DNA of 58,246 bases from Gemmatimonadota bacterium (GTDB lineage: Bacteria; Gemmatimonadota; Gemmatimonadetes; Gemmatimonadales; GWC2-71-9), in NCBI GenBank assembly GCA_036679645.1, contig JAZDCY010000020.1:1-58246 (forward strand), read 5' to 3'. Shown here in pieces: positions 1 to 58,246 of this stretch. The position numbers and the translations under genes are program-made. The notes beneath the pieces are model-generated. The model saw nothing but the letters and a program-made list of their open reading frames with translations, ran no database searches and had not been told where the DNA came from. The stretch's first letter is position 1. Each line of letters begins with the position of its first letter.

Positions 1-807
1 GGACGTGATTTCGTGCTGCGGAGCGGCGAGTCCATCCCCGTGGCGGTACGGGAGGACAGACCTATCGCTCAGCTCGAGGTCGAGCGGGATGCAGCTCAGG
101 GTTTTCGCAACGAGGCACGCGGTGTTCCGGCGGAGCCCACAATTCCCGCTACTACACCAGCCCCCGCCCCCGCCCCTGCCCCTGCCGCACCGGCCGTGAC
201 CGGCGCGGTACGTCAGATAGCGCAGCAGCCCAAGGCTGAGGACGACCGAGCTGCCGCAAACGAGGGGCCGGTTGCGCGGCCCGCTCCGGCAGACGCGTTG
301 GCGCGAGGCCGGGCGGACGCCGACACGCCACGTGTGGCGCTCGCGGAACGCGCCGAAGTGGTGCCGCGCGCGGCGGACGAGGCACCAGCCGTCGCATCCG
401 CGGCTGGCGGCGGCGCTGCGGAACCGGAACAGCGCGCGCGACGCGCGGCGGTAGCACGTTGGAAGCCAGTCACCCGGGCAGACGCCGAACGGGTGCTCGG
501 CGGTCCCGTCCAGGTGGTCGCGGGCTTGGCGGTTCTGGAGTACGCACTCGACCGCGGCGACAGCGGGCGCGTCCGCACGCTGCAGGTCCTTGGACCGGAC
601 GTGTCCCTGGAGTTGATTCAGGCGCAGGGAGCATCCCTGGAGGGAAACCGGGAGCAGGCGGGCGCCGGTGACGCGAACGTCGTGGCACTCACGCGCAACG
701 GGTTCATCATTCTCGCGCGCGCGCCGATCAGCCGCGACTCGCTCGAGGTGCTACTGCGCCGATTGCGACCCCAGACGCCGCAACCGGATCAGCTCCGCCA
801 GCACTGA
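1..807 (+). CDS. 5'-truncated hypothetical protein: Ala/Pro-rich linker plus compact C-terminal domain (possibly the exported part of an anti-sigma-like membrane protein)
   Basis: Frame open from base 1 to TGA 805-807; PAPAPA low-complexity linker followed by a globular-looking C-terminus (WKPVTRADAERVLGGP...ARAPISRDSLEVLL). Function is a guess. Confidence 0.55.
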   Translation, partial: GRDFVLRSGESIPVAVREDRPIAQLEVERDAAQGFRNEARGVPAEPTIPATTPAPAPAPAPAAPAVTGAVRQIAQQPKAEDDRAAANEGPVARPAPADALARGRADADTPRVALAERAEVVPRAADEAPAVASAAGGGAAEPEQRARRAAVARWKPVTRADAERVLGGPVQVVAGLAVLEYALDRGDSGRVRTLQVLGPDVSLELIQAQGASLEGNREQAGAGDANVVALTRNGFIILARAPISRDSLEVLLRRLRPQTPQPDQLRQH

Positions 808-1776
808 GATCCCGATCTCCGCCGGCGTGTCAGCGCCGATCGCTTCGCCAATCGGGACCCGGACACGTTCCAGTGCATCGCACGGGACACCGGCCACGGC
901 CAGAGCCTTCCAGATGACTTCCTTCTTGCGCCGGCTTCCCAGCATCCCCACGTACGCGGCTGGCGACGCCGCCACACGCTCGACGATCACCGCGTCCATG
1001 GCGTGTCCCCGCGTGCACACCACGATGAAATCGTCTTGGTCTATCGTCAGCTCATCGATATAGGTACGGGCGTCGGCAACGACTACCTCGTTAGCGTGGG
1101 GCAACCTGCCGGGATTGGCAAACTCCTCACGGTCATCGACCACGACCACATGAAAATCCGTTCCCGCCGCGGCCCGCGCAATTTCTTGTCCGACGTGACC
1201 CGCTCCGAACACGAGGAGCCGCGGATCGCGTCGCAGTGGTTCCACCAGCGTCCCGGATTCCTCGTCGAGATACGGCACGTGGCCGCTGACCTCGGGTGCG
1301 TCGTGCGTCTGTGCCCCCACCACAAGCTCTTCGGTGCCCGCGCGCGCCATCTTGCAGGGGCCGTTGGCCCAGTCCATGTGGGTGAACACCACTGCTTCCC
1401 GACGCGCTTCGACCCATATACCGACGGACGCATAGAAGCGCGAGGCAGGTTCGCCAGTCGCAACCGGCTCGAGAAAGAGCTCCACCGTGCCACCGCAGGA
1501 AAGCCCGAGATCGCCTGCAATGTCCGCGTTCAGCGTGTGGCGCACGAGTGCCGGCTGCCCGCGGTCCAGCGCCGCCAGTGCCTGCTCGGTCACCTCGGCC
1601 TCGACACACCCTCCTCCAACCGTGCCCAACCGCTCGCCGCCATCGGTGACTAACATCTTGGCATCGGTAGCCATCGGCAACGATCCCCGCCGACGCGCTA
1701 CGGTAGCGAGCGCGGCGCGCGTGCCCATCCGTGCCGCCTCCGCAGCCGCACGCCAGATCGCCGCGCGCTCGCTCAC
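751..1776 (-). CDS. xdhC: XdhC/CoxI family molybdenum-hydroxylase accessory protein
   Basis: GSLP..DAKMLV, GTVGGGCVE, GLSCGG, LLVFGAGHV, VVDDR, TRGH..D, YVGMLGSRRK, PIG..IGADTPAEIGIS motifs; GTG start overlaps the upstream stop (GTGA). Confidence 0.93.
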   Translation of the reverse strand: MSERAAIWRAAAEAARMGTRAALATVARRRGSLPMATDAKMLVTDGGERLGTVGGGCVEAEVTEQALAALDRGQPALVRHTLNADIAGDLGLSCGGTVELFLEPVATGEPASRFYASVGIWVEARREAVVFTHMDWANGPCKMARAGTEELVVGAQTHDAPEVSGHVPYLDEESGTLVEPLRRDPRLLVFGAGHVGQEIARAAAGTDFHVVVVDDREEFANPGRLPHANEVVVADARTYIDELTIDQDDFIVVCTRGHAMDAVIVERVAASPAAYVGMLGSRRKKEVIWKALAVAGVPCDALERVRVPIGEAIGADTPAEIGISVLAELIRLRRLGSQSAQ

Positions 1777-2126
1777 GACGCGGGCAACTCCTCGAGTCGC
1801 GCCGCCGCGCGACGCAGGTGAGGAATAACGATCGAGCCGCCCACTACGAGGGCCACAGAAAAAGCTTCGTACATCTCCTCATCCGTCACACCTTCCTCGC
1901 GGCACCGCACGACGTGGTACGTAATGCAATCATCACATCGCAGGACCATGGATGCGACCAGCCCGAGCAGTTCCTTCGTCTTCCCGTTCAGCGCGCCGGC
2001 CTCGTACGTCCGCGAATCCAGGGCGAAGAAGCGTTTGATGTCGAGGTTACCCGCCTCGAGAATTGCCTGGTTCATCTTTTCGCGGAAGTGACGGAACTCC
2101 TCGAGTGTCGGCGCGGAATCGGACAT
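1773..2126 (-). CDS. Carboxymuconolactone decarboxylase (CMD/AhpD-like) family protein
   Basis: GAL..KTKELLGLVAS..LRCDDCITYH (CxxC-x3-H); GGAG SD upstream. Confidence 0.9.
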   Translation of the reverse strand: MSDSAPTLEEFRHFREKMNQAILEAGNLDIKRFFALDSRTYEAGALNGKTKELLGLVASMVLRCDDCITYHVVRCREEGVTDEEMYEAFSVALVVGGSIVIPHLRRAAARLEELPAS

Positions 2127-2159
2127 GCGGGCTCCGGAGGATGAAATAGCGAAATGTAA

Positions 2160-2223
2160 CGGTGCGCGGGGAACGGTGAGCCGTGCGCGGGGCAGGCAGT
2201 ACTCGCGAGCGGTGCGCGGGAAC
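2160..2223. repeat. Degenerate 7-bp tandem repeats (CGGTGCG/CGGGGAA-like) just after the actF stop
   Basis: CGGTGCG CGGGGAA CGGTGAG CCGTGCG CGGGGCA at 2160-2194 and CGGTGCG CGGGAAC at 2210-2223. Confidence 0.6.
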
Positions 2224-3476
2224 TAGTGGTGCGCTCTCTCCAGGGCCCTCTCGGACAACCGTGGTGAGACCATGGGGAAGGCCCGTGCGAACATGCCGTA
2301 CGCAAACAGGAACAGTCCGAGGAACCCGAGGCTGATCCCGATCTCCGGCAGGCCGATGGGCTGGTGCGCCACGAACGAGGGCTGTACGAGCAGGAAGCGC
2401 TCGACCCACATCCCGACCAAGCTAATCGTGAGGAAAAGCACAAACGTGAAAGGCGTGATCTTCGCCTTCACCCAGATCAGTCCCCAGAAGGGAATCAGGA
2501 AGACCATGAAGGCAACGAGAATCGCCACCGGGCGCCAGTCTCCCCACATCCGGAAGAACAGGAACGCAGTCTCTTCCGGGAGGTTGCCGTACCAGATCAC
2601 GAGTACCTGGCTGTACGTCAGGTACGCCCAGAAGACCGTGAACCCAAAGACCAGCTTCCCGAGATCGTGGAATTGATGTTGGCCAATCACATGCTGGAGC
2701 CCGAGCTGGCGGCGCCAGTACACCATCATCAGTCCGAGCATCGTGAGGCCCGTGAGGAACGATCCCATGAAGTAGAACACACCGAACAGGCTGCTGATCC
2801 AGTACGGCGCCAACGACATGATCAGATCGAACGCGAGCAGCGTCAACACGTACGCGTAGAGGAGGATCAACAACGGAGACAGGCGACTGAGCCTCGTGTT
2901 CAGGGCCTCGACCTGCTCAGGCGTGCCCGTGTAGTCACCGGCGATCCTGGCATAGAGGCCCTGGCGCCATCCCGTCGCCCTGTCACGCAGTGCCGCAACG
3001 TCTGGCTTCAGATCGTGCCACACAAAGGCGATCGCTACGGCGAAGAGCACGACTAGACTCACGAGATTACGCCAGAAGACGAACCCCACCGTGAGCCAGC
3101 TCCCGCGAGCCGGTGTCGGGTGCTCGATCCACGGGAAGAGGTGATTGCGCCCAAGCCACAGCACGAGAAAGAGCACCAATGCCACCGGCAGGAATGCCAC
3201 ACCTGCCTCCGCGAACCGGATGATCGACCCCGCCCAACGGCTCTTGGTCACCTTTTGCGTAGCCGCAAAGATCACCGCACCGGTCGCTAGCCCTGTGAAG
3301 AACACGAAGTTGACGAGGAACATGCGCCACGCACGAGCCGGATCATCTCCCATCGCGAGCATGGCAAAGAGACCGAGACCCGCGACCGCCAGCACGGCGC
3401 CGACGACGAGCAGCGGGCCGGCGGGCGCGTTGGCGGCGCGGTCGTACGCTTCCTGGTGCGATGTTGCGGCGGTCAC
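2223..3476 (-). CDS. actF: Alternative complex III membrane subunit ActF (NrfD-like paralog)
   Basis: About 10 TM helices; DLIMSLAPYWISSLFG, HDLGKLVFGF, YSQVLVIWYGNLPEE motifs; last gene of the act operon; GTG 3476 overlaps the actE stop. Confidence 0.88.
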   Translation of the reverse strand: MTAATSHQEAYDRAANAPAGPLLVVGAVLAVAGLGLFAMLAMGDDPARAWRMFLVNFVFFTGLATGAVIFAATQKVTKSRWAGSIIRFAEAGVAFLPVALVLFLVLWLGRNHLFPWIEHPTPARGSWLTVGFVFWRNLVSLVVLFAVAIAFVWHDLKPDVAALRDRATGWRQGLYARIAGDYTGTPEQVEALNTRLSRLSPLLILLYAYVLTLLAFDLIMSLAPYWISSLFGVFYFMGSFLTGLTMLGLMMVYWRRQLGLQHVIGQHQFHDLGKLVFGFTVFWAYLTYSQVLVIWYGNLPEETAFLFFRMWGDWRPVAILVAFMVFLIPFWGLIWVKAKITPFTFVLFLTISLVGMWVERFLLVQPSFVAHQPIGLPEIGISLGFLGLFLFAYGMFARAFPMVSPRLSERALERAHH

Positions 3477-4021
3477 TGTCCAGCTCCTTGCAGCATGCGC
3501 ACGTAATTCACGACATGCCAACGATCGTCGCCACGGATCCGGTCGCCATACGCGGGCATGATGGATCCACCGTGCCGGATGTACGCGTACAGAAACCCGT
3601 CCGTGAGTCCCTTTGCCCGTTCCGTCAAGAGACTGGCCGTGACCAATAGCTTCTCGTTCACGGGTCCATCACCGGCACCCGCTGCGCCGTGACATGGGAG
3701 ACAGTAGATCTCGTAGCGGTCCTGCCCTCGCTCCAACGACTGCGAAGTCTGCGGCACCGGATTCGTGATCGCATTGACTACGGGCAGGTTCGCTGGCGTC
3801 GCCGGCAGCGGTGGCTCGTTGCCCGAGACGGGCACGGTGCCCGGGACCGGCATCCGCGGTGGTGCCCACTTGTACGGCTGAATGGCGAGTCCCTGTTTCA
3901 TGGTCGAGAACCATGGCACGAGTGCCACCGCGTCGTCGGGACCGGGAAGCCGCTCCCACTGATCCGCCGTACACCCAGCGAACACCACGCAGAGGCCGAG
4001 CAGAAGCCGGTTAGTCCTCAA
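3473..4021 (-). CDS. actE: ACIII monoheme cytochrome c lipoprotein ActE
   Basis: Lipobox FAGC; single CLPCH heme motif; distal Met (IMPAYG); RWHVVNYVR; operon position. Confidence 0.88.
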   Translation of the reverse strand: MRTNRLLLGLCVVFAGCTADQWERLPGPDDAVALVPWFSTMKQGLAIQPYKWAPPRMPVPGTVPVSGNEPPLPATPANLPVVNAITNPVPQTSQSLERGQDRYEIYCLPCHGAAGAGDGPVNEKLLVTASLLTERAKGLTDGFLYAYIRHGGSIMPAYGDRIRGDDRWHVVNYVRMLQGAGQ

Positions 4022-4517
4022 CGCGCACCTCCTTGGCCCCTGACGACTGCAACAGCTGCTGGACCGCCGAGCGCCGTTCGACCGGGCACGGTACGAAAAT
4101 CCCGATCATGTCGTCCGTGAATCGTCCGTCGAACGCGGCGGGCTTTGCGTCGCGCACCGCGTGGAAGATCAGTCCGGCAATAGTGGCCCCCGCGCCGAAG
4201 AGGATCGTCAACTCGAACGCGATCACCACATACGGTATCCACGACGGGATTGGTTTCCCACCCACGATCATCGGGTAGTCGAGCGACATCCAGATGGTCA
4301 TGAGAAAACCCAGAAAAGCACCGGTGATGCCACCGAAGAGTGTCCACAGACGCACGGGGCTCACGGGGTGTCCCACCGCCTCCGCGACTTCCTCGTTTGG
4401 CACGGGCGTGTAGACCGTGAGGTCCTTGTACCCCATTTCCTTCAACTCGCGAATGGCGCTGGTGGCGGCATCCACGTGCACGAAAGCAGCCAGTAATCCG
4501 CCGGCGTGTGCGCTCAC
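4011..4517 (-). CDS. actD: ACIII subunit ActD (DUF3341)
   Basis: VYTPVP, two TM helices, YPMIVGGKP, FELTILF; GTG 4517 overlaps the actC TGA. Confidence 0.9.
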   Translation of the reverse strand: MSAHAGGLLAAFVHVDAATSAIRELKEMGYKDLTVYTPVPNEEVAEAVGHPVSPVRLWTLFGGITGAFLGFLMTIWMSLDYPMIVGGKPIPSWIPYVVIAFELTILFGAGATIAGLIFHAVRDAKPAAFDGRFTDDMIGIFVPCPVERRSAVQQLLQSSGAKEVRVED

Positions 4518-5875
4518 GCGCTCGCCTCGTTCCGGCGCGGCATCGGGATGATCTCCTTCACCTCGGTGATCGACACCGTCGGGAAGTTCTTCGCGAAGAG
4601 CAGAAACCACATGAAGAACCAGGCGAAGCTCCCCGAGAGAATGAGCCATTCGACCCAACTCGGCGTGTAGTGGCCCATCGCGTAGGGCTCGTACTCGTAC
4701 GAGAGCGACACCACGATGATCACGAACCGCTCAAACCACATGCCGAGGTTCACGAAGAGCGCCAGGACAAAGAGCGCCGGTATGCTGCGCCGGACCTTGC
4801 GGAACCAGAGGAACATTGGCAGGAAACCATTGCAGATGATCATGGTCCACGTCGCCCACCAGTAGTCTCCGAACGCGCGGTTCCAGAACGAGGCGCGCTC
4901 GAAGGCATTCCCGCCATACCACGCGATGAAGTATTCCACCACATAGGCGTAACCGACGATCATGCCGGTCAAGAGCATGAGCTTCGAGAGATTCTCGAAG
5001 TGGCGGACGGTCACGTACCGCTCCATGCGGAACACCTTCCTGAGCGGTACGGTCAGCGTAATCACCATGGCGACGCCGGAATAGATGGCGCCCGCGACGA
5101 AATACGGGGCGAAGATCGTCGCATGCCAGCCCGGGACGATCGACATCGCGAAGTCCCATGACACTACGCTGTGCACCGACAGCACGAGCGGTGTTGCCAG
5201 CGCCGCGAGGTAGAGGTAAGCGCGCGTAAAGTGCCGCCACTGATAATCTGTGCCACGCCATCCGAGCGACGTGACACGATAGAGCTGCTTGCGCCAGCCG
5301 GTCGCCTTGTCGCGAATGGCAGCGATATCCGGAATGAGCCCAACGATCAGGAACAGCGTACTCACCGTGAAGTACGTCGATACCGCAAACACATCCCACA
5401 ACAGCGGTGACTTGAAGTTCACCCACAGTTGCCGCTGGTTGGGGTACGGAATCAGCCAGTACGCATACCAGAGCCGCCCTACGTGGATCAGCGGGAACAG
5501 GCCCGCAGTCATCACGGCGAACACGGTCATAGCCTCGGCGGTGCGATAGACTGCCGTGCGCCACGCCGAGCGGAAGAGATACAGGATGGCCGAGATGAGG
5601 GTCCCGGAATGGGCAATACCAACCCAGAATACGAAGGTGGTGATGTACACGCCCCACATGACGGGCGGCGTGTAGCCTGCCACGCCCATGCCGTAGCGCA
5701 CCTGGTAGAGCAGCGCAATCACGCCACCGGCCAGGACCGTCAGCACGAACGCAAAGAGGATGTAGTAACCGCGGCTGGGGTTGCCGAGTGTCGCGGCTAT
5801 GTCTCGTGTGATCTCGCCATAGGTTGGCTGCGGAAGCTCGGTGCCGGTCGTCTCCGGAGATACGCTGGTCGCCAT
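4514..5875 (-). CDS. actC: ACIII quinol-binding NrfD-family subunit ActC
   Basis: WGVYITTFVFWVGIAHSGTLISAIL, R.AEAMT, HVGR.W, NFKSPLLWDVFAVSTY, PLVLSVHSVVSWDFA, WFERF. Confidence 0.95.
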   Translation of the reverse strand: MATSVSPETTGTELPQPTYGEITRDIAATLGNPSRGYYILFAFVLTVLAGGVIALLYQVRYGMGVAGYTPPVMWGVYITTFVFWVGIAHSGTLISAILYLFRSAWRTAVYRTAEAMTVFAVMTAGLFPLIHVGRLWYAYWLIPYPNQRQLWVNFKSPLLWDVFAVSTYFTVSTLFLIVGLIPDIAAIRDKATGWRKQLYRVTSLGWRGTDYQWRHFTRAYLYLAALATPLVLSVHSVVSWDFAMSIVPGWHATIFAPYFVAGAIYSGVAMVITLTVPLRKVFRMERYVTVRHFENLSKLMLLTGMIVGYAYVVEYFIAWYGGNAFERASFWNRAFGDYWWATWTMIICNGFLPMFLWFRKVRRSIPALFVLALFVNLGMWFERFVIIVVSLSYEYEPYAMGHYTPSWVEWLILSGSFAWFFMWFLLFAKNFPTVSITEVKEIIPMPRRNEASA

Positions 5876-5880
5876 GCCGG

Positions 5881-8800
5881 CTAGGGCTCCACCAGGTTCC
5901 GCACCTTCTGCAGGTAGGTAACCGCAGGCGTCGTATTCAGTCCGTCGAGCACGTGATAGCCGCGCTCGTCGGCGGCCAACTGTGCGACGGCCGAGTTCGG
6001 GTCCGTCAGGTTTCCAAAGACGATCGCGTTAGACGGACAGGTCTGCTGGCACGCAGTGACGACCTCACCATCGGTCAGGGCACGCCCTTCGAGTTTGGCC
6101 TGATGCTGCGCGCCGCGAATGCGCTGCACGCAAAACGTGCACTTCTCCATCACACCCTTTGAGCGCACCGTGACGTCGGGATTGAGCAGCCAATGCATTG
6201 GGTCCGGCCACGCAAAGGTGCGCGGATCCTCAGGCGTCGACATGTCGAACCAGTTGTAGTAGCGCACCTTGTACGGGCAGTTGTTGCTACAGTATCGCGT
6301 GCCGACACAACGGTTGTAGACCTGAGCGTTGAGCCCGTCGGGCGTGTGATACGCGGCATACACCGGGCACACGGGCTCGCAGGGCGCGTGGCCACACTGC
6401 TGGCACATCATCGGAAGGACGCGTGCCTCGAGGGGCTCCCCGTTTTCCCCGCCCTCGAAGTACCGCTCGATGCGGATCCAGTGCATCTCCCGACCGTGCC
6501 TGATTTGGTCGGCCCCGACGTGCGGGACGTTGTTTTCCGCGGAGCAAGCAACCACGCAGGCGCTACACCCCGTGCACTGCGAGAGATCGATGGCCATACC
6601 CCAGCGCGTCTGCTCGTACGCATATGGGCCGTACTCGGTCGCTTCCCGCTGCATCTCGGCGACTTCTTCGAGGATATGCTCTTCGCGCTCGGGCGGCTCG
6701 GCCGCTGGCGCCATGTGGAAGGGATGCGCCTCACCCTCGTGGATAGCCGCCAGCGTAACCGCCTGCGCGATGCCCCGCCCGAGTTGGCGCCGCTTCCCCT
6801 CGGTCTTGGCCATGCGCTCGTGCGCGCCGGTCGGCTGGACGGTCACCGCTGCGTAGTGGGACACGCCGCCGAACTCGGTCGGTTGCGCACTCAGTACCCG
6901 GTAGACATTCGCACCACGATCGGTCGCGTATTGACCGAACGCGGTGTGGCCCTGACCAAACGGCACGGCCACAACGTCCGGCCGCAGACCCGGATGGAGA
7001 TACGCCGGTGCCCGGATACTGCCGTCGGGCGAGGTGACCTCGACCTCGTCGCCTTCGGCGATGCCGAGCCCGTCGGCGGTCTCCGGATGGATCTCCACCC
7101 ATGAGCCCCACGTCATCTTGGTCACCGGATCGGGCAGTTCCTGGAGCCAGGGGCGGTTCGCACCGCGCCCGTCGAGCAGGCTCATTGACGGATACGCGAT
7201 GAGGGTGAACTGCCCCTCGGGCGTGGACCATCCCGGAGCGGTGAGCGTTGCCGCTGATGCGGCCAATCGCATGGTGCGACGCGGAGACTCCCCCCACACA
7301 CCGCCGCGCTGCAGCGCTTCGCGCCAGAACTCGTCGAACGGCCGACGGTCTCCCAGATCGCGTTGCACGCGCCGCCACTGATTCTGGAGGTAATCCTTGT
7401 ACGTCGCCCCATCACCCGCGGGGGCAAGACGCCGCGCGAGCAATCCTCCCACCTGTCGAGCGACCTCGAGCAACACGTCACCCGTCTGGCGCGTGTCGAA
7501 CACGGGCTGCATTACCGGCTGCTGCAGGGAACGCACGCCGACGCGTGGCGTGTAGTCGTTCCACTGTTCGTACGGGTCGTGATCGGGCAGTATCAGGTCG
7601 GCCGCAGCGGTCGTCTCATCGACAAACCGGGAGAAACTCACCGTGAGCGAAGCGTTCTGCTGCGCGGCGGCGAACGCGGCACCGGCCGCGGGCGTGGCGT
7701 AGCCGGGGTTCGCACCGTGAATGAACAACACGTCGGGCGCGCTCGCCACCGCGGTCTCCTGAAACGTCCGCAGCGACGTGTAGGTCGAGCCGCCGGCAAC
7801 GTTCTGGTCTGCGCCGAACACCACCGTAGTCCCAACGTTTCCCGCCACATAATTCAACAGCAACGACGCCGCTGCGGTGAGATGGGCGTCCGGGTGCTGC
7901 GTCCCTGCTCCACCCGGGAGCGCCACGCTGGGAACCGCCGCAAACTCCCGCGCGAGGCGGAGGATTTTTTCGGCGGGCACCTCGGTGCGCGCCGCTACAG
8001 CGTCCGGCGTGTAGCTCGCAAGCGTGTTCTCGAGACGCCGCGCATCGGTAGGGAACCTGCCGAGCCCGTCGGCCAGGATCACCTGCGCCATCGCGAGCGC
8101 GAGGAGCCCCTCGGTTCCGGGCGCGGGAGCAATCCACTCATCGGCGCTCATCGCCGTCATGCTCATGCGTGGCTCGACGTGCACGTACCGGCCCATGCCC
8201 TCGTGGAATCCATGCGAGGCTGCGAAACCGCGCGCCTGCTCGACTGGGCTAATCCACGTCTCGAGAAAATCGGCCCCCAACGAAAGGACGTACTCTGCGT
8301 CCTCGAAGCGATAGGACGGCACGGCGTCCACCCCGAACACCTGGCGTGCCGCATGCCGCAACGCCTCGTGTGCGAACGGCTCGAACACGACCCGATGCGA
8401 AGACCCGAGCGCAGCCAGCCATTCATCGACGAACCGATCGAACGACCCGCCTTCGTTCCCCGTCACGAACCACACGTTGTCCGGATTGGCGCTGCTCACC
8501 GCTTGCGCTACGCGGCCCAGGGCATCATCCCATGAAATCTTATCGAACTGCCCGTCGGCATTGCGCGCGAGTGGCTGGCGCACGCGATCGGGATTGTACG
8601 TCCCCTGAAGCGAGGCCTGCGCCCGGCCGCACAGACGCCCACGATTGACGGGGTGGTCCGGATTCCCCTCGACCTTCACCGCCCGCCCTTCGCGCACCCG
8701 CAGGTGCACGCCGCAACCAGCCGAGCATTCGCGGCAGGTGGAGGCGTAGTATGTGGCGATACCCGGGATCTGATCTTCGTTCGGAACCAGATAGGGAATC

Positions 8801-8904
8801 AGGTGCTCGACCTGGTCGGTCGAACACCCGGCCAGGGTGGCTGCTCCCCCACCGGTGACACCCAACACCTTGAGAAACTTGCGGCGATTCATCTCGTCAG
8901 TCAT
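5881..8904 (-). CDS. actB: ACIII subunit ActB (molybdopterin-oxidoreductase-like B1 plus polyferredoxin B2), Tat lipoprotein
   Basis: Tat motif NRRKFLK plus lipobox LAGC; KVEGNPDHP; ANRPWLQELPDPVTKMTW; C-terminal CTGCSACVVAC, CQQC..APCEPVCP, CVGTRYCSNNCP (3Fe-4S type), CTFC...ACQQTCP. Confidence 0.95.
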   Translation of the reverse strand: MTDEMNRRKFLKVLGVTGGGAATLAGCSTDQVEHLIPYLVPNEDQIPGIATYYASTCRECSAGCGVHLRVREGRAVKVEGNPDHPVNRGRLCGRAQASLQGTYNPDRVRQPLARNADGQFDKISWDDALGRVAQAVSSANPDNVWFVTGNEGGSFDRFVDEWLAALGSSHRVVFEPFAHEALRHAARQVFGVDAVPSYRFEDAEYVLSLGADFLETWISPVEQARGFAASHGFHEGMGRYVHVEPRMSMTAMSADEWIAPAPGTEGLLALAMAQVILADGLGRFPTDARRLENTLASYTPDAVAARTEVPAEKILRLAREFAAVPSVALPGGAGTQHPDAHLTAAASLLLNYVAGNVGTTVVFGADQNVAGGSTYTSLRTFQETAVASAPDVLFIHGANPGYATPAAGAAFAAAQQNASLTVSFSRFVDETTAAADLILPDHDPYEQWNDYTPRVGVRSLQQPVMQPVFDTRQTGDVLLEVARQVGGLLARRLAPAGDGATYKDYLQNQWRRVQRDLGDRRPFDEFWREALQRGGVWGESPRRTMRLAASAATLTAPGWSTPEGQFTLIAYPSMSLLDGRGANRPWLQELPDPVTKMTWGSWVEIHPETADGLGIAEGDEVEVTSPDGSIRAPAYLHPGLRPDVVAVPFGQGHTAFGQYATDRGANVYRVLSAQPTEFGGVSHYAAVTVQPTGAHERMAKTEGKRRQLGRGIAQAVTLAAIHEGEAHPFHMAPAAEPPEREEHILEEVAEMQREATEYGPYAYEQTRWGMAIDLSQCTGCSACVVACSAENNVPHVGADQIRHGREMHWIRIERYFEGGENGEPLEARVLPMMCQQCGHAPCEPVCPVYAAYHTPDGLNAQVYNRCVGTRYCSNNCPYKVRYYNWFDMSTPEDPRTFAWPDPMHWLLNPDVTVRSKGVMEKCTFCVQRIRGAQHQAKLEGRALTDGEVVTACQQTCPSNAIVFGNLTDPNSAVAQLAADERGYHVLDGLNTTPAVTYLQKVRNLVEP

Positions 8905-8918
8905 GGCCCCTCCACCCG

Positions 8919-9524
8919 CTAGTAATGACAGGCGGTACAGTCGGTCGTGACTTGCCGCTCGGGATTGTCGGCATAGGTGCTGCGCTCATGGCACGATACA
9001 CACCAACCCATTTTGAGTGAGGCAAACTGGTAGACCTGCGGCATGCGCTGAATTTCTCCGTGGCACTGCTGACATTCTAGTTCGGCATTGACGACGTGCC
9101 GCATGTGTGGGAAATGAACGAACTGCGGAAGGCTATGTACCTCGACCCATTCGATCGGTACACCATTGGTATGCGCATCACGGACCTTCTGAACTTCCGG
9201 GTTACCCGCTCCGACGATCACGTGGCACCCGTAGCACGACGCTACCGTCGGTAGCCCGGGGCTGAAACTGACCTCGGCAGCGTAGTGACAGTACCGGCAA
9301 TCGATCTCGTACTGCCCCGCGTGGATGTCGTGTCGATAGAAGATGGGTTGGCGTGGGCCGGGGAGCCCGGCTGTGTCCACATCTACGGGAGCCTCGTACC
9401 CTCCCATAGTCGGCGTGCTTTCCTGTGCCGGTGTCCGAAAGACCTCTGCGCCGGCAGCCACCAAGAGCGTGGCGACGGCTATGGCCCCACCCGCCTTTAG
9501 CACCGACCAGACCCGCCGCGTCAT
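8919..9524 (-). CDS. actA: ACIII pentaheme cytochrome c ActA
   Basis: N-terminal hydrophobic anchor; QPIFYRHDIH; five CxxCH motifs (CRYCH, CYGCH, CQQCH, CVSCH, CTACH); LKMGWCVSCH; AGGTGG SD. Confidence 0.93.
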   Translation of the reverse strand: MTRRVWSVLKAGGAIAVATLLVAAGAEVFRTPAQESTPTMGGYEAPVDVDTAGLPGPRQPIFYRHDIHAGQYEIDCRYCHYAAEVSFSPGLPTVASCYGCHVIVGAGNPEVQKVRDAHTNGVPIEWVEVHSLPQFVHFPHMRHVVNAELECQQCHGEIQRMPQVYQFASLKMGWCVSCHERSTYADNPERQVTTDCTACHY

Positions 9525-9727
9525 ATACCACCTTGGTGCGGTATGTGAGAAGCTCCCGTGCGGCGTTCGGCGCGTCGGCCGCGCGAGAGCAATAGGTCAT
9601 GTATCCTGCTCGATGTAACGGGGCCGCGGGACGGATCTGACGTCGCCAAAACGACATGCGGCCGCACGTAAGATAGTCGATGCTTCCGGCAACACAACCG
9701 CGGTCACACCGACCAGCTACGACCTCA

Positions 9728-10498
9728 TCACGTCCAGTCGGCGAGGTTGCGTCCCAGCACGCGCGCGCGGTCGTCCGCGGTAAGATTGGCTAGGTCTAGT
9801 TGCGCAAAAGGCCCATCAGGAAGACGCAGTGGCGCGCCTGTGCCGAGTACGAACCGCTCGACTCCCACCGTCGCGAGCACGTGACGCAGGTGATCTTCGG
9901 GCGGCCCCCAGAGCCATGCGACATCCCAGACGACGCGCCTCGCCTCGGCGGGCGTGAGCCCGAAGTGGACCTCCTCGACGAATGCACGATCTGCGTTCGA
10001 GATGACCAACCGGGCGCCCTCATCGTGCCGCGCGAGTGCGCGCACAGCCGCGGCGGGAAGCTCCGCCGCCGTATCGAGCGGATGACGTTGCCGGATGTCC
10101 TCCATCCGAACGGCGAGATGCACCGGAAGCCGACGTGCCGCCGCCGCGGCCACGAGGTGCCGCATGGCATCGCCCGCCGGCTCGATACCCTGCCACGTCG
10201 GGTATGCGCGAACAGCCGGCGCGCCTTCCCGGCTCGCGGCATCGAGATCGCGTTCCCAGTGCGGTAGACCTGGATGGATCGTTGGCACGGGGAGCAGTCG
10301 CTCGCGATGCGGCTCCAACACCCGCAGCAGTGCTACGGTACCGGGCGCAGGGTCCTTATAGAGGATAGACGGAAGGTGCGCGACCCACGCGCGGTCTACA
10401 CCAAGGCGGTCCATATTGGAGAGAACCCCCTCAGGCGTCCCACCGTCGACATGGCGATACGGATACGCACCGATGAACGTCGCGACATCGGTGATCAC
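9728..10498 (-). CDS. Amidohydrolase_2-fold protein with degenerate metal ligands
   Basis: MITDVATFIG (HxH absent), ..RLGVDRA, VGVERFVLGTGAP (Asp absent), RVLGRN; coupled to the upstream paralog by a GTGA overlap. Confidence 0.8.
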   Translation of the reverse strand: MITDVATFIGAYPYRHVDGGTPEGVLSNMDRLGVDRAWVAHLPSILYKDPAPGTVALLRVLEPHRERLLPVPTIHPGLPHWERDLDAASREGAPAVRAYPTWQGIEPAGDAMRHLVAAAAARRLPVHLAVRMEDIRQRHPLDTAAELPAAAVRALARHDEGARLVISNADRAFVEEVHFGLTPAEARRVVWDVAWLWGPPEDHLRHVLATVGVERFVLGTGAPLRLPDGPFAQLDLANLTADDRARVLGRNLADWT

Positions 10499-11292
10499 GC
10501 GAACGCCTCCGGCGGGAACACTCTCTGCGCATTCCCGGCACGGATCGCGTCGCGTGCCGCCGGATCACGAACAGCGATTTCCAGATACCGGAGCTTTGCC
10601 AGACCGGTGCCCATGGTCAGGTCCGTTCCCCACAGGAGCCGATCACTTCCCACCGCCTCCAGCGCGCGCTCGATCATGCCTCCGTCAATACCGCTGCCGG
10701 ACAGGTCGACCCAGATGTTGGCAATGTCCCGCACCACGCGCAACGTGTGCGTCCAGTCGCCACCGCCGCCAAGATGCGCAAGGATGAAGCGGGTGGCGGG
10801 ATGCCGCAGCGCGAGGGTGGCCAGTTCGGTGGCATCCGAGGCCTCCTGCCCCGGCCACTCGCGCCTTCTGTGCTGCCACACGTGATGGAGGATAGGTACG
10901 CCGCGGGCGCCGGCAATCGTCGCGATGGGATCGAGCAGCGAGTCATCCGCCCGACGGCTCGCGGCCAGCTTGATCCCGATCATCCCGGCATCCAGCCGGC
11001 GGGAGATCTGGTCGAGCGCGTGTCTCCCGTAGTTGGGGTTTACGACACAGTATCCCTGCACCGTCCCAGGGTGCTCTTGCATCATCGCCAGCATCTCGCC
11101 GTTTGCGTGCTCGACGTCTTCCTCCGAGGGGAAATACGTGGGCGACCGGTTACCCCACGAACCGAGGATCGACGCCACGTGGGTCGTGATGCCCATCAGA
11201 GCACCCGCGTCGAGACGCCGTTCGTTCAGCTCGCGCCAATCGGCACGCCCCGAGCGTGCGGTGAGAAAGTGACTGTGGACGTCGATCAACAT
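10495..11292 (-). CDS. Amidohydrolase_2 family metal-dependent hydrolase
   Basis: MLIDVHSH, GIKL, PILHH, LAHLGGG, LLWGTD, GNAQR; ATG 11292 overlaps the upstream stop. Confidence 0.9.
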   Translation of the reverse strand: MLIDVHSHFLTARSGRADWRELNERRLDAGALMGITTHVASILGSWGNRSPTYFPSEEDVEHANGEMLAMMQEHPGTVQGYCVVNPNYGRHALDQISRRLDAGMIGIKLAASRRADDSLLDPIATIAGARGVPILHHVWQHRRREWPGQEASDATELATLALRHPATRFILAHLGGGGDWTHTLRVVRDIANIWVDLSGSGIDGGMIERALEAVGSDRLLWGTDLTMGTGLAKLRYLEIAVRDPAARDAIRAGNAQRVFPPEAFA

Positions 11293-12425
11293 GACGACGC
11301 TACATCCTCGAGGGCCCGATCCAGTCGGACGAGGACTTCGCTCACCGTTGCGGCGTCGTGCGCGGCGGACGGGAAATTGTACGCGTTCCTCTTGAACAGC
11401 AGGCCGTGAGCCGCCGCACGAGATGCCGTATGGGTGGATACTCCTTCCGAACGAAAAGCCAGATAGCAGAACTCCGGAATGCCGCGCACCTCCGCCACGA
11501 GATCGGGGTAACGCGTGGCGCACTGCTGCAACCCCGCAAAAAAGTCGCGGCCCGCGCGCGCGATCGCCGCGTCGGCACCTCCCGCAACCGCTTCGAGAAC
11601 CGCGCGCGCCGCCGCGAGCGACACGAATTCCGTCGCTAGCGTTGACGAGATCCACGTGCGTTCCAGCGCGGCCATCACGTCGCGCCCGCCGCCCAGCACC
11701 GCAATAGGGTACCCGTTCCCGATCGCTTTGCCCAACACGATGAGATCCGGAGTGAAGCCGTAGCGCGCGACTGCACCACCCGTGCCCAGACGTATGCACG
11801 TCTTGATTTCGTCCAGCACGAGCAGGGCCCCGGTTCGATCGGCGACCCGTCGCACCGCCGCCACCCACTCCGCCGTGGGCGCAGCATCGACCACCGGTTC
11901 CACGACGAGCGCGGCGGGAGCCACATCATGAAGCTGCTCGAGCGCGGCGACATCGTTGAACGGAATCTCGGAACGCAGTCCCCGTACGGCATCCGGCACG
12001 CCCACTCCATCCTGACACCAATCGAGCCACCCATGGTATCCACAGGTTACGACGTGATCCCGCCCCGTGACGACGCGCGCAACGCGCACGGCCGCCGCCA
12101 CGGCCTCCGCGCCGGTCTTGAGGAATCTGACGGCCTCGATAGTGTCGATCAGCGCGCAGAGCCGCTCCGCGACGTCTTGCTCGTGCACCGGGGCGAGCGG
12201 TCCGACCGCACCCGCCGCCGCCGCGCGGCGCACTGCGTCGGTCACCGCCGGGTCGGCATATCCAAGGGCAACCGCACCAAGTGCCATGATCGTATCGAGA
12301 TACTCTCGGCCGTCGACATCCCAGACGCGGCAACCTTCGGCACGCACCATCTGACGCGGGCCGTGATGGATGCCGAACAACTCCTTCGGTCGCTTGCTGC
12401 CCGTAGACGTGTCACCAGGGATCAT
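11286..12425 (-). CDS. Class III PLP aminotransferase (glutamate-1-semialdehyde aminotransferase-like)
   Basis: AEGCRVWDVDGREYLD, FLKTGAEA, GYHGW, LDEIKT, LGKAIGNG (PLP Lys), SSTL; ATG 12425 in an ATGA overlap. Confidence 0.9.
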   Translation of the reverse strand: MIPGDTSTGSKRPKELFGIHHGPRQMVRAEGCRVWDVDGREYLDTIMALGAVALGYADPAVTDAVRRAAAAGAVGPLAPVHEQDVAERLCALIDTIEAVRFLKTGAEAVAAAVRVARVVTGRDHVVTCGYHGWLDWCQDGVGVPDAVRGLRSEIPFNDVAALEQLHDVAPAALVVEPVVDAAPTAEWVAAVRRVADRTGALLVLDEIKTCIRLGTGGAVARYGFTPDLIVLGKAIGNGYPIAVLGGGRDVMAALERTWISSTLATEFVSLAAARAVLEAVAGGADAAIARAGRDFFAGLQQCATRYPDLVAEVRGIPEFCYLAFRSEGVSTHTASRAAAHGLLFKRNAYNFPSAAHDAATVSEVLVRLDRALEDVASSC

Positions 12426-13162
12426 CGCGTCGGCTCCCGTACGCCGACGCGCTCCAGGTAGCGAATCACCTCGACGCACATGGCAGTCACGAGCTTGGCC
12501 TCGCGCTCATCCATCGGCGCGCGGTGCACGAGTTCGCGCACCGAACGCATCACTATGTCCGGATTCCGTGTCTTGAAGAAATCGATCGCGCCCAGGGCCG
12601 TATCTGCCGCGCCGAAGAGGTGCTCGAGAGCTTCGTGGCGCACTAGCGGCGCCTCCTTGCGCGGCGCCTTGAGAGCTGGAAGACGTGCCTCCGCTAGAAA
12701 CACCTCGTACGCCACGACCGCGAAAGCCTGTCCCAGATTCATCGAGCTGTGGTCCGGATTCGTTGGGATCGTCGCCGTGCGATGACACCGGTCCAGCTCC
12801 GCATTGCTCAAACCCTTGTCCTCCCGACCGAACACCAACGCGACCGGACCGTCCTCGCGCGCGGCAACCACGTCGTTCATGGCGTCTCGCACGCGTTGCA
12901 CGTTGCGCTTGGCCGTGCGGCCGCGAGCGGTGAATCCCACCACGTGAACGCAGTCCGCAACTGCCTCATCGAGCGAGTCGAGCACCACCACCCGTCGCAG
13001 CACATCTCCCGTTTTGTGCGCGATGCCCTCGATACGGTACGCATCGTACTCGGCGGGCTGTACGAGCCGCAGCGAGCGGAGGGCGAAGTTCTTCATTGCC
13101 CGTACAACGAGCGCAATGTTCACGATATCCTGCGGTTGGTGCAGGACGACGATGACGCTCAC
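12422..13162 (-). CDS. trmJ: SPOUT (TrmH-family) RNA methyltransferase, TrmJ/LasT-like
   Basis: VVL..PQ..VNIA..RAMKNF, GFTAR, ALVFGREDKGLSNAEL, IPTNP..SSMNLGQA; GTG 13162 overlaps the upstream TGA. Confidence 0.85.
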   Translation of the reverse strand: MSVIVVLHQPQDIVNIALVVRAMKNFALRSLRLVQPAEYDAYRIEGIAHKTGDVLRRVVVLDSLDEAVADCVHVVGFTARGRTAKRNVQRVRDAMNDVVAAREDGPVALVFGREDKGLSNAELDRCHRTATIPTNPDHSSMNLGQAFAVVAYEVFLAEARLPALKAPRKEAPLVRHEALEHLFGAADTALGAIDFFKTRNPDIVMRSVRELVHRAPMDEREAKLVTAMCVEVIRYLERVGVREPTR

Positions 13163-15912
13163 ACAACCTCCGCCACGAGCGCCGCAGCGGGCGACTCGCG
13201 ATCGCCGCGGAGATACACCCACCCACCGCCAGTCAACGCCAGCTGCCCCGCCCGACGGTCCCGCCCGGCGCGCATCTCATTGACAACGACATTGAATGGA
13301 AACCGTTCACCGATTTGGAGCGTCCGGCCCACGTCACACACAATCAGCATGCGGTATCCGGTGCTCGTCCGGCGAGATGCACCCGACACCCGACGCGTGT
13401 CGGCTACTGTCCCGACGACCGCGCGCGGACGGAGGCGGCCACTGTCCAGGTCGGGCAGCACGACGTAGCCCTCCCATCCATCGACATCGAGATAGACCTG
13501 CACCCCGTCAGAGTGGATGTCGGCGGATTCGTTGTCCAGCCCGGGATCCGGCGCATTTGCGTCGCGCACCACGATTTGGTCTTTCGTGACATCGACGAAG
13601 AACGCGAGCCCCTCATCGAGCACGGCAACATCTACGAGCGCGCTGAACAGACCCATCGTCCCGTATTCCTCTTCCGATCGACGATATGCGTCGCGTCCGA
13701 GGGCAAACATCGGGTGTGCTGGCCACCGGTCGATCGAGACCTCGCCGGATACGCGCCGAACCAAAACGACCTGCCGGGGATGAAGTGACCGTCGTGAGGA
13801 GACGTAAGGCGCTCCAGCGGCACGTGCCTCGAGTCGCACGTGCGTCCCTTCGGCACCCGAAACGGTAATACCGCTCTTGTCTGCGGCGATCGTCCAGGTG
13901 GCAGCACTCCCGTGGACCCGCAGCGTGCCATCCTCGAGCGAGATGTTTTTCACGCCGGCCGCGGCAGTGGCGTACACCGTCGTCCACCGCCCCGGACCGG
14001 CGGCACGGCGAACGAGAAACGGCGTCACAGCCCCGTCGGCGAAGTCCGACCCTGGCGGGCCCGCACCTTCGGCAACGAGCACGTCTTCACCCCAGCGCTC
14101 GACCAGCCATGTGGTGACGGTCTGATCGCCGGAGGCAATGGGCAGGTACGGATCCCGCAACATCCCAACGGCACGAACGCGATCGTATCCGGTCTCGTGG
14201 CCGCCCCCGCCCCCTCGACCTGGATCGAGCTGCAAATCAACGGGGTCGGTGTGCATCGCTGGCAATCCCTGCACGTGCAAGGGAAGATCTACGACGCACT
14301 GCGGCGGAACCGAGACATCCACCATGTCCACCACGATCTGGTGGCCGGCCAGCACCGTTCGGTGGGCCAGCGTGCCTTCCCCAAGAGTGTCTCGCGCCGC
14401 CACACGGGTCCAGTTCCAGCCGTCCGCCGCATCTACGTGCTCGCACCAACCCACACCACCCACCTGCCCCACGCCCGCCACACCGGGGGCATTGTGCGCG
14501 AGTGTCGATCGGTACCAGAAAAGAGAGTCTGAGACGTACGAGCCGGTGCCGAAATCCACGAGTACATCTGCACCCCAGTACACCGACAGATGCAGGAGAT
14601 CTGGGTGCGCGTGGCCGCCCCGTGCGGGCCCACATTCAACCGTGACCATCACGTCCGGCTGTGGCCGCAGCATCGCGACACCGTGTGCAGGCAGGAGGGC
14701 CGCGCCTGTCTCCCATACGGGCCTGTCGGACTCGGGAGATTCCGGCACCATCCACAGGAGCGCTTTCCAGCCCAACTGATCGCGTCGGATGCGGCCGGGC
14801 GCGCGATGCTCCTCCTGTTCGGCCAGCTCGACAAAGCCGACGTCCGGCGCGTCGGGGAGATCGTCGTCGTACAGACGCGCTAGGACCGCATCGAGTCGCG
14901 GATCGACGACTCGTGCCCGGCCGATTTCCCATAACTCCGCGAACCGATGTTGGCGTACGCTTGCACCGTATGGCGCATCACCACGTGCGGGCACCACGAA
15001 ATTGGGCAGCAACGTCGCAAGGGGTGCCGTGTACATGCGCCCCAACGGTGAGTTGTCGTACAGGGCCGTCCCACCCCACCGCGCCCACTCGGCTGCGAGC
15101 AGAAATCCGCGCAGAGCAAAGAGGTGATAGTTCTCCCCTTCGTGCCAGTACCCATCGTCGTCCACCGCGGAGAGGAGAGCGCGGACACCAGAACCGCCGT
15201 CGAGGCCCGCACGCCGCAGGCGTTCGTCCCCGAGCCACGTGCCCGCCGCGAGAAGGGCCGTGGCGTTCCAGACCTGACGGTTGGACCACCCCTCTTCGAA
15301 GGAACCGATTAGCTCCGCCGACTCGCCAACCATCGCAGCGACCGCCGCTCGCGCTGCACCGCCCCCGCCCCCGTCCCCGCCCCATTCGGCCGGGTTCGCT
15401 ACGTCCAGTATGGCAGCGGCGGTCGCGATCTGAACGAGCCAGATCGATTCCAGATAGGTCGAGAAGAACAACCGCGTGGGGCCGAGCACGTTGTCACGAT
15501 TGGGATACGAGCGATAACGCGACGCGTACCCGGTGAGGATCTCGACGGCCTTGCGCAAGAGCGCCGGCTCGTCGCGCAGAACGCCCAGCAACGCACAGTG
15601 GATGGCCCGCTCGGAGAGCCAGAGCTGGTAGCGCATGATCCACGCACGATGATGCCGGGCACCCTCGTACGTTGCGTGACAGCGCGGGCAGGTGTGGGCG
15701 TGAGGTGTCAGCGGGTCGAATAGCAGGCGAGCACCATCCACCTGGCATATCCCCCCGTCGCGAGAGAGCTGTGCCTTCTCGTCCGGTAGCTCGAGCGGGC
15801 GTCCGAGCAACGGCCCGAGGTGCTGTTCCAGATGATCCGTCACGCGCTGCAGGATGGGCGCTCGGGCAATCTCATTGGCCCGAGCCCGTAGCTCAACTTC
15901 GAGTACTCTCAT
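13159..15912 (-). CDS. Heparinase II/III-family (polysaccharide-lyase-like) protein with C-terminal CBM9/DOMON-like domain
   Basis: DGYWHEGENYH, GHAHPDLL, DFGTGSY, STLAHN motifs; C-terminal DVTKD...DGVQVYLD...FNVVVN; no signal peptide; ATG 15912 chosen as start. Confidence 0.8.
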   Translation of the reverse strand: MRVLEVELRARANEIARAPILQRVTDHLEQHLGPLLGRPLELPDEKAQLSRDGGICQVDGARLLFDPLTPHAHTCPRCHATYEGARHHRAWIMRYQLWLSERAIHCALLGVLRDEPALLRKAVEILTGYASRYRSYPNRDNVLGPTRLFFSTYLESIWLVQIATAAAILDVANPAEWGGDGGGGGAARAAVAAMVGESAELIGSFEEGWSNRQVWNATALLAAGTWLGDERLRRAGLDGGSGVRALLSAVDDDGYWHEGENYHLFALRGFLLAAEWARWGGTALYDNSPLGRMYTAPLATLLPNFVVPARGDAPYGASVRQHRFAELWEIGRARVVDPRLDAVLARLYDDDLPDAPDVGFVELAEQEEHRAPGRIRRDQLGWKALLWMVPESPESDRPVWETGAALLPAHGVAMLRPQPDVMVTVECGPARGGHAHPDLLHLSVYWGADVLVDFGTGSYVSDSLFWYRSTLAHNAPGVAGVGQVGGVGWCEHVDAADGWNWTRVAARDTLGEGTLAHRTVLAGHQIVVDMVDVSVPPQCVVDLPLHVQGLPAMHTDPVDLQLDPGRGGGGGHETGYDRVRAVGMLRDPYLPIASGDQTVTTWLVERWGEDVLVAEGAGPPGSDFADGAVTPFLVRRAAGPGRWTTVYATAAAGVKNISLEDGTLRVHGSAATWTIAADKSGITVSGAEGTHVRLEARAAGAPYVSSRRSLHPRQVVLVRRVSGEVSIDRWPAHPMFALGRDAYRRSEEEYGTMGLFSALVDVAVLDEGLAFFVDVTKDQIVVRDANAPDPGLDNESADIHSDGVQVYLDVDGWEGYVVLPDLDSGRLRPRAVVGTVADTRRVSGASRRTSTGYRMLIVCDVGRTLQIGERFPFNVVVNEMRAGRDRRAGQLALTGGGWVYLRGDRESPAAALVAEVV

Positions 15913-16933
15913 CGAGCACCTGGACGGTGACCTGAACGCCTGCGAAATCGAAGCCAACGTCCAGCGCCTGCGCGCCGGCACGCACCGCAGCCTCACGCGC
16001 GATCGGTACGCATGTCGGCGGACAGACACCAATGAGGCAACCGCCCGCCCCCGCGCCCGTCGCTTTCACCCCCCACACGCCCGCGGCACGCAGCGCCTGC
16101 TCCACGGCGCGAACGCCCGGCGTCGCAATCGTGGCATCGAGCCGCTGCTGTTGCCGCCAGTTGTCGTCGATCACGCGCGCCAACCGTTCCCAGTCCGCCC
16201 CACGCAACGCCGTAGCGGCCTCCGCGCCAAGATCTCGGATGATGGCAAGCGCATCGACGACCTCGGCGCTGCCCGCTGCGTAGGCGTCCCAGACGCGCCG
16301 GTGCGTCTGCGAGGAGAAATGCGTTTCCCCCGTGTAGACGAGTACCAACGACCGCGCCAGGTCGGCGGCCTGCTCGTGCGATACATCTATGGGAGACGCC
16401 CGCTCGATTCCCGCATCCGAAAACGCGAGCTCGTGCCACCCACCGAGCGCAGCCGCACACTGGTCCTGGCGTCCCCCTTCGAGACCGAGTTCCGTGGCCT
16501 CGAGCTGAAACGCCAGCTCCGCGATTGCGGCATCGTCGTACTGTTCGCCGCGGGCGGCCGCGAGCGCCGCCACCAACGCAACATCGAGTGCACCCGACCC
16601 GCCCAACCCGGATCCAGCCGGGATCTCCGCTCGCGTCAACAGCTCCACCCCGCCCGTCACCGGCAACATGTTCAATGCCGCCTTGTGGAGATCGAGTTTC
16701 CCATCGTACACGAGCTGAACGGGATGACTCAACGTGGCGTGCTCACCGAGGTCCTCTGCATGCAGGCGGATCGAGCCGCCGCCCGTGACGCACTCGACGT
16801 GCACATACAGTTCCAGTGCCGCGTTCGTGACGACGCCGCCGACGTCCGACGCATAAACCGGAACATCCGTCCATCCTCCCGCGAAGTCGGCGCGCACCGG
16901 AGCGCGGGCCCGGATGAGGAATCGGTCTGCCAT
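15893..16933 (-). CDS. GHMP-family sugar kinase (HddA/fucokinase-like)
   Basis: APVRADFAGGWTD, PAGSGLGGS, GGRQDQ, KATGAGAGG. Confidence 0.9.
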   Translation of the reverse strand: MADRFLIRARAPVRADFAGGWTDVPVYASDVGGVVTNAALELYVHVECVTGGGSIRLHAEDLGEHATLSHPVQLVYDGKLDLHKAALNMLPVTGGVELLTRAEIPAGSGLGGSGALDVALVAALAAARGEQYDDAAIAELAFQLEATELGLEGGRQDQCAAALGGWHELAFSDAGIERASPIDVSHEQAADLARSLVLVYTGETHFSSQTHRRVWDAYAAGSAEVVDALAIIRDLGAEAATALRGADWERLARVIDDNWRQQQRLDATIATPGVRAVEQALRAAGVWGVKATGAGAGGCLIGVCPPTCVPIAREAAVRAGAQALDVGFDFAGVQVTVQVLDESTRS

Positions 16934-16938
16934 GCGGT

Positions 16939-16944
16939 ATTCTA
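16939..16944 (-). promoter_or_regulatory. Putative -10 element (TAGAAT) of a leaderless transcript for the GHMP kinase operon
   Basis: TAGAAT-accgc-ATG on the minus strand. Confidence 0.5.
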
Positions 16945-17050
16945 GTCCTTTACCGGGCGGAACGGAGTCCGCGAGTGAACTCGCGCGGCAGGTTCACGCA
17001 CCAAGGCTCACAACGACCACGCCGTTCAGCGCCCACCGCGCAGAGGTTCA

Positions 17051-18607
17051 CTAACGTGCCCCCACACGCCACGATGCAAGACCGGCCAGTTCACCCCGGA
17101 GATCGATCCGCACGCCCTCGATGCGTCTACTCACTCCCTGGACGCCACGTGCGTGGTAGATCCAAGCGGTGGGAGCCGCCTCAGACAGATGCCGCTGCAC
17201 GGCACGCCAGGCGTCCGCCAAGTCGCTCTCGGTCGTTGCCCGCCGCGTGGCCTCGAAAGCCCGCGTCAGATCGTCATGTGAATAGCCAGGATACGCGAGT
17301 GGGCCGTCGCCGTCATACATCGCCGCCACATAGCCCAATGCGAGGTCTCCCGGAATCCCCGTCACCAACGCATCGAAGTCGCGCTGTTCCCCTTGGATCG
17401 TCGCGAGGAAGCTCGCCAGCTCGAGTTGCCGGATTCGCACATTGGCGCCGACCTCGCGCAGCTGCGCCTGCACCATCTGCTCGAGCGCCATGGAACCGCT
17501 CCCCACGGTGAGTAGATCGAACGCCAGCGGCGTACCGCCACGGGCGCGAATGCCGTCCGCGCCCATGACCCATCCGGCGGCCTCGAGGAGGCGGGCCGCG
17601 GCCACCGTGTCGCGGCGTGTGGGATCGACATCGGCGTACCACGGATGCTCCGGCTGTACCGGGCCCGCCGCTGGCGTACCGAACCCGTAGAGAAACGCCT
17701 TGACTATGAGCTCACGATCGAGGGCACTGGACAGCGCGCGACGCACGTTTGCGTCGTCGAACGGTGACCGCCGCAGGTTGAAGACGAGGGCGTAGGAAAA
17801 CAGGACCGGGTAGTCCACCACGCGCAGTCGCTCATCTTCGCGGACGAACGCCGCGTGAGCTGGGTTGATGCCGGCGAAGTCCAGCTCGCCCGACGTGAGC
17901 GCCGCGAGCTTCGTCGTAGATTCGTCAACGATCGCGATCACGAGCCTATCCGCGACCGGCCGCCCGAGGTCCTGCGGGAAATCCGCTGATCTGCGAAAGA
18001 CCCACCGTTGATTGGGTCGATGTTCGACGAACACAAAAGGACCGTTCCCGATTGGGTCGGCATTGAACGGCGCGCGGCGCAACTCGCCCGGGGCGACACC
18101 CTCAAATCGATGCGCCGGGAGAATCGGCAGGTCGGTGAACACGTCAGGGAATACGGGCTGCGGTCCCGCGAATTGCACCCGGACGGTCAGCGAATCCACG
18201 GCCTCGACCATTCGCACCCCGTTCAGATCACGCGCACGCGGATAGGCAACCGCAGGATCGCGCGCGCGATCCATCGTCCACACTACATCCGCCGCCCTCG
18301 TGGGGCGGCCATCGTGCCAGCGAACGTCGTGCCGTAACCGGAACGTGAGCGCCGAACGGTCCGCGCTCCACTGCCACGAGGCGAGTCGCGGCATAGGCCG
18401 CATGGCAGAGTCGTACGTCGCCAAGGTAAGAAACAGCACGTACTTCTGCACCTGCTTAGCAAGCGGATGTACCGTTACCAACGGGTTGATGCTCTGGAGA
18501 TCTGCGCCCGAGGCAAAGAGGATAGTGGCGTCTCCGGCATGCTCGTCCGTCGGTCCACATCCCGGAAGAAGCGCACCCAAGACGACGGCGAACGCACCAT
18601 GCCGCAG
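17051..18607 (-). CDS. ABC transporter family-5 (peptide/nickel-type) substrate-binding lipoprotein; start uncertain (CTG 18607 or ATG 18667)
   Basis: Lipobox LPGC; LTFRLRHDVRWHDGRP..AADVVWT; PIGNGPF; SGELD; PFDDANVRRALS.ALDR. Confidence 0.88.
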   Translation of the reverse strand: MRHGAFAVVLGALLPGCGPTDEHAGDATILFASGADLQSINPLVTVHPLAKQVQKYVLFLTLATYDSAMRPMPRLASWQWSADRSALTFRLRHDVRWHDGRPTRAADVVWTMDRARDPAVAYPRARDLNGVRMVEAVDSLTVRVQFAGPQPVFPDVFTDLPILPAHRFEGVAPGELRRAPFNADPIGNGPFVFVEHRPNQRWVFRRSADFPQDLGRPVADRLVIAIVDESTTKLAALTSGELDFAGINPAHAAFVREDERLRVVDYPVLFSYALVFNLRRSPFDDANVRRALSSALDRELIVKAFLYGFGTPAAGPVQPEHPWYADVDPTRRDTVAAARLLEAAGWVMGADGIRARGGTPLAFDLLTVGSGSMALEQMVQAQLREVGANVRIRQLELASFLATIQGEQRDFDALVTGIPGDLALGYVAAMYDGDGPLAYPGYSHDDLTRAFEATRRATTESDLADAWRAVQRHLSEAAPTAWIYHARGVQGVSRRIEGVRIDLRGELAGLASWRVGAR

Positions 18608-18618
18608 CCCGACCTTCC

Positions 18619-18648
18619 TTGACGGCGGCGGCGTCCTCGTCGCAGCCT
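18619..18648 (+). promoter_or_regulatory. Putative leaderless promoter for the permease pair
   Basis: TTGACG (18619-18624), 18 nt, CAGCCT (18643-18648), 5 nt, ATG 18654. Confidence 0.35.
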
Positions 18649-18653
18649 TCGGT

Positions 18654-19649
18654 ATGTTGCGTCGCATAGCACTTCGGATGGGCATAGGGCTAGCGCTCGT
18701 GTGGGCCGTTGTGACGGTCACGTTCGTGCTCCTCCACCTGGCGCCCGGAGATCCGGCCCGCCTCTGGGTCAGCCCGGGCGCCGGAGCCGATGAACTCGAC
18801 GCGGCACGGCGTGCGCTCGGACTCGACCGCCCCCTCCTGATACAATACGTCGGGTGGATTGCCGACTTCGCGCGCGGCGACTGGGGTACCAGCCTCGCGC
18901 AGAATCGCCCCGTCACGCGGGTGCTCCTGGACGCACTGCCACACACCCTCCTGCTGTCGGCAGCCTCATTGATGCTGACCTACGTGGGAGGGATAATCGT
19001 CGGATTGATCCAGGCGGTAAAGCACCGCTCCCGTATCGACACCGCCATCACGACGGTTTCGCTGGTGGCATACGGGATGCCCGCCTTTTGGCTCGCCCTC
19101 ATTCTCGTGCTCGTGTTCACGTACACCGCCGCCCGGAACGGGTGGCCGCAGTGGTTGCAGTTCCCGGCGATGGGCGTGGCCGGGCTGAACGCCGACTTCC
19201 TGAGCCCGTGGCAAAGGCTCGTCGATCGGCTGCGCCACCTCGTCCTCCCGCTCACGACGCTCTCTCTGATCGGTGCGGCAGGCACCGCCCGGTACGTGCG
19301 CGGCGCGCTGCTCGACGTGCGGTCGCTGGACTACGTCCGCACCGCGCGGGCCAAGGGACTGACACCCGTCGCGGTGGAACTGCGGCACGTCCTGCGCAAT
19401 GGCCTACTACCGGTGGTGACGCTCCTTGGTCTAGCGCTCCCCGCGCTCTTTTCGGGCACCGTTTTCGTCGAGGTGATCTTTGCGTGGCCCGGGATCGGCC
19501 GCGAGATGGTCGGCGCCGTCGGGGCACGCGACTACCCGGTGGTGATGGCATCCACTGCCGTCTTCGCGTCGCTGGTGGTGCTGGGCAACCTGCTCGCCGA
19601 CCTGCTCTACACCGCGGTCGATCCGCGCCTCCGGCGGCCCGCGACGTGA
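18654..19649 (+). CDS. ABC peptide-type permease (DppB/OppB-like)
   Basis: LAPGDP, LGLDRPL..QY, GDWGTS, DYVRTARAKGL (EAA loop), VEVIFAWPGIG, RDYPVV, DPRLR. Confidence 0.93.
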   Translation: MLRRIALRMGIGLALVWAVVTVTFVLLHLAPGDPARLWVSPGAGADELDAARRALGLDRPLLIQYVGWIADFARGDWGTSLAQNRPVTRVLLDALPHTLLLSAASLMLTYVGGIIVGLIQAVKHRSRIDTAITTVSLVAYGMPAFWLALILVLVFTYTAARNGWPQWLQFPAMGVAGLNADFLSPWQRLVDRLRHLVLPLTTLSLIGAAGTARYVRGALLDVRSLDYVRTARAKGLTPVAVELRHVLRNGLLPVVTLLGLALPALFSGTVFVEVIFAWPGIGREMVGAVGARDYPVVMASTAVFASLVVLGNLLADLLYTAVDPRLRRPAT

Positions 19650-20560
19650 CGTTCATCCGCGCGCTGCTCGCTGACCGGCGGTCGGCGACGGGCTTGGGGC
19701 TCGTGACGCTCGTCGCTGCGTTGGCCCTTCTGGCCCCGTGGATCGCACCGGCAGATCCACTGCTGCAGACCGACGTGCTCCGTACCCGGTTCCTCGCCCC
19801 ATTTACGTCCGGACCGGACGGCATGATGCGCTGGCTGGGGACGGACCAACTCGGACGGGACATCCTGAGCCGGTTACTGTATGGCGCGCGCATATCACTG
19901 GCTATAGGAGTACTCTCCGCCCTGTTCGCCGTGGCAGTAGGGATGGCAGTCGGTGCCGGCGCGGCCGTCTTCGGTAAGAGAACCGAGCGGGTCTTGATGG
20001 CGCTCACAGACGCGGCATTGGCGTTGCCCCGCCTGGTGTTGCTGCTCGCGTTGGTCGCTCTGTTCGAGCCGAGCCTCTGGCTCGTCGTAGGGGTACTCGG
20101 CCTCACCGGTTGGATGCCGATTGCCCGTCTGGTGCGTGCCGAGGTGAAGGGCCTGTTGGCTCGTCCGTTCGTCGATGCCGCGGTCGTTGCCGGCGCGAAC
20201 CGCTGGCTCCTGCTGCGGCGGCACCTGCTCCCGAACGCGCTGACGCCGGTGCTCGTTGCTGCGGCGTTGAGTGTGGGAAACGCGATCGCCCTCGAGGCGG
20301 GCCTCGCTTTCCTGGGGCTGGGCATTCCGGCGCCGGCACCCTCGTGGGGAAACATGATCGCGAGTGGTCGCGATGCCCTGGTCCACGCCCCGTGGATTGC
20401 CACTGTGCCTGGGTTGGCCCTGGTGGTGGCGATCGTGGCATTCAATCTGATCGGGGATGGTGCGCGCGACGCGCTCGACCCATCTGTCGCGACTAGAGGC
20501 CGAGTTCCCTCCGCGCATCGGGCGGAAGGAGGGAAAGCACGAGACGAACGGGTACGGTAA
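19646..20560 (+). CDS. ABC peptide-type permease (DppC/OppC-like)
   Basis: LGTDQLGRDILSRLLYGARISL, FVDAA...GA, HLLPN, LAFLGLG...PSWGNMI, GDGARDALDP; GTGA overlap. Confidence 0.93.
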   Translation: MTFIRALLADRRSATGLGLVTLVAALALLAPWIAPADPLLQTDVLRTRFLAPFTSGPDGMMRWLGTDQLGRDILSRLLYGARISLAIGVLSALFAVAVGMAVGAGAAVFGKRTERVLMALTDAALALPRLVLLLALVALFEPSLWLVVGVLGLTGWMPIARLVRAEVKGLLARPFVDAAVVAGANRWLLLRRHLLPNALTPVLVAAALSVGNAIALEAGLAFLGLGIPAPAPSWGNMIASGRDALVHAPWIATVPGLALVVAIVAFNLIGDGARDALDPSVATRGRVPSAHRAEGGKARDERVR

Positions 20561-22631
20561 ACCCGAGCCCAGCGGCTTCTCGGAGGCCTCGCGCATGGAC
20601 GGAAACGACCTCCCCCTGCGCGTTGAAGACCGGGCTGCCGCTCGACCCCCCGACCGTGAACCCGTCGAACTGGATCAGTTCCGGCGTCACCTTCGAGAAG
20701 ATGCCGGCGCTCATCGATGTGCGAACCGTCCGCGTCTGATCCATGGCCGCGGCCACGCCGGCCGGGAACCCGATGAGCGCCGCCGGCTCGCCCTGCCGCG
20801 CGCGGTTGCCGATCCAGTCGACCCCAGCGACATACGGGCCGCTGTAGTTCCGGATACGGATCACGGCCAGGTCCGGCCCGCCACGTGCCGACTCCACGGC
20901 AATCACATCAGCGCGCGACATGGTCCGATGATCGGCCATGGTGACGAAAACGGAATCCGGGGCACGCCCCTCCGGCCTCACGACATGTCGATTGGTGATG
21001 AAATAGCCCGATGCCGTCACCGCGAATCCCGATCCATCGAAGATGTCGGTACCCGCGAACGTAGAGACCAACCCGACCGCTCCCTGATTGGCCTGTGCGA
21101 CAGCGGCGAGATCCGTTCCCCGCACCGCTCGGACGTTCGCTGCGATCTCGCTCGCACGCCGTTCCGCATCATGCACCGCCTCGCGCAGGCTGTCGAGCAG
21201 CTCGCGCGAGACGTTCCCGCCCGACCCGGCCACTTCTGCACGCAGCCGCTCGAGTTCCTCCTGCGCGGCCCGCCGCATCGATTCGCCCGCCGCGAGCTGC
21301 GCTGCAACTGCTGTCTGGGCGCGTTCCAGCGCGTTCTCGAGAGCTGCTGTACGTTGCTCGGCTGACTCGAGCGCGCTGCGGAGGCTATCGACGACCTCGG
21401 CCGGTGCCGACGATTCGCGCGCGTCTACCAGGGCGACACTCAGCCGCTGGTATTCCGCCACCGCCGCCAACCGGACGGAATCGGCGGACGCGCGTGCCGC
21501 CTCGAGCTCCCGCCGTTGAGAGGCCAACTCCGCTTCCGTCGCGCGCACGCGCTGCTCGCTCCACCAATAGAGCCCGCCGAGCCCCACGACGAGCAGGACC
21601 ACGAAGCTCCAGACGATCCAGCGCACCCGTGATACGCTCTTGCGATGCGTATCGTCGATGAGATCCCGGATGAAGATGGTGCGGCCCTTGCCACCAAAGC
21701 TGCGGCGGTCCTCAGGGGCGGCTACCGGGGCTGCGGCCGCTGGGGCCGCTGGGGCCGCTACAGGTTCAGGCCCGCGAGGGGCGGGCGTTGCGGGCGGGGC
21801 GGCGGCGTGTTTCGGTGCGGGCGGCGGCGGCACCGGTGCGGCAACGCCGGGGCCTTCCAAGCGCTCGACCAGAAGTTCGGGGCCCGCATCGCCCAATTGA
21901 ATCCGGTCTCCCACCGCCAGCGGCCGTTCCGCCGACAGGGGTTCACCGTTCAGCAGGGTCCCGTTCCTGCTACGCGCGTCGCGGACCACCACTCCCCCTT
22001 CGGGCAGCAACACCACCTCGCAGTGCGTGCGCGAGACCGACGCGTCGCCAATCTCGACGGGGCGCAGCTCGCATTCCTTGCCTCGACCAATCCGGATACG
22101 CCCGCCGGTCGCCTCGAAATCGCCGCCCGAGCGGAGATCGTGCAATCGCAGACGTATCTCGGGGGCGGCCGCCACGGGTTCGGTCGTCGGTGTGACCAGC
22201 GCCGGAGGGGGAGGGGGAGGGGGAGTCTCCGCGCCGGGCGGTACGTAGGGGTCCATCGGCGCCGTCGCGTCGTCAGGACTCGCGAGCGGCTGTTCCATCA
22301 GCGTCTCGGCCACACGGCGGTCTTGCGTGGCGTCGACCTCGAACCGCGCCCCCCGTGACCCGAGTGCTACAACCTGCCCCTGATCTACACGAATCGCGTT
22401 CCCCGCCTGCACTCGCTGCCCCTCGACGAAGGTCCCATTCCGGCCGCCGATGTCCTCAACCCACCAGGCACCGTCTCTGTGCACGAATCGGGCATGCGAG
22501 CCGGAGACGACCTCGCTGCCCTCACCGGAGATGGGAAGCTCGAAATCGGGATCGCGGCCCAGACGCACTTCGGGGCCGTCGAACTCATGGATCTGGTTGT
22601 CGCGGAGGTCGCGGAGCCGGAGGAATGGCAT
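20493..22631 (-). CDS. Dual-FHA, single-TM, coiled-coil, trypsin-like serine protease
   Basis: Two FHA domains (GR...S..H...NGT each), Pro-rich linkers, TM WIVWSFVVLLVVGLGGLYWW, heptad-rich helix, then GSGF, TNRHVV (His), DLAVI (Asp), GSSGSP (Ser). Confidence 0.9.
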   Translation of the reverse strand: MPFLRLRDLRDNQIHEFDGPEVRLGRDPDFELPISGEGSEVVSGSHARFVHRDGAWWVEDIGGRNGTFVEGQRVQAGNAIRVDQGQVVALGSRGARFEVDATQDRRVAETLMEQPLASPDDATAPMDPYVPPGAETPPPPPPPALVTPTTEPVAAAPEIRLRLHDLRSGGDFEATGGRIRIGRGKECELRPVEIGDASVSRTHCEVVLLPEGGVVVRDARSRNGTLLNGEPLSAERPLAVGDRIQLGDAGPELLVERLEGPGVAAPVPPPPAPKHAAAPPATPAPRGPEPVAAPAAPAAAAPVAAPEDRRSFGGKGRTIFIRDLIDDTHRKSVSRVRWIVWSFVVLLVVGLGGLYWWSEQRVRATEAELASQRRELEAARASADSVRLAAVAEYQRLSVALVDARESSAPAEVVDSLRSALESAEQRTAALENALERAQTAVAAQLAAGESMRRAAQEELERLRAEVAGSGGNVSRELLDSLREAVHDAERRASEIAANVRAVRGTDLAAVAQANQGAVGLVSTFAGTDIFDGSGFAVTASGYFITNRHVVRPEGRAPDSVFVTMADHRTMSRADVIAVESARGGPDLAVIRIRNYSGPYVAGVDWIGNRARQGEPAALIGFPAGVAAAMDQTRTVRTSMSAGIFSKVTPELIQFDGFTVGGSSGSPVFNAQGEVVSVHARGLREAAGLGFTVPVRLVLSLLPPDARRELGL

Positions 22632-22708
22632 GTCGCGCGAATATGCAGGATCTGACGCGCGGTTACCAGACGGATGCCCCTCTGGCCCGGAACCATGTAC
22701 CTTGCCGC

Positions 22709-24484
22709 GTGAGTATGGTATCGCGCGGTCTGTCCCAACCACCCATCGCCAATTCGGTCGACGCCGTCGCGCTGTTCGAGGCGGCCCGATCCGCTTTCGA
22801 GGGCATGTTCCGCCTCGAGCGGTTGGTTGCAGCCAACCAGTACCGCGCGTTGTTCGTCGCCCGGCACGCCGTCCTCAAGCGGCAGGTCGCGTTGCGAGTT
22901 CACCTCGACCCGCACGGCGAGGGAAGAGCCTGGTTCGAGCGCGAGACCGAGCTGCTGGCCCGCATCGACCATCCGGGCGTTCGGCCCATCCACTCGGCCG
23001 GGTATCGGGAGGGGTGGGCCTATCGCGTGAGCAAGTGGATCGATGGGGAGAGCCTCGAAGACGCCATGGCTCGGGGACCGCGCCCGCTACCCGACGTGCT
23101 GCAGATTGCACGCGACCTGTCGTCGGCGCTGGACTACGCGCACAGCGAGGGCATCGTGATCCGGCGTATCGCGCCGACCGCTCTCATGCTGACCCGCGCG
23201 CGGAGAGCGATCATCACCGACATGCGGTGGGCGAACCAGCTCATGGACGTCGCCTCTCCCGAGCCGGTGGAGGAGTTCCGGGCGTTCATGGCACCGGAGA
23301 CCAGGGAGGGCGGAGTAGGAGACCCCGGTGCCGACGTGTACACCACCGGCGCACTGCTCTACTACGCCACCACCGGGCGGGAACCGGCGCTGGATTCTGC
23401 CGACATTGAACCACCGCGCGCACTGCGCGCCGCGTGTCCCCGAGCGCTCGAGCGCGTGATACTTCACGCGCTCAGGCGCAGGCCTGAGACCCGGTATCTC
23501 ACTGCAGCGGAGATGGGTGCGGACTTGCTCTCCGAAATCGGCGACTTCGAGCTGCAGACGTCGGTGGAACCGGCCGTGGGCGGGACAGAGACCCCAGCGG
23601 AATGGGAACGGCAGCTCCGCCGCGCGTTGGGCGACCAATACGAACTGCTCGGCGAGCTGGGAAGCGGCGGCTTTGGACGCGTATATCGCGTTCGCGACCT
23701 GAGCCTCGAACGCGAGGTAGCGCTCAAGGTGCTCCACCCGTGGCTCACCACCGACCCCGCGGTGATCGAGCGGTTCCGTCGAGAGGCGCGCTTGGCGGCG
23801 CAGGTGCGGCATCCACATATCGTCGAGGTGCACGGGATCGGTGGGCGGGGCGGACTGCTGTGGTACACGATGGCGTACGTGCCCGGCGAGAACCTCGACC
23901 AGCTCGTCGAACGCGCCGGCCCGCTCCCCACCGATCGCGCCCTGCACCTGCTCGATCAATCGCTGAGCGGCCTCGCGCACGCGCATCGGTTGGGACTCGT
24001 ACACCGCGATCTCAAACCGGCCAACATCCTCATCGAGCTGCCGTCGTGGGACACGCAGATCACCGACTTCGGGCTCGCGTTGGCGTTCGAGGGGATGCTG
24101 CCCGACGGTCGCTCTCCCTCCCGCTCGGGCACGCCCGCGTTCGCCGCACCCGAGCAACTCCTCGGCGAACCGGTCGATGTCCGGGCAGACATCTATTCCC
24201 TCGCAGTGGTTGCGATCTTTGCGCTGACGGGCCGCTCGCCCTTTGCCGGCGGATCGGTCGAATCGATCGTGGCACGCCAGGCCGCGGGCCTGCTGCCCGA
24301 CCTCCGAGCGGCACGCCCAGGACTGCCGCGGCGCTTGCGAAATGCGCTCGTGCGTGCCGCGTCGCGGGACCCGGAGGATCGCTTCGCGACCGCAGGGGCG
24401 TTTCGCGAGGCGGTGGGAGCAGCCAGCCAGGGCAAGGGAAGGCTCCTCGGCGGTTGGCTGCGGGGACAATTCGGCAGCGCCTGA
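22709..24484 (+). CDS. Tandem pseudokinase plus active Hanks-type Ser/Thr kinase (start GTG 22709 or ATG 22715)
   Basis: Domain 1: VALRV, IRRIAPTA, DMR, MAPE, ADVY (degenerate). Domain 2: GSGGFG, VALKV, HRDLKPAN, DFG, GTPAFAAPE, DIYS (intact). TACCTT lies 5 nt before the GTG. Confidence 0.9.
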   Translation: MSMVSRGLSQPPIANSVDAVALFEAARSAFEGMFRLERLVAANQYRALFVARHAVLKRQVALRVHLDPHGEGRAWFERETELLARIDHPGVRPIHSAGYREGWAYRVSKWIDGESLEDAMARGPRPLPDVLQIARDLSSALDYAHSEGIVIRRIAPTALMLTRARRAIITDMRWANQLMDVASPEPVEEFRAFMAPETREGGVGDPGADVYTTGALLYYATTGREPALDSADIEPPRALRAACPRALERVILHALRRRPETRYLTAAEMGADLLSEIGDFELQTSVEPAVGGTETPAEWERQLRRALGDQYELLGELGSGGFGRVYRVRDLSLEREVALKVLHPWLTTDPAVIERFRREARLAAQVRHPHIVEVHGIGGRGGLLWYTMAYVPGENLDQLVERAGPLPTDRALHLLDQSLSGLAHAHRLGLVHRDLKPANILIELPSWDTQITDFGLALAFEGMLPDGRSPSRSGTPAFAAPEQLLGEPVDVRADIYSLAVVAIFALTGRSPFAGGSVESIVARQAAGLLPDLRAARPGLPRRLRNALVRAASRDPEDRFATAGAFREAVGAASQGKGRLLGGWLRGQFGSA

Positions 24485-24537
24485 GCACCCGGTTGATGTC
24501 TTGCGTAACCGGCTAGGGAAGAACACATATTGGCGTT

Positions 24538-25371
24538 GTGACTGTTCGCATTGCGTTGGCTCAGATATCCGCAGGGCCGGATCCATCGGAGAACCTCGAT
24601 CGTGCAATCTCTGCGATGCACGATGCAAAGGCCGCCGGCGCGAACCTGGTCGCCTTCCCCGAGCTGGCCGTGACACGGTTCTTTCCGCAGTTCGCGGAGT
24701 ATCCCGCTGCGCGCGATCTCGCGGAACCCATCCCGGGACCCACGGCCGATCGGGTTGGACAGACGGCCGCCGACCTGGGCCTGGTCACCGTGTTCAACAT
24801 GTACGAGGCGTCCGGCCAGCGGTACTACGATTCCTCGCCCGTCTTCGACGCCGACGGCACGCTCCTCGGCGTCACCCGCATGATCCACATTACCGAGTAC
24901 GCCTGTTTTCACGAGCAGGCCTACTACGACCCCGGAGACCATGGAGCGCCCGTGTACGACACGCGCGTGGGACGCGTTGGAGTGGCGATCTGCTACGACC
25001 GGCACTACCCCGAGTACATGCGAGCCCTTGGCGTGGCGGGAGCCGAACTCGTGATCATCCCGCAGGCGGGAGCCGTCGAGGAATGGCCTGACGGCTTGTA
25101 CGAGGCAGAAATCCGTACCGCATCGTTCCAGAACGGATACTTCGCGGCGTTGTGCAACCGCGTCGGGGTGGAAGAGCGGCTCACATTCGCCGGGGAGTCG
25201 TTCGTGGTGAGTCCCACCGGCCAAGTGATGACAACGGGTGCGCGCCTGCAGGACGACCTCGTTGTGGCCGATCTCGACCTCTCGACGTGTGCACACTCAC
25301 CCGCCCGGACACTCTTCTGGCGGGATCGGCGCCCGGACCTTTACGCCGATTGGCTCCGCTCGGCTCGGTGA
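24538..25371 (+). CDS. Carbon-nitrogen hydrolase (nitrilase superfamily, N-carbamoylputrescine amidase-like) with Met at the catalytic Lys position
   Basis: RIALAQ, FPEL (Glu42), TRMIH (normally RKxH), ICYDRHYPE (Cys152), NRVG.E, FAGESFVVSP.G, RDRRPDLY. Confidence 0.88.
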   Translation: MTVRIALAQISAGPDPSENLDRAISAMHDAKAAGANLVAFPELAVTRFFPQFAEYPAARDLAEPIPGPTADRVGQTAADLGLVTVFNMYEASGQRYYDSSPVFDADGTLLGVTRMIHITEYACFHEQAYYDPGDHGAPVYDTRVGRVGVAICYDRHYPEYMRALGVAGAELVIIPQAGAVEEWPDGLYEAEIRTASFQNGYFAALCNRVGVEERLTFAGESFVVSPTGQVMTTGARLQDDLVVADLDLSTCAHSPARTLFWRDRRPDLYADWLRSAR

Positions 25372-26996
25372 CGCCGTCCGACAACGTGGGTCTCCGCCCC
25401 GCGCCGGAACGGTCCGTATCTGGTTCCGGGGAAGTCACGGGTACGCTGGAACCGTCGGCCGTCGGCGTCGGCGAGCACCCGACGCCAGCAACACCCGTTC
25501 TGCCGGACGCGGTGATCGCCAAGGTCGCGAGCCGCCTCGGCATCATCTCCCTCATGTATGCCGTGTCGTTCGCGGTCGTCCACCTGGCCGTACGCTTTGT
25601 CGACCTGCCGGACTACTGGCGGGAAGGCCCTGCCGGGATTCGACTCAACGACGCGACGGCCCTTCTCTTTGTCGCACTGTCCGTCGTGGTGTTCGCGGTC
25701 GCGCGCGGCGACCGGCTTGCCCGGGAACGGCTGGTATTCATCGGACTGGTCTACGAGATCGTGGCGGCGTTCGGCATCGAGATTGCCACCGTCTTCTTCC
25801 CTTCTCCTGAGTTCATCAACCCCAACGGGATCTCATGGTCGTGTGTCCTGATCGTGATTTTCCCCTTGATCGTGCCAACGACGACGCGGCAGACGCTGGT
25901 GGCCGCCTCGGCCGCCGCCGCCATGCGCCCGCTCGCGTTTGGCCTATTGGCGCTCGACGGCGTACCGCTACCCCCAGCCGCACCGCTGTTTCTCCTCCTG
26001 TTGCCCAACTTCCTTTGCGTAGGAGTGGCGGTCATTGCAGCGCGAGTGGTCAATGAATTCGGCGCTGATCTTTCGCGCGCGCGCAGCATGGGCAGTTACC
26101 AACTCGTCGAGCGATTGGGCGAGGGTGGCATGGGCGAGGTGTGGCGGGCGACGCACCGTCTGCTCGCACGCCCCGCAGCGATCAAGCTGATCCGTCCCGA
26201 GCGCCTTGGTTCCTACGAGCCGACCACGCGTTCCACGCTGAGGAAACGGTTCGAGCGCGAAGCCAGAGCGACAGCGGCACTCTCGTCGCCGCACACAATC
26301 CAACTGCACGACTACGGGACCACAGGCGACGGGGTGTTCTACTACGTGATGGAGCTGCTCCACGGACTGGACCTCGGCGACCTGGTGCAGCGCTTCGGTC
26401 CGCAGCCGCCCAACCGGGTCGTCCACATCATGCGGCAGGTGTGCCGGTCACTCGCCGAAGCGCATGCGACGGGGCTGGTTCACCGAGACATCAAGCCGGA
26501 AAACATCTATCTCTGTCGCATTGGACTGGAGTACGATTTCGTCAAGGTCCTCGATTTTGGTCTCGTGAAATCGGTCGAGCATACGGGGACGGCCCTCACG
26601 CTCAAGAACGTCGCCACCGGCACCCCGGCCTTCATGGCTCCGGAGATCGCGCTGGCCGAGTCGATCGACGGTCGGGCTGATATTTACGCGCTGGGATGCG
26701 TCGCCTATTGGCTCCTGTCGGGCCAACTCGTGTTCACCGCGCCGAATCCGATGCGCGCCATCTTCGCACACATCAACACCTCACCCGAGCGCGTGTCGGG
26801 CCGCACGGAATTACCCGTGCCGCCCGAACTCGAAGACCTGGTCATGATGTGCCTGGAGAAGCAGCCCGATCACCGCCCGCAAACGGCAGAGGACCTGCTG
26901 CAAAGCTTGAGCGTCCTCGACCTCGGCACGCCGTGGAGCCGGGAGCGCGCCACCGACTGGTGGCGGGCACATCTGCCAGAACTAGTTGAACGTTAG
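25368..26996 (+). CDS. Membrane Ser/Thr kinase with about 6 N-terminal TM helices
   Basis: Six hydrophobic segments, then LGEGGMGEVW, AAIK, HRDIKPEN, DFGLVK, GTPAFMAPE; GTGA overlap with the upstream gene. Confidence 0.92.
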   Translation: MTPSDNVGLRPAPERSVSGSGEVTGTLEPSAVGVGEHPTPATPVLPDAVIAKVASRLGIISLMYAVSFAVVHLAVRFVDLPDYWREGPAGIRLNDATALLFVALSVVVFAVARGDRLARERLVFIGLVYEIVAAFGIEIATVFFPSPEFINPNGISWSCVLIVIFPLIVPTTTRQTLVAASAAAAMRPLAFGLLALDGVPLPPAAPLFLLLLPNFLCVGVAVIAARVVNEFGADLSRARSMGSYQLVERLGEGGMGEVWRATHRLLARPAAIKLIRPERLGSYEPTTRSTLRKRFEREARATAALSSPHTIQLHDYGTTGDGVFYYVMELLHGLDLGDLVQRFGPQPPNRVVHIMRQVCRSLAEAHATGLVHRDIKPENIYLCRIGLEYDFVKVLDFGLVKSVEHTGTALTLKNVATGTPAFMAPEIALAESIDGRADIYALGCVAYWLLSGQLVFTAPNPMRAIFAHINTSPERVSGRTELPVPPELEDLVMMCLEKQPDHRPQTAEDLLQSLSVLDLGTPWSRERATDWWRAHLPELVER

Positions 26997-27020
26997 GCGT
27001 TGCACGTTCAACGTTCCGTT
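26985..27020. repeat. 7-bp periodic xxxCGTT repeats forming a 9-bp inverted repeat between convergent genes (possible bidirectional terminator)
   Basis: GAACGTT AGGCGTT GCACGTT CAACGTT; GTTGAACGT (26985-26993) pairs with ACGTTCAAC (27004-27012). Confidence 0.55.
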
Positions 27021-30000
27021 CAAACGCCCGCAGCGACCCCATCACTCCCGATCGTCTCCTTTGCCAGGATCTCGTATTCATCCGTATCTTCCTTGCGCGG
27101 CAGGAAGTGTGTGCGCACGAAGCCGTCCAGATCGTCCAGCAACGAGTACATCACAGGCACGAGCACCAGCGTCAGGAACGTCGCGAACGTCAACCCCGCG
27201 ATGACGGCGATGGCCATGGGTCCCCACCAAGCTGCTTGTTCCCCACCCCAGTAGATATCGGGGTTCAGCGAGCCGTACATGCCCTTGAAGTCCACGTTCA
27301 GCCCGATAGCCAGCGGCATCAGTCCGAGCACCGTGGTGATGGCGGTGAGGACGACCGGGCGAAACCTGGTTTTGCCGCCATGAATGATCGCCTCTTTGGG
27401 ATCCATGTGATCGCGACTGCGCAAGACATCGATGTAGTCCATCAGCACGATTGCGTTGTTCACCACGATACCCGCAAGGCTGATTACGCCCACCCCGGTC
27501 ATGATGACTCCGAACGGCATGCGGAACACAATCAGTCCGACGAGCACACCAACGGTGGAGAGCAACACGGAGGTCAAGATGATAGCCGGCTTGGTGACGG
27601 AATCGAACTGCGAGACCAGAATGAACCCGATCAGCAGCACCGCCATGACGAAGGCACTCGCCAGGAACGCCTGATCTTCCGCCTGGGCTTCTTGTTGTCC
27701 GCCAAAACGCACTTCATATCCGGGGGGCAGCGCCGCCTCGAACGCGCTCAGCGTCTCGCGCACCTCGGTCTGGACCGCGTTCGAGTTGTAGTCGGCACGC
27801 ACGTCGGCCGTGATCGTGACCACACGATCGAGGTCCTTGCGCCGGATGTCGCCGAATCCCGTCCCCACATGCCAGGACGCCACCGACGACAGCGGGATTT
27901 GACCGCCGTCTTCGGGCACTAGCGTGAGGTCGCCGAGGGCGCTCAGGTCTTCGCGGTACTCCTGCGCCAGACGCACCGTGATGTCGTACTCGTCCTTGCC
28001 ATCGCGGTACTTGGACGCCTCGGTGCCGTTGATGGCGTTGCGTACGGTGAAGCCCACATCGCGCGTGCTGAGTCCGTAGAGCGCGGCCCGCTCTCGGTCC
28101 ACCTCCACGACCAGCTCCGGCCTGCCCGCGGCCATGTCGTGCTCGAGTCCATCGAGCTTGGCGAATACGGCAGACTCCTCGAGAATTGCGACTGCATCAT
28201 CTCCCAACTGGCGCAGCACGTCGGGATCGTCGCCGGTGATCTCGAGAGCCAGCGCGGCACCGGTCGGTGGCCCGCTGGCCGGTTTCTCGACAGCGATCTC
28301 GGCGCCGGCAATCCCCTCGCCAATCGTCTCGCGCATCTCCTCCATGGTGACGAAGACGTCGACTTCGCGGAATTGATAGTCTTTGAAGTTGACGGCGACC
28401 GATGCGAGGTGCGCTCCCGTTCCACCCCCGCTGAAATTCTGGGAGACCTGCGAGCCGCTGGTCGTGACGATGGAGGCAAAGTCCACACGGCCAGGGAGAT
28501 CTCGCAAACGCTCCTCGATGCGCCGCGCGATCCCGTCCGTCTGATCCACGCGCGTGCCCAACGGCGCATCGACCTGGACGTACACCGTTGCCGGCGGGAT
28601 ATCCTCGGGGAAGTACTCGACCCCCGCATTGAGCGCACCGAACGCGACGACGGCAACGACGACCGCGACGCCCGCGCCCACGAGCATCGCGAAACGATGC
28701 GCGAGTGCCCACCGCAGTTGCCGCTCATAGAACTCTATCACCGACGGCAGCCCGCGCGTCATGAACCGATGGCCAATGGGATGTAACACGTACCGATATC
28801 CCCAATAGGAGAGACCAGCCGTGACCAGAAGCAACACCGAGGTGAGCGGGTTGATCACGAGGAAAATGCCCACGACGGTGACACCAACGCCCGCCACGGC
28901 CCACTTGGTGAGTCTCGGCAACGGCAGGCTGGGTGCGGCTTCGTGTTCGAGGAAGAGGCTGCACAGGGTCGGGATGATGACGAGTCCCACGAACAGCGAT
29001 GAGCTCAACGTAATGATGAGTGTGACCGGCAAGTACTTCATAAACTCGCCCACGATCCCCGGCCAGAAGGCCAGGGGCGCAAAAGCAGCCAGCGTGGTGG
29101 CGGTGGAGGCGATAATGGGCACGGCGACCTCCGCCGTAGCAAATTTCGCAGCCGCTTTCCGGTCGTGCCCCTGTTCGCGGAAGCGGTAGATGTTCTCGAC
29201 TACCACGATCGCGTTGTCGACCAGCATGCCGAGCGCCAGGATCAGGCTGAACAGCACCACCATGTTCATCGAGAATCCCGCAACCCGGATGACGATGAAC
29301 GACAGCAACATCGACATGGGGATGGCAAGACCCACAAACCAGGCCGTTCGGACACCCAGGAAGAACAAGAGAACTCCGACTACGAGAATCAATCCAGAGA
29401 TGATGTTGTTCTCCAGGCTGGTCACCATGTCATGGATCTGTTCCGACTGATCGGACGTGATCTTGACGACCGTGCCCGGCGGGAAACCCGCCTCGTTGGC
29501 CGCGATCACCGCCCGGACCGCATCGGCCGTCTCGATGATGTTCTCTCCGACCCGCTTCTTGACTGCCAGCGATACGACCGAGTTGCCGTCGAGCCGCGCG
29601 TACGTCGATCTCTCCTTGAACCCGAAATCCACCGACGCGACATCACGCACGTACACCGGCACGCCGTTGGGCGAGGAGATGACGATATCGGCAATGGGTT
29701 CGGGCTGCTCATATTCGCCCGGCACGCGCACGAGGAACTTCATCTCGCCGACATCGATTGCGCCGCCGGGGATCGTGATGTTCTCCTGTTGGATGGCCTC
29801 GATCACATCCGAAAACGCAAGGTCGTAGAACTTGAGCCGGGCCAGATCGACGTCTACGTGGACTTCCCGCTCCAAGCCGCCAGAGAGCTGCACCTCGAGC
29901 ACGCTCGGGATCTGCTCCAGTTCGTCCTGCAGATTCTCGGCGACGTCACGCAACCGTACGAGATCGTACGGTCCCGAGACATTCACCTGCATGATGGGGA

Positions 30001-30445
30001 ACTCGGAGAGATTGATCTCGAAGATCCCGGGTTCCTCCGCAGCCGCCGGAAGCTCGGGCTTGGCAATGTCGACCTTCTCGCGCACGCGTTGCAGCGCCTC
30101 GTTCATGTCGACACCGGCGTCGAACTCGACGTTGATGCTCGAATAGCCTTCCGTCGAGACGGAGGTGATCGTCTCGACGTCGGGAATCGTATTGAGTTCC
30201 TCCTCGAGCGGCCGCGAGATGAGCGTCTCGATATCTCGCGGCGCCACGCCCCTGTAGATCGTGTTCACGATGATATTCGGAATCACGATTTCCGGATTGG
30301 CTTCTTTCGGCACGACGATATACGAGTTCAACCCGAGCAGGATGACCATTGCGGTCATGACCAGAACCACCGTCGGGTGATTGATAGCGAATGAGGTGAG
30401 CCAGAATTCCTGGTACTTCGATGTATCGCGCCGCTCCGGCATCAC
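27020..30445 (-). CDS. RND efflux transporter permease (AcrB/MdtB-like)
   Basis: 1141 aa; GMLVDNAIVVVENI, GIVGEFM, GIVVNNAIV, RFRPVVLTAITTVLG, FATFLTLVLVP. Confidence 0.95.
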   Translation of the reverse strand: MMPERRDTSKYQEFWLTSFAINHPTVVLVMTAMVILLGLNSYIVVPKEANPEIVIPNIIVNTIYRGVAPRDIETLISRPLEEELNTIPDVETITSVSTEGYSSINVEFDAGVDMNEALQRVREKVDIAKPELPAAAEEPGIFEINLSEFPIMQVNVSGPYDLVRLRDVAENLQDELEQIPSVLEVQLSGGLEREVHVDVDLARLKFYDLAFSDVIEAIQQENITIPGGAIDVGEMKFLVRVPGEYEQPEPIADIVISSPNGVPVYVRDVASVDFGFKERSTYARLDGNSVVSLAVKKRVGENIIETADAVRAVIAANEAGFPPGTVVKITSDQSEQIHDMVTSLENNIISGLILVVGVLLFFLGVRTAWFVGLAIPMSMLLSFIVIRVAGFSMNMVVLFSLILALGMLVDNAIVVVENIYRFREQGHDRKAAAKFATAEVAVPIIASTATTLAAFAPLAFWPGIVGEFMKYLPVTLIITLSSSLFVGLVIIPTLCSLFLEHEAAPSLPLPRLTKWAVAGVGVTVVGIFLVINPLTSVLLLVTAGLSYWGYRYVLHPIGHRFMTRGLPSVIEFYERQLRWALAHRFAMLVGAGVAVVVAVVAFGALNAGVEYFPEDIPPATVYVQVDAPLGTRVDQTDGIARRIEERLRDLPGRVDFASIVTTSGSQVSQNFSGGGTGAHLASVAVNFKDYQFREVDVFVTMEEMRETIGEGIAGAEIAVEKPASGPPTGAALALEITGDDPDVLRQLGDDAVAILEESAVFAKLDGLEHDMAAGRPELVVEVDRERAALYGLSTRDVGFTVRNAINGTEASKYRDGKDEYDITVRLAQEYREDLSALGDLTLVPEDGGQIPLSSVASWHVGTGFGDIRRKDLDRVVTITADVRADYNSNAVQTEVRETLSAFEAALPPGYEVRFGGQQEAQAEDQAFLASAFVMAVLLIGFILVSQFDSVTKPAIILTSVLLSTVGVLVGLIVFRMPFGVIMTGVGVISLAGIVVNNAIVLMDYIDVLRSRDHMDPKEAIIHGGKTRFRPVVLTAITTVLGLMPLAIGLNVDFKGMYGSLNPDIYWGGEQAAWWGPMAIAVIAGLTFATFLTLVLVPVMYSLLDDLDGFVRTHFLPRKEDTDEYEILAKETIGSDGVAAGV

Positions 30446-31551
30446 TCGGAATCCTTTCTCGCATCGACCGAGGGGCTCTCTACAGCTACTACCCTGACAC
30501 GGGTGCCGGCGTCGACGAGCTGCGATCCGAGCGTGATGAGCCTATCGCCCACTGCCAATCCAGACTCGACGACAACCTGGTTCCGGTAGGACGGGCCGAG
30601 GATCACGTTACGTGATTCGGCAACCGTGTGACCGTCACGATCTGTCACGACATACGCCTTGTAACCATCTTCGGTGCGCTGCAGCACCTGCTGCGGCACC
30701 ACCATGACACTGTCCCGTCGCACACGGACGACGCGAAGGTTCGCGACCATCCGCGGTTTCACGAGTCCGTTCGGGTTGTCCATCACCACTTCGATGGGCA
30801 CCGTTCGGTTGCGCGCATCCACACTCGAACCCACGAAACGGATCTCCCCATCATACGTTTCGCCGGGGAGCACGTCGAACCTCACTTGCGCCGCGTCACC
30901 GGGACGAACCCTCACGGCGACGCGCTCGGGGATTCCGCCTGTGACTTTCACGCGTCGTATGGCGACGACCCGTGCTACCGGTGTTCCGGGCGACGCCATC
31001 TCACCGATCTCGATGAACTTCTCGTCGAAGATGCCCGCGACCGGTGCACGTATCCTCGTGCGCTCGAGACGTGCCTGCAGTGTGCGGAGCCGCGCGCCGG
31101 CCGCCTCCGCGACGGATTTGGTCTGAAGGAACGCGATCTCCGATCCGATCTGCTCGTCTTCCCAGAGGCGGCGTTGCCGCTCGAACTGCTCCCGCGCCAG
31201 CTCCGCGGTGGCCCTGGCCTCTTCGACCTGCGCAGCGAGCACGTCACTATTGATCTCGGCGATCACCTGGCCCCGGCGGACCGGCCGCCCTTTCTCGACG
31301 AGGAATCGCTCGATCACACCGCTCTCTTCCGCCGAGAGCGTGATGTCGTGCATCGCCTCAACCTGGCCCGTCACACGGATGTACTCCGTGAACGACTCGA
31401 GCGTCACAGGAGCGACCTCGACGTTCACGACACGGACCGCATCGTCGACCGCGTCGGACGTGGCCGCGCCCTCGCTAGGAGCACATCCGGCAACGCCCAG
31501 CGTGGCCATCACGCCCGCCACGACACCGAATCGACTGTATGCCTCATGCAT
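30442..31551 (-). CDS. RND periplasmic adaptor (membrane fusion protein), lipoprotein
   Basis: Lipobox VAGC; SGVIE..VEKG..V..GQVIA lipoyl half, alpha-hairpin, IRAPVAG, GLAVGD. Confidence 0.93.
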   Translation of the reverse strand: MHEAYSRFGVVAGVMATLGVAGCAPSEGAATSDAVDDAVRVVNVEVAPVTLESFTEYIRVTGQVEAMHDITLSAEESGVIERFLVEKGRPVRRGQVIAEINSDVLAAQVEEARATAELAREQFERQRRLWEDEQIGSEIAFLQTKSVAEAAGARLRTLQARLERTRIRAPVAGIFDEKFIEIGEMASPGTPVARVVAIRRVKVTGGIPERVAVRVRPGDAAQVRFDVLPGETYDGEIRFVGSSVDARNRTVPIEVVMDNPNGLVKPRMVANLRVVRVRRDSVMVVPQQVLQRTEDGYKAYVVTDRDGHTVAESRNVILGPSYRNQVVVESGLAVGDRLITLGSQLVDAGTRVRVVAVESPSVDARKDSE

Positions 31552-31564
31552 CTCGCCTGATCTC

Positions 31565-33070
31565 CTAATTGGTTTGCAACGGTATCAGATCGGAGCTCCG
31601 ATCCGGCACGGTCCCGCGCGCCGCGTCCAGATTCGCCCGCGCGGTGAGGTAATCGTACACTGCCTGCGCGTAGTTGAACTCTGACTGCCGCAGCGCCACC
31701 TCGGCATCTGTGATCTGCAGTTGGGACCCGACACCGGCACGATACTCAGCCGATGCGATCTCGAAGCCACGCTGCGCCTGGGCAACCGCGTTGCTCTGGC
31801 TCTCGACCCGCTGCCGCGTCTCATCCACGCTCGCCAGCAACGTATGGATTTGGTTCGCCGCCCGTTGCTCAGTCAGCGCCAGCAACGATTGGTTGCGTTC
31901 GGTGTTCGCCTTGGCCTGCGACATGCGAGCGGTGCGCGAGAGGCCCGTGAATATGGGCAGCTCTATCCGGATGCCGCCGTTCAGCGACGTCGTGCGTTCG
32001 TTCCGCGTCGGGTCGCCACCGATGTTGTTCCGGCCAAAGAAGCTGAGTCCCCCGTTCTGCTGTGCCTGCACCGAATAGTTCGAGAACAGGGTCACCTTGG
32101 GGAAGAAGTCGGCGCGCTCCACCGCATAGCGCGCCTGCTCCAACTCGATGTTGAGCCGCGCCTGCCTGATGTCGGGGCGCGCTTCCATGGCCGTCGCGAA
32201 CGCTTCGAGCACCCCTGAAGCCTCCGAAGGCTGCGTGCCGGCCAGGATCAGGATGGCGCGATTCTCCGCACTGTTGGCGAGGACATCGTCGATGACCATC
32301 TCATGGAGATTTCCCTCGACGTCCAGCGGCGTATCTGCATCAAGACCCATCACGACCGCGAGGGTGCGGGACGCGGCCGCAACTCCGTCGCGCGCACGCC
32401 GGAGGTTGGGCTCGAGATTGCCAAGTTGTACCTCGAGGCGCAGCACGTCGTAGTTGCTTGCCAGTCCGGCACGGTTGAGGGCTTGCGTCTCTTCCAGCGT
32501 CTGAGTGACCCGGGCGACGCTCTGCGCGGTGAGTCGCACCTGTTCGCGCGTCAGCAGGACATCGAAGTACGACAACCGCACCGAAGTCACGACATTCTGG
32601 GCCACGCCCCGGACCAACTCGTTCTGCAACGCGCGGAACTTCCCGGCGGCGCCCACGCCGATGAACGCCGCCGCTGAGAAGAGAGTTTGGCTGAACGTGA
32701 GGCCGGCTTGCCACTGGTTGTCGGCACCGAAGCGCGCGGCAAACAGCTCATCGGGACTGGCTGTCGGATCGACGAAGACGCGGGGCAGGAACACTTCCTG
32801 GACCTGGAAGTTGCGCTGGTACGACGCGGTCGCACGTATCTCTGGAAAAACCGAGGCCCATGCCTCACGCACCTGGCCACCCGCTGCCCGCAGCGAGGCC
32901 TCCGCCTGCGCGATGTCGCGGTTGTTGCCCACGGCAATATCGATCGCCTGACCCAGCGATACGCGCCGCGCCTGCTGGGCTTCGGCCGCGGGGGACACCG
33001 CCAGTGCCAGCCCCGCGGCGCCCATGAGCGCGATCGCGATGCCGGTTCGGGATATCATCACGTGTAACAT
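31565..33070 (-). CDS. TolC-family outer membrane factor (start ATG 33070, GTG 33061 or ATG 33058)
   Basis: Signal peptide ending AEA-Q; two OEP repeats (YFDVLL...GLASNYDVLR; RPDI...FFPKV...YRAGVGSQLQITDA). Confidence 0.92.
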   Translation of the reverse strand: MLHVMISRTGIAIALMGAAGLALAVSPAAEAQQARRVSLGQAIDIAVGNNRDIAQAEASLRAAGGQVREAWASVFPEIRATASYQRNFQVQEVFLPRVFVDPTASPDELFAARFGADNQWQAGLTFSQTLFSAAAFIGVGAAGKFRALQNELVRGVAQNVVTSVRLSYFDVLLTREQVRLTAQSVARVTQTLEETQALNRAGLASNYDVLRLEVQLGNLEPNLRRARDGVAAASRTLAVVMGLDADTPLDVEGNLHEMVIDDVLANSAENRAILILAGTQPSEASGVLEAFATAMEARPDIRQARLNIELEQARYAVERADFFPKVTLFSNYSVQAQQNGGLSFFGRNNIGGDPTRNERTTSLNGGIRIELPIFTGLSRTARMSQAKANTERNQSLLALTEQRAANQIHTLLASVDETRQRVESQSNAVAQAQRGFEIASAEYRAGVGSQLQITDAEVALRQSEFNYAQAVYDYLTARANLDAARGTVPDRSSDLIPLQTN

Positions 33071-33095
33071 CCTCTCTGCGCGGCCAGCGCGCCGA

Positions 33096-33728
33096 TCACG
33101 ACGAGCCGCCGTCGCGCGCTTCCAGTCCTTCGCGCAGGAACGGCCCAAAAAGTTCGAAGAGACCTTGGGGGGTCGGAGATTCGCCGCACTCGTCACGGGG
33201 TTCGAGACGACATGCGAGCACCAGCGTCACGAGCCCGTGCACCGTCGACCAGAGAAAGAGCGACGCCAGATCCGGATCCGCCCGCCGCATCGCACCGCTC
33301 TCCATGGCTTCGACCACGGCGCGGCGCAGTATGGGGTATCCACCGCCACCCGGCAGATCCGCGAGATCTCTCGGATGCGCGATCTGGATCGAGAAGATGA
33401 CTCGAAAATAGGCCACGTTCTCAAGGGCAAAGCTCATGTAGGCCTCGCCCAGCGCCCGCACCCGCTCCATCGACCCGCGCGGGTGGCAGTCCATGGCCGA
33501 TTCCATATACTCGCCAAACCGCGCGAACGCGCTGCCGACCACGCGATCGACCAGATCCTGCTTGCCGTCGAAGTAGTGATAGATCGCGGTGGCCGACACA
33601 CCTACACGCTCAGCGACCGCCCGCATCGAGAGAGCGGGAAGCCCCCGATCGGCAATCAGATCGCGGGTCGCATCGACGATCTGTGTCTCGATCTCGTTCA
33701 CGCGTGGGACGACATCAGCTTGTGTCAT
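33096..33728 (-). CDS. TetR/AcrR family regulator with WHG-type C-terminal domain
   Basis: LSMRAVAERVGVSATAIYHYFDGKQDL HTH; LWSTVHGLVTL. Confidence 0.93.
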   Translation of the reverse strand: MTQADVVPRVNEIETQIVDATRDLIADRGLPALSMRAVAERVGVSATAIYHYFDGKQDLVDRVVGSAFARFGEYMESAMDCHPRGSMERVRALGEAYMSFALENVAYFRVIFSIQIAHPRDLADLPGGGGYPILRRAVVEAMESGAMRRADPDLASLFLWSTVHGLVTLVLACRLEPRDECGESPTPQGLFELFGPFLREGLEARDGGSS

Positions 33729-33749
33729 TCCGACCGTAACTGCCTTTCA

Positions 33750-33819
33750 CTACACCGTTTAGGAGTGCTCCGCACCGGGGAGACCAACCATAGTAACGGT
33801 GTTAACCTAACGGTGTTAA
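33750..33819 (-). promoter_or_regulatory. Promoter and TetR operator sites of the efflux operon
   Basis: Minus-strand TTAACA-N18-TACTAT; two direct copies of TAACGGTGTTAA (33794-33805, 33808-33819), each a TAAC-N3-GTTA palindrome; degenerate third copy at 33750-33760. Confidence 0.75.
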
Positions 33820-33856
33820 GTACGGATGTGAACTGAACAGGTTTCAGGCTGGAGGC

Positions 33857-34795
33857 TTAGGCTGAGCTGGAGAGTCGGTCCACGATGTCGCCGGCGGTTT
33901 GCCAGCGGCGGTCGGGGTCACATTCGAGCGCCCGCGCTACGACCGCCGCCAGGGTCGCCGGGATCTCGGACCGGAAGTGACGGACGTTGGGTGCGACCGC
34001 GCGAGTCTTGCGGTGCGCGACTTCGTGCGGAGACGCCGCCGTGAAAGGCTGGGCACCCGTCAGCATCTCGAACGCAACGACGCCCAGGCTGTAGATATCA
34101 CTGCGGTGATCGAGCGACCGGCTACCCGAAGCCTGCTCCGGACTCATATACTCGGGGGTGCCAATGACGGCGCCCGTAAACGAGAGCGTTCCCCCATCCC
34201 GCGACAGCCCTTTGGCGATGCCGAAATCCACCAACAGCGCCTTCCCGTTCGTGTCGAGCAGCACGTTGGCCGGTTTCACGTCACGGTGCACCACGTCTTT
34301 CCCGTGCGCGTAGGCCAACCCCATCGCGAGTTCCCGGAAGACGCGGATGCCATCCTCGAGCACCATGGGGCCCTCGCGTTCCAGCCGGCGCTCCAGGGTC
34401 TCGCCTTTCACCCGGGGCATGGCGAAGTACGAAATGCCGCCCTGCTCCCCCGCGAAGACCACGCGCAATACATGGGGGTGATCGAGCTGGGCGACGAACT
34501 GCGCCTCCCGGTGGAATCGCTCGCGTGCCACACTGGAGGCGAACAGCTCTGGCCGCATCACCTTGACGGCGAGGTAGCGCTCGAGCCGCTGATCGCGGAC
34601 GGAGAACACGACCGCGAACCCGCCACGCCCCAACTCGGCCAGGACCGTAAAGTCCGGGCCCAAAGCCCTCGCGAGCCGCTCGGCCAGTGGGGTGTCGAAC
34701 TCCGAGACCAGCGCGAGTGGCGTACCGCAGTGCGGGCAGAAGCGGGCGTCGATCGGGAGCGCCTTGTCACACTTCTCACAGGTGCGCGGTTCCAT
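33857..34795 (-). CDS. Soluble Ser/Thr kinase with N-terminal zinc ribbon
   Basis: MEPRTCEKC...FCPHCG; LGRGGFAVV, LAVKV, HRDVKPAN, DFGIAK, GTPEYMSPEQ. Confidence 0.92.
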   Translation of the reverse strand: MEPRTCEKCDKALPIDARFCPHCGTPLALVSEFDTPLAERLARALGPDFTVLAELGRGGFAVVFSVRDQRLERYLAVKVMRPELFASSVARERFHREAQFVAQLDHPHVLRVVFAGEQGGISYFAMPRVKGETLERRLEREGPMVLEDGIRVFRELAMGLAYAHGKDVVHRDVKPANVLLDTNGKALLVDFGIAKGLSRDGGTLSFTGAVIGTPEYMSPEQASGSRSLDHRSDIYSLGVVAFEMLTGAQPFTAASPHEVAHRKTRAVAPNVRHFRSEIPATLAAVVARALECDPDRRWQTAGDIVDRLSSSA

Positions 34796-35618
34796 GTCTC
34801 TGGCGCCTAAAGTACCGGAATCGGGCCGGCGCGGGAGCCCCGCGGTTCTTCGTATTCCGGGAATGGGCCTGAACGCCACGATCTTCCCGGATCTCGACGT
34901 GCCGACGCTCGACGTGGACTTCACGAGATGGGTGCCGACGACGATGGACTGCCACACCGGCGCGGTCATGGCCTCATACGTCGAGGAGTTGGATCGGCAG
35001 CTCGACGTGGAGGCCTGGCGCGATGCGGGACGGCGGATCGTCATTGCACATAGCTTTGGTGGCATGCTCGCCCTCGCGTGGTGGCTACACCACGGGGGAG
35101 CGGGTCCCGCCCAGATAGACGGGCTGGTGCTGATCGGAGCCACCGCCGGGCCCATGTTCGACGTGGTTCGTGCTTGCCTATTCGCCGTCGGAAGCGGTGA
35201 CGTGCGCTTCCCCGTCACCCCGTTCCTCGGGCTGTGGAACACCCGCGCGCTTACACGCGCGCTACACCGGTTGGTGGGTGGCCGGAGCGAGCCGGAGCAC
35301 GTGGACTTTCGTACCCTGCGGTACCGCGGAGATCTCGTCGTCGGCCTGGCGAGTTGGCGGGGGACCGACTGGCGGGCCCGGAGGGCACATCGCCTCGCGA
35401 TGTGGGGGTTCGATGTCCGGAACCAACTACAAGACATGGCCGTCCCGACCATCGTCCTACACGGGGACCGGGACCGGCTCTTCACAACCGCCACGGCCGC
35501 CGATCTGGCACATCGCCTGCCCGGAGCGGAGTTCCGTCTCGTCGCAGACGCCGGCCATCTCCTGCCCCTCACTCACGGGGCAGAGGTGCAGCGGGCCGCG
35601 CGGAGTTTCTGGGACTAG
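34794..35618 (+). CDS. Alpha/beta-fold hydrolase (start ATG 34794 or 34864)
   Basis: IPGMG oxyanion region, AHSFGG nucleophile elbow, VLHGDRD, AGHL. Confidence 0.8.
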   Translation: MSLAPKVPESGRRGSPAVLRIPGMGLNATIFPDLDVPTLDVDFTRWVPTTMDCHTGAVMASYVEELDRQLDVEAWRDAGRRIVIAHSFGGMLALAWWLHHGGAGPAQIDGLVLIGATAGPMFDVVRACLFAVGSGDVRFPVTPFLGLWNTRALTRALHRLVGGRSEPEHVDFRTLRYRGDLVVGLASWRGTDWRARRAHRLAMWGFDVRNQLQDMAVPTIVLHGDRDRLFTTATAADLAHRLPGAEFRLVADAGHLLPLTHGAEVQRAARSFWD

Positions 35619-35965
35619 TCTTCGGGGTCGGACCTGTCGGCGGTCATGACCGACTTCTCCGCGCGTTCCATCTCCCCGCGCAGTGACGCCAGCGCCTCAC
35701 GCATCATGCGGAACTTCGCCTGGGTTGCCCCTCCGCGCGCCGCGGTCATGCCCAGCTGACGAGCATGATCGGCCATGACCCCGAACCCGTTGTTCATGAA
35801 CAACCGGCCCACTTCAGCGCCCGTCCGTTTGACGGAACCGGCAAGATGGTCCAGCCCGGTCGCGGCGTACTTCTCGATCAGACTATAGACGCGGTCGAGC
35901 TTGCGCTTGGCTTCCTCGAGTGCCGCGAGCTTCTGCTGGGCTTTGACGGAGAGTTTCTTAGACAT
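35615..35965 (-). CDS. Small all-helical hypothetical protein
   Basis: MSKKLSVKAQQKL..., 116 aa; Lys/Met-rich composition unlike shadow ORFs; fills the gap between flanking genes. Confidence 0.75.
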   Translation of the reverse strand: MSKKLSVKAQQKLAALEEAKRKLDRVYSLIEKYAATGLDHLAGSVKRTGAEVGRLFMNNGFGVMADHARQLGMTAARGGATQAKFRMMREALASLRGEMERAEKSVMTADRSDPED

Positions 35966-36031
35966 GGTCGTGGGTTGAGGATGCCTAAAGATAGCCCCTT
36001 TCTCCATCAAATCCCGATTAGCTTTCCGCGC

Positions 36032-36865
36032 ATGTTGAGCAGCACGCTCCGAATTCTCGCGGCCCTGTTGTTGGTCTACGCGGCGATCGCGGCCCTGGCG
36101 TACGCCTATCAGGACAGGCTGGCGTTCCCCGCCCCGCGGCGCGCGCTACCGGCCCCGCCCGATCTCGGGATCGCGGACGGCGAGAGGGTCACCCTCGTCG
36201 CCGGTGACTCGGTGCACCTGTCTGGCTGGTTCCTGCCCGCGCCGGGCGCGTCCGCGGCCCAGCCGGCACCGGCGATTATCTGGTTCTACGGCAACATGGA
36301 AACCGTGGCTGCGCTTGCACCCGTCATCTCGTGGTTACGTCCGGAGGGCATAAGTGTCCTGGCAATCGACTATAGGGGATACGGGGAGAGCGAAGGGGCC
36401 CCGACCGAGCCCGGGCTGTATCGCGATGCCGAAGCCGCCTGGGCGTACGTTGCGGGTCGCCCCGAGGTCGACAGCGGGCGAGTCGGCATCTACGGCCGGT
36501 CGCTCGGCAGCGTCGTTGCACTGTACCTGGCAACGCGCCGTCCGATCCGCGCCGTCGCGCTCGATTCCCCGTTCTCCAACGCGGACGAGATGCGGCGGTT
36601 GCACTACTTCCTGTTCCCCGGGTTTCTGTTGCGCCACTCGCTCGACAATCTGCTGCGCGCCCGGGACCTCGAGGCCCCCCTGATCGTCTTCCACGGTACC
36701 GACGACCGGATCGCCCCCATACGCATGGGACGCGCGGTGGCCGCTGCCGGGCACGCCCGCGAGTTTGTCGCCATCGAGCGTTCCGGACACAACGACACGT
36801 ACGACCGGGGCGGCAACGCGTACCGTGAGAAGCTCTTCGCATTCTGGGATGCCCATCTCAAATGA
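36032..36865 (+). CDS. Membrane-anchored alpha/beta hydrolase (ABHD13/Bem46-like)
   Basis: N-terminal TM, Q..L.FP, WFYGN, DYRGYGESEG.PTE.GLYRDA, GRSLG, HGTDD, GHND; TAGCTT 7 nt before the ATG. Confidence 0.9.
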   Translation: MLSSTLRILAALLLVYAAIAALAYAYQDRLAFPAPRRALPAPPDLGIADGERVTLVAGDSVHLSGWFLPAPGASAAQPAPAIIWFYGNMETVAALAPVISWLRPEGISVLAIDYRGYGESEGAPTEPGLYRDAEAAWAYVAGRPEVDSGRVGIYGRSLGSVVALYLATRRPIRAVALDSPFSNADEMRRLHYFLFPGFLLRHSLDNLLRARDLEAPLIVFHGTDDRIAPIRMGRAVAAAGHAREFVAIERSGHNDTYDRGGNAYREKLFAFWDAHLK

Positions 36866-38313
36866 CGACACCCGAGCTGTCGCATGACGCGATCGAGGGC
36901 GCGTTGACCCGTGTCGCCGAGATGGCAGCGGGTTATCTGCGCGACCTCCCCCACCGAGAGGCATTTCGGCGCCCCCCCGACGACGTGGTAAGACGGTTCG
37001 AATCCGCGCCGCTACCGGGCGCCGGTATCTCGGCCACCGATATCCTGAACGACATCGAGCGCGACATCCTGCCGTATTCTCTGGGAATCGGCCACCCGCG
37101 TTGGTGGGGGTTCATACGCGCAAGCCCCAGCCCGATGGGCATCGCGGCCGACATGCTGGCAACGACGCTCAACAACAACTGCGCCGGCAGTGCGCAGATC
37201 GCGACCTACGTCGAGATGACCGTCATGCGATGGCTCGCCGAGCTCGTGGGATACGATCCGGGCGGCGGCGGCATCCTCATGAGCGGTGGCTCGTCGGCCA
37301 ACTTCGTAGCACTGGCCGCCATGCGTGAGGCCCTCCTCCCGGGCACGCGGACTGGCGGACTCATGGGTGTTACCCGACGACCCACGGTCTACGTGACGCA
37401 TGAGACCCACTCGTGCATCCGCAGGGCGGTAGAACTCCTCGGATTCGGAAGCGAGGCCCTGCGACTCGTGCCGATCGCCGCCGATCGTGGGATGGAGATT
37501 GCGGCTCTCGAGCGACAGATCGCCGACGACCGAGTGAGGGGTTGCCAACCGCTGTGCATAGTGGGCACCGCCGGAACCGTGAATACGGGAGCGATTGACC
37601 CTCTATCGGCGATGAGTGAGGTCGCACGCCGCGAGCAGATGTGGTTTCACGTTGACGGGGCGTATGGCGCGGTGGGCGCCGCGCTGCCGGAACTCGCCGA
37701 ACGCTATCGCGGGCTGGCGGACGCCGACAGCCTTGCGATCAACCCGCATAAGTGGCTCTACGTGCCCTACGAGGCCGGTGCCGTCCTGGTGAAGGACCGC
37801 AACGCACTCACGCGCGCCTTTGCAACCCGGGCCGCTTACCTCGAGGTGCAGGATGACGATTACTACAACGGACCTCTCTGGTTTCATCAACAGGGACCAC
37901 AGATGTCTCGGGCGTTCCGGGCGCTCAAGGTCTGGGCGGTCATGCGACACATTGGACTCGACGGGTACCGGGAACTGTGGCGGCACGACATTGCCGCCGC
38001 GCAGGAGCTGAGGAACCTCGTAACCAAGCATCCGCATCTGGAGTTGGTGGGCCAGACGGGCTTGAGTGTGGCCTGTTTCCGCTACGTACCCGCGGCGGGC
38101 AACGCCAACACGTTCAATCGGCGTCTCGTCGATCTCATCCAGAAGGACGGGCGCCTCTTCGTCTCCGGGACGACCGTAGACGAGGTCTTCTGTTTGCGCG
38201 CCGCAATCATCAACTTTCGCACGACGATCGAAGACGTCCGGCTCGCGGTAGACGTCATAGCCGAACTCGGCTCCCAACTCGAAGCAGACATTCCCAGCGG
38301 AGGCACCACATGA
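36862..38313 (+). CDS. Group II PLP-dependent decarboxylase (aromatic-L-amino-acid/DABA decarboxylase-like)
   Basis: HPRWWGF, SGGSSAN, GTAGTVNTGAIDP, HVDGAYG, NPHKW (PLP Lys), SRAFRALKVW; ATGA overlap. Confidence 0.92.
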   Translation: MTTPELSHDAIEGALTRVAEMAAGYLRDLPHREAFRRPPDDVVRRFESAPLPGAGISATDILNDIERDILPYSLGIGHPRWWGFIRASPSPMGIAADMLATTLNNNCAGSAQIATYVEMTVMRWLAELVGYDPGGGGILMSGGSSANFVALAAMREALLPGTRTGGLMGVTRRPTVYVTHETHSCIRRAVELLGFGSEALRLVPIAADRGMEIAALERQIADDRVRGCQPLCIVGTAGTVNTGAIDPLSAMSEVARREQMWFHVDGAYGAVGAALPELAERYRGLADADSLAINPHKWLYVPYEAGAVLVKDRNALTRAFATRAAYLEVQDDDYYNGPLWFHQQGPQMSRAFRALKVWAVMRHIGLDGYRELWRHDIAAAQELRNLVTKHPHLELVGQTGLSVACFRYVPAAGNANTFNRRLVDLIQKDGRLFVSGTTVDEVFCLRAAIINFRTTIEDVRLAVDVIAELGSQLEADIPSGGTT

Positions 38314-39980
38314 TCATTCTGTTCGTCATGGTCGCATTTCTCACGCTCGCGCCCGCTGTAGGGGCCCAGGAGATGGAGCCCGCCGACCTGATCGTTACCA
38401 ACGCGCGTATCTACACTGCCGACCAAACCAGGCCGACCGCGACGGCCATGGCCATTCGCGACGGCCGCATCTTGTTCGTCGGAAGCGAGCGCGGCGTCAT
38501 GACGTTCGCGGGTTCATCTACCCAGCGCCTGGATCTGGGTGGCAAGACGGTGATTCCGGGCATGGTCGACGCGCACGTACACCTGGTGAACCTTGGCCAG
38601 ACGTTGCGCCGCGTCAATCTCGTGGGCACGACATCGTATGAGGAGATCATCGAACGGGTCGCCGAGCGAGCACGTTCCGCCGAGCCGGGCGAATGGATCA
38701 TGGGCCGCGGCTGGGACCAGAACGACTGGGCCGATATGCGTTTCCCAACCCATGAGGCCCTGTCCCACGCCGTACCGAACAACCCCGTCTACCTGACCAG
38801 GGTCGACGGCCACGCCGCGTTCATCAACGCCAAGGTAATGGAACTCGCAGGCATTTCGTCAGCGACTCGCGATCCGGACGGAGGACGCTTCATTCGCGAC
38901 AACGAGGGCAACCCCACCGGCGTCCTGATCGATCACGCGAAGGATCTCGTGAGCGGCCTCATTCCGGCGACGACCGACGACGAGATTCGTGCCGCTACGC
39001 TGGCGGCAATTTCCGAGGCCAACAGGTGGGGATTGACCGGCGTTCACGACGCGGGGGTCGGCGAACGTACGATCGGGATCTATGAGGACCTCGCGCGGGA
39101 GGGGAACTACAACCTGCGCAACTATGTCATGATCCGCGCGGACGAGGCAACGCTCGACCGATTCATGCAGCGTGGTACACAGGACGCCCTGTTCGACGGT
39201 CATATCTGGCTTCACTCCGTCAAGATCACAATCGACGGCGCGCTCGGCAGTCGCGGGGCAGCGTTGCTCGAGGATTACAGCGACGAGCCCGGGAACAAGG
39301 GCCTCATCACGGCCGACCTCGACATGACGCGGCGCGTCGCCGTCAAGGCGCTGCGGAGCGGTTTCCAACTGAACGTGCACGCGATCGGTGACAGGGCCAA
39401 CCGTATAGCGCTCGACATCTTCGAGGACGCCCTCGCCGAGGTGCCCGTTGCCGATCATCGTTTCCGTGTCGAGCACGCACAGATTCTCAACTATCAGGAC
39501 ATCCCGCGTTTCGCGGAACTCGGTGTCATTCCGTCCATGCAAGGCAGTCATCAGACGAGCGACATGTATTGGGTTCCCGCGCGTATCGGATGGAGTCGCG
39601 CCCAGGGAACCTACGCCTGGCGTTCGCTCCTCAATACGGGCGTGGTTATCCCGAACGGATCCGATCTGCCGGTCGAGCAGACGAACCCGTTGATCTCGTT
39701 CAAGGCCTTTGTCACGCGCCAGGACGCGAACGGCTTCCCGCAGGGCGGCTGGCTTCCGGCCGAGCGCGCGACGCGGCAAGAGGCGCTGCTCAGCATGACA
39801 CTCTGGCCCGCATACGCGGCGTTCATGGAGGATGTCTCCGGTTCGCTCACGGCCGGGAAATACGCCGACTTCGTCGTGCTCGATCAGGACATCATGACGA
39901 TGGATGCCAATCGGATCCTGGATACGAACGTGGAAATGACGGTGTTGGGGGGGGAAATCGTCTACCGGCGGCGGACGTAG
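38310..39980 (+). CDS. Exported amidohydrolase_3 (YtcJ-like) protein
   Basis: Signal peptide; PGMVDAHVH, GRGWDQ, DGALGSRGA, HAIGDRAN, RVEHAQ, GSDLPVE, GKYADFVVLD; GGAGG SD plus ATGA overlap. Confidence 0.92.
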   Translation: MIILFVMVAFLTLAPAVGAQEMEPADLIVTNARIYTADQTRPTATAMAIRDGRILFVGSERGVMTFAGSSTQRLDLGGKTVIPGMVDAHVHLVNLGQTLRRVNLVGTTSYEEIIERVAERARSAEPGEWIMGRGWDQNDWADMRFPTHEALSHAVPNNPVYLTRVDGHAAFINAKVMELAGISSATRDPDGGRFIRDNEGNPTGVLIDHAKDLVSGLIPATTDDEIRAATLAAISEANRWGLTGVHDAGVGERTIGIYEDLAREGNYNLRNYVMIRADEATLDRFMQRGTQDALFDGHIWLHSVKITIDGALGSRGAALLEDYSDEPGNKGLITADLDMTRRVAVKALRSGFQLNVHAIGDRANRIALDIFEDALAEVPVADHRFRVEHAQILNYQDIPRFAELGVIPSMQGSHQTSDMYWVPARIGWSRAQGTYAWRSLLNTGVVIPNGSDLPVEQTNPLISFKAFVTRQDANGFPQGGWLPAERATRQEALLSMTLWPAYAAFMEDVSGSLTAGKYADFVVLDQDIMTMDANRILDTNVEMTVLGGEIVYRRRT

Positions 39981-40006
39981 GGAACGCTGAACGTTGAACG
40001 GTGCGT

Positions 40007-40037
40007 GGGTAGGGGCACACGGTGTGTGCCCCTACCC
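40007..40037. repeat. GTAG-type REP-like palindrome between convergent genes, containing the MFS stop codon
   Basis: GGGTAGGGGCACAC-GGT-GTGTGCCCCTACCC, a perfect 14-bp stem; preceded by GAACGCT GAACGTT GAACGGT heptamers (39982-40002). Confidence 0.75.
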
Positions 40038-41228
40038 CGCGACCGTCGCCGTTGCGGTTCGTTCGTCACCGATGCGTAGGGCCAACAGCCCAACAAACGC
40101 CACAATCGACCCGGCAACGAAGAACGGTACCGCAGTACCGAGATCCTGGAAGACCAGCGTGGCCCAGATGGGGGCTATGACCCTCGAGACCCCGCCAAAC
40201 GTTTGTTGCACACCCAGCATCTGCCCCCTTTCCCGGTCGTGCACGCGGTGCGTGACAAGTGCCGTAACGGTCGGGAACAGCAACGCCGTGCCAACCGGGA
40301 TGAACCACATCGAGGCAAGCAGGGTCGGGAGCGAGTGTGCCAGAGGAACGGTGAAGAGCCCAATCGTGAGCGCCAGCGCGCCGATTCGCATCACCTTGGC
40401 TTCCCCCATGGCGTCGACGAGCTTTCCTAGAATGAACGCGCGCATCACGATCGACAGAGCACCAAAATACACGAAGAAAACACCGATGCTCTCTTCCGTA
40501 ATGCCAAACCGACTCTCGAGATAGAGTGCCAGCACGGCCGTCATGGACATGAAGCCCAGCATCCCCACTGTGTAGATCCAGATCAGGCGAGATACCTCGG
40601 ACCGCGGGCTGTGCAGGACTTCCCAGATCGCCGTGCGGAGCGGGCGCACGGGCCGCTCTTCGGATCCGGCAGTGGCACGCAGCTTGGCGGGGGCGGTTTC
40701 CGGTAGCCAGCGCCACGCAAAGCCGATGTTGAGCAGGCAGAGTCCAGCCGCGATGAGGCCCGGCCACGCTCGCCCGAGCGTGAACGACAGGGAACCGATG
40801 GCCGGACCAACCATCACACCCGCCGACGTCGCGGCCGAGAGCCAGCCGAGCGCCTTGGCGCGATCCTTCGGCTCGATGACATCACCTACATATGCCTGTG
40901 CGACACCGGTCGTCCCCCCGCCGGCTCCCTGGACGATGCGCGAGAGAAACAGCATCCAGGTGGTGGCGGCGAACCCGAATACCACGAAGGCAACAGCGGA
41001 GGCGGTGAGCCCGGCAATGAGCGCTGGGCGCCGGCCGAACCGATCGGAGAATCGGCCCCACAGCGGCGCTGCCACGAGTTGCGCCACCGCGAAACTCGCG
41101 ATCATCCATCCAATTACCCACACATCGGCGTGGAGATTCAGCGCGTAGAACGGGAGCAATGGGAAGATCATTGCGAAGCCGAGCATGTCGACGAAGGCAA
41201 TGCCCATGAGTGCGGTGATCTTCTTCAT
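40032..41228 (-). CDS. MFS transporter (TetA/DHA1-like)
   Basis: DMLGFAMIFPLLP, motif A GRFSDRFGRRP, RIVQG, GPAIG; about 12 TM helices. Confidence 0.92.
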   Translation of the reverse strand: MKKITALMGIAFVDMLGFAMIFPLLPFYALNLHADVWVIGWMIASFAVAQLVAAPLWGRFSDRFGRRPALIAGLTASAVAFVVFGFAATTWMLFLSRIVQGAGGGTTGVAQAYVGDVIEPKDRAKALGWLSAATSAGVMVGPAIGSLSFTLGRAWPGLIAAGLCLLNIGFAWRWLPETAPAKLRATAGSEERPVRPLRTAIWEVLHSPRSEVSRLIWIYTVGMLGFMSMTAVLALYLESRFGITEESIGVFFVYFGALSIVMRAFILGKLVDAMGEAKVMRIGALALTIGLFTVPLAHSLPTLLASMWFIPVGTALLFPTVTALVTHRVHDRERGQMLGVQQTFGGVSRVIAPIWATLVFQDLGTAVPFFVAGSIVAFVGLLALRIGDERTATATVAG

Positions 41229-42871
41229 CGCCGCGTCCCAACCAGCATGGCCGCGGCAGAGATCGCCATCAGAATGACGCCGTACGCCGCAGCGGTCCCC
41301 AGATCGAACTGCCGCAACAATGAAAGAATCTCAATCGACACTGGACGGGTATCGAACGTGTACAGGACGATCGAGGTCACGAAATCCCCCAGCGCTGTTG
41401 CAAAGGCGAGCGCACCGCCCGCCAGAATTGCGGGCCGGAGTAACGGAACGGTGACACTAACGAGTGTCCGCACTCTGCCTGCGCCCAAGGACGACGCCGC
41501 CTCATCGAGTGACGGATCGAGCTGCCGGAACCCGGCGAGCACCGATCCCGTCGCGATCGGGACGTTGCGAATGAGGTAGGCGAGCGGCAGGATGAGCACC
41601 GTTCCGACCAGCACTACGCGCCCGATCCACGGCGCGTTGACGGAGAAGGTCGTGGCGACCGCGATGGCCAACACCGTTCCCGGAACGGCCCACGGTACAT
41701 TGGTCAACATCTCGATCAAGCGCCCCAGACGCGCCCGCTGCTGCACGATCACCCGACCCGCCCAGAGTGCGAGAGCCAGCGCGCCAATCGTCGCGGCCGC
41801 CGCCATCCACACCGAATTGACGAGGGGCCGTAACCGTTCGGGCTCACTGAATACGGCGGCATAGTTACCAAGGGCGTACGTCGGCGGCAACCACTCCGTG
41901 GTCCACGTGCCGAGTGGGACGAATGACACCAGCAGCAACGTGAGATGGGGAAGCAGCAACAGGAATGCGAAGGTCCATCCCACGCCGGCCGCCAGCCACC
42001 GCGCCACCGGTTGGACGATGGCGCGTGCCGCCGGCGGCGCGCCCTTGGAGAGGATGACAACCGACCGCGAGCCCCGCGACCGTTGCAACAGCCACAGCCC
42101 CATCAGCGCCACGACGGCGAGCGCGGCCGTTTCGACCATTGCCAGAGAGAGATCCCCGTTCAGCTTGGTGGTCACGATCTGTGTCGTCATCACGCGAAAT
42201 CCACCGCCGAAGATATAGGGGGCGCTGAAAGAACCAAGTGACGTCATGAACGTGAGCAACGCGGCGGCGGCAATCTGCGGGCGCAGCAGTGGCAGGATGA
42301 CACGAAACAACGTCTCTCGACGCGAGGCCCCGAGCGAGCCCGCCGCCTCCAGCATCGACCGATCCACGCGGGCCAGACCGGCGCGTGTGAAAAGATAGAA
42401 GTAGACGTACATCGAGTAGGCGTGCACCAACAGAATGGCACCCGCCCCGCGAAGGCGCCACGGTGCGCCCTCCAGTCCGAACACGGTCATCACGAGCCGC
42501 GGCACGATCCCGCTTTCCCCGTACAGAAACAGGAACGCGATCACTCCCACGAGCGGGGGCAACACCGCCGGCAAAGCAACCAGAGCGCCAAGCACGCGGC
42601 GGCCGGGAAAATCGAGTCGCTCGAAGACGAACGCCACCGGGATACCGATTGCGCCCGCGAGCCCAACGCTCGCGAACGAGATCCAGACACTCCCCCACAG
42701 GGCCGTCCACTCGTATGACGAGCCGGCAAACGCGCGCACATGCGCTAGCGTCCAGCCCACGTCGCCCCCGCCCCCCCCCCGGACGCTCTCGACGAACACC
42801 AACGCCAACGGGTAGACCACCAGCCACGCGAGTACCAGTACTAGCAGTGTACCACGGGGAATCCGCCTCAA
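41225..42871 (-). CDS. ABC permease, FbpB/AfuB-type (two fused BPD_transp_1 domains)
   Basis: Two EAA loops (MLEAAGSLGAS; LDEAASSLGAG), PPLVG, VPGTVLAI. Confidence 0.92.
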   Translation of the reverse strand: MRRIPRGTLLVLVLAWLVVYPLALVFVESVRGGGGGDVGWTLAHVRAFAGSSYEWTALWGSVWISFASVGLAGAIGIPVAFVFERLDFPGRRVLGALVALPAVLPPLVGVIAFLFLYGESGIVPRLVMTVFGLEGAPWRLRGAGAILLVHAYSMYVYFYLFTRAGLARVDRSMLEAAGSLGASRRETLFRVILPLLRPQIAAAALLTFMTSLGSFSAPYIFGGGFRVMTTQIVTTKLNGDLSLAMVETAALAVVALMGLWLLQRSRGSRSVVILSKGAPPAARAIVQPVARWLAAGVGWTFAFLLLLPHLTLLLVSFVPLGTWTTEWLPPTYALGNYAAVFSEPERLRPLVNSVWMAAAATIGALALALWAGRVIVQQRARLGRLIEMLTNVPWAVPGTVLAIAVATTFSVNAPWIGRVVLVGTVLILPLAYLIRNVPIATGSVLAGFRQLDPSLDEAASSLGAGRVRTLVSVTVPLLRPAILAGGALAFATALGDFVTSIVLYTFDTRPVSIEILSLLRQFDLGTAAAYGVILMAISAAAMLVGTRR

Positions 42872-43899
42872 GACGTCTCGTCGGCGGCAAAAGCCAGAGC
42901 CCGTTCCGCAGTCACCTGCACACGCTCGCCTTTCTCAGCGGCATCGACCGGCGCATCGACCTCGAGCACACCCGTCTCGGTCTCGACGCGAAAGAGGGCA
43001 CGCCCCCCCATATAAGTACGGGAGCGCACGATCCCGGGTACACCGCCGTGCGACACGAAGTGCGCGTGCTCTGGCCGGATCACCACGACCACCGGGTGTC
43101 CCTCGGCAAGCGGAGCCGGCGTGCGTGCCGGAATCGTCATCTCTCCTTCCACCGTAACGCCTCGGTTCGTGAACCTGCCGGGCAGCACACCGGCGCGCCC
43201 AACGAACGTCGCGACGAAGACGGTCGCCGGTTCTTCGTATAACTCTGGCGGAGATCCCACCTGCTCCAGCGCGCCATTGCGCAGGACCGCCACCATATCA
43301 CCAATGGCAAAGGCCTCTTCCTGATCGTGCGTCACGAACACGCTCGTAATGCCAACCCGGACGAGGGCAGCCTTCAATTCGCGACGCGTTCGGTCCCGGA
43401 GCGCGGGATCGAGATTGGAGAGGGGTTCGTCCAAGAGAAGCAGGCGCGGTGATGGAGCCAGTGCGCGAGCGAGCGCCACGCGCTGCTGCTGCCCGCCCGA
43501 GAGCTGATCGACGTTACGGCTTCCCAGATCCGCGAGGTCGACGAGCGCGAGCATCTCCAGGACGCGCGCCGTCCTCCCATCCCGATCGCGGAGACCGAAC
43601 GCCACGTTTTCCTCTACCGTGAGGTGGGGGAAGAGGGCGTAATGTTGGAACACCATGCCGAATCGGCGTGCGGAGGGCGACAAGCTCGTAACCTCCTCAC
43701 CGTCCACGGTGACCGACCCAGCATCCGGTGACTCAAACCCCGCGAGCACCCGGAGCGTGGTCGTCTTCCCGCTCCCACTGGGCCCCAACAGCGCGAGTAC
43801 ACTCCCCCGCGGGACATCCAACGACAGGTTGTCTACGGCAACGTGGTCCCCGAATTTCTTGCTCAGCCCGCGCACCTCGAGGAAAGGGCGCTCGGTCAC
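42868..43899 (-). CDS. ABC ATP-binding subunit (FbpC/PotA-like)
   Basis: GPSGSGKTT, VFQHYALFPH, LSGGQQQRVALARAL, LLLDEP, VTHDQEEA; C-terminal TOBE-like region. Confidence 0.95.
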   Translation of the reverse strand: MTERPFLEVRGLSKKFGDHVAVDNLSLDVPRGSVLALLGPSGSGKTTTLRVLAGFESPDAGSVTVDGEEVTSLSPSARRFGMVFQHYALFPHLTVEENVAFGLRDRDGRTARVLEMLALVDLADLGSRNVDQLSGGQQQRVALARALAPSPRLLLLDEPLSNLDPALRDRTRRELKAALVRVGITSVFVTHDQEEAFAIGDMVAVLRNGALEQVGSPPELYEEPATVFVATFVGRAGVLPGRFTNRGVTVEGEMTIPARTPAPLAEGHPVVVVIRPEHAHFVSHGGVPGIVRSRTYMGGRALFRVETETGVLEVDAPVDAAEKGERVQVTAERALAFAADETS

Positions 43900-45008
43900 C
43901 GAGCTCCGCCCCGACCCCGGACGTTACGATCCCAATACGTCATCCACGCCGCCACGTCGCGACCCAGCAACTCCCAATCCATTGGCTCGACGATCATCTC
44001 AGCGCGAACACGTTGCACCCACGGAGGCAACGAATCCGCCGGAAGGTCAATCCGCGCGGGAAGACGAAACGCCTCGCGCGCGGCGAGGATCTGCGCGGCG
44101 GGCGAACCAACCCACTCGATGAATCGCCGTGCCGGCTCTTGCGCGTCTTGCCCTCCCCCTCCCGCTCCGCGCACGAGCGCGATGGCGTCCTGTATGACCG
44201 GGGTACCACTCGAGGGAAGCGTGAAATCGAAGGGCTGTCCTTTCCCCTGCTCCACCAGAATATCGGGAAGATCCCAGAGCGTGATCGTCCCTTCCTGACG
44301 GATCAGCTTCTGATGCAGCAGCGCCGGGTTGAGGACATAGTCCCGTGTCTGGGCATCGAGTCGCCGTAACCACGCGTATCCCGCCGCGGTGTCACCCGTC
44401 TCACGCAGGCTGCGTTGCACTACCATGCCAAAGATGGCGCGCATCGTCCCCGACGCGATCGGATCACGGATCACCACCTGGCCACGCCACCGCGGAGCCA
44501 GCACGTCATCCCAATCCTGAGGTGCCTCGGCGCGTGGCACCGCGGTGGAGTTGAACGCAATGACGGCGGGTGTCTCGTACGCCGTAAAGAAATAGTCGCC
44601 CTGGCCGCGATCCCGCTGGGGAATGGCGTCGGCCCACGACGGCCGGTACGGCTCCAGCAGCGAGTCCGCTACCGCCTGCTGGAAGAGACTGGACGGCCCA
44701 CCAAACCACACATCAGCCTGCGGATTGGCACGCTCCGAACGAATGCGGTCGAGCACGTCCTGCGAGCCCATGTCGAGCCACCGGACATCGACATCCGGGT
44801 TTGCCGCCTCGAAGGTCTGCTCGGCGAGCGTGAGCAACTCCCGCCCGTGCGGCGAGTAGACGACGAGGGGTGTACGGCCGTCGGAACAACCGGAAGCCAC
44901 CGCCACCACCCCCAGCAACCCCACGGCGAAAAGGCGGGAAGGCGGAAAGGCGGAAAGCAAGATACCCAGGCAACGTTCCGCCCTTCCGCCCTTCCGCCCT
45001 TCCGCCAT
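43896..45008 (-). CDS. ABC substrate-binding lipoprotein (AfuA/FbpA-like cluster)
   Basis: Lipobox ASGC; LVVYSPH, ERANPQADVWFGG, PQDWDDVL, DPIASGT; ATG 45008 in a TGATG overlap. Confidence 0.88.
   Translation of the reverse strand: MAEGRKGGRAERCLGILLSAFPPSRLFAVGLLGVVAVASGCSDGRTPLVVYSPHGRELLTLAEQTFEAANPDVDVRWLDMGSQDVLDRIRSERANPQADVWFGGPSSLFQQAVADSLLEPYRPSWADAIPQRDRGQGDYFFTAYETPAVIAFNSTAVPRAEAPQDWDDVLAPRWRGQVVIRDPIASGTMRAIFGMVVQRSLRETGDTAAGYAWLRRLDAQTRDYVLNPALLHQKLIRQEGTITLWDLPDILVEQGKGQPFDFTLPSSGTPVIQDAIALVRGAGGGGQDAQEPARRFIEWVGSPAAQILAAREAFRLPARIDLPADSLPPWVQRVRAEMIVEPMDWELLGRDVAAWMTYWDRNVRGRGGAR
44925..45006. repeat. Palindromic element built from 8-bp tandem repeats
   Basis: (GGCGRRAA)x4 at 44925-44956, 19-nt spacer, (TTCCGCCC)x3 plus TTCCGCC at 44976-45006. 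Confidence 0.85.
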
Positions 45009-47536
45009 CACGGTCTCCCGAGGTCGAGCAGGTTCACGAACAGACGAAACGCGCCCACCGTCCCCGCGGGCAACGCACGAAAGAAGCTCAGCCCAGTGTA
45101 CACGTAGCTTCCCTGGCCCACACGCGCGACCAGCATACCCCCGCGGATGGGATCCCGGTCGGGATCCTGCATCTCGAGGAGCGGCGTGTATGCCACATCC
45201 CACGTGTGTGCGAAGTACAATCCACGCTCCTGCGGCCAGTCATTCCAGTCGTCGTCACCAATGGGATTCGGCGTGGAGAACAGTCGGTGACTGGGATCGA
45301 GGATCGTCACCGGAGCTGTCTCGTCGGTGATGCGATCGTGGGGCCGTGTGATTTCCAGCGGGAACGGTACGTACTCGCCGCGCGCGAAGGCATACTGCTG
45401 GTACTGCACGACCAGATGACCACCGTCGCGCGCGTAGGCCAACAATCGGTCGTTGTGCCGCACCAATGCCGTGTCGGTCTCGTAGGCGCGCGAGCCGACC
45501 ACGATGACGTCAAACCGTGAGAGGTCTCCCCCGGCCAGCACTGCCGCGTCGATCATCTCGACGTGAACACCAATGCGCTCCAGGGCCTCCGGCACGCGGT
45601 CTGACGCCCCACGTACGTACCCGATTGAGCGCACAAGGGGTAGGGCGATCGAGGCAACCCGGACCGTACTCACGGCCGCATCCAGTAGTTGGTGGGGCCT
45701 GATGTGTGGGTAGCTGATCACGCGTACGCCTTGGTCGAATCTCTGCCCGTCGGGCAGTCGGGCGACCGCACGGACGCTCACGTCCGCGCGGTCCAAGTCG
45801 ACGGGACGCGACACCGGGAAATCGATCTGCCGGGTCTCGCCGTTGCGTTCGAGGCGGAAAGGAACGGGGGCAGGGTTACGCCAGCCGCCTATCTCGAGCG
45901 AGACCTCACCTTCGAGTGGCTCGTCCCCATTCGATTGGATGGAGACGCTGAAGGTCTTGCGGCTGGGCCCGGGGACGGGCCAGACCAGTTGGTGCGGGGT
46001 GAGTTTCACATCGACCAACGGCACGATGCGTACCGGTTCCCTGATTTCGCCGATCGCCTGGTCCGCGTGACGCCGGCTCACCTCACGGCGCATCCGGATC
46101 CACGCACCTGCGACGTCGAGCAGCACCTCCCCATTGAGCGCCGGCGCGCCAAACGGCAGCCCGCGCACCTCCGGCGGCGCCGACGCCCAGTCATAGAGCG
46201 CCCCGTTCTTGGGCACTGCCAGGAAGTAGGGTTGAGTCGGGCGTGCATCCGGGGGAACCCGCACGACCAGCTCGAACGATTGTTCCGTACCGGGTGCAAT
46301 CTCGACGCCGGCCGGGATCGTTCGCGCCAGGTTGCCCGCCGCTCCCGACACCGCGACCGCGAACACCCGCACCGGTTGGGTGCCGGCGTTGTACAGCGTC
46401 GCCTCGATTGCGACCTCCTGGCCCGCCACCAGCTCGGCATCCTCGGTCCGGACGTCGAGCACCAGACCGGCGGCGATCGCGAGCGCCTCGTGGAGTCGTC
46501 GCGCATCCGGAGGCACGGGATCGGCCGTCTCCAGACCGGCGGGCCGCGTTCCCTGCACGCGCTCGAGCAAGCGCGCGAGACCCGTTACGGCGTCGTCGAG
46601 ATGACTCGCGCTCAGGGTGCGGCGCAGCGAATCGGCGGCAGCCGCGACTGCGTTCGTCCGTCTCGGAATCCCATCGAAGAGGTCAGTGTCGTGACCATCC
46701 GCCACGCGCGTCGTGAGCAACTGGACACGGGTTTCGGCCGGGCCGGTGCGCTGGAGGACGCCGAAGTCCTGTGACCGGTGCCGGCTGCGGGATGCCATGG
46801 CGATCTGGTGGTACGTACGGCCGGATCGCGAGTCGAGCCCGCCTGTGGCAAGGTGCAATGTTGTCGCAGCGCGATCGAACCTGGTTGAGTGATACAGTTT
46901 GAGCGGCGTCCACGGTTCGAGCCCCTCTTCCGAGGCAAGTTCCGGAAAGACATCTGCATCACCCGCAACCTCGAAGGCCCGGCGCGCCATGACGCCTGAC
47001 ATCTGGTGTTGTCCGTGACCGTCCCGTGGCGTACCGGAGAAAACAGTAACCACCACATGGGGTCGGAACCGCCGGATGACGCGCACGACGTCCTTCAGAA
47101 TGGAATCGGGCAACCAGAACGTCTCGGTCTCCGACAGGGCCCGCGTGTAGCCGAAGTCGTATGCCCGGGTGAAGAACTGCCGGCCGCCATCCACCGACCG
47201 CGCCGACTCGAGTTCGCCGGTGCGGACCACCCCGAGGCCGATGCCGAGTTCGTTGCCGATCAGGTTCTGCCCACCTTCGCCGCGCGAGAGCGACAGGTAA
47301 GCGGCTTCGGCGCCGTGCCCGCGGGCAAAGAGCGCCAGAATCGAGCTGTCCTCATCGTCCGGGTGTGCGCCGACCACCAGGACGCGCCGCGGTTCGGTGA
47401 GCTGTTGCAGCAGCTCGTCGATCCGCACGACGCCGCCTGTCGAGGGTGGGGCAAGCTGCGCCCCCAGAATGTTGGGGACGGTCGTGGCACAGACGCAGAG
47501 CAGCGCGACGAGGATACTACGCTGCTTCGCGGGCAA
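45008..47536 (-). CDS. Exported PIG-L/LmbE-family N-acetyl deacetylase with Ig-like (NEW3-type) and GATase-like C-terminal domains
   Basis: Signal-like N-terminus; VGAHPDDED, SRGEGGQNLIG, QFFTRAYDFGY, HGQHQ, SRHRSQ; C-terminal RITDE, ERGLY, YTGLSFFRALPAG; TTG 47536 start inferred. Confidence 0.9.
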   Translation of the reverse strand: MPAKQRSILVALLCVCATTVPNILGAQLAPPSTGGVVRIDELLQQLTEPRRVLVVGAHPDDEDSSILALFARGHGAEAAYLSLSRGEGGQNLIGNELGIGLGVVRTGELESARSVDGGRQFFTRAYDFGYTRALSETETFWLPDSILKDVVRVIRRFRPHVVVTVFSGTPRDGHGQHQMSGVMARRAFEVAGDADVFPELASEEGLEPWTPLKLYHSTRFDRAATTLHLATGGLDSRSGRTYHQIAMASRSRHRSQDFGVLQRTGPAETRVQLLTTRVADGHDTDLFDGIPRRTNAVAAAADSLRRTLSASHLDDAVTGLARLLERVQGTRPAGLETADPVPPDARRLHEALAIAAGLVLDVRTEDAELVAGQEVAIEATLYNAGTQPVRVFAVAVSGAAGNLARTIPAGVEIAPGTEQSFELVVRVPPDARPTQPYFLAVPKNGALYDWASAPPEVRGLPFGAPALNGEVLLDVAGAWIRMRREVSRRHADQAIGEIREPVRIVPLVDVKLTPHQLVWPVPGPSRKTFSVSIQSNGDEPLEGEVSLEIGGWRNPAPVPFRLERNGETRQIDFPVSRPVDLDRADVSVRAVARLPDGQRFDQGVRVISYPHIRPHQLLDAAVSTVRVASIALPLVRSIGYVRGASDRVPEALERIGVHVEMIDAAVLAGGDLSRFDVIVVGSRAYETDTALVRHNDRLLAYARDGGHLVVQYQQYAFARGEYVPFPLEITRPHDRITDETAPVTILDPSHRLFSTPNPIGDDDWNDWPQERGLYFAHTWDVAYTPLLEMQDPDRDPIRGGMLVARVGQGSYVYTGLSFFRALPAGTVGAFRLFVNLLDLGRP

Positions 47537-48170
47537 CGACGATACTGCGCAACCGTTCGGCGCTGGGGTCCTGCGGATCGCCAAAGGGGTGGGAGTGACC
47601 CTCGGGGTCGAGTACGACGGACGGACAGATGAACTCCAGCTTATGTGCACTCAGCTGCTCCTTCACGACCTGGGTGGACACGGCAGCGGCAGCCGCGACC
47701 CGGCCCGCCCCGAGTTCACGCGCGGTGCTCGCCGAGGCCAGCATCTTCCACGGCGCGACCAGGTGACCATCGACGATCACCACCGTCCGCTCGCCAAGGG
47801 ACCGGATCTGTCGTTGCCCACGGAAGAGCAGCCGCTCGGACTTGACCGCCCGGCGGGCCTTGTCAATTGCCTCATTGAGCGCATCCATCAGGTCAAAGGT
47901 CGGCTCGAAATGTGAATCGATGACCGCGTCACCGTCCTCGGCGATCGCCCCGACGATGCCATGCCCTTCCACGCGGACGTGGGCGCCGATGATGACGTCG
48001 AACGACGCGGTCATCGACTGGGCGGCGTGCGCAGCGATCTCGACACCGGTCGGCGTGATCCCGAGCAGTACGAGCGGCGGTGACAACCTTTGGTACAGCT
48101 GTCGCCCAAGCATGGTCCCCGCCGCCATGCGGGAGGGGTAGAGGGCCTGTTCTCCTGTGGCTTCAGTCAT
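47517..48170 (-). CDS. Phosphoribosyltransferase-fold protein with degenerate PRPP-binding loop
   Basis: YPSRMAAG..L, LLGITPTGV, GAIAEDG, RTVVIVDGHLV (canonical VDDGxATG), GAGRVAAAAAV. Confidence 0.7.
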   Translation of the reverse strand: MTEATGEQALYPSRMAAGTMLGRQLYQRLSPPLVLLGITPTGVEIAAHAAQSMTASFDVIIGAHVRVEGHGIVGAIAEDGDAVIDSHFEPTFDLMDALNEAIDKARRAVKSERLLFRGQRQIRSLGERTVVIVDGHLVAPWKMLASASTARELGAGRVAAAAAVSTQVVKEQLSAHKLEFICPSVVLDPEGHSHPFGDPQDPSAERLRSIVVAREAA

Positions 48171-48335
48171 CGGCCACCAATCTGGGGTGTGGGTGGGGCC
48201 GCGCGCAACGTCTTGGGGAACGCCGGCGTGGTTGGGGACCGTTATATTGAACGGGTTATACCAGCGCCAGATTACGAATAGGCGACGGCCGGCCCCGTGC
48301 GGGATGCGGCTCCACCCTATCAGAGGTTTTGTGTT

Positions 48336-50219
48336 ATGACCAGCGTAGCGCCTGACCAGCGGATGGCGTCCAAGCCCTCCGATCCCAATACTGTCGGCGA
48401 GAAGGAAGCCCGCGCCGTCGCCGAGGCGGCTCGCGAGACCGAGTGGGACAAGCCATCGTTCGTCCGCCAGCTGTTCGAGGGCCGGTTCCGGCTGGACCTC
48501 ATCCATCCGTACCCCGAACTGAACGACCCCGACGAGGCCGCACGTGCCGCGCCGTGGATCGAGCGCCTAGAGCGGTTCATGCGCGAAGAGGTCGATCCCG
48601 ATCAGATCGATCGCGACCGCAAGCTGCCGGCGAGCGTGATCGACGGACTGCGCGCACTCGGGGCCTTCGGCATCAAGATCCCGCAGGAGTACGGCGGACT
48701 CGGATTCTCGCAGACGACCTACAACAAGGCACTCGCCCTCGTGGCGAGCGTCGATGGCTCGGTGGCAACACTGCTCTCGGCGCATCAGTCGATTGGTGTC
48801 CCACAGCCGCTCAAGTTGTTCGGGACGCCCGAGCAGAAAGCCAAATATTTCCCCCGGCTCGCGAAGGGGGAGATAAGCGCGTTCGCGCTCACCGAGACCG
48901 GCGTGGGGAGCGACCCGGCCCGCATGGAGGCAACCGCAGAGCTGACCGAAGATGGGACGCACTACATCCTGAACGGAGAGAAGCTCTGGTGCACCAACGG
49001 CACCATCGCCGACATCATCGTGGTGATGGCCAAGACGGGCGAACGCCGGATCAGTGCGTTCATCGTGGAAACCGCGTGGGAAGGCGTAGAGGTCACTCAG
49101 CGACTCCACTTCATGGGCCTCAACGGCATCGAAAACGGCGTCCTCACGTTCAAGAACGTGCGGGTACCCAAGGAGAACCTGCTCGGGGCGGAGGGCCGGG
49201 GACTGAAGCTGGCCCTGGTCACGCTCAACACGGGCCGTCTCACGGTTCCGTCCGTCTCCGCGTCCGCCGTCAAGCGTTGCATCGAGATCGTGCGGACCTT
49301 CGCCTCCACACGTGTGCAGTGGGGCGCGCCGGTGGGCAAGCACGACGCCGTAGCACAGAAAATCGGGTCGATGACGGCGCACGCTTGGGCAATGAGCGCG
49401 GTGGCCGAGCTGGCGACGCTCATGAACGACGCCGGCTACGACATCCGCCTCGAGGCGGCCATCGCGAAGATGTGGAATACGGAACGGGGCTGGGAGATCA
49501 TCGACGACACGCTCCAGGTGCGGGGCGGACGCGGGTACGAGACGGCCTGGTCGCTCGCCTCCCGCGGCGAGGCCCCGATCCCCGTCGAGCGGATGATGCG
49601 AGATTTTCGCATCAACCTGATCTTCGAGGGATCGAGCGAGATCATGCGTCTGTTCATTGCCCGCGAGGCGGTGGACAGCCACCTGAAGGTCGCCGGCGCG
49701 CTGGTGGACCCCGATGCGTCGTCCGGCGCCAAGCTGGCCGCCCTGATCAGAACGGCGTTCCACTACGCATGGTGGTATCCCACGCGATGGTTTGGCTGGG
49801 GCCTGTGGCCCCGCTACGGCGAGTTCGGGAAGCTCGCTCGGCACGTGCGCTACGTGGATCGTGCGTCACGCCGGCTGGCACGCAGTCTCTTCTATGCCAT
49901 CGTCCGCTTCGGACCGAAGCTCGAGAAGAAGCAGTCGGTCCTCGGAAGGCTCGTGGAGATCGGCGCGGAGCTGTTCGCGATGACGGCGGCATGCGCTCGC
50001 GCGCAGAAGCTGGTCAAGAGCAAGAGCGCCGAGGAGCGCGCCAACGCCGCCCGAGCCGTGGGGCTGGCCGACGTGTTCTGTCGTATCGCACGCCGTCGCG
50101 TGGAAGATCGCATCGATCGCCTGTTCGACAACGACGACGACGCCATCTACAAGGTGGCCTCACGCGTGCTGACAGACGAGTACCTCTGGCTCGAGCAGGA
50201 CGGCATCGTGCAGCTGTAG
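48336..50219 (+). CDS. Long acyl-CoA dehydrogenase (VLCAD/ACAD9/FadE10-like)
   Basis: [60 protein letters not shown] 9 nt before ATG 48336. Confidence 0.95.
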
Positions 50220-50245
50220 CACGAGTCGCTGGCGCCAAGGGCAAC

Positions 50246-50278
50246 GGCGGGTCGGCCTTGGAGTCGGCCCGCCTGTTT
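50246..50278 (+). terminator. Probable intrinsic terminator after the acyl-CoA dehydrogenase
   Basis: GGCGGGTCGGC-CTTGGA-GTCGGCCCGCC (11 bp including 2 G.U pairs) followed by TGTTT. Confidence 0.55.
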
Positions 50279-50384
50279 GCGTGTCGCATGCTCCAGCGAG
50301 ACAGGGAGCGCGGACGCTGGCGGCGTTCTTGCGGAGCCCCTGATTCAGAGACACTTTCACTCACTACCTCCTCGAACGGGCACC

Positions 50385-53300
50385 GTGCTCATACCGCGTC
50401 GATCTGTCACTGTCGCACTTGGTCTATTGATCGGTGTCCTCGCCGTTGCCGCGAGCTGCTCCGACGAAACCGGCCCGAACCAACCCGTCGAGGCCCGTTT
50501 CACAGTGGCCCCCGTTTTCGGTGGCGCGGCCAGCGCGATCGACCTTGCCAGCATCCGGTTCGTGTTGACCCGCGCCTCAGACGGATCCATTGCCCGGGAC
50601 ACCGTACTTCAGATCGCGGCCGGCCAGGATTCCGTCGATCTCGAGCTGACCGTTCCGGTGCTGATACCAGGCGAGACATTCTTCCTCACGCTCGCGATGG
50701 TCGATGTGGCCGGTGATACCGTATTCCGCGGCGGCCCGACCGAGGTAACGCCTGCCGCGTCCGGCGGCACGCCTCCTGTCGTACCCGTGGAGGTCGTGTA
50801 TGTCGGGACCGGGTTCGATGCGGTGGGTGTCAGCATCCTGCCACGCGACACGTCCACGTTCTTCGGCGAGGCGGTGATTCTGACCGCCGTGGCGTTGGAC
50901 AGTCTTGGGCTACCGATTCCCGGCACGCCTATCGTGTGGAGCACACCTGACCCCGCACAGGCAAGCGTCCCGGATGCTGGCAGCGGGCGGGTCATAGGCG
51001 GGAGCGCGCGAGGCACCGCGCGGATCGTTGCACAATTGTTGACGGGCCAGCGCGATACGGCATCGGTCTCGGTGCAGCCCGTCCCCAACAGCATCGTGGC
51101 CGACCAGGGGAACAACCAGACGGGTGACATTGGTGGTCCCCTCGGCCAGGCGCTCGTGGCGAGAGTGCTCGCCGCCGATGGACTCGGTGTGGAGGGTGTC
51201 TACGTCATATTCGCTGTGACCGGTGGAGGGGGATCGCTCCTCCCCATCGATTCAGCGAAGACGGATTCTACCGGACGCGCCACTGTCATGTGGACGTTGG
51301 GTCCCACGGTGGGCCTCCAGACGGTGGACGCGACCACCGCGCGACTGCCCGCCGCTAGTGCCGTGTTCTCAGCCACCGGCCTTTCAATCAATGCGACGTG
51401 GGTCAATGCCGCGGGCGGCAACTGGAGTGTCGGCGCCAATTGGGACATGGGCGTGGTTCCCGGACCGCTCGACACGGCGTTCATCCAATTGGACGGGACG
51501 TATACGGTCGTCGTGGATGTCGCGGCGAGCGCGGCGGCGCTCATCGTGGGCGGGAGCAGTGGCACGCAAACGCTGCAACTGCCGCCGGGGGGACCCACGC
51601 TCACGGTGACTGGCGGTGGTGCGTTCACGCCCACGACAGTGCTGCTAATCGAGGGCGGTACCATCGACAACGCGGGTACTCTGAGTCTCCAAGGCGCCTT
51701 TGGCTGGATCGACGGCGGATTGGCCGGGACCGGGACGACGCGGATTGAGACTGGAGCATCCCTCGCGATCGGCGGGACGGTTGCCAAGTCTCTCGACGCC
51801 CAGACACTCGCCAACGCGGGGACGGCGTCGTGGCGCGGCACAGGGCCCGTCAACGCCGGGAACGGTGCGGCGTTCATCAACGAGGCCACCGGCACGCTCG
51901 GCGTCGATGCAACCGGCTCCTTCACCGGCGGGGCAGCCGCGTCGTTCTTGAACCAGGGGTCGCTCACCCGTTTCGGGACCGGTACAACCACCTTGGGCGT
52001 TGCGTTCGACAACGACGGGACCGCGGACGTGACCGGCGGAACGCTTGATCTGACCGGGGGCGGGATCAGCACCGGTGGGTTCACCGTCTCGGCCGGCGCG
52101 ACGTTGCAGTTCGGCAACGGCACCCACGACCTCCAGGCCGGCTCCTCCGTCTCGGGGGCCGGGAACGTGACGTTTGGTAACCTCGGGACCGCGACGATTG
52201 GTGGGAGTTACGCAATCACCGGCACCACGACCACGCTGGCACTCGGGGTGGCCGATTTCTCGAGTGCCACCACCAGCACCACCACCAACCTCACGATGGG
52301 CGGCGGCACCGTCGACGGGACCGGCATCCTATCGGTGACCGGGCTCTTGTCCTGGACTAACGGCGTGATGCGGGGTATTGGCACTACCGTCGTCGAGGCC
52401 ACCGGTACGCTCAACATCAGCACCACCTCGACGGTCCTCCTGATCGATCGCACCGTCCAGAACGCGGGGACCACGAACTGGACGGGTACCGGACTGGTTG
52501 GAGGCGCCGGCGGCACGTTCGAGAACCTGGCAACGGGAACGTTCAACGCGCAGTCCACCGCACAGTGGCTGCAGAATCTCGGCGGCGCGGCCCCTGTATT
52601 CATCAATAGTGGCGCGTTCGTACGAAGTGGGGCCGGGACGAGCACCATTGCGGTGGCGTTCGACAACGGCGGCTCCGTCGATGTCCAGGGCGGTACGCTG
52701 AGCTTGTCCGGTGGGGGCACGGCTTCCGCCAGCTTCACCGCAAGCGCGCCGGCCGCGGTCCTGAACTTCTCCGGCGGCACGCACGTGCTTCAGGCGCTGT
52801 CGAGCGTTTCGGGCACGGGACAGATCATCTTCGGTGGGGCGACGGCAACGGTCAGCGGCACGTTCACGCCATCGGTCGGTGCGATCGTGGCTGCCGGAAA
52901 CGTCACGTTTACTACCGCCTTCACTACCGGTAATCTCACCGTCTCTGGTGGGAATCTCACGCTCGGACCCGGCACGACGTCGGTCACGTCGTTTGTCACC
53001 AGCGGCACCGGCACCCTGACGATGACCAATCCAGCGACGGTTCTGGCGGTCGGGGCGGGACCCGGCGCGAACGGCGACGTAACCTTCGGCGGTGGCAGCA
53101 CCGCGGGCCTGCTCACCGCCGGCACGATCCAGCTTGACGGAGATTTCACGCAGACGAGCACCACCTCGACCACCAGCTTCGCGGCCAGCGGCACACACAT
53201 CACCGAGTTCCTGGTCGCGAGCATCGTCTCGTTCGACAATGCATCGGCCACGGAATCTCGCTTCGCGTTCCTGGCGATCACGGATGCTGATGTCTTCCTG

Positions 53301-55820
53301 ACGACACGCGCCCACGTGCTGTTCGATGCCCAAGTGACGGACGTCGGGGTGAGCGGCGCCGCGAGTCTGTTCGGAATCGGGCATCTGATCGTCGACCGTA
53401 ACCTGACGGCAATCGAGAACAACGGCGTGTTGTTCACGCTCGACAGCATCACGGTCGGCGGCGTGTTGTCGGAGTCGGGCGGCGTGGGCATCTCTGTCAC
53501 GTTCGCGCGCTTCACGGGCACGGGCCAGACTATACCAACCATCCCGTCGTATCAGGACGTCGATATCACGGGTACTGCATCCTTTGCCGGTACCGACAAC
53601 ATCCCCGGTACCCTCACTGTATCCGGATCCGGGAACCTGACGATCGGCGCGGCACAGACGATTACAGTCGGGGGCGACTTCAGTACCACGGGATCGGCAA
53701 CATTGACCATGAACGCGGCTGGAGCCGTGCTCGGCGTGAACGGCGACGTGACATTCGACGGCGGCAGCACGAACGGCCTACTCACGGCAGGCACGCTCAG
53801 CCTCGATGGCGACTTCTTTCAGACGAGCACCAATTCGACATCGAGCTTTGCCGCCAGCGGGACGCACGTGACGGAATTCATAGGCTTCTTCAACCAGTTC
53901 ATGGATTTCGAGAACTCCACGGCAACCGAGTCCCATTTCGGCAACCTGGACCTCCTGGGTGACGACAACACGATCTCGGTGAATACGCGCGTGCACGTCG
54001 TCGGCGACCTCCTGGTAACGGAGGGCTCGAACATTATCACGGTAGATGGCCCGGGTCCCCTCTCTGTGGACGGCGACATTGACGTTGTTGAGAATGCTTC
54101 ATTCGCGGAACTCTTCACCGATACGGTCTCCGTCGCCGGCGCGCTCTTCGTTAGCGGGTCGTTTTCGGCGACGCTCACCGAATTCCGCGGTGTCGCGCAG
54201 ACAATTCCTACGGACTTCTACGGCGATGTGCTCGTGAGTGGCACGGCTGGAATCGGCGGGCCCGGCTCAACGTCGATGCTCGATGTTACAGTCACGGGCG
54301 ACCTCTCCCTTGGCATCTTTGCCCTCACGGTTCAGGGGAACCTCTTGACCACCGGGTCGGGCACGTTGACCATGGACAATGCGCTGTCCGTCCTGAACGT
54401 TGTCGGCAATGCCACGTTCGCCGGCGGCAGCACGGCTGGTCTGCTGACGAACGGCCAGCTCACCGTAACCGGAAACTTCACCCAGCTCGCGACAAACTCC
54501 TCCGAGAGCTTCGCCGCGTCGGCCACACACAATGTCACCTTCAGCTCGGCCCTGGCGCAGTCCGTCTCGTTCGCCACCCCGGGCGGTACGGGGTTCTCCC
54601 ACTTTGCCGACCTGGAAATCCTCAATACCGCCGCTGCCGTGAGTCTCGCGACGGCCGCGCAGGTTGATGGTAATGTCACCGTGACGAGCGGCACATTGAA
54701 CGGAGCAAACACGCTGACGACGCCGGGAAACGTCACGGTGACGGGAACGATGTCGGTAGGGACGCTCTCTCTAGGGGGAGCGCTCACCGGTACGGGAACG
54801 TACTCGGTCGCGACTACGGTGCTCACCGGAAACGGACAGGTGATACCCACCTTCGGGTTTATCGCACTCAGCTACACGAATATCGAGGTGGCGTCCCCGT
54901 CGGCCGGCGTCGCCACGACCTTTGCGACCGGGATCTCCATTAGCGGTAATCTCACGGTGACGGCGAATGGAGATCTGGACATTAGCGCGATCCCTTTGAC
55001 CGTGCAGGGGAACGTCACGGTGTCCGGCAACGGAAGCATGTACCTGGGATTCTCAGTGAGTCTCACGGTGGCCGGCGATTTAGCAACGCAGGATGCCGGA
55101 CACATAGCCATGGGGGTTGGCGATATCATCGACATCAACGGGAACGTGACCTTCGGCGGCGGATCCACGGCGGGGTTGATCACAGGAGGGCAAATCAACA
55201 TCGGCGGGAACTTCGTGCAAACCGGGGCGAGTAGCACCACCAGCTTCGCGCCCACCGGAACGCTTGTGACGTTCGACGGTGTGACGGCCCAGTCCATCAG
55301 CTTCGCCAATCCGGCGACTTCGCTCTTCAACAACCTTCGCATCAGCAACAGCTCGGTGGGCGGGATCAGCCTCTCGAGCGATGTGCTCGTACAGCAGCTC
55401 CTCGATACGCCCGACAACCTCGTGACCCGAAACGTGTTCGGCAACGGCAACACGCTCACGACGCGAAGTATCGACTTCGACAACCTCGCGCTCGACAACG
55501 TCCCGCTCGTCGTGGAGTTCGTTGCCGGTCTCTCTGGAACGATGACGATCGACAATCTGAGCTTCGCGAACTATGCCGCGACCGATATCGTGCTGACGAT
55601 CATCCGACAGGGCGGCCTGCCATTCTACACCTTCTTGGATTTCACAACGCTCTCCACCCCCTCGGGCGGCGGCGCATGGGTGCGTATCCGGGATGACGAC
55701 GGTCCCGTGACCAACGGCACGTTCAGTCCACAGTTCGAAAGTGCCCGCCCCACGACGCCGCCTGCCGGATACATCATCGAGGAGAACGGCGCCACGCACT
55801 GCTGGGCCAGTTGTGTTTAG
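50385..55820 (+). CDS. Large surface lipoprotein (about 1811 aa): Ig-like stalk plus Gly/Thr-rich beta-helix-like repeats (adhesin-like)
   Basis: Lipobox AASC; Big-like modules (LTAVALDS.G.PIPG..IVWS; GNNQTG...WTLGP..G.QTV.A); NAAGGNWS..NW....P cap motif; repeated VTFGGGSTAGLLT..SFAASGTH units; GTG 50385 start inferred. Confidence 0.85.
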   Translation: MLIPRRSVTVALGLLIGVLAVAASCSDETGPNQPVEARFTVAPVFGGAASAIDLASIRFVLTRASDGSIARDTVLQIAAGQDSVDLELTVPVLIPGETFFLTLAMVDVAGDTVFRGGPTEVTPAASGGTPPVVPVEVVYVGTGFDAVGVSILPRDTSTFFGEAVILTAVALDSLGLPIPGTPIVWSTPDPAQASVPDAGSGRVIGGSARGTARIVAQLLTGQRDTASVSVQPVPNSIVADQGNNQTGDIGGPLGQALVARVLAADGLGVEGVYVIFAVTGGGGSLLPIDSAKTDSTGRATVMWTLGPTVGLQTVDATTARLPAASAVFSATGLSINATWVNAAGGNWSVGANWDMGVVPGPLDTAFIQLDGTYTVVVDVAASAAALIVGGSSGTQTLQLPPGGPTLTVTGGGAFTPTTVLLIEGGTIDNAGTLSLQGAFGWIDGGLAGTGTTRIETGASLAIGGTVAKSLDAQTLANAGTASWRGTGPVNAGNGAAFINEATGTLGVDATGSFTGGAAASFLNQGSLTRFGTGTTTLGVAFDNDGTADVTGGTLDLTGGGISTGGFTVSAGATLQFGNGTHDLQAGSSVSGAGNVTFGNLGTATIGGSYAITGTTTTLALGVADFSSATTSTTTNLTMGGGTVDGTGILSVTGLLSWTNGVMRGIGTTVVEATGTLNISTTSTVLLIDRTVQNAGTTNWTGTGLVGGAGGTFENLATGTFNAQSTAQWLQNLGGAAPVFINSGAFVRSGAGTSTIAVAFDNGGSVDVQGGTLSLSGGGTASASFTASAPAAVLNFSGGTHVLQALSSVSGTGQIIFGGATATVSGTFTPSVGAIVAAGNVTFTTAFTTGNLTVSGGNLTLGPGTTSVTSFVTSGTGTLTMTNPATVLAVGAGPGANGDVTFGGGSTAGLLTAGTIQLDGDFTQTSTTSTTSFAASGTHITEFLVASIVSFDNASATESRFAFLAITDADVFLTTRAHVLFDAQVTDVGVSGAASLFGIGHLIVDRNLTAIENNGVLFTLDSITVGGVLSESGGVGISVTFARFTGTGQTIPTIPSYQDVDITGTASFAGTDNIPGTLTVSGSGNLTIGAAQTITVGGDFSTTGSATLTMNAAGAVLGVNGDVTFDGGSTNGLLTAGTLSLDGDFFQTSTNSTSSFAASGTHVTEFIGFFNQFMDFENSTATESHFGNLDLLGDDNTISVNTRVHVVGDLLVTEGSNIITVDGPGPLSVDGDIDVVENASFAELFTDTVSVAGALFVSGSFSATLTEFRGVAQTIPTDFYGDVLVSGTAGIGGPGSTSMLDVTVTGDLSLGIFALTVQGNLLTTGSGTLTMDNALSVLNVVGNATFAGGSTAGLLTNGQLTVTGNFTQLATNSSESFAASATHNVTFSSALAQSVSFATPGGTGFSHFADLEILNTAAAVSLATAAQVDGNVTVTSGTLNGANTLTTPGNVTVTGTMSVGTLSLGGALTGTGTYSVATTVLTGNGQVIPTFGFIALSYTNIEVASPSAGVATTFATGISISGNLTVTANGDLDISAIPLTVQGNVTVSGNGSMYLGFSVSLTVAGDLATQDAGHIAMGVGDIIDINGNVTFGGGSTAGLITGGQINIGGNFVQTGASSTTSFAPTGTLVTFDGVTAQSISFANPATSLFNNLRISNSSVGGISLSSDVLVQQLLDTPDNLVTRNVFGNGNTLTTRSIDFDNLALDNVPLVVEFVAGLSGTMTIDNLSFANYAATDIVLTIIRQGGLPFYTFLDFTTLSTPSGGGAWVRIRDDDGPVTNGTFSPQFESARPTTPPAGYIIEENGATHCWASCV

Positions 55821-55889
55821 AAGAGACTGCCGTCCCCGTGACCACAGCCCTTGGCGTCCAAGGTGAGAACCGCGCCGATCAGCTCGCGC

Positions 55890-55917
55890 TGTGGATAAGC
55901 GGGGGATAATTGGATAG
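55890..55917 (-). promoter_or_regulatory. DnaA-box-like cluster
   Basis: TGTGGATAA (reverse complement of consensus TTATCCACA) at 55890-55898; GGGGGATAA at 55901-55909; ATTGGATAG at 55909-55917. Confidence 0.45.
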
Positions 55918-56071
55918 GCTGCCACGCATGGTGCCGCTCCTGTAGGGCGACCGCAACGCCGACCGCAGACAATGCGGATTGGCGGACGCCGCTACGCCCA
56001 GTTGCGGGGATACGTCCCCGGGCCCCAGATTTGCCCTCTCATACCAAAACTCTCGGGATTCTGCCTACGGT

Positions 56072-58246
56072 ATGCCGCGCTCCTACACACCTGTCATCCT
56101 GCTGGTCGCGCTCGCGACCACCGTTTTCATAGCCAGTTGCTCTGACGAAACGGGACCGAACACGCCCATCGAGGCGCGGTTCGCGGTTGCGCCTGTCTTC
56201 CAGAGCGCAGCGGCGACGGCGATCGACATCGCCAGCATCCGGTTCGTTCTCACCCGCGTGGCCGACGACTCGATCGCGCGCGACACGGTAGTGCAGATCG
56301 CGGCGGGCCAGGATTCGGTCAGCCTCGAACTGACCGTGCCGGTTCTGACACCAGGCGAGACGTTCCTTCTCACGCTCGCGATGGTAGACGCCTCTGGCGA
56401 CACGGTGTTCCGAGGCGGGCCCACAGAGGTTACGCCGTCGACGACGGGCGGGGACGCCCCGGTCGTAGCTGTAATCATCGTGTACGTCGGAATCGGATTC
56501 GACGCGGCGAGCGTAATGGTAACGCCGGCAACCGCCTCCACCTTCTTTGGCGAGGCGGTCGTGCTCACCGCCGTGGCACTCGACAGTGTCGGCGAACCAA
56601 TCCCAGGCACGCCGATTGTCTGGAGCACGCTCGACGCAGCGCAGGCCACGGTACCCAATCCCGACAGCGGGCGGGTCGTGGCGGGAACCGCTCGCGGTAC
56701 CGCCCGTATTGTGGCAGAGTTGCTCACTGGACCCAGAGACACGTCGTCGATCTTCGTGCAGCCTGTGCCCAACAGCATCGTCGCCGATCAGGGAAACAAC
56801 CAGACCGGCCCCATTGACCTCGCACTCGCGCAACCCATTGTCGCGCGCGTGCTGGCGGTAGATGGGCTGGGGGTTGAGGGCATCGACGTGGTGTTCGCGG
56901 TGACTGGCGGCGGTGGCAGCCTCTCGGCCGCTACGTTGACGACCGATGCGACTGGACGGGTTACCACCAACTGGACCTTGGGTCCCGTCTCGGGAGCCCA
57001 GACGGTCGAGGCGACGACGGTCAGGCTGGCGGGCAGTAGTGCGGTCTTCTCCGCCACGGGCCTCTCCGCCCGGGCCACTCAGTTGCTCATCACCGCTGGG
57101 AACAATCAGAGCGACACTGTCGCCGCCACGCTGCCGCTGGCGCTTGGCGTCCAGGCGCTCGACTCCGGCGGCCTGCCCTTCCCCAACGACACCGTGGTGT
57201 TCACTGTCGCAACGGGTGGCGGCAGCGTGACGCTCGATACGGTCGCGACCGACACCGGTGGGAACGCAAGCACGACGTGGACCCTAGGCACCGCTCCGGG
57301 ACCGCAGGTCGTGCAGGCCAAGCTCATCACAAATGCGGACTCGGCGGACTTCGCGGCCACGGCCGATGCTGGAACCGCCGTTACGCTGGGCTTCGTGGGG
57401 CAGCCCACGAACGCGTTCCCGTTCGATACGCTCGCCCCGATCGTCATCACCGCATCGGACCAGTTCGGCAACCTCGCGTCCGGGTTCACAGGGACCGTCG
57501 ATCTCGCTCTGATCGTGAACCCGAACGGCGGCACTCTGCTGGGGCAGGCGTCGCGTGCGGCCCTGGGCGGACAGGTGACGTTCACGGGTCTCAGCATCGA
57601 CAACACTGGCAGCGGTTACGTGATCGAGGCCGTATCGGCCGGGCTGACGCCGGACACGAGCGTGGCCTTCGACATCCTCGTGCCAGCGGGTGTGGTCTTC
57701 TGGAACAATGCGGCGGGCGGTAACTGGAGCAACGGCACCAACTGGAGTACAGGGTCTCCGCCCGGAACGACCGAGACCGCGGTAATCGACCTCGACGGAA
57801 CCTATACGGTGACGCTCGACGTCGATCCGGTCCTGGGCGCCCTCACGCTGGGCGGCAGCATTGGGACGCAAACGCTGAACGCGGTCGGGCGGACCCTGAC
57901 CCTGAACGGCACGAGCCTCGTTAGCCCCACCGGCGTGCTGCAACTCGCGAATACGACGATCGGCGGCACGGGATCGCTCACGAATAGCGGGCTTCTCGAC
58001 GTGCGGCCGGGGACCAGCAATATCAACGTCGGGCTCACACAGGCGGGCACGATCACGCAGAACGGCAACAACGGGGATGCCAATCTCGTCGTCGCGACCG
58101 GCTTCACCAACGCCGGGACAATGGAGCTGACGGGCACGAGTTGGTCAGGCGTCCTCACGATCACGGCGGGGACGTTGACGAACGCCGTCACCGGCACGAT
58201 CCGGACGGTCGCGGGCGTCGATAACCGGATCACCGGCAACCTCGAC
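56072..58246 (+). CDS. 3'-truncated paralog of the large surface lipoprotein (absent from the ORF track because it has no stop in the window)
   Basis: MPRSYTPVILLVALATTVFIASCSDETGPN... (lipobox IASC); N-terminal ~310 aa closely similar to 50385-51386; frame open to the window end. Confidence 0.88.
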   Translation, partial: MPRSYTPVILLVALATTVFIASCSDETGPNTPIEARFAVAPVFQSAAATAIDIASIRFVLTRVADDSIARDTVVQIAAGQDSVSLELTVPVLTPGETFLLTLAMVDASGDTVFRGGPTEVTPSTTGGDAPVVAVIIVYVGIGFDAASVMVTPATASTFFGEAVVLTAVALDSVGEPIPGTPIVWSTLDAAQATVPNPDSGRVVAGTARGTARIVAELLTGPRDTSSIFVQPVPNSIVADQGNNQTGPIDLALAQPIVARVLAVDGLGVEGIDVVFAVTGGGGSLSAATLTTDATGRVTTNWTLGPVSGAQTVEATTVRLAGSSAVFSATGLSARATQLLITAGNNQSDTVAATLPLALGVQALDSGGLPFPNDTVVFTVATGGGSVTLDTVATDTGGNASTTWTLGTAPGPQVVQAKLITNADSADFAATADAGTAVTLGFVGQPTNAFPFDTLAPIVITASDQFGNLASGFTGTVDLALIVNPNGGTLLGQASRAALGGQVTFTGLSIDNTGSGYVIEAVSAGLTPDTSVAFDILVPAGVVFWNNAAGGNWSNGTNWSTGSPPGTTETAVIDLDGTYTVTLDVDPVLGALTLGGSIGTQTLNAVGRTLTLNGTSLVSPTGVLQLANTTIGGTGSLTNSGLLDVRPGTSNINVGLTQAGTITQNGNNGDANLVVATGFTNAGTMELTGTSWSGVLTITAGTLTNAVTGTIRTVAGVDNRITGNLD

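Follow-up and report, generated by a model that had tools for sequence, protein, structure and literature searches.

A divergent gene pair encoding a membrane protease with two FHA domains and a soluble tandem pseudokinase-kinase lies within the window analysed here, 58,246 nt of a Gemmatimonadota bacterium (Gemmatimonadales; GWC2-71-9; GCA_036679645.1, contig JAZDCY010000020.1). Judged from sequence, control of the protease by phosphorylation is likely. In the reading that we favour, whose chances we hold to be about even, it is an inner-membrane FHA protease whose periplasmic domain would be controlled by a cytoplasmic Ser/Thr kinase through Thr110 and Thr318, FHA binding and stalk clustering. 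The pair is not obligate and is not a dedicated two-gene system.

The divergent locus and its products

A sequence-only reading had described two genes diverging from a 77-bp gap, one encoding an FHA-FHA-TM-trypsin protein with an intact triad and both FHA domains retaining GR and SxxH, the other encoding a degenerate and then an intact kinase fold, and all of these features were confirmed (Table 1). Longer upstream starts at 22742 and 22355 were rejected because orthologues start where Met 22631 lies in the protease and near 22709 in the kinase. A -10-like hexamer directly precedes each start (TACCTT at 22698-22703 on the plus strand, CATATT at 22645-22640 on the minus strand), which suggests two leaderless promoters in the gap, one per gene; in short orthologous gaps inspected by eye, TAnnnT hexamers precede 14 of 14 kinase starts and 13 of 14 protease starts. 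A sigma-70 scan gave no full match in the 77-bp gap, and no terminators were found.

Table 1. Coordinates of the two genes and of their observed, predicted and candidate features within the window.
Feature	Position	Strand	Details
FHA-FHA-TM-helical stalk-trypsin gene (HtrA-fold, no PDZ)	20493..22631	-	712 aa, ATG 22631
Chymotrypsin-fold protease domain	20496..21119	-	triad H549/D587/S664
Predicted extracytoplasmic helical stalk, aa 357-504	21120..21563	-	AF2 helices
Single predicted transmembrane helix, aa about 338-356	21564..21620	-	hydrophobic segment at about 336-356, predicted N-in/C-out
Thr318, juxtamembrane, start of helix entering TM	21678..21680	-	candidate phosphosite
FHA2, aa 159-259	21855..22157	-	G182, R183, S200, R201, H203, N223
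Thr110, T-hydrophobic-x-E motif, inter-FHA linker	22302..22304	-	candidate phosphosite and FHA ligand
FHA1, aa 4-101	22329..22622	-	G25, R26, S43, H46, N65
Divergent gap, 77 bp	22632..22708	.	-10-like hexamer just before each start
Tandem pseudokinase-kinase gene, soluble	22709..24484	+	591 aa, GTG 22709 (or ATG 22715)
Arginine-lined pseudokinase domain, aa 30-277	22796..23539	+	R46, R63, E79, R152, R153, D171, R173
Intact Hanks-type Ser/Thr kinase domain, aa 309-573	23633..24427	+	PknB-like
C-terminal amphipathic basic helix, aa 577-588	24437..24472	+	possible membrane anchor

Pfam recognizes two FHA stretches (E 2e-30) and a Trypsin_2 domain at residues 533-676 (E 1e-20) in the 712-aa protein. 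The residues of pThr-type FHA domains (G-R, S-x-x-H and N-G) are present in both domains, G-R (25-26, 182-183), S-x-x-H (43-46, 200-203) and N (65, 223) each being kept in 90-93 of 93 orthologues, while every triad position is invariant (93/93). The 93-sequence set omits two proteins cut at contig ends (G001, G043); the unpublished G016 and one G015 contig, which looks identical to G074, were excluded from alignments and trees, and the full-length alignments leave out the frameshifted orthologues of G086 and G093, in which there is no FHA-containing frame. The best PDB matches of the protease domain are HhoA, HtrA1, DegP and DegS, and it has the chymotrypsin fold and His/Asp/Ser triad of the HtrA family (S1C). 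A C-terminal PDZ is lacking, as the sequence-only reading had held, with no PDZ match in the 712-aa protease and a chain that ends 16 aa past the last protease strand; NCBIfam HtrA models score 31-64 bits against cut-offs of 416-470. The topology is predicted to be N-in/C-out with the protease domain outside the cytoplasm, and its proposed placement across the membrane from the FHA domains is supported by the greater positive charge on the N-side of the TM segment in 92/93 orthologues. AF2 helices at 319-406, 411-469 and 476-504 make up the stalk region (mean pLDDT 84.6, pTM 0.46), the stalk being mostly 135-150 aa long in orthologues; the suggestion of a coiled coil rests on these predicted long helices and their modest periodicity of 100-103 degrees.

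In the 591-aa protein Pfam finds two Pkinase stretches. The N-terminal domain keeps the DFG Asp of the kinase fold but has Arg in place of the beta3 Lys (67/68 orthologues) and Arg or Lys in place of the HRD Asp (67/68), and is a pseudokinase in the sense that at least one of these three residues is gone. Its arginines and acidic residues listed in Table 1 are each conserved in 64-68 of 68 orthologues, and an arginine at the HRD-Asp position occurs in only 1 of the 103 kinase-fold domains of the host genome. The second domain has the complete Hanks-type set (G-loop, beta3 Lys, alphaC Glu, HRD-x-K-x-x-N, DFG and APE) with a TM-score of 0.9 to the target PknB, and G318/G320/G323, K340, E359, HRD, K436, N439, D453 and G455 are kept in 68/68 orthologues. 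The kinase has neither a TM nor a sensor domain, no TM segment being detected in 70/70 sequences at the threshold used. The hydrophobic moment of the C-terminal helix exceeds that of its own shuffles in 63/66 orthologues, with a mean net charge of +3.7. Kinase clades referred to below come from a quick SH-aLRT tree.

Candidate phosphothreonines and a proposed route across the membrane

The sequence-only reading had the kinase or its substrates docking on the FHA domains. The intact readers agree with this, but the kinase itself appears a poor FHA ligand because its activation loop offers, besides S471/S473, a single invariant Thr (T475, in a GT motif), the variable position 470 (T in 34/68, S in 22/68) being Pro in the host genome. 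There is also no conserved Thr in the disordered linker or tail of the kinase. Better candidates are presented by the protease. Thr110 (T-x-x-E) is conserved in 91/93 orthologues and E113 in 86/93, and these are the two most conserved columns within otherwise hypervariable inter-FHA linkers that are disordered in AF2 (pLDDT<50 at 106-117). Thr318 is a threonine in 79/93 orthologues, with a Thr at a similar juxtamembrane site in 18/21 one-FHA paralogues. The conservation of Thr110 and Thr318 therefore favours the protease itself as the FHA ligand, and would point to a phosphorylated, self-binding protein as in Mycobacterium tuberculosis Rv1747, where T152 and T210 in the disordered inter-FHA linker are, in the excerpted account, phosphorylated by the neighbouring PknF with ensuing compaction and oligomerisation (PMC8339232).

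In the favoured reading Thr110 and Thr318 of the protease would be phosphorylated by a Ser/Thr kinase, probably the adjacent pseudokinase-kinase though not that one alone, and the FHA domains of the protease would then bind the pThr residues in cis or in trans, causing compaction or clustering as for Rv1747. The altered clustering of the helical stalks may pass a signal through the TM segment and stalk and so change the activity of the periplasmic HtrA-fold protease, activation appearing somewhat more probable than inhibition. The arginine-lined dead domain is a likely input module, in which metal-free nucleotide or phospho-ligand binding could regulate the active domain in cis, while the amphipathic tail may bring the soluble kinase to the membrane. 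Topology, readers, triad and family co-conservation all accord with the inside-out phospho-control originally proposed, but a dedicated kinase-protease pairing does not hold, the genes being unlinked in family f3. A bolder version, in which a soluble JAK-like pseudokinase-kinase senses a cytoplasmic phosphate-bearing ligand at its arginine-lined dead site and phosphorylates the FHA end of the membrane protein, FHA-pThr clustering activates the PDZ-less periplasmic protease, and FHA replaces PDZ as the switch throughout a class of kinase-gated FHA-TM-stalk-trypsin envelope proteases, is put forward tentatively, as a possibility we regard as somewhat doubtful.

Most work on bacterial Ser/Thr kinases treats them as outside-in receptors, and most work on HtrA-type proteases as enzymes switched via PDZ by periplasmic ligands. 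Cytoplasmic pThr switching of a protease, if true, would reverse the usual logic in either case, and would supply the very large, unstudied set of Gemmatimonadales kinases with a concrete output. With T110, T318, R26, R183, S664, K340 and R153 named, the hypothesis can be put directly to experiment; the arginine-lined pseudokinase offers a structural target of its own.

Linkage of the two genes and alternative explanations

Both genes are present in 46 family genomes and are divergent neighbours in 44 of them. Since 143 of 3387 non-kinase genes in the host genome (4.2%) adjoin a Ser/Thr kinase gene, a single adjacency is weak evidence, but retention in 44/46 is real evidence. The gene-neighbourhood survey thus bears out co-conservation within the family and speaks against obligate pairing: among 141 family genomes the kinase is near-core and single-copy (130/141), the protease occurs in 49/141, and 84 of the 130 kinase-positive genomes gave no protease match, so that the kinase must have further targets. 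Conversely, the protease occurs without a detected kinase orthologue in three genomes (G025, G119, G141), and 9 of 10 additional genomes show the same, the completeness of these ten not being given; both genes are present but unlinked in 7/8 genomes of family f3 and in G024. The FHA residues, T110 and T318 are intact in the 10 proteases examined from genomes with no detected kinase. In a set of 150 genomes from the phylum, kinase matches came from f1 (71/74) and f3 (2/2) and protease matches from f1 (18/74), f2 (1/31) and f3 (2/2), with 0/43 in the others; a phylum-wide pair was rejected at the thresholds used, the kinase being found in 0/74 genomes of ten other families.

Despite these departures, the divergent pair is found in two kinase clades with differing flanks. 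A GH38 mannosidase gene likewise persists near the protease in both (8/19 and 4/15), and part of the linkage is therefore old synteny. This lends weight to the explanation that the protease is phospho-regulated by other kinases and that its adjacency to the pseudokinase-kinase is inherited without functional pairing. Each gene occurs without its partner, the two are unlinked in f3, any of 98 kinases in the genome could write the mark, each gene seemingly has its own -10 element, and within single clades the kinase is linked just as tightly to unrelated genes (an ABC transporter pair; a GGDEF/cold-shock/infA block). The protease-kinase junction nevertheless outlasts all flanking junctions measured, the kinase lying upstream of the protease in 42/53 named loci having at least 3.5 kb of upstream sequence as against 13, 12 and 10 of 34 loci for the commonest genes downstream of the protease, and it spans clades whose proteases are only about 41-65% identical. 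We consider this explanation unlikely, though deserving of serious weight. Within the host genome, which has 98 Ser/Thr kinase genes and only six FHA proteins, three of the latter are FHA-TM-proteases, and all three FHA-TM-trypsin paralogues adjoin a kinase gene or sit within two genes of one. The one-FHA paralogue belongs to an FHA-kinase-PP2C operon, with PP2C immediately upstream of it in 20/20 loci and a kinase in 18/20; the two-FHA protein of this operon likewise has an inter-FHA Thr that never varies (17/17). A general link of FHA-TM-trypsin proteins to Ser/Thr signalling is thus supported.

It is improbable that the protease is clustered by the kinase acting as a scaffold, with either the autophosphorylated protein or its dead domain docked directly on the FHA domains. 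Both partners would sit at the inner membrane surface, and the available sections of two papers describe pseudokinase-FHA contacts, of YukC with the tandem FHA domains of YukB (PMC9600267) and of the phosphorylated MviN pseudokinase with FhaA (PMC12599244). Against this stand the kinase sequence, with no conserved Thr in linker or tail and an activation loop that has S471/S473, the GT-motif T475 and a variable position 470, and the phospho-binding residues, which YukB/EssC FHA domains are described as lacking (PMC9600267) but which are invariant here even in kinase-less genomes. We think it very improbable that there is no transmembrane switch and that the FHA domains only tether an always-active envelope protease or chaperone to some phosphorylated membrane complex, at the division site or in a pilus or secretion machine. 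FHA proteins are commonly recruiters, T6SS Fha and FhaA among them, the long stalk (79 to 163 aa) suits a spacer more than a rigid lever, and one clade has chaperone-usher-like genes downstream (a weak PapD_N match); but the threonines conserved in the protease itself point to self-binding, and no secretion or division genes are consistently nearby. An anti-phage module with the kinase as sensor and the protease as effector, the defence role raised as possible by the sequence-only reading, was rejected and is extremely improbable. In PADLOC the kinase does match PD-T4-6, mad6 and PglW, and the stalk-protease part RT-Protease_XI, and in NCBIfam the kinase matches MAD6 and PglW, but all the NCBIfam scores fall far under cut-off (MAD6 218 vs 460; PglW 119 vs 990), the PADLOC matches reflect generic kinase or trypsin similarity, and co-located MADS, BREX or PD-T4-6 genes were not found. 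Near-core and present as one copy, the kinase has clades with stable neighbourhoods, and its neighbours are transport and metabolic genes.

Comparison with known systems

Literature searches found no paper on an FHA-FHA-TM-protease and pseudokinase-kinase system, and the layout is absent from the available sections of the Kaur 2020 conflict-system paper (PMC7159879); the available part of the MADS preprint has nothing on MAD6 architecture. The earlier claim that no characterised system has this pairing stands to that extent, but the FHA-FHA-trypsin order itself is already listed for Bacteroides thetaiotaomicron NP_811686.1 in a 2008 survey, the available sections of which, likened here by description, mention neither a TM segment or stalk nor a neighbouring kinase or a function (PMC2605481). 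Clusters of FHA-trypsin proteins were also seen in Bacteroidota, Acidobacteriota and Pseudomonadota.

JAK/TYK2 (JH2-JH1) and the cereal tandem kinases likewise place a pseudokinase before a kinase in one chain, and the top Foldseek match by E-value is the TYK2 pseudokinase-kinase, but with 19% identity, a TM-score of 0.37 and an rmsd of 20 A a likeness in relative domain arrangement is not established. The active domain here is PknB-like rather than of tyrosine-kinase type, FERM and SH2 are lacking, and the JAK-like layout is convergent. The bacterial pseudokinases DLHK and ActPs2 also carry active-site arginines, with metal-free ATP binding proposed; they belong to other phyla and have other motifs, the available sections describe no fused active kinase, and the terms Gemmatimonad and tandem do not occur in either main text (PMC12599244; bioRxiv 2025.01.12.632604). 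In T7SSb a pseudokinase (YukC/EssB) and a tandem-FHA membrane protein (YukB/EssC) act together, but as described in the available sections those FHA domains are without phospho-binding residues, the pseudokinase spans the membrane and a secretion ATPase serves as effector (PMC9600267), whereas here the kinases are without TM and the effector is a protease.

HtrA, DegS and HhoA (S1C) share the protease fold and give the best sequence and structure matches, and the protein is predicted to be membrane-anchored and envelope-facing like DegS; it differs in having no PDZ, an active-site loop (TVGGSSGSP) that is not the HtrA motif, a long stalk and cytoplasmic FHA domains. With Rv1747 it shares a membrane protein with two FHA domains, a disordered linker with target threonines (the Thr being conserved here) and an adjacent Hanks-type kinase gene. 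As described in the available text, the effector of Rv1747 is an ABC transporter with a cytoplasmic ATPase and PknF is a receptor kinase of the same operon (PMC8339232), whereas here the effector is a predicted extracytoplasmic protease and the kinase is soluble, tandem and divergently encoded.

The protease and the divergent tandem kinase

As the sequence-only reading had described, the two ORFs encode an FHA-FHA-TM-trypsin protein and a protein with two kinase folds, seen alike in the ORFs, Pfam matches and AF2 models. In the protease, Pfam recognizes FHA in two stretches and a Trypsin_2 domain, with a single hydrophobic segment near residue 336. Its AF2 model, built from 46 orthologues (mean pLDDT 84.6; pTM 0.46, low as expected for flexibly joined domains), presents two FHA folds, disordered linkers (106-153 and 270-321), long helices (319-504) and a chymotrypsin fold. 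The FHA-facing side of the TM segment is the more positive in 92/93 orthologues, so the predicted topology is FHA-in, protease-out. De-duplication of 111 full-length orthologues left 93 non-identical sequences; 90-93 of these retain each of the FHA residues G25/R26/S43/H46/N65 and G182/R183/S200/H203/N223, and all 93 the triad H549/D587/S664, which upholds the earlier description of both as intact. The inter-FHA linker is hypervariable apart from a T-hydrophobic-x-E motif containing T110 (T in 91/93, the other two with a Thr nearby) and E113 (86/93). A second Thr near 123 occurs in about half of the orthologues, and T318 opens the juxtamembrane helix in 79/93.

Features of the window and paralogues elsewhere in its genome (G000)
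Feature	Position	Strand	Remarks
FHA-FHA-TM-stalk-trypsin protease	20493-22631	-	712-aa ORF
Tandem pseudokinase-kinase	22709-24484	+	591-aa ORF
One-FHA paralogue operon	G000:C22:44494-49377 (L111:6495-11378)		conserved four-gene operon: two-FHA protein, zinc-ribbon Ser/Thr kinase, PP2C with hydrophobic C-terminus, one-FHA-TM-stalk-trypsin
Third FHA-TM-stalk-trypsin	G000:C1:11573-17086 (L112)		608 aa, large insertion within protease domain; divergent from kinase-Ig-RCC1 receptor kinase
Ser/Thr kinase, N-terminal multi-pass membrane region	25350-26996		two genes past pseudokinase-kinase; not seen at equivalent place in most relatives
Heparinase II/III-like gene, GHMP kinase, peptide ABC transporter	13159-20560		transporter binding-protein gene divergent from its two permease genes; genes often kept near protease in one clade
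Cytochrome c, molybdopterin oxidoreductase, NrfD genes (Pfam)	2223-9524		gene set characteristic of alternative complex III-like clusters
1847-aa protein with repeats	50277-55820		predicted secreted

The kinase model (mean pLDDT 89.5) contains two kinase domains, and no TM segment was found in the protein. Its C-terminal domain has the catalytic residues in 68/68 orthologues. In the N-terminal pseudokinase domain R46 replaces the third G-loop Gly (68/68), R63 the beta3 Lys (67/68), R153 the HRD Asp (R in 64, K in 3 of 68) and R173 the DFG Gly (66/68), alongside E79 (68/68), R152 (67/68) and D171 (68/68); judged from this conservation, the domain is not decaying. Of the 103 kinase-fold domains in the window's genome, one has Arg in place of the HRD Asp, and among 329 domains from the 150 best library matches the full R-R-E-R-R-x-D-R signature or its fragments lie in high-identity family members. 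The cationic dead site suggests that a nucleotide or phospho-ligand may be bound there without metal, by analogy with what is proposed for the DLHK and ActPs2 pseudokinases (PMC12599244). Proteins with multiple kinase domains are common among bacterial sequences in the libraries. The C-terminus is a basic amphipathic helix, its hydrophobic moment exceeding that of its own shuffles in 63/66, and is a possible membrane anchor. Named homologues come from Gemmatimonadales or Gemmatimonadota.

Extent and limits of the linkage

A kinase orthologue was found in 130/141 family genomes and a protease orthologue in 49/141. The neighbourhood survey proposed earlier found that 44 of the 46 genomes holding both carry them as divergent neighbours within ~2.2 kb, a count that includes the unpublished G016 and G085 (42/44 without both) and, kin not being independent, is not a statistical test. 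Some pairs have a YdjM or zinc-dehydrogenase gene in between; the exceptions are G043, with the pair split over two contig ends, and G024, where it is unlinked. Two kinase clades whose flanking genes differ both retain the pair; in a third the kinase lies in a queC/queE-GGDEF-cold-shock-infA block without the protease. Of 80 named loci, 50 carry the kinase upstream, 14 are too short to score and 16 count as lacking it, several of the 16 offering <2.1 kb of upstream DNA. In a control comparison, the kinase has been retained at 42 of the 53 loci that offer 3.5 kb or more of upstream DNA, and the commonest genes downstream of the protease are kept in 13, 12 and 10 of 34 loci. One of these, encoding a GH38 mannosidase, is kept in both clades, so part of the linkage is old synteny.

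The divergent linkage of the proposed paired system stands; its reading as a dedicated pair does not, given that a protease match is absent from 84/130 kinase-positive family genomes and that in family f3 both genes lie at unlinked loci in 7/8 genomes. In a phylum sample of 150 genomes, the kinase was not found outside families f1 and f3. No kinase orthologue was detected in three protease-bearing genomes (G025, G119, G141), nor in 9/10 further ones (completeness not given; search without internal positive control). In one kinase-less group the protease follows pyruvate dehydrogenase-like genes (named by reading translations), and these proteases nest among kinase-linked ones in the tree.

Individual loci vary further. 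Only protease fragments lie beside the kinase in G005 and G021, and the gene is missing from an otherwise intact site in G012 and G083; two orthologues in single-contig genomes (L073, G093; L096, G086) are split over two frames, by frameshift or sequencing error. Kinase and protease look identical in L045 (G015:C65) and L082 (G074:C30), from different genera, and G015 holds a second kinase copy without protease; contig G015:C65 may therefore be misbinned. In one clade (L042, L047, L053, L097, L099), chaperone-usher-like pilus genes (weak PapD_N match) follow the protease site.

Probable phospho-control of the protease, and alternatives

The window's genome encodes 98 Ser/Thr kinase genes and six FHA proteins (own HMMs). 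Three of the six are FHA-TM-trypsins, each adjoining a kinase or within two genes of one, the base rate of an immediate kinase neighbour being 4.2%; these paralogues are independent support for a link to Ser/Thr phosphorylation. At 20 loci of the one-FHA paralogue (of 27 best matches outside G000), PP2C is directly upstream in 20/20 and a kinase in 18/20; its juxtamembrane Thr is found in 18/21, and an inter-FHA Thr is invariant (17/17) in the two-FHA protein encoded by the operon. This operon is more widespread among relatives than the window's protease and is probably the better experimental model. FHA-trypsin clusters also appear, as leads only, in Acidobacteriota, Pseudomonadota and Bacteroidota.

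That the protease is phospho-regulated at all we regard as likely. A kinase, probably the window's among others, would phosphorylate the protease's own linker threonines, which its FHAs would bind in cis or trans; compaction or clustering of the cytoplasmic tails would follow, and TM and stalk would relay this to the PDZ-less protease domains. We give this scheme as a whole, the likeliest of those considered, an even chance, and lean slightly towards the neighbouring pseudokinase-kinase as a cognate writer. That the adjacency is unrelated synteny, with other kinases in control, is a lesser but real prospect, favoured by the GH38 retention and the kinase-less genomes and disfavoured by the greater retention of the kinase than of downstream genes.

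The FHAs probably read T110/T318 rather than the kinase, to go by residue conservation. All ten proteases examined from kinase-less genomes keep every FHA residue, T110 and T318. Direct docking of the kinase on the FHAs, as the sequence-only reading envisaged, or of its pseudokinase domain, has precedents in known pseudokinase-FHA pairs but is improbable, since no conserved Thr was found in the kinase's disordered linker or tail (68 orthologues), the activation loop offering S471, S473 and a GT-motif T475. Slightly less probable still is that the FHAs localize the protease without switching it; the conserved linker threonines sit better with the self-binding scheme. Of the roles suggested earlier (envelope remodelling, development or defence), anti-phage defence seems very remote. 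The flanking genes, which encode a peptide ABC transporter, a nitrilase and an RND pump, differ among relatives and point to no consistent substrate.

Comparison with known systems

A 2008 survey (PMC2605481) lists an FHA-FHA-trypsin layout in a single Bacteroides protein, and pseudokinase-FHA pairs are known in MviN-FhaA (PMC12599244) and YukC-YukB (PMC9600267). The main texts of a bacterial kinase atlas, whose supplements could include the family, and of a pseudokinase review mention neither Gemmatimonadota nor tandem kinases, and the open-access literature yielded no study of the protease-kinase pair, nor any on an envelope protease under FHA control. The kinase-FHA-effector theme is known; an envelope-protease output is not described in the literature searched. 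The closest solved relatives of the protease are HhoA, HtrA1, DegP and DegS; it shares the HtrA/Deg fold, but a PDZ domain is missing and the scores of HtrA family models stay far under cut-off. In Rv1747, the neighbouring PknF phosphorylates T152 and T210 of the disordered inter-FHA linker, and the protein compacts and oligomerizes (PMC8339232); the conserved Thr of the window's protease likewise lies in a disordered inter-FHA linker.
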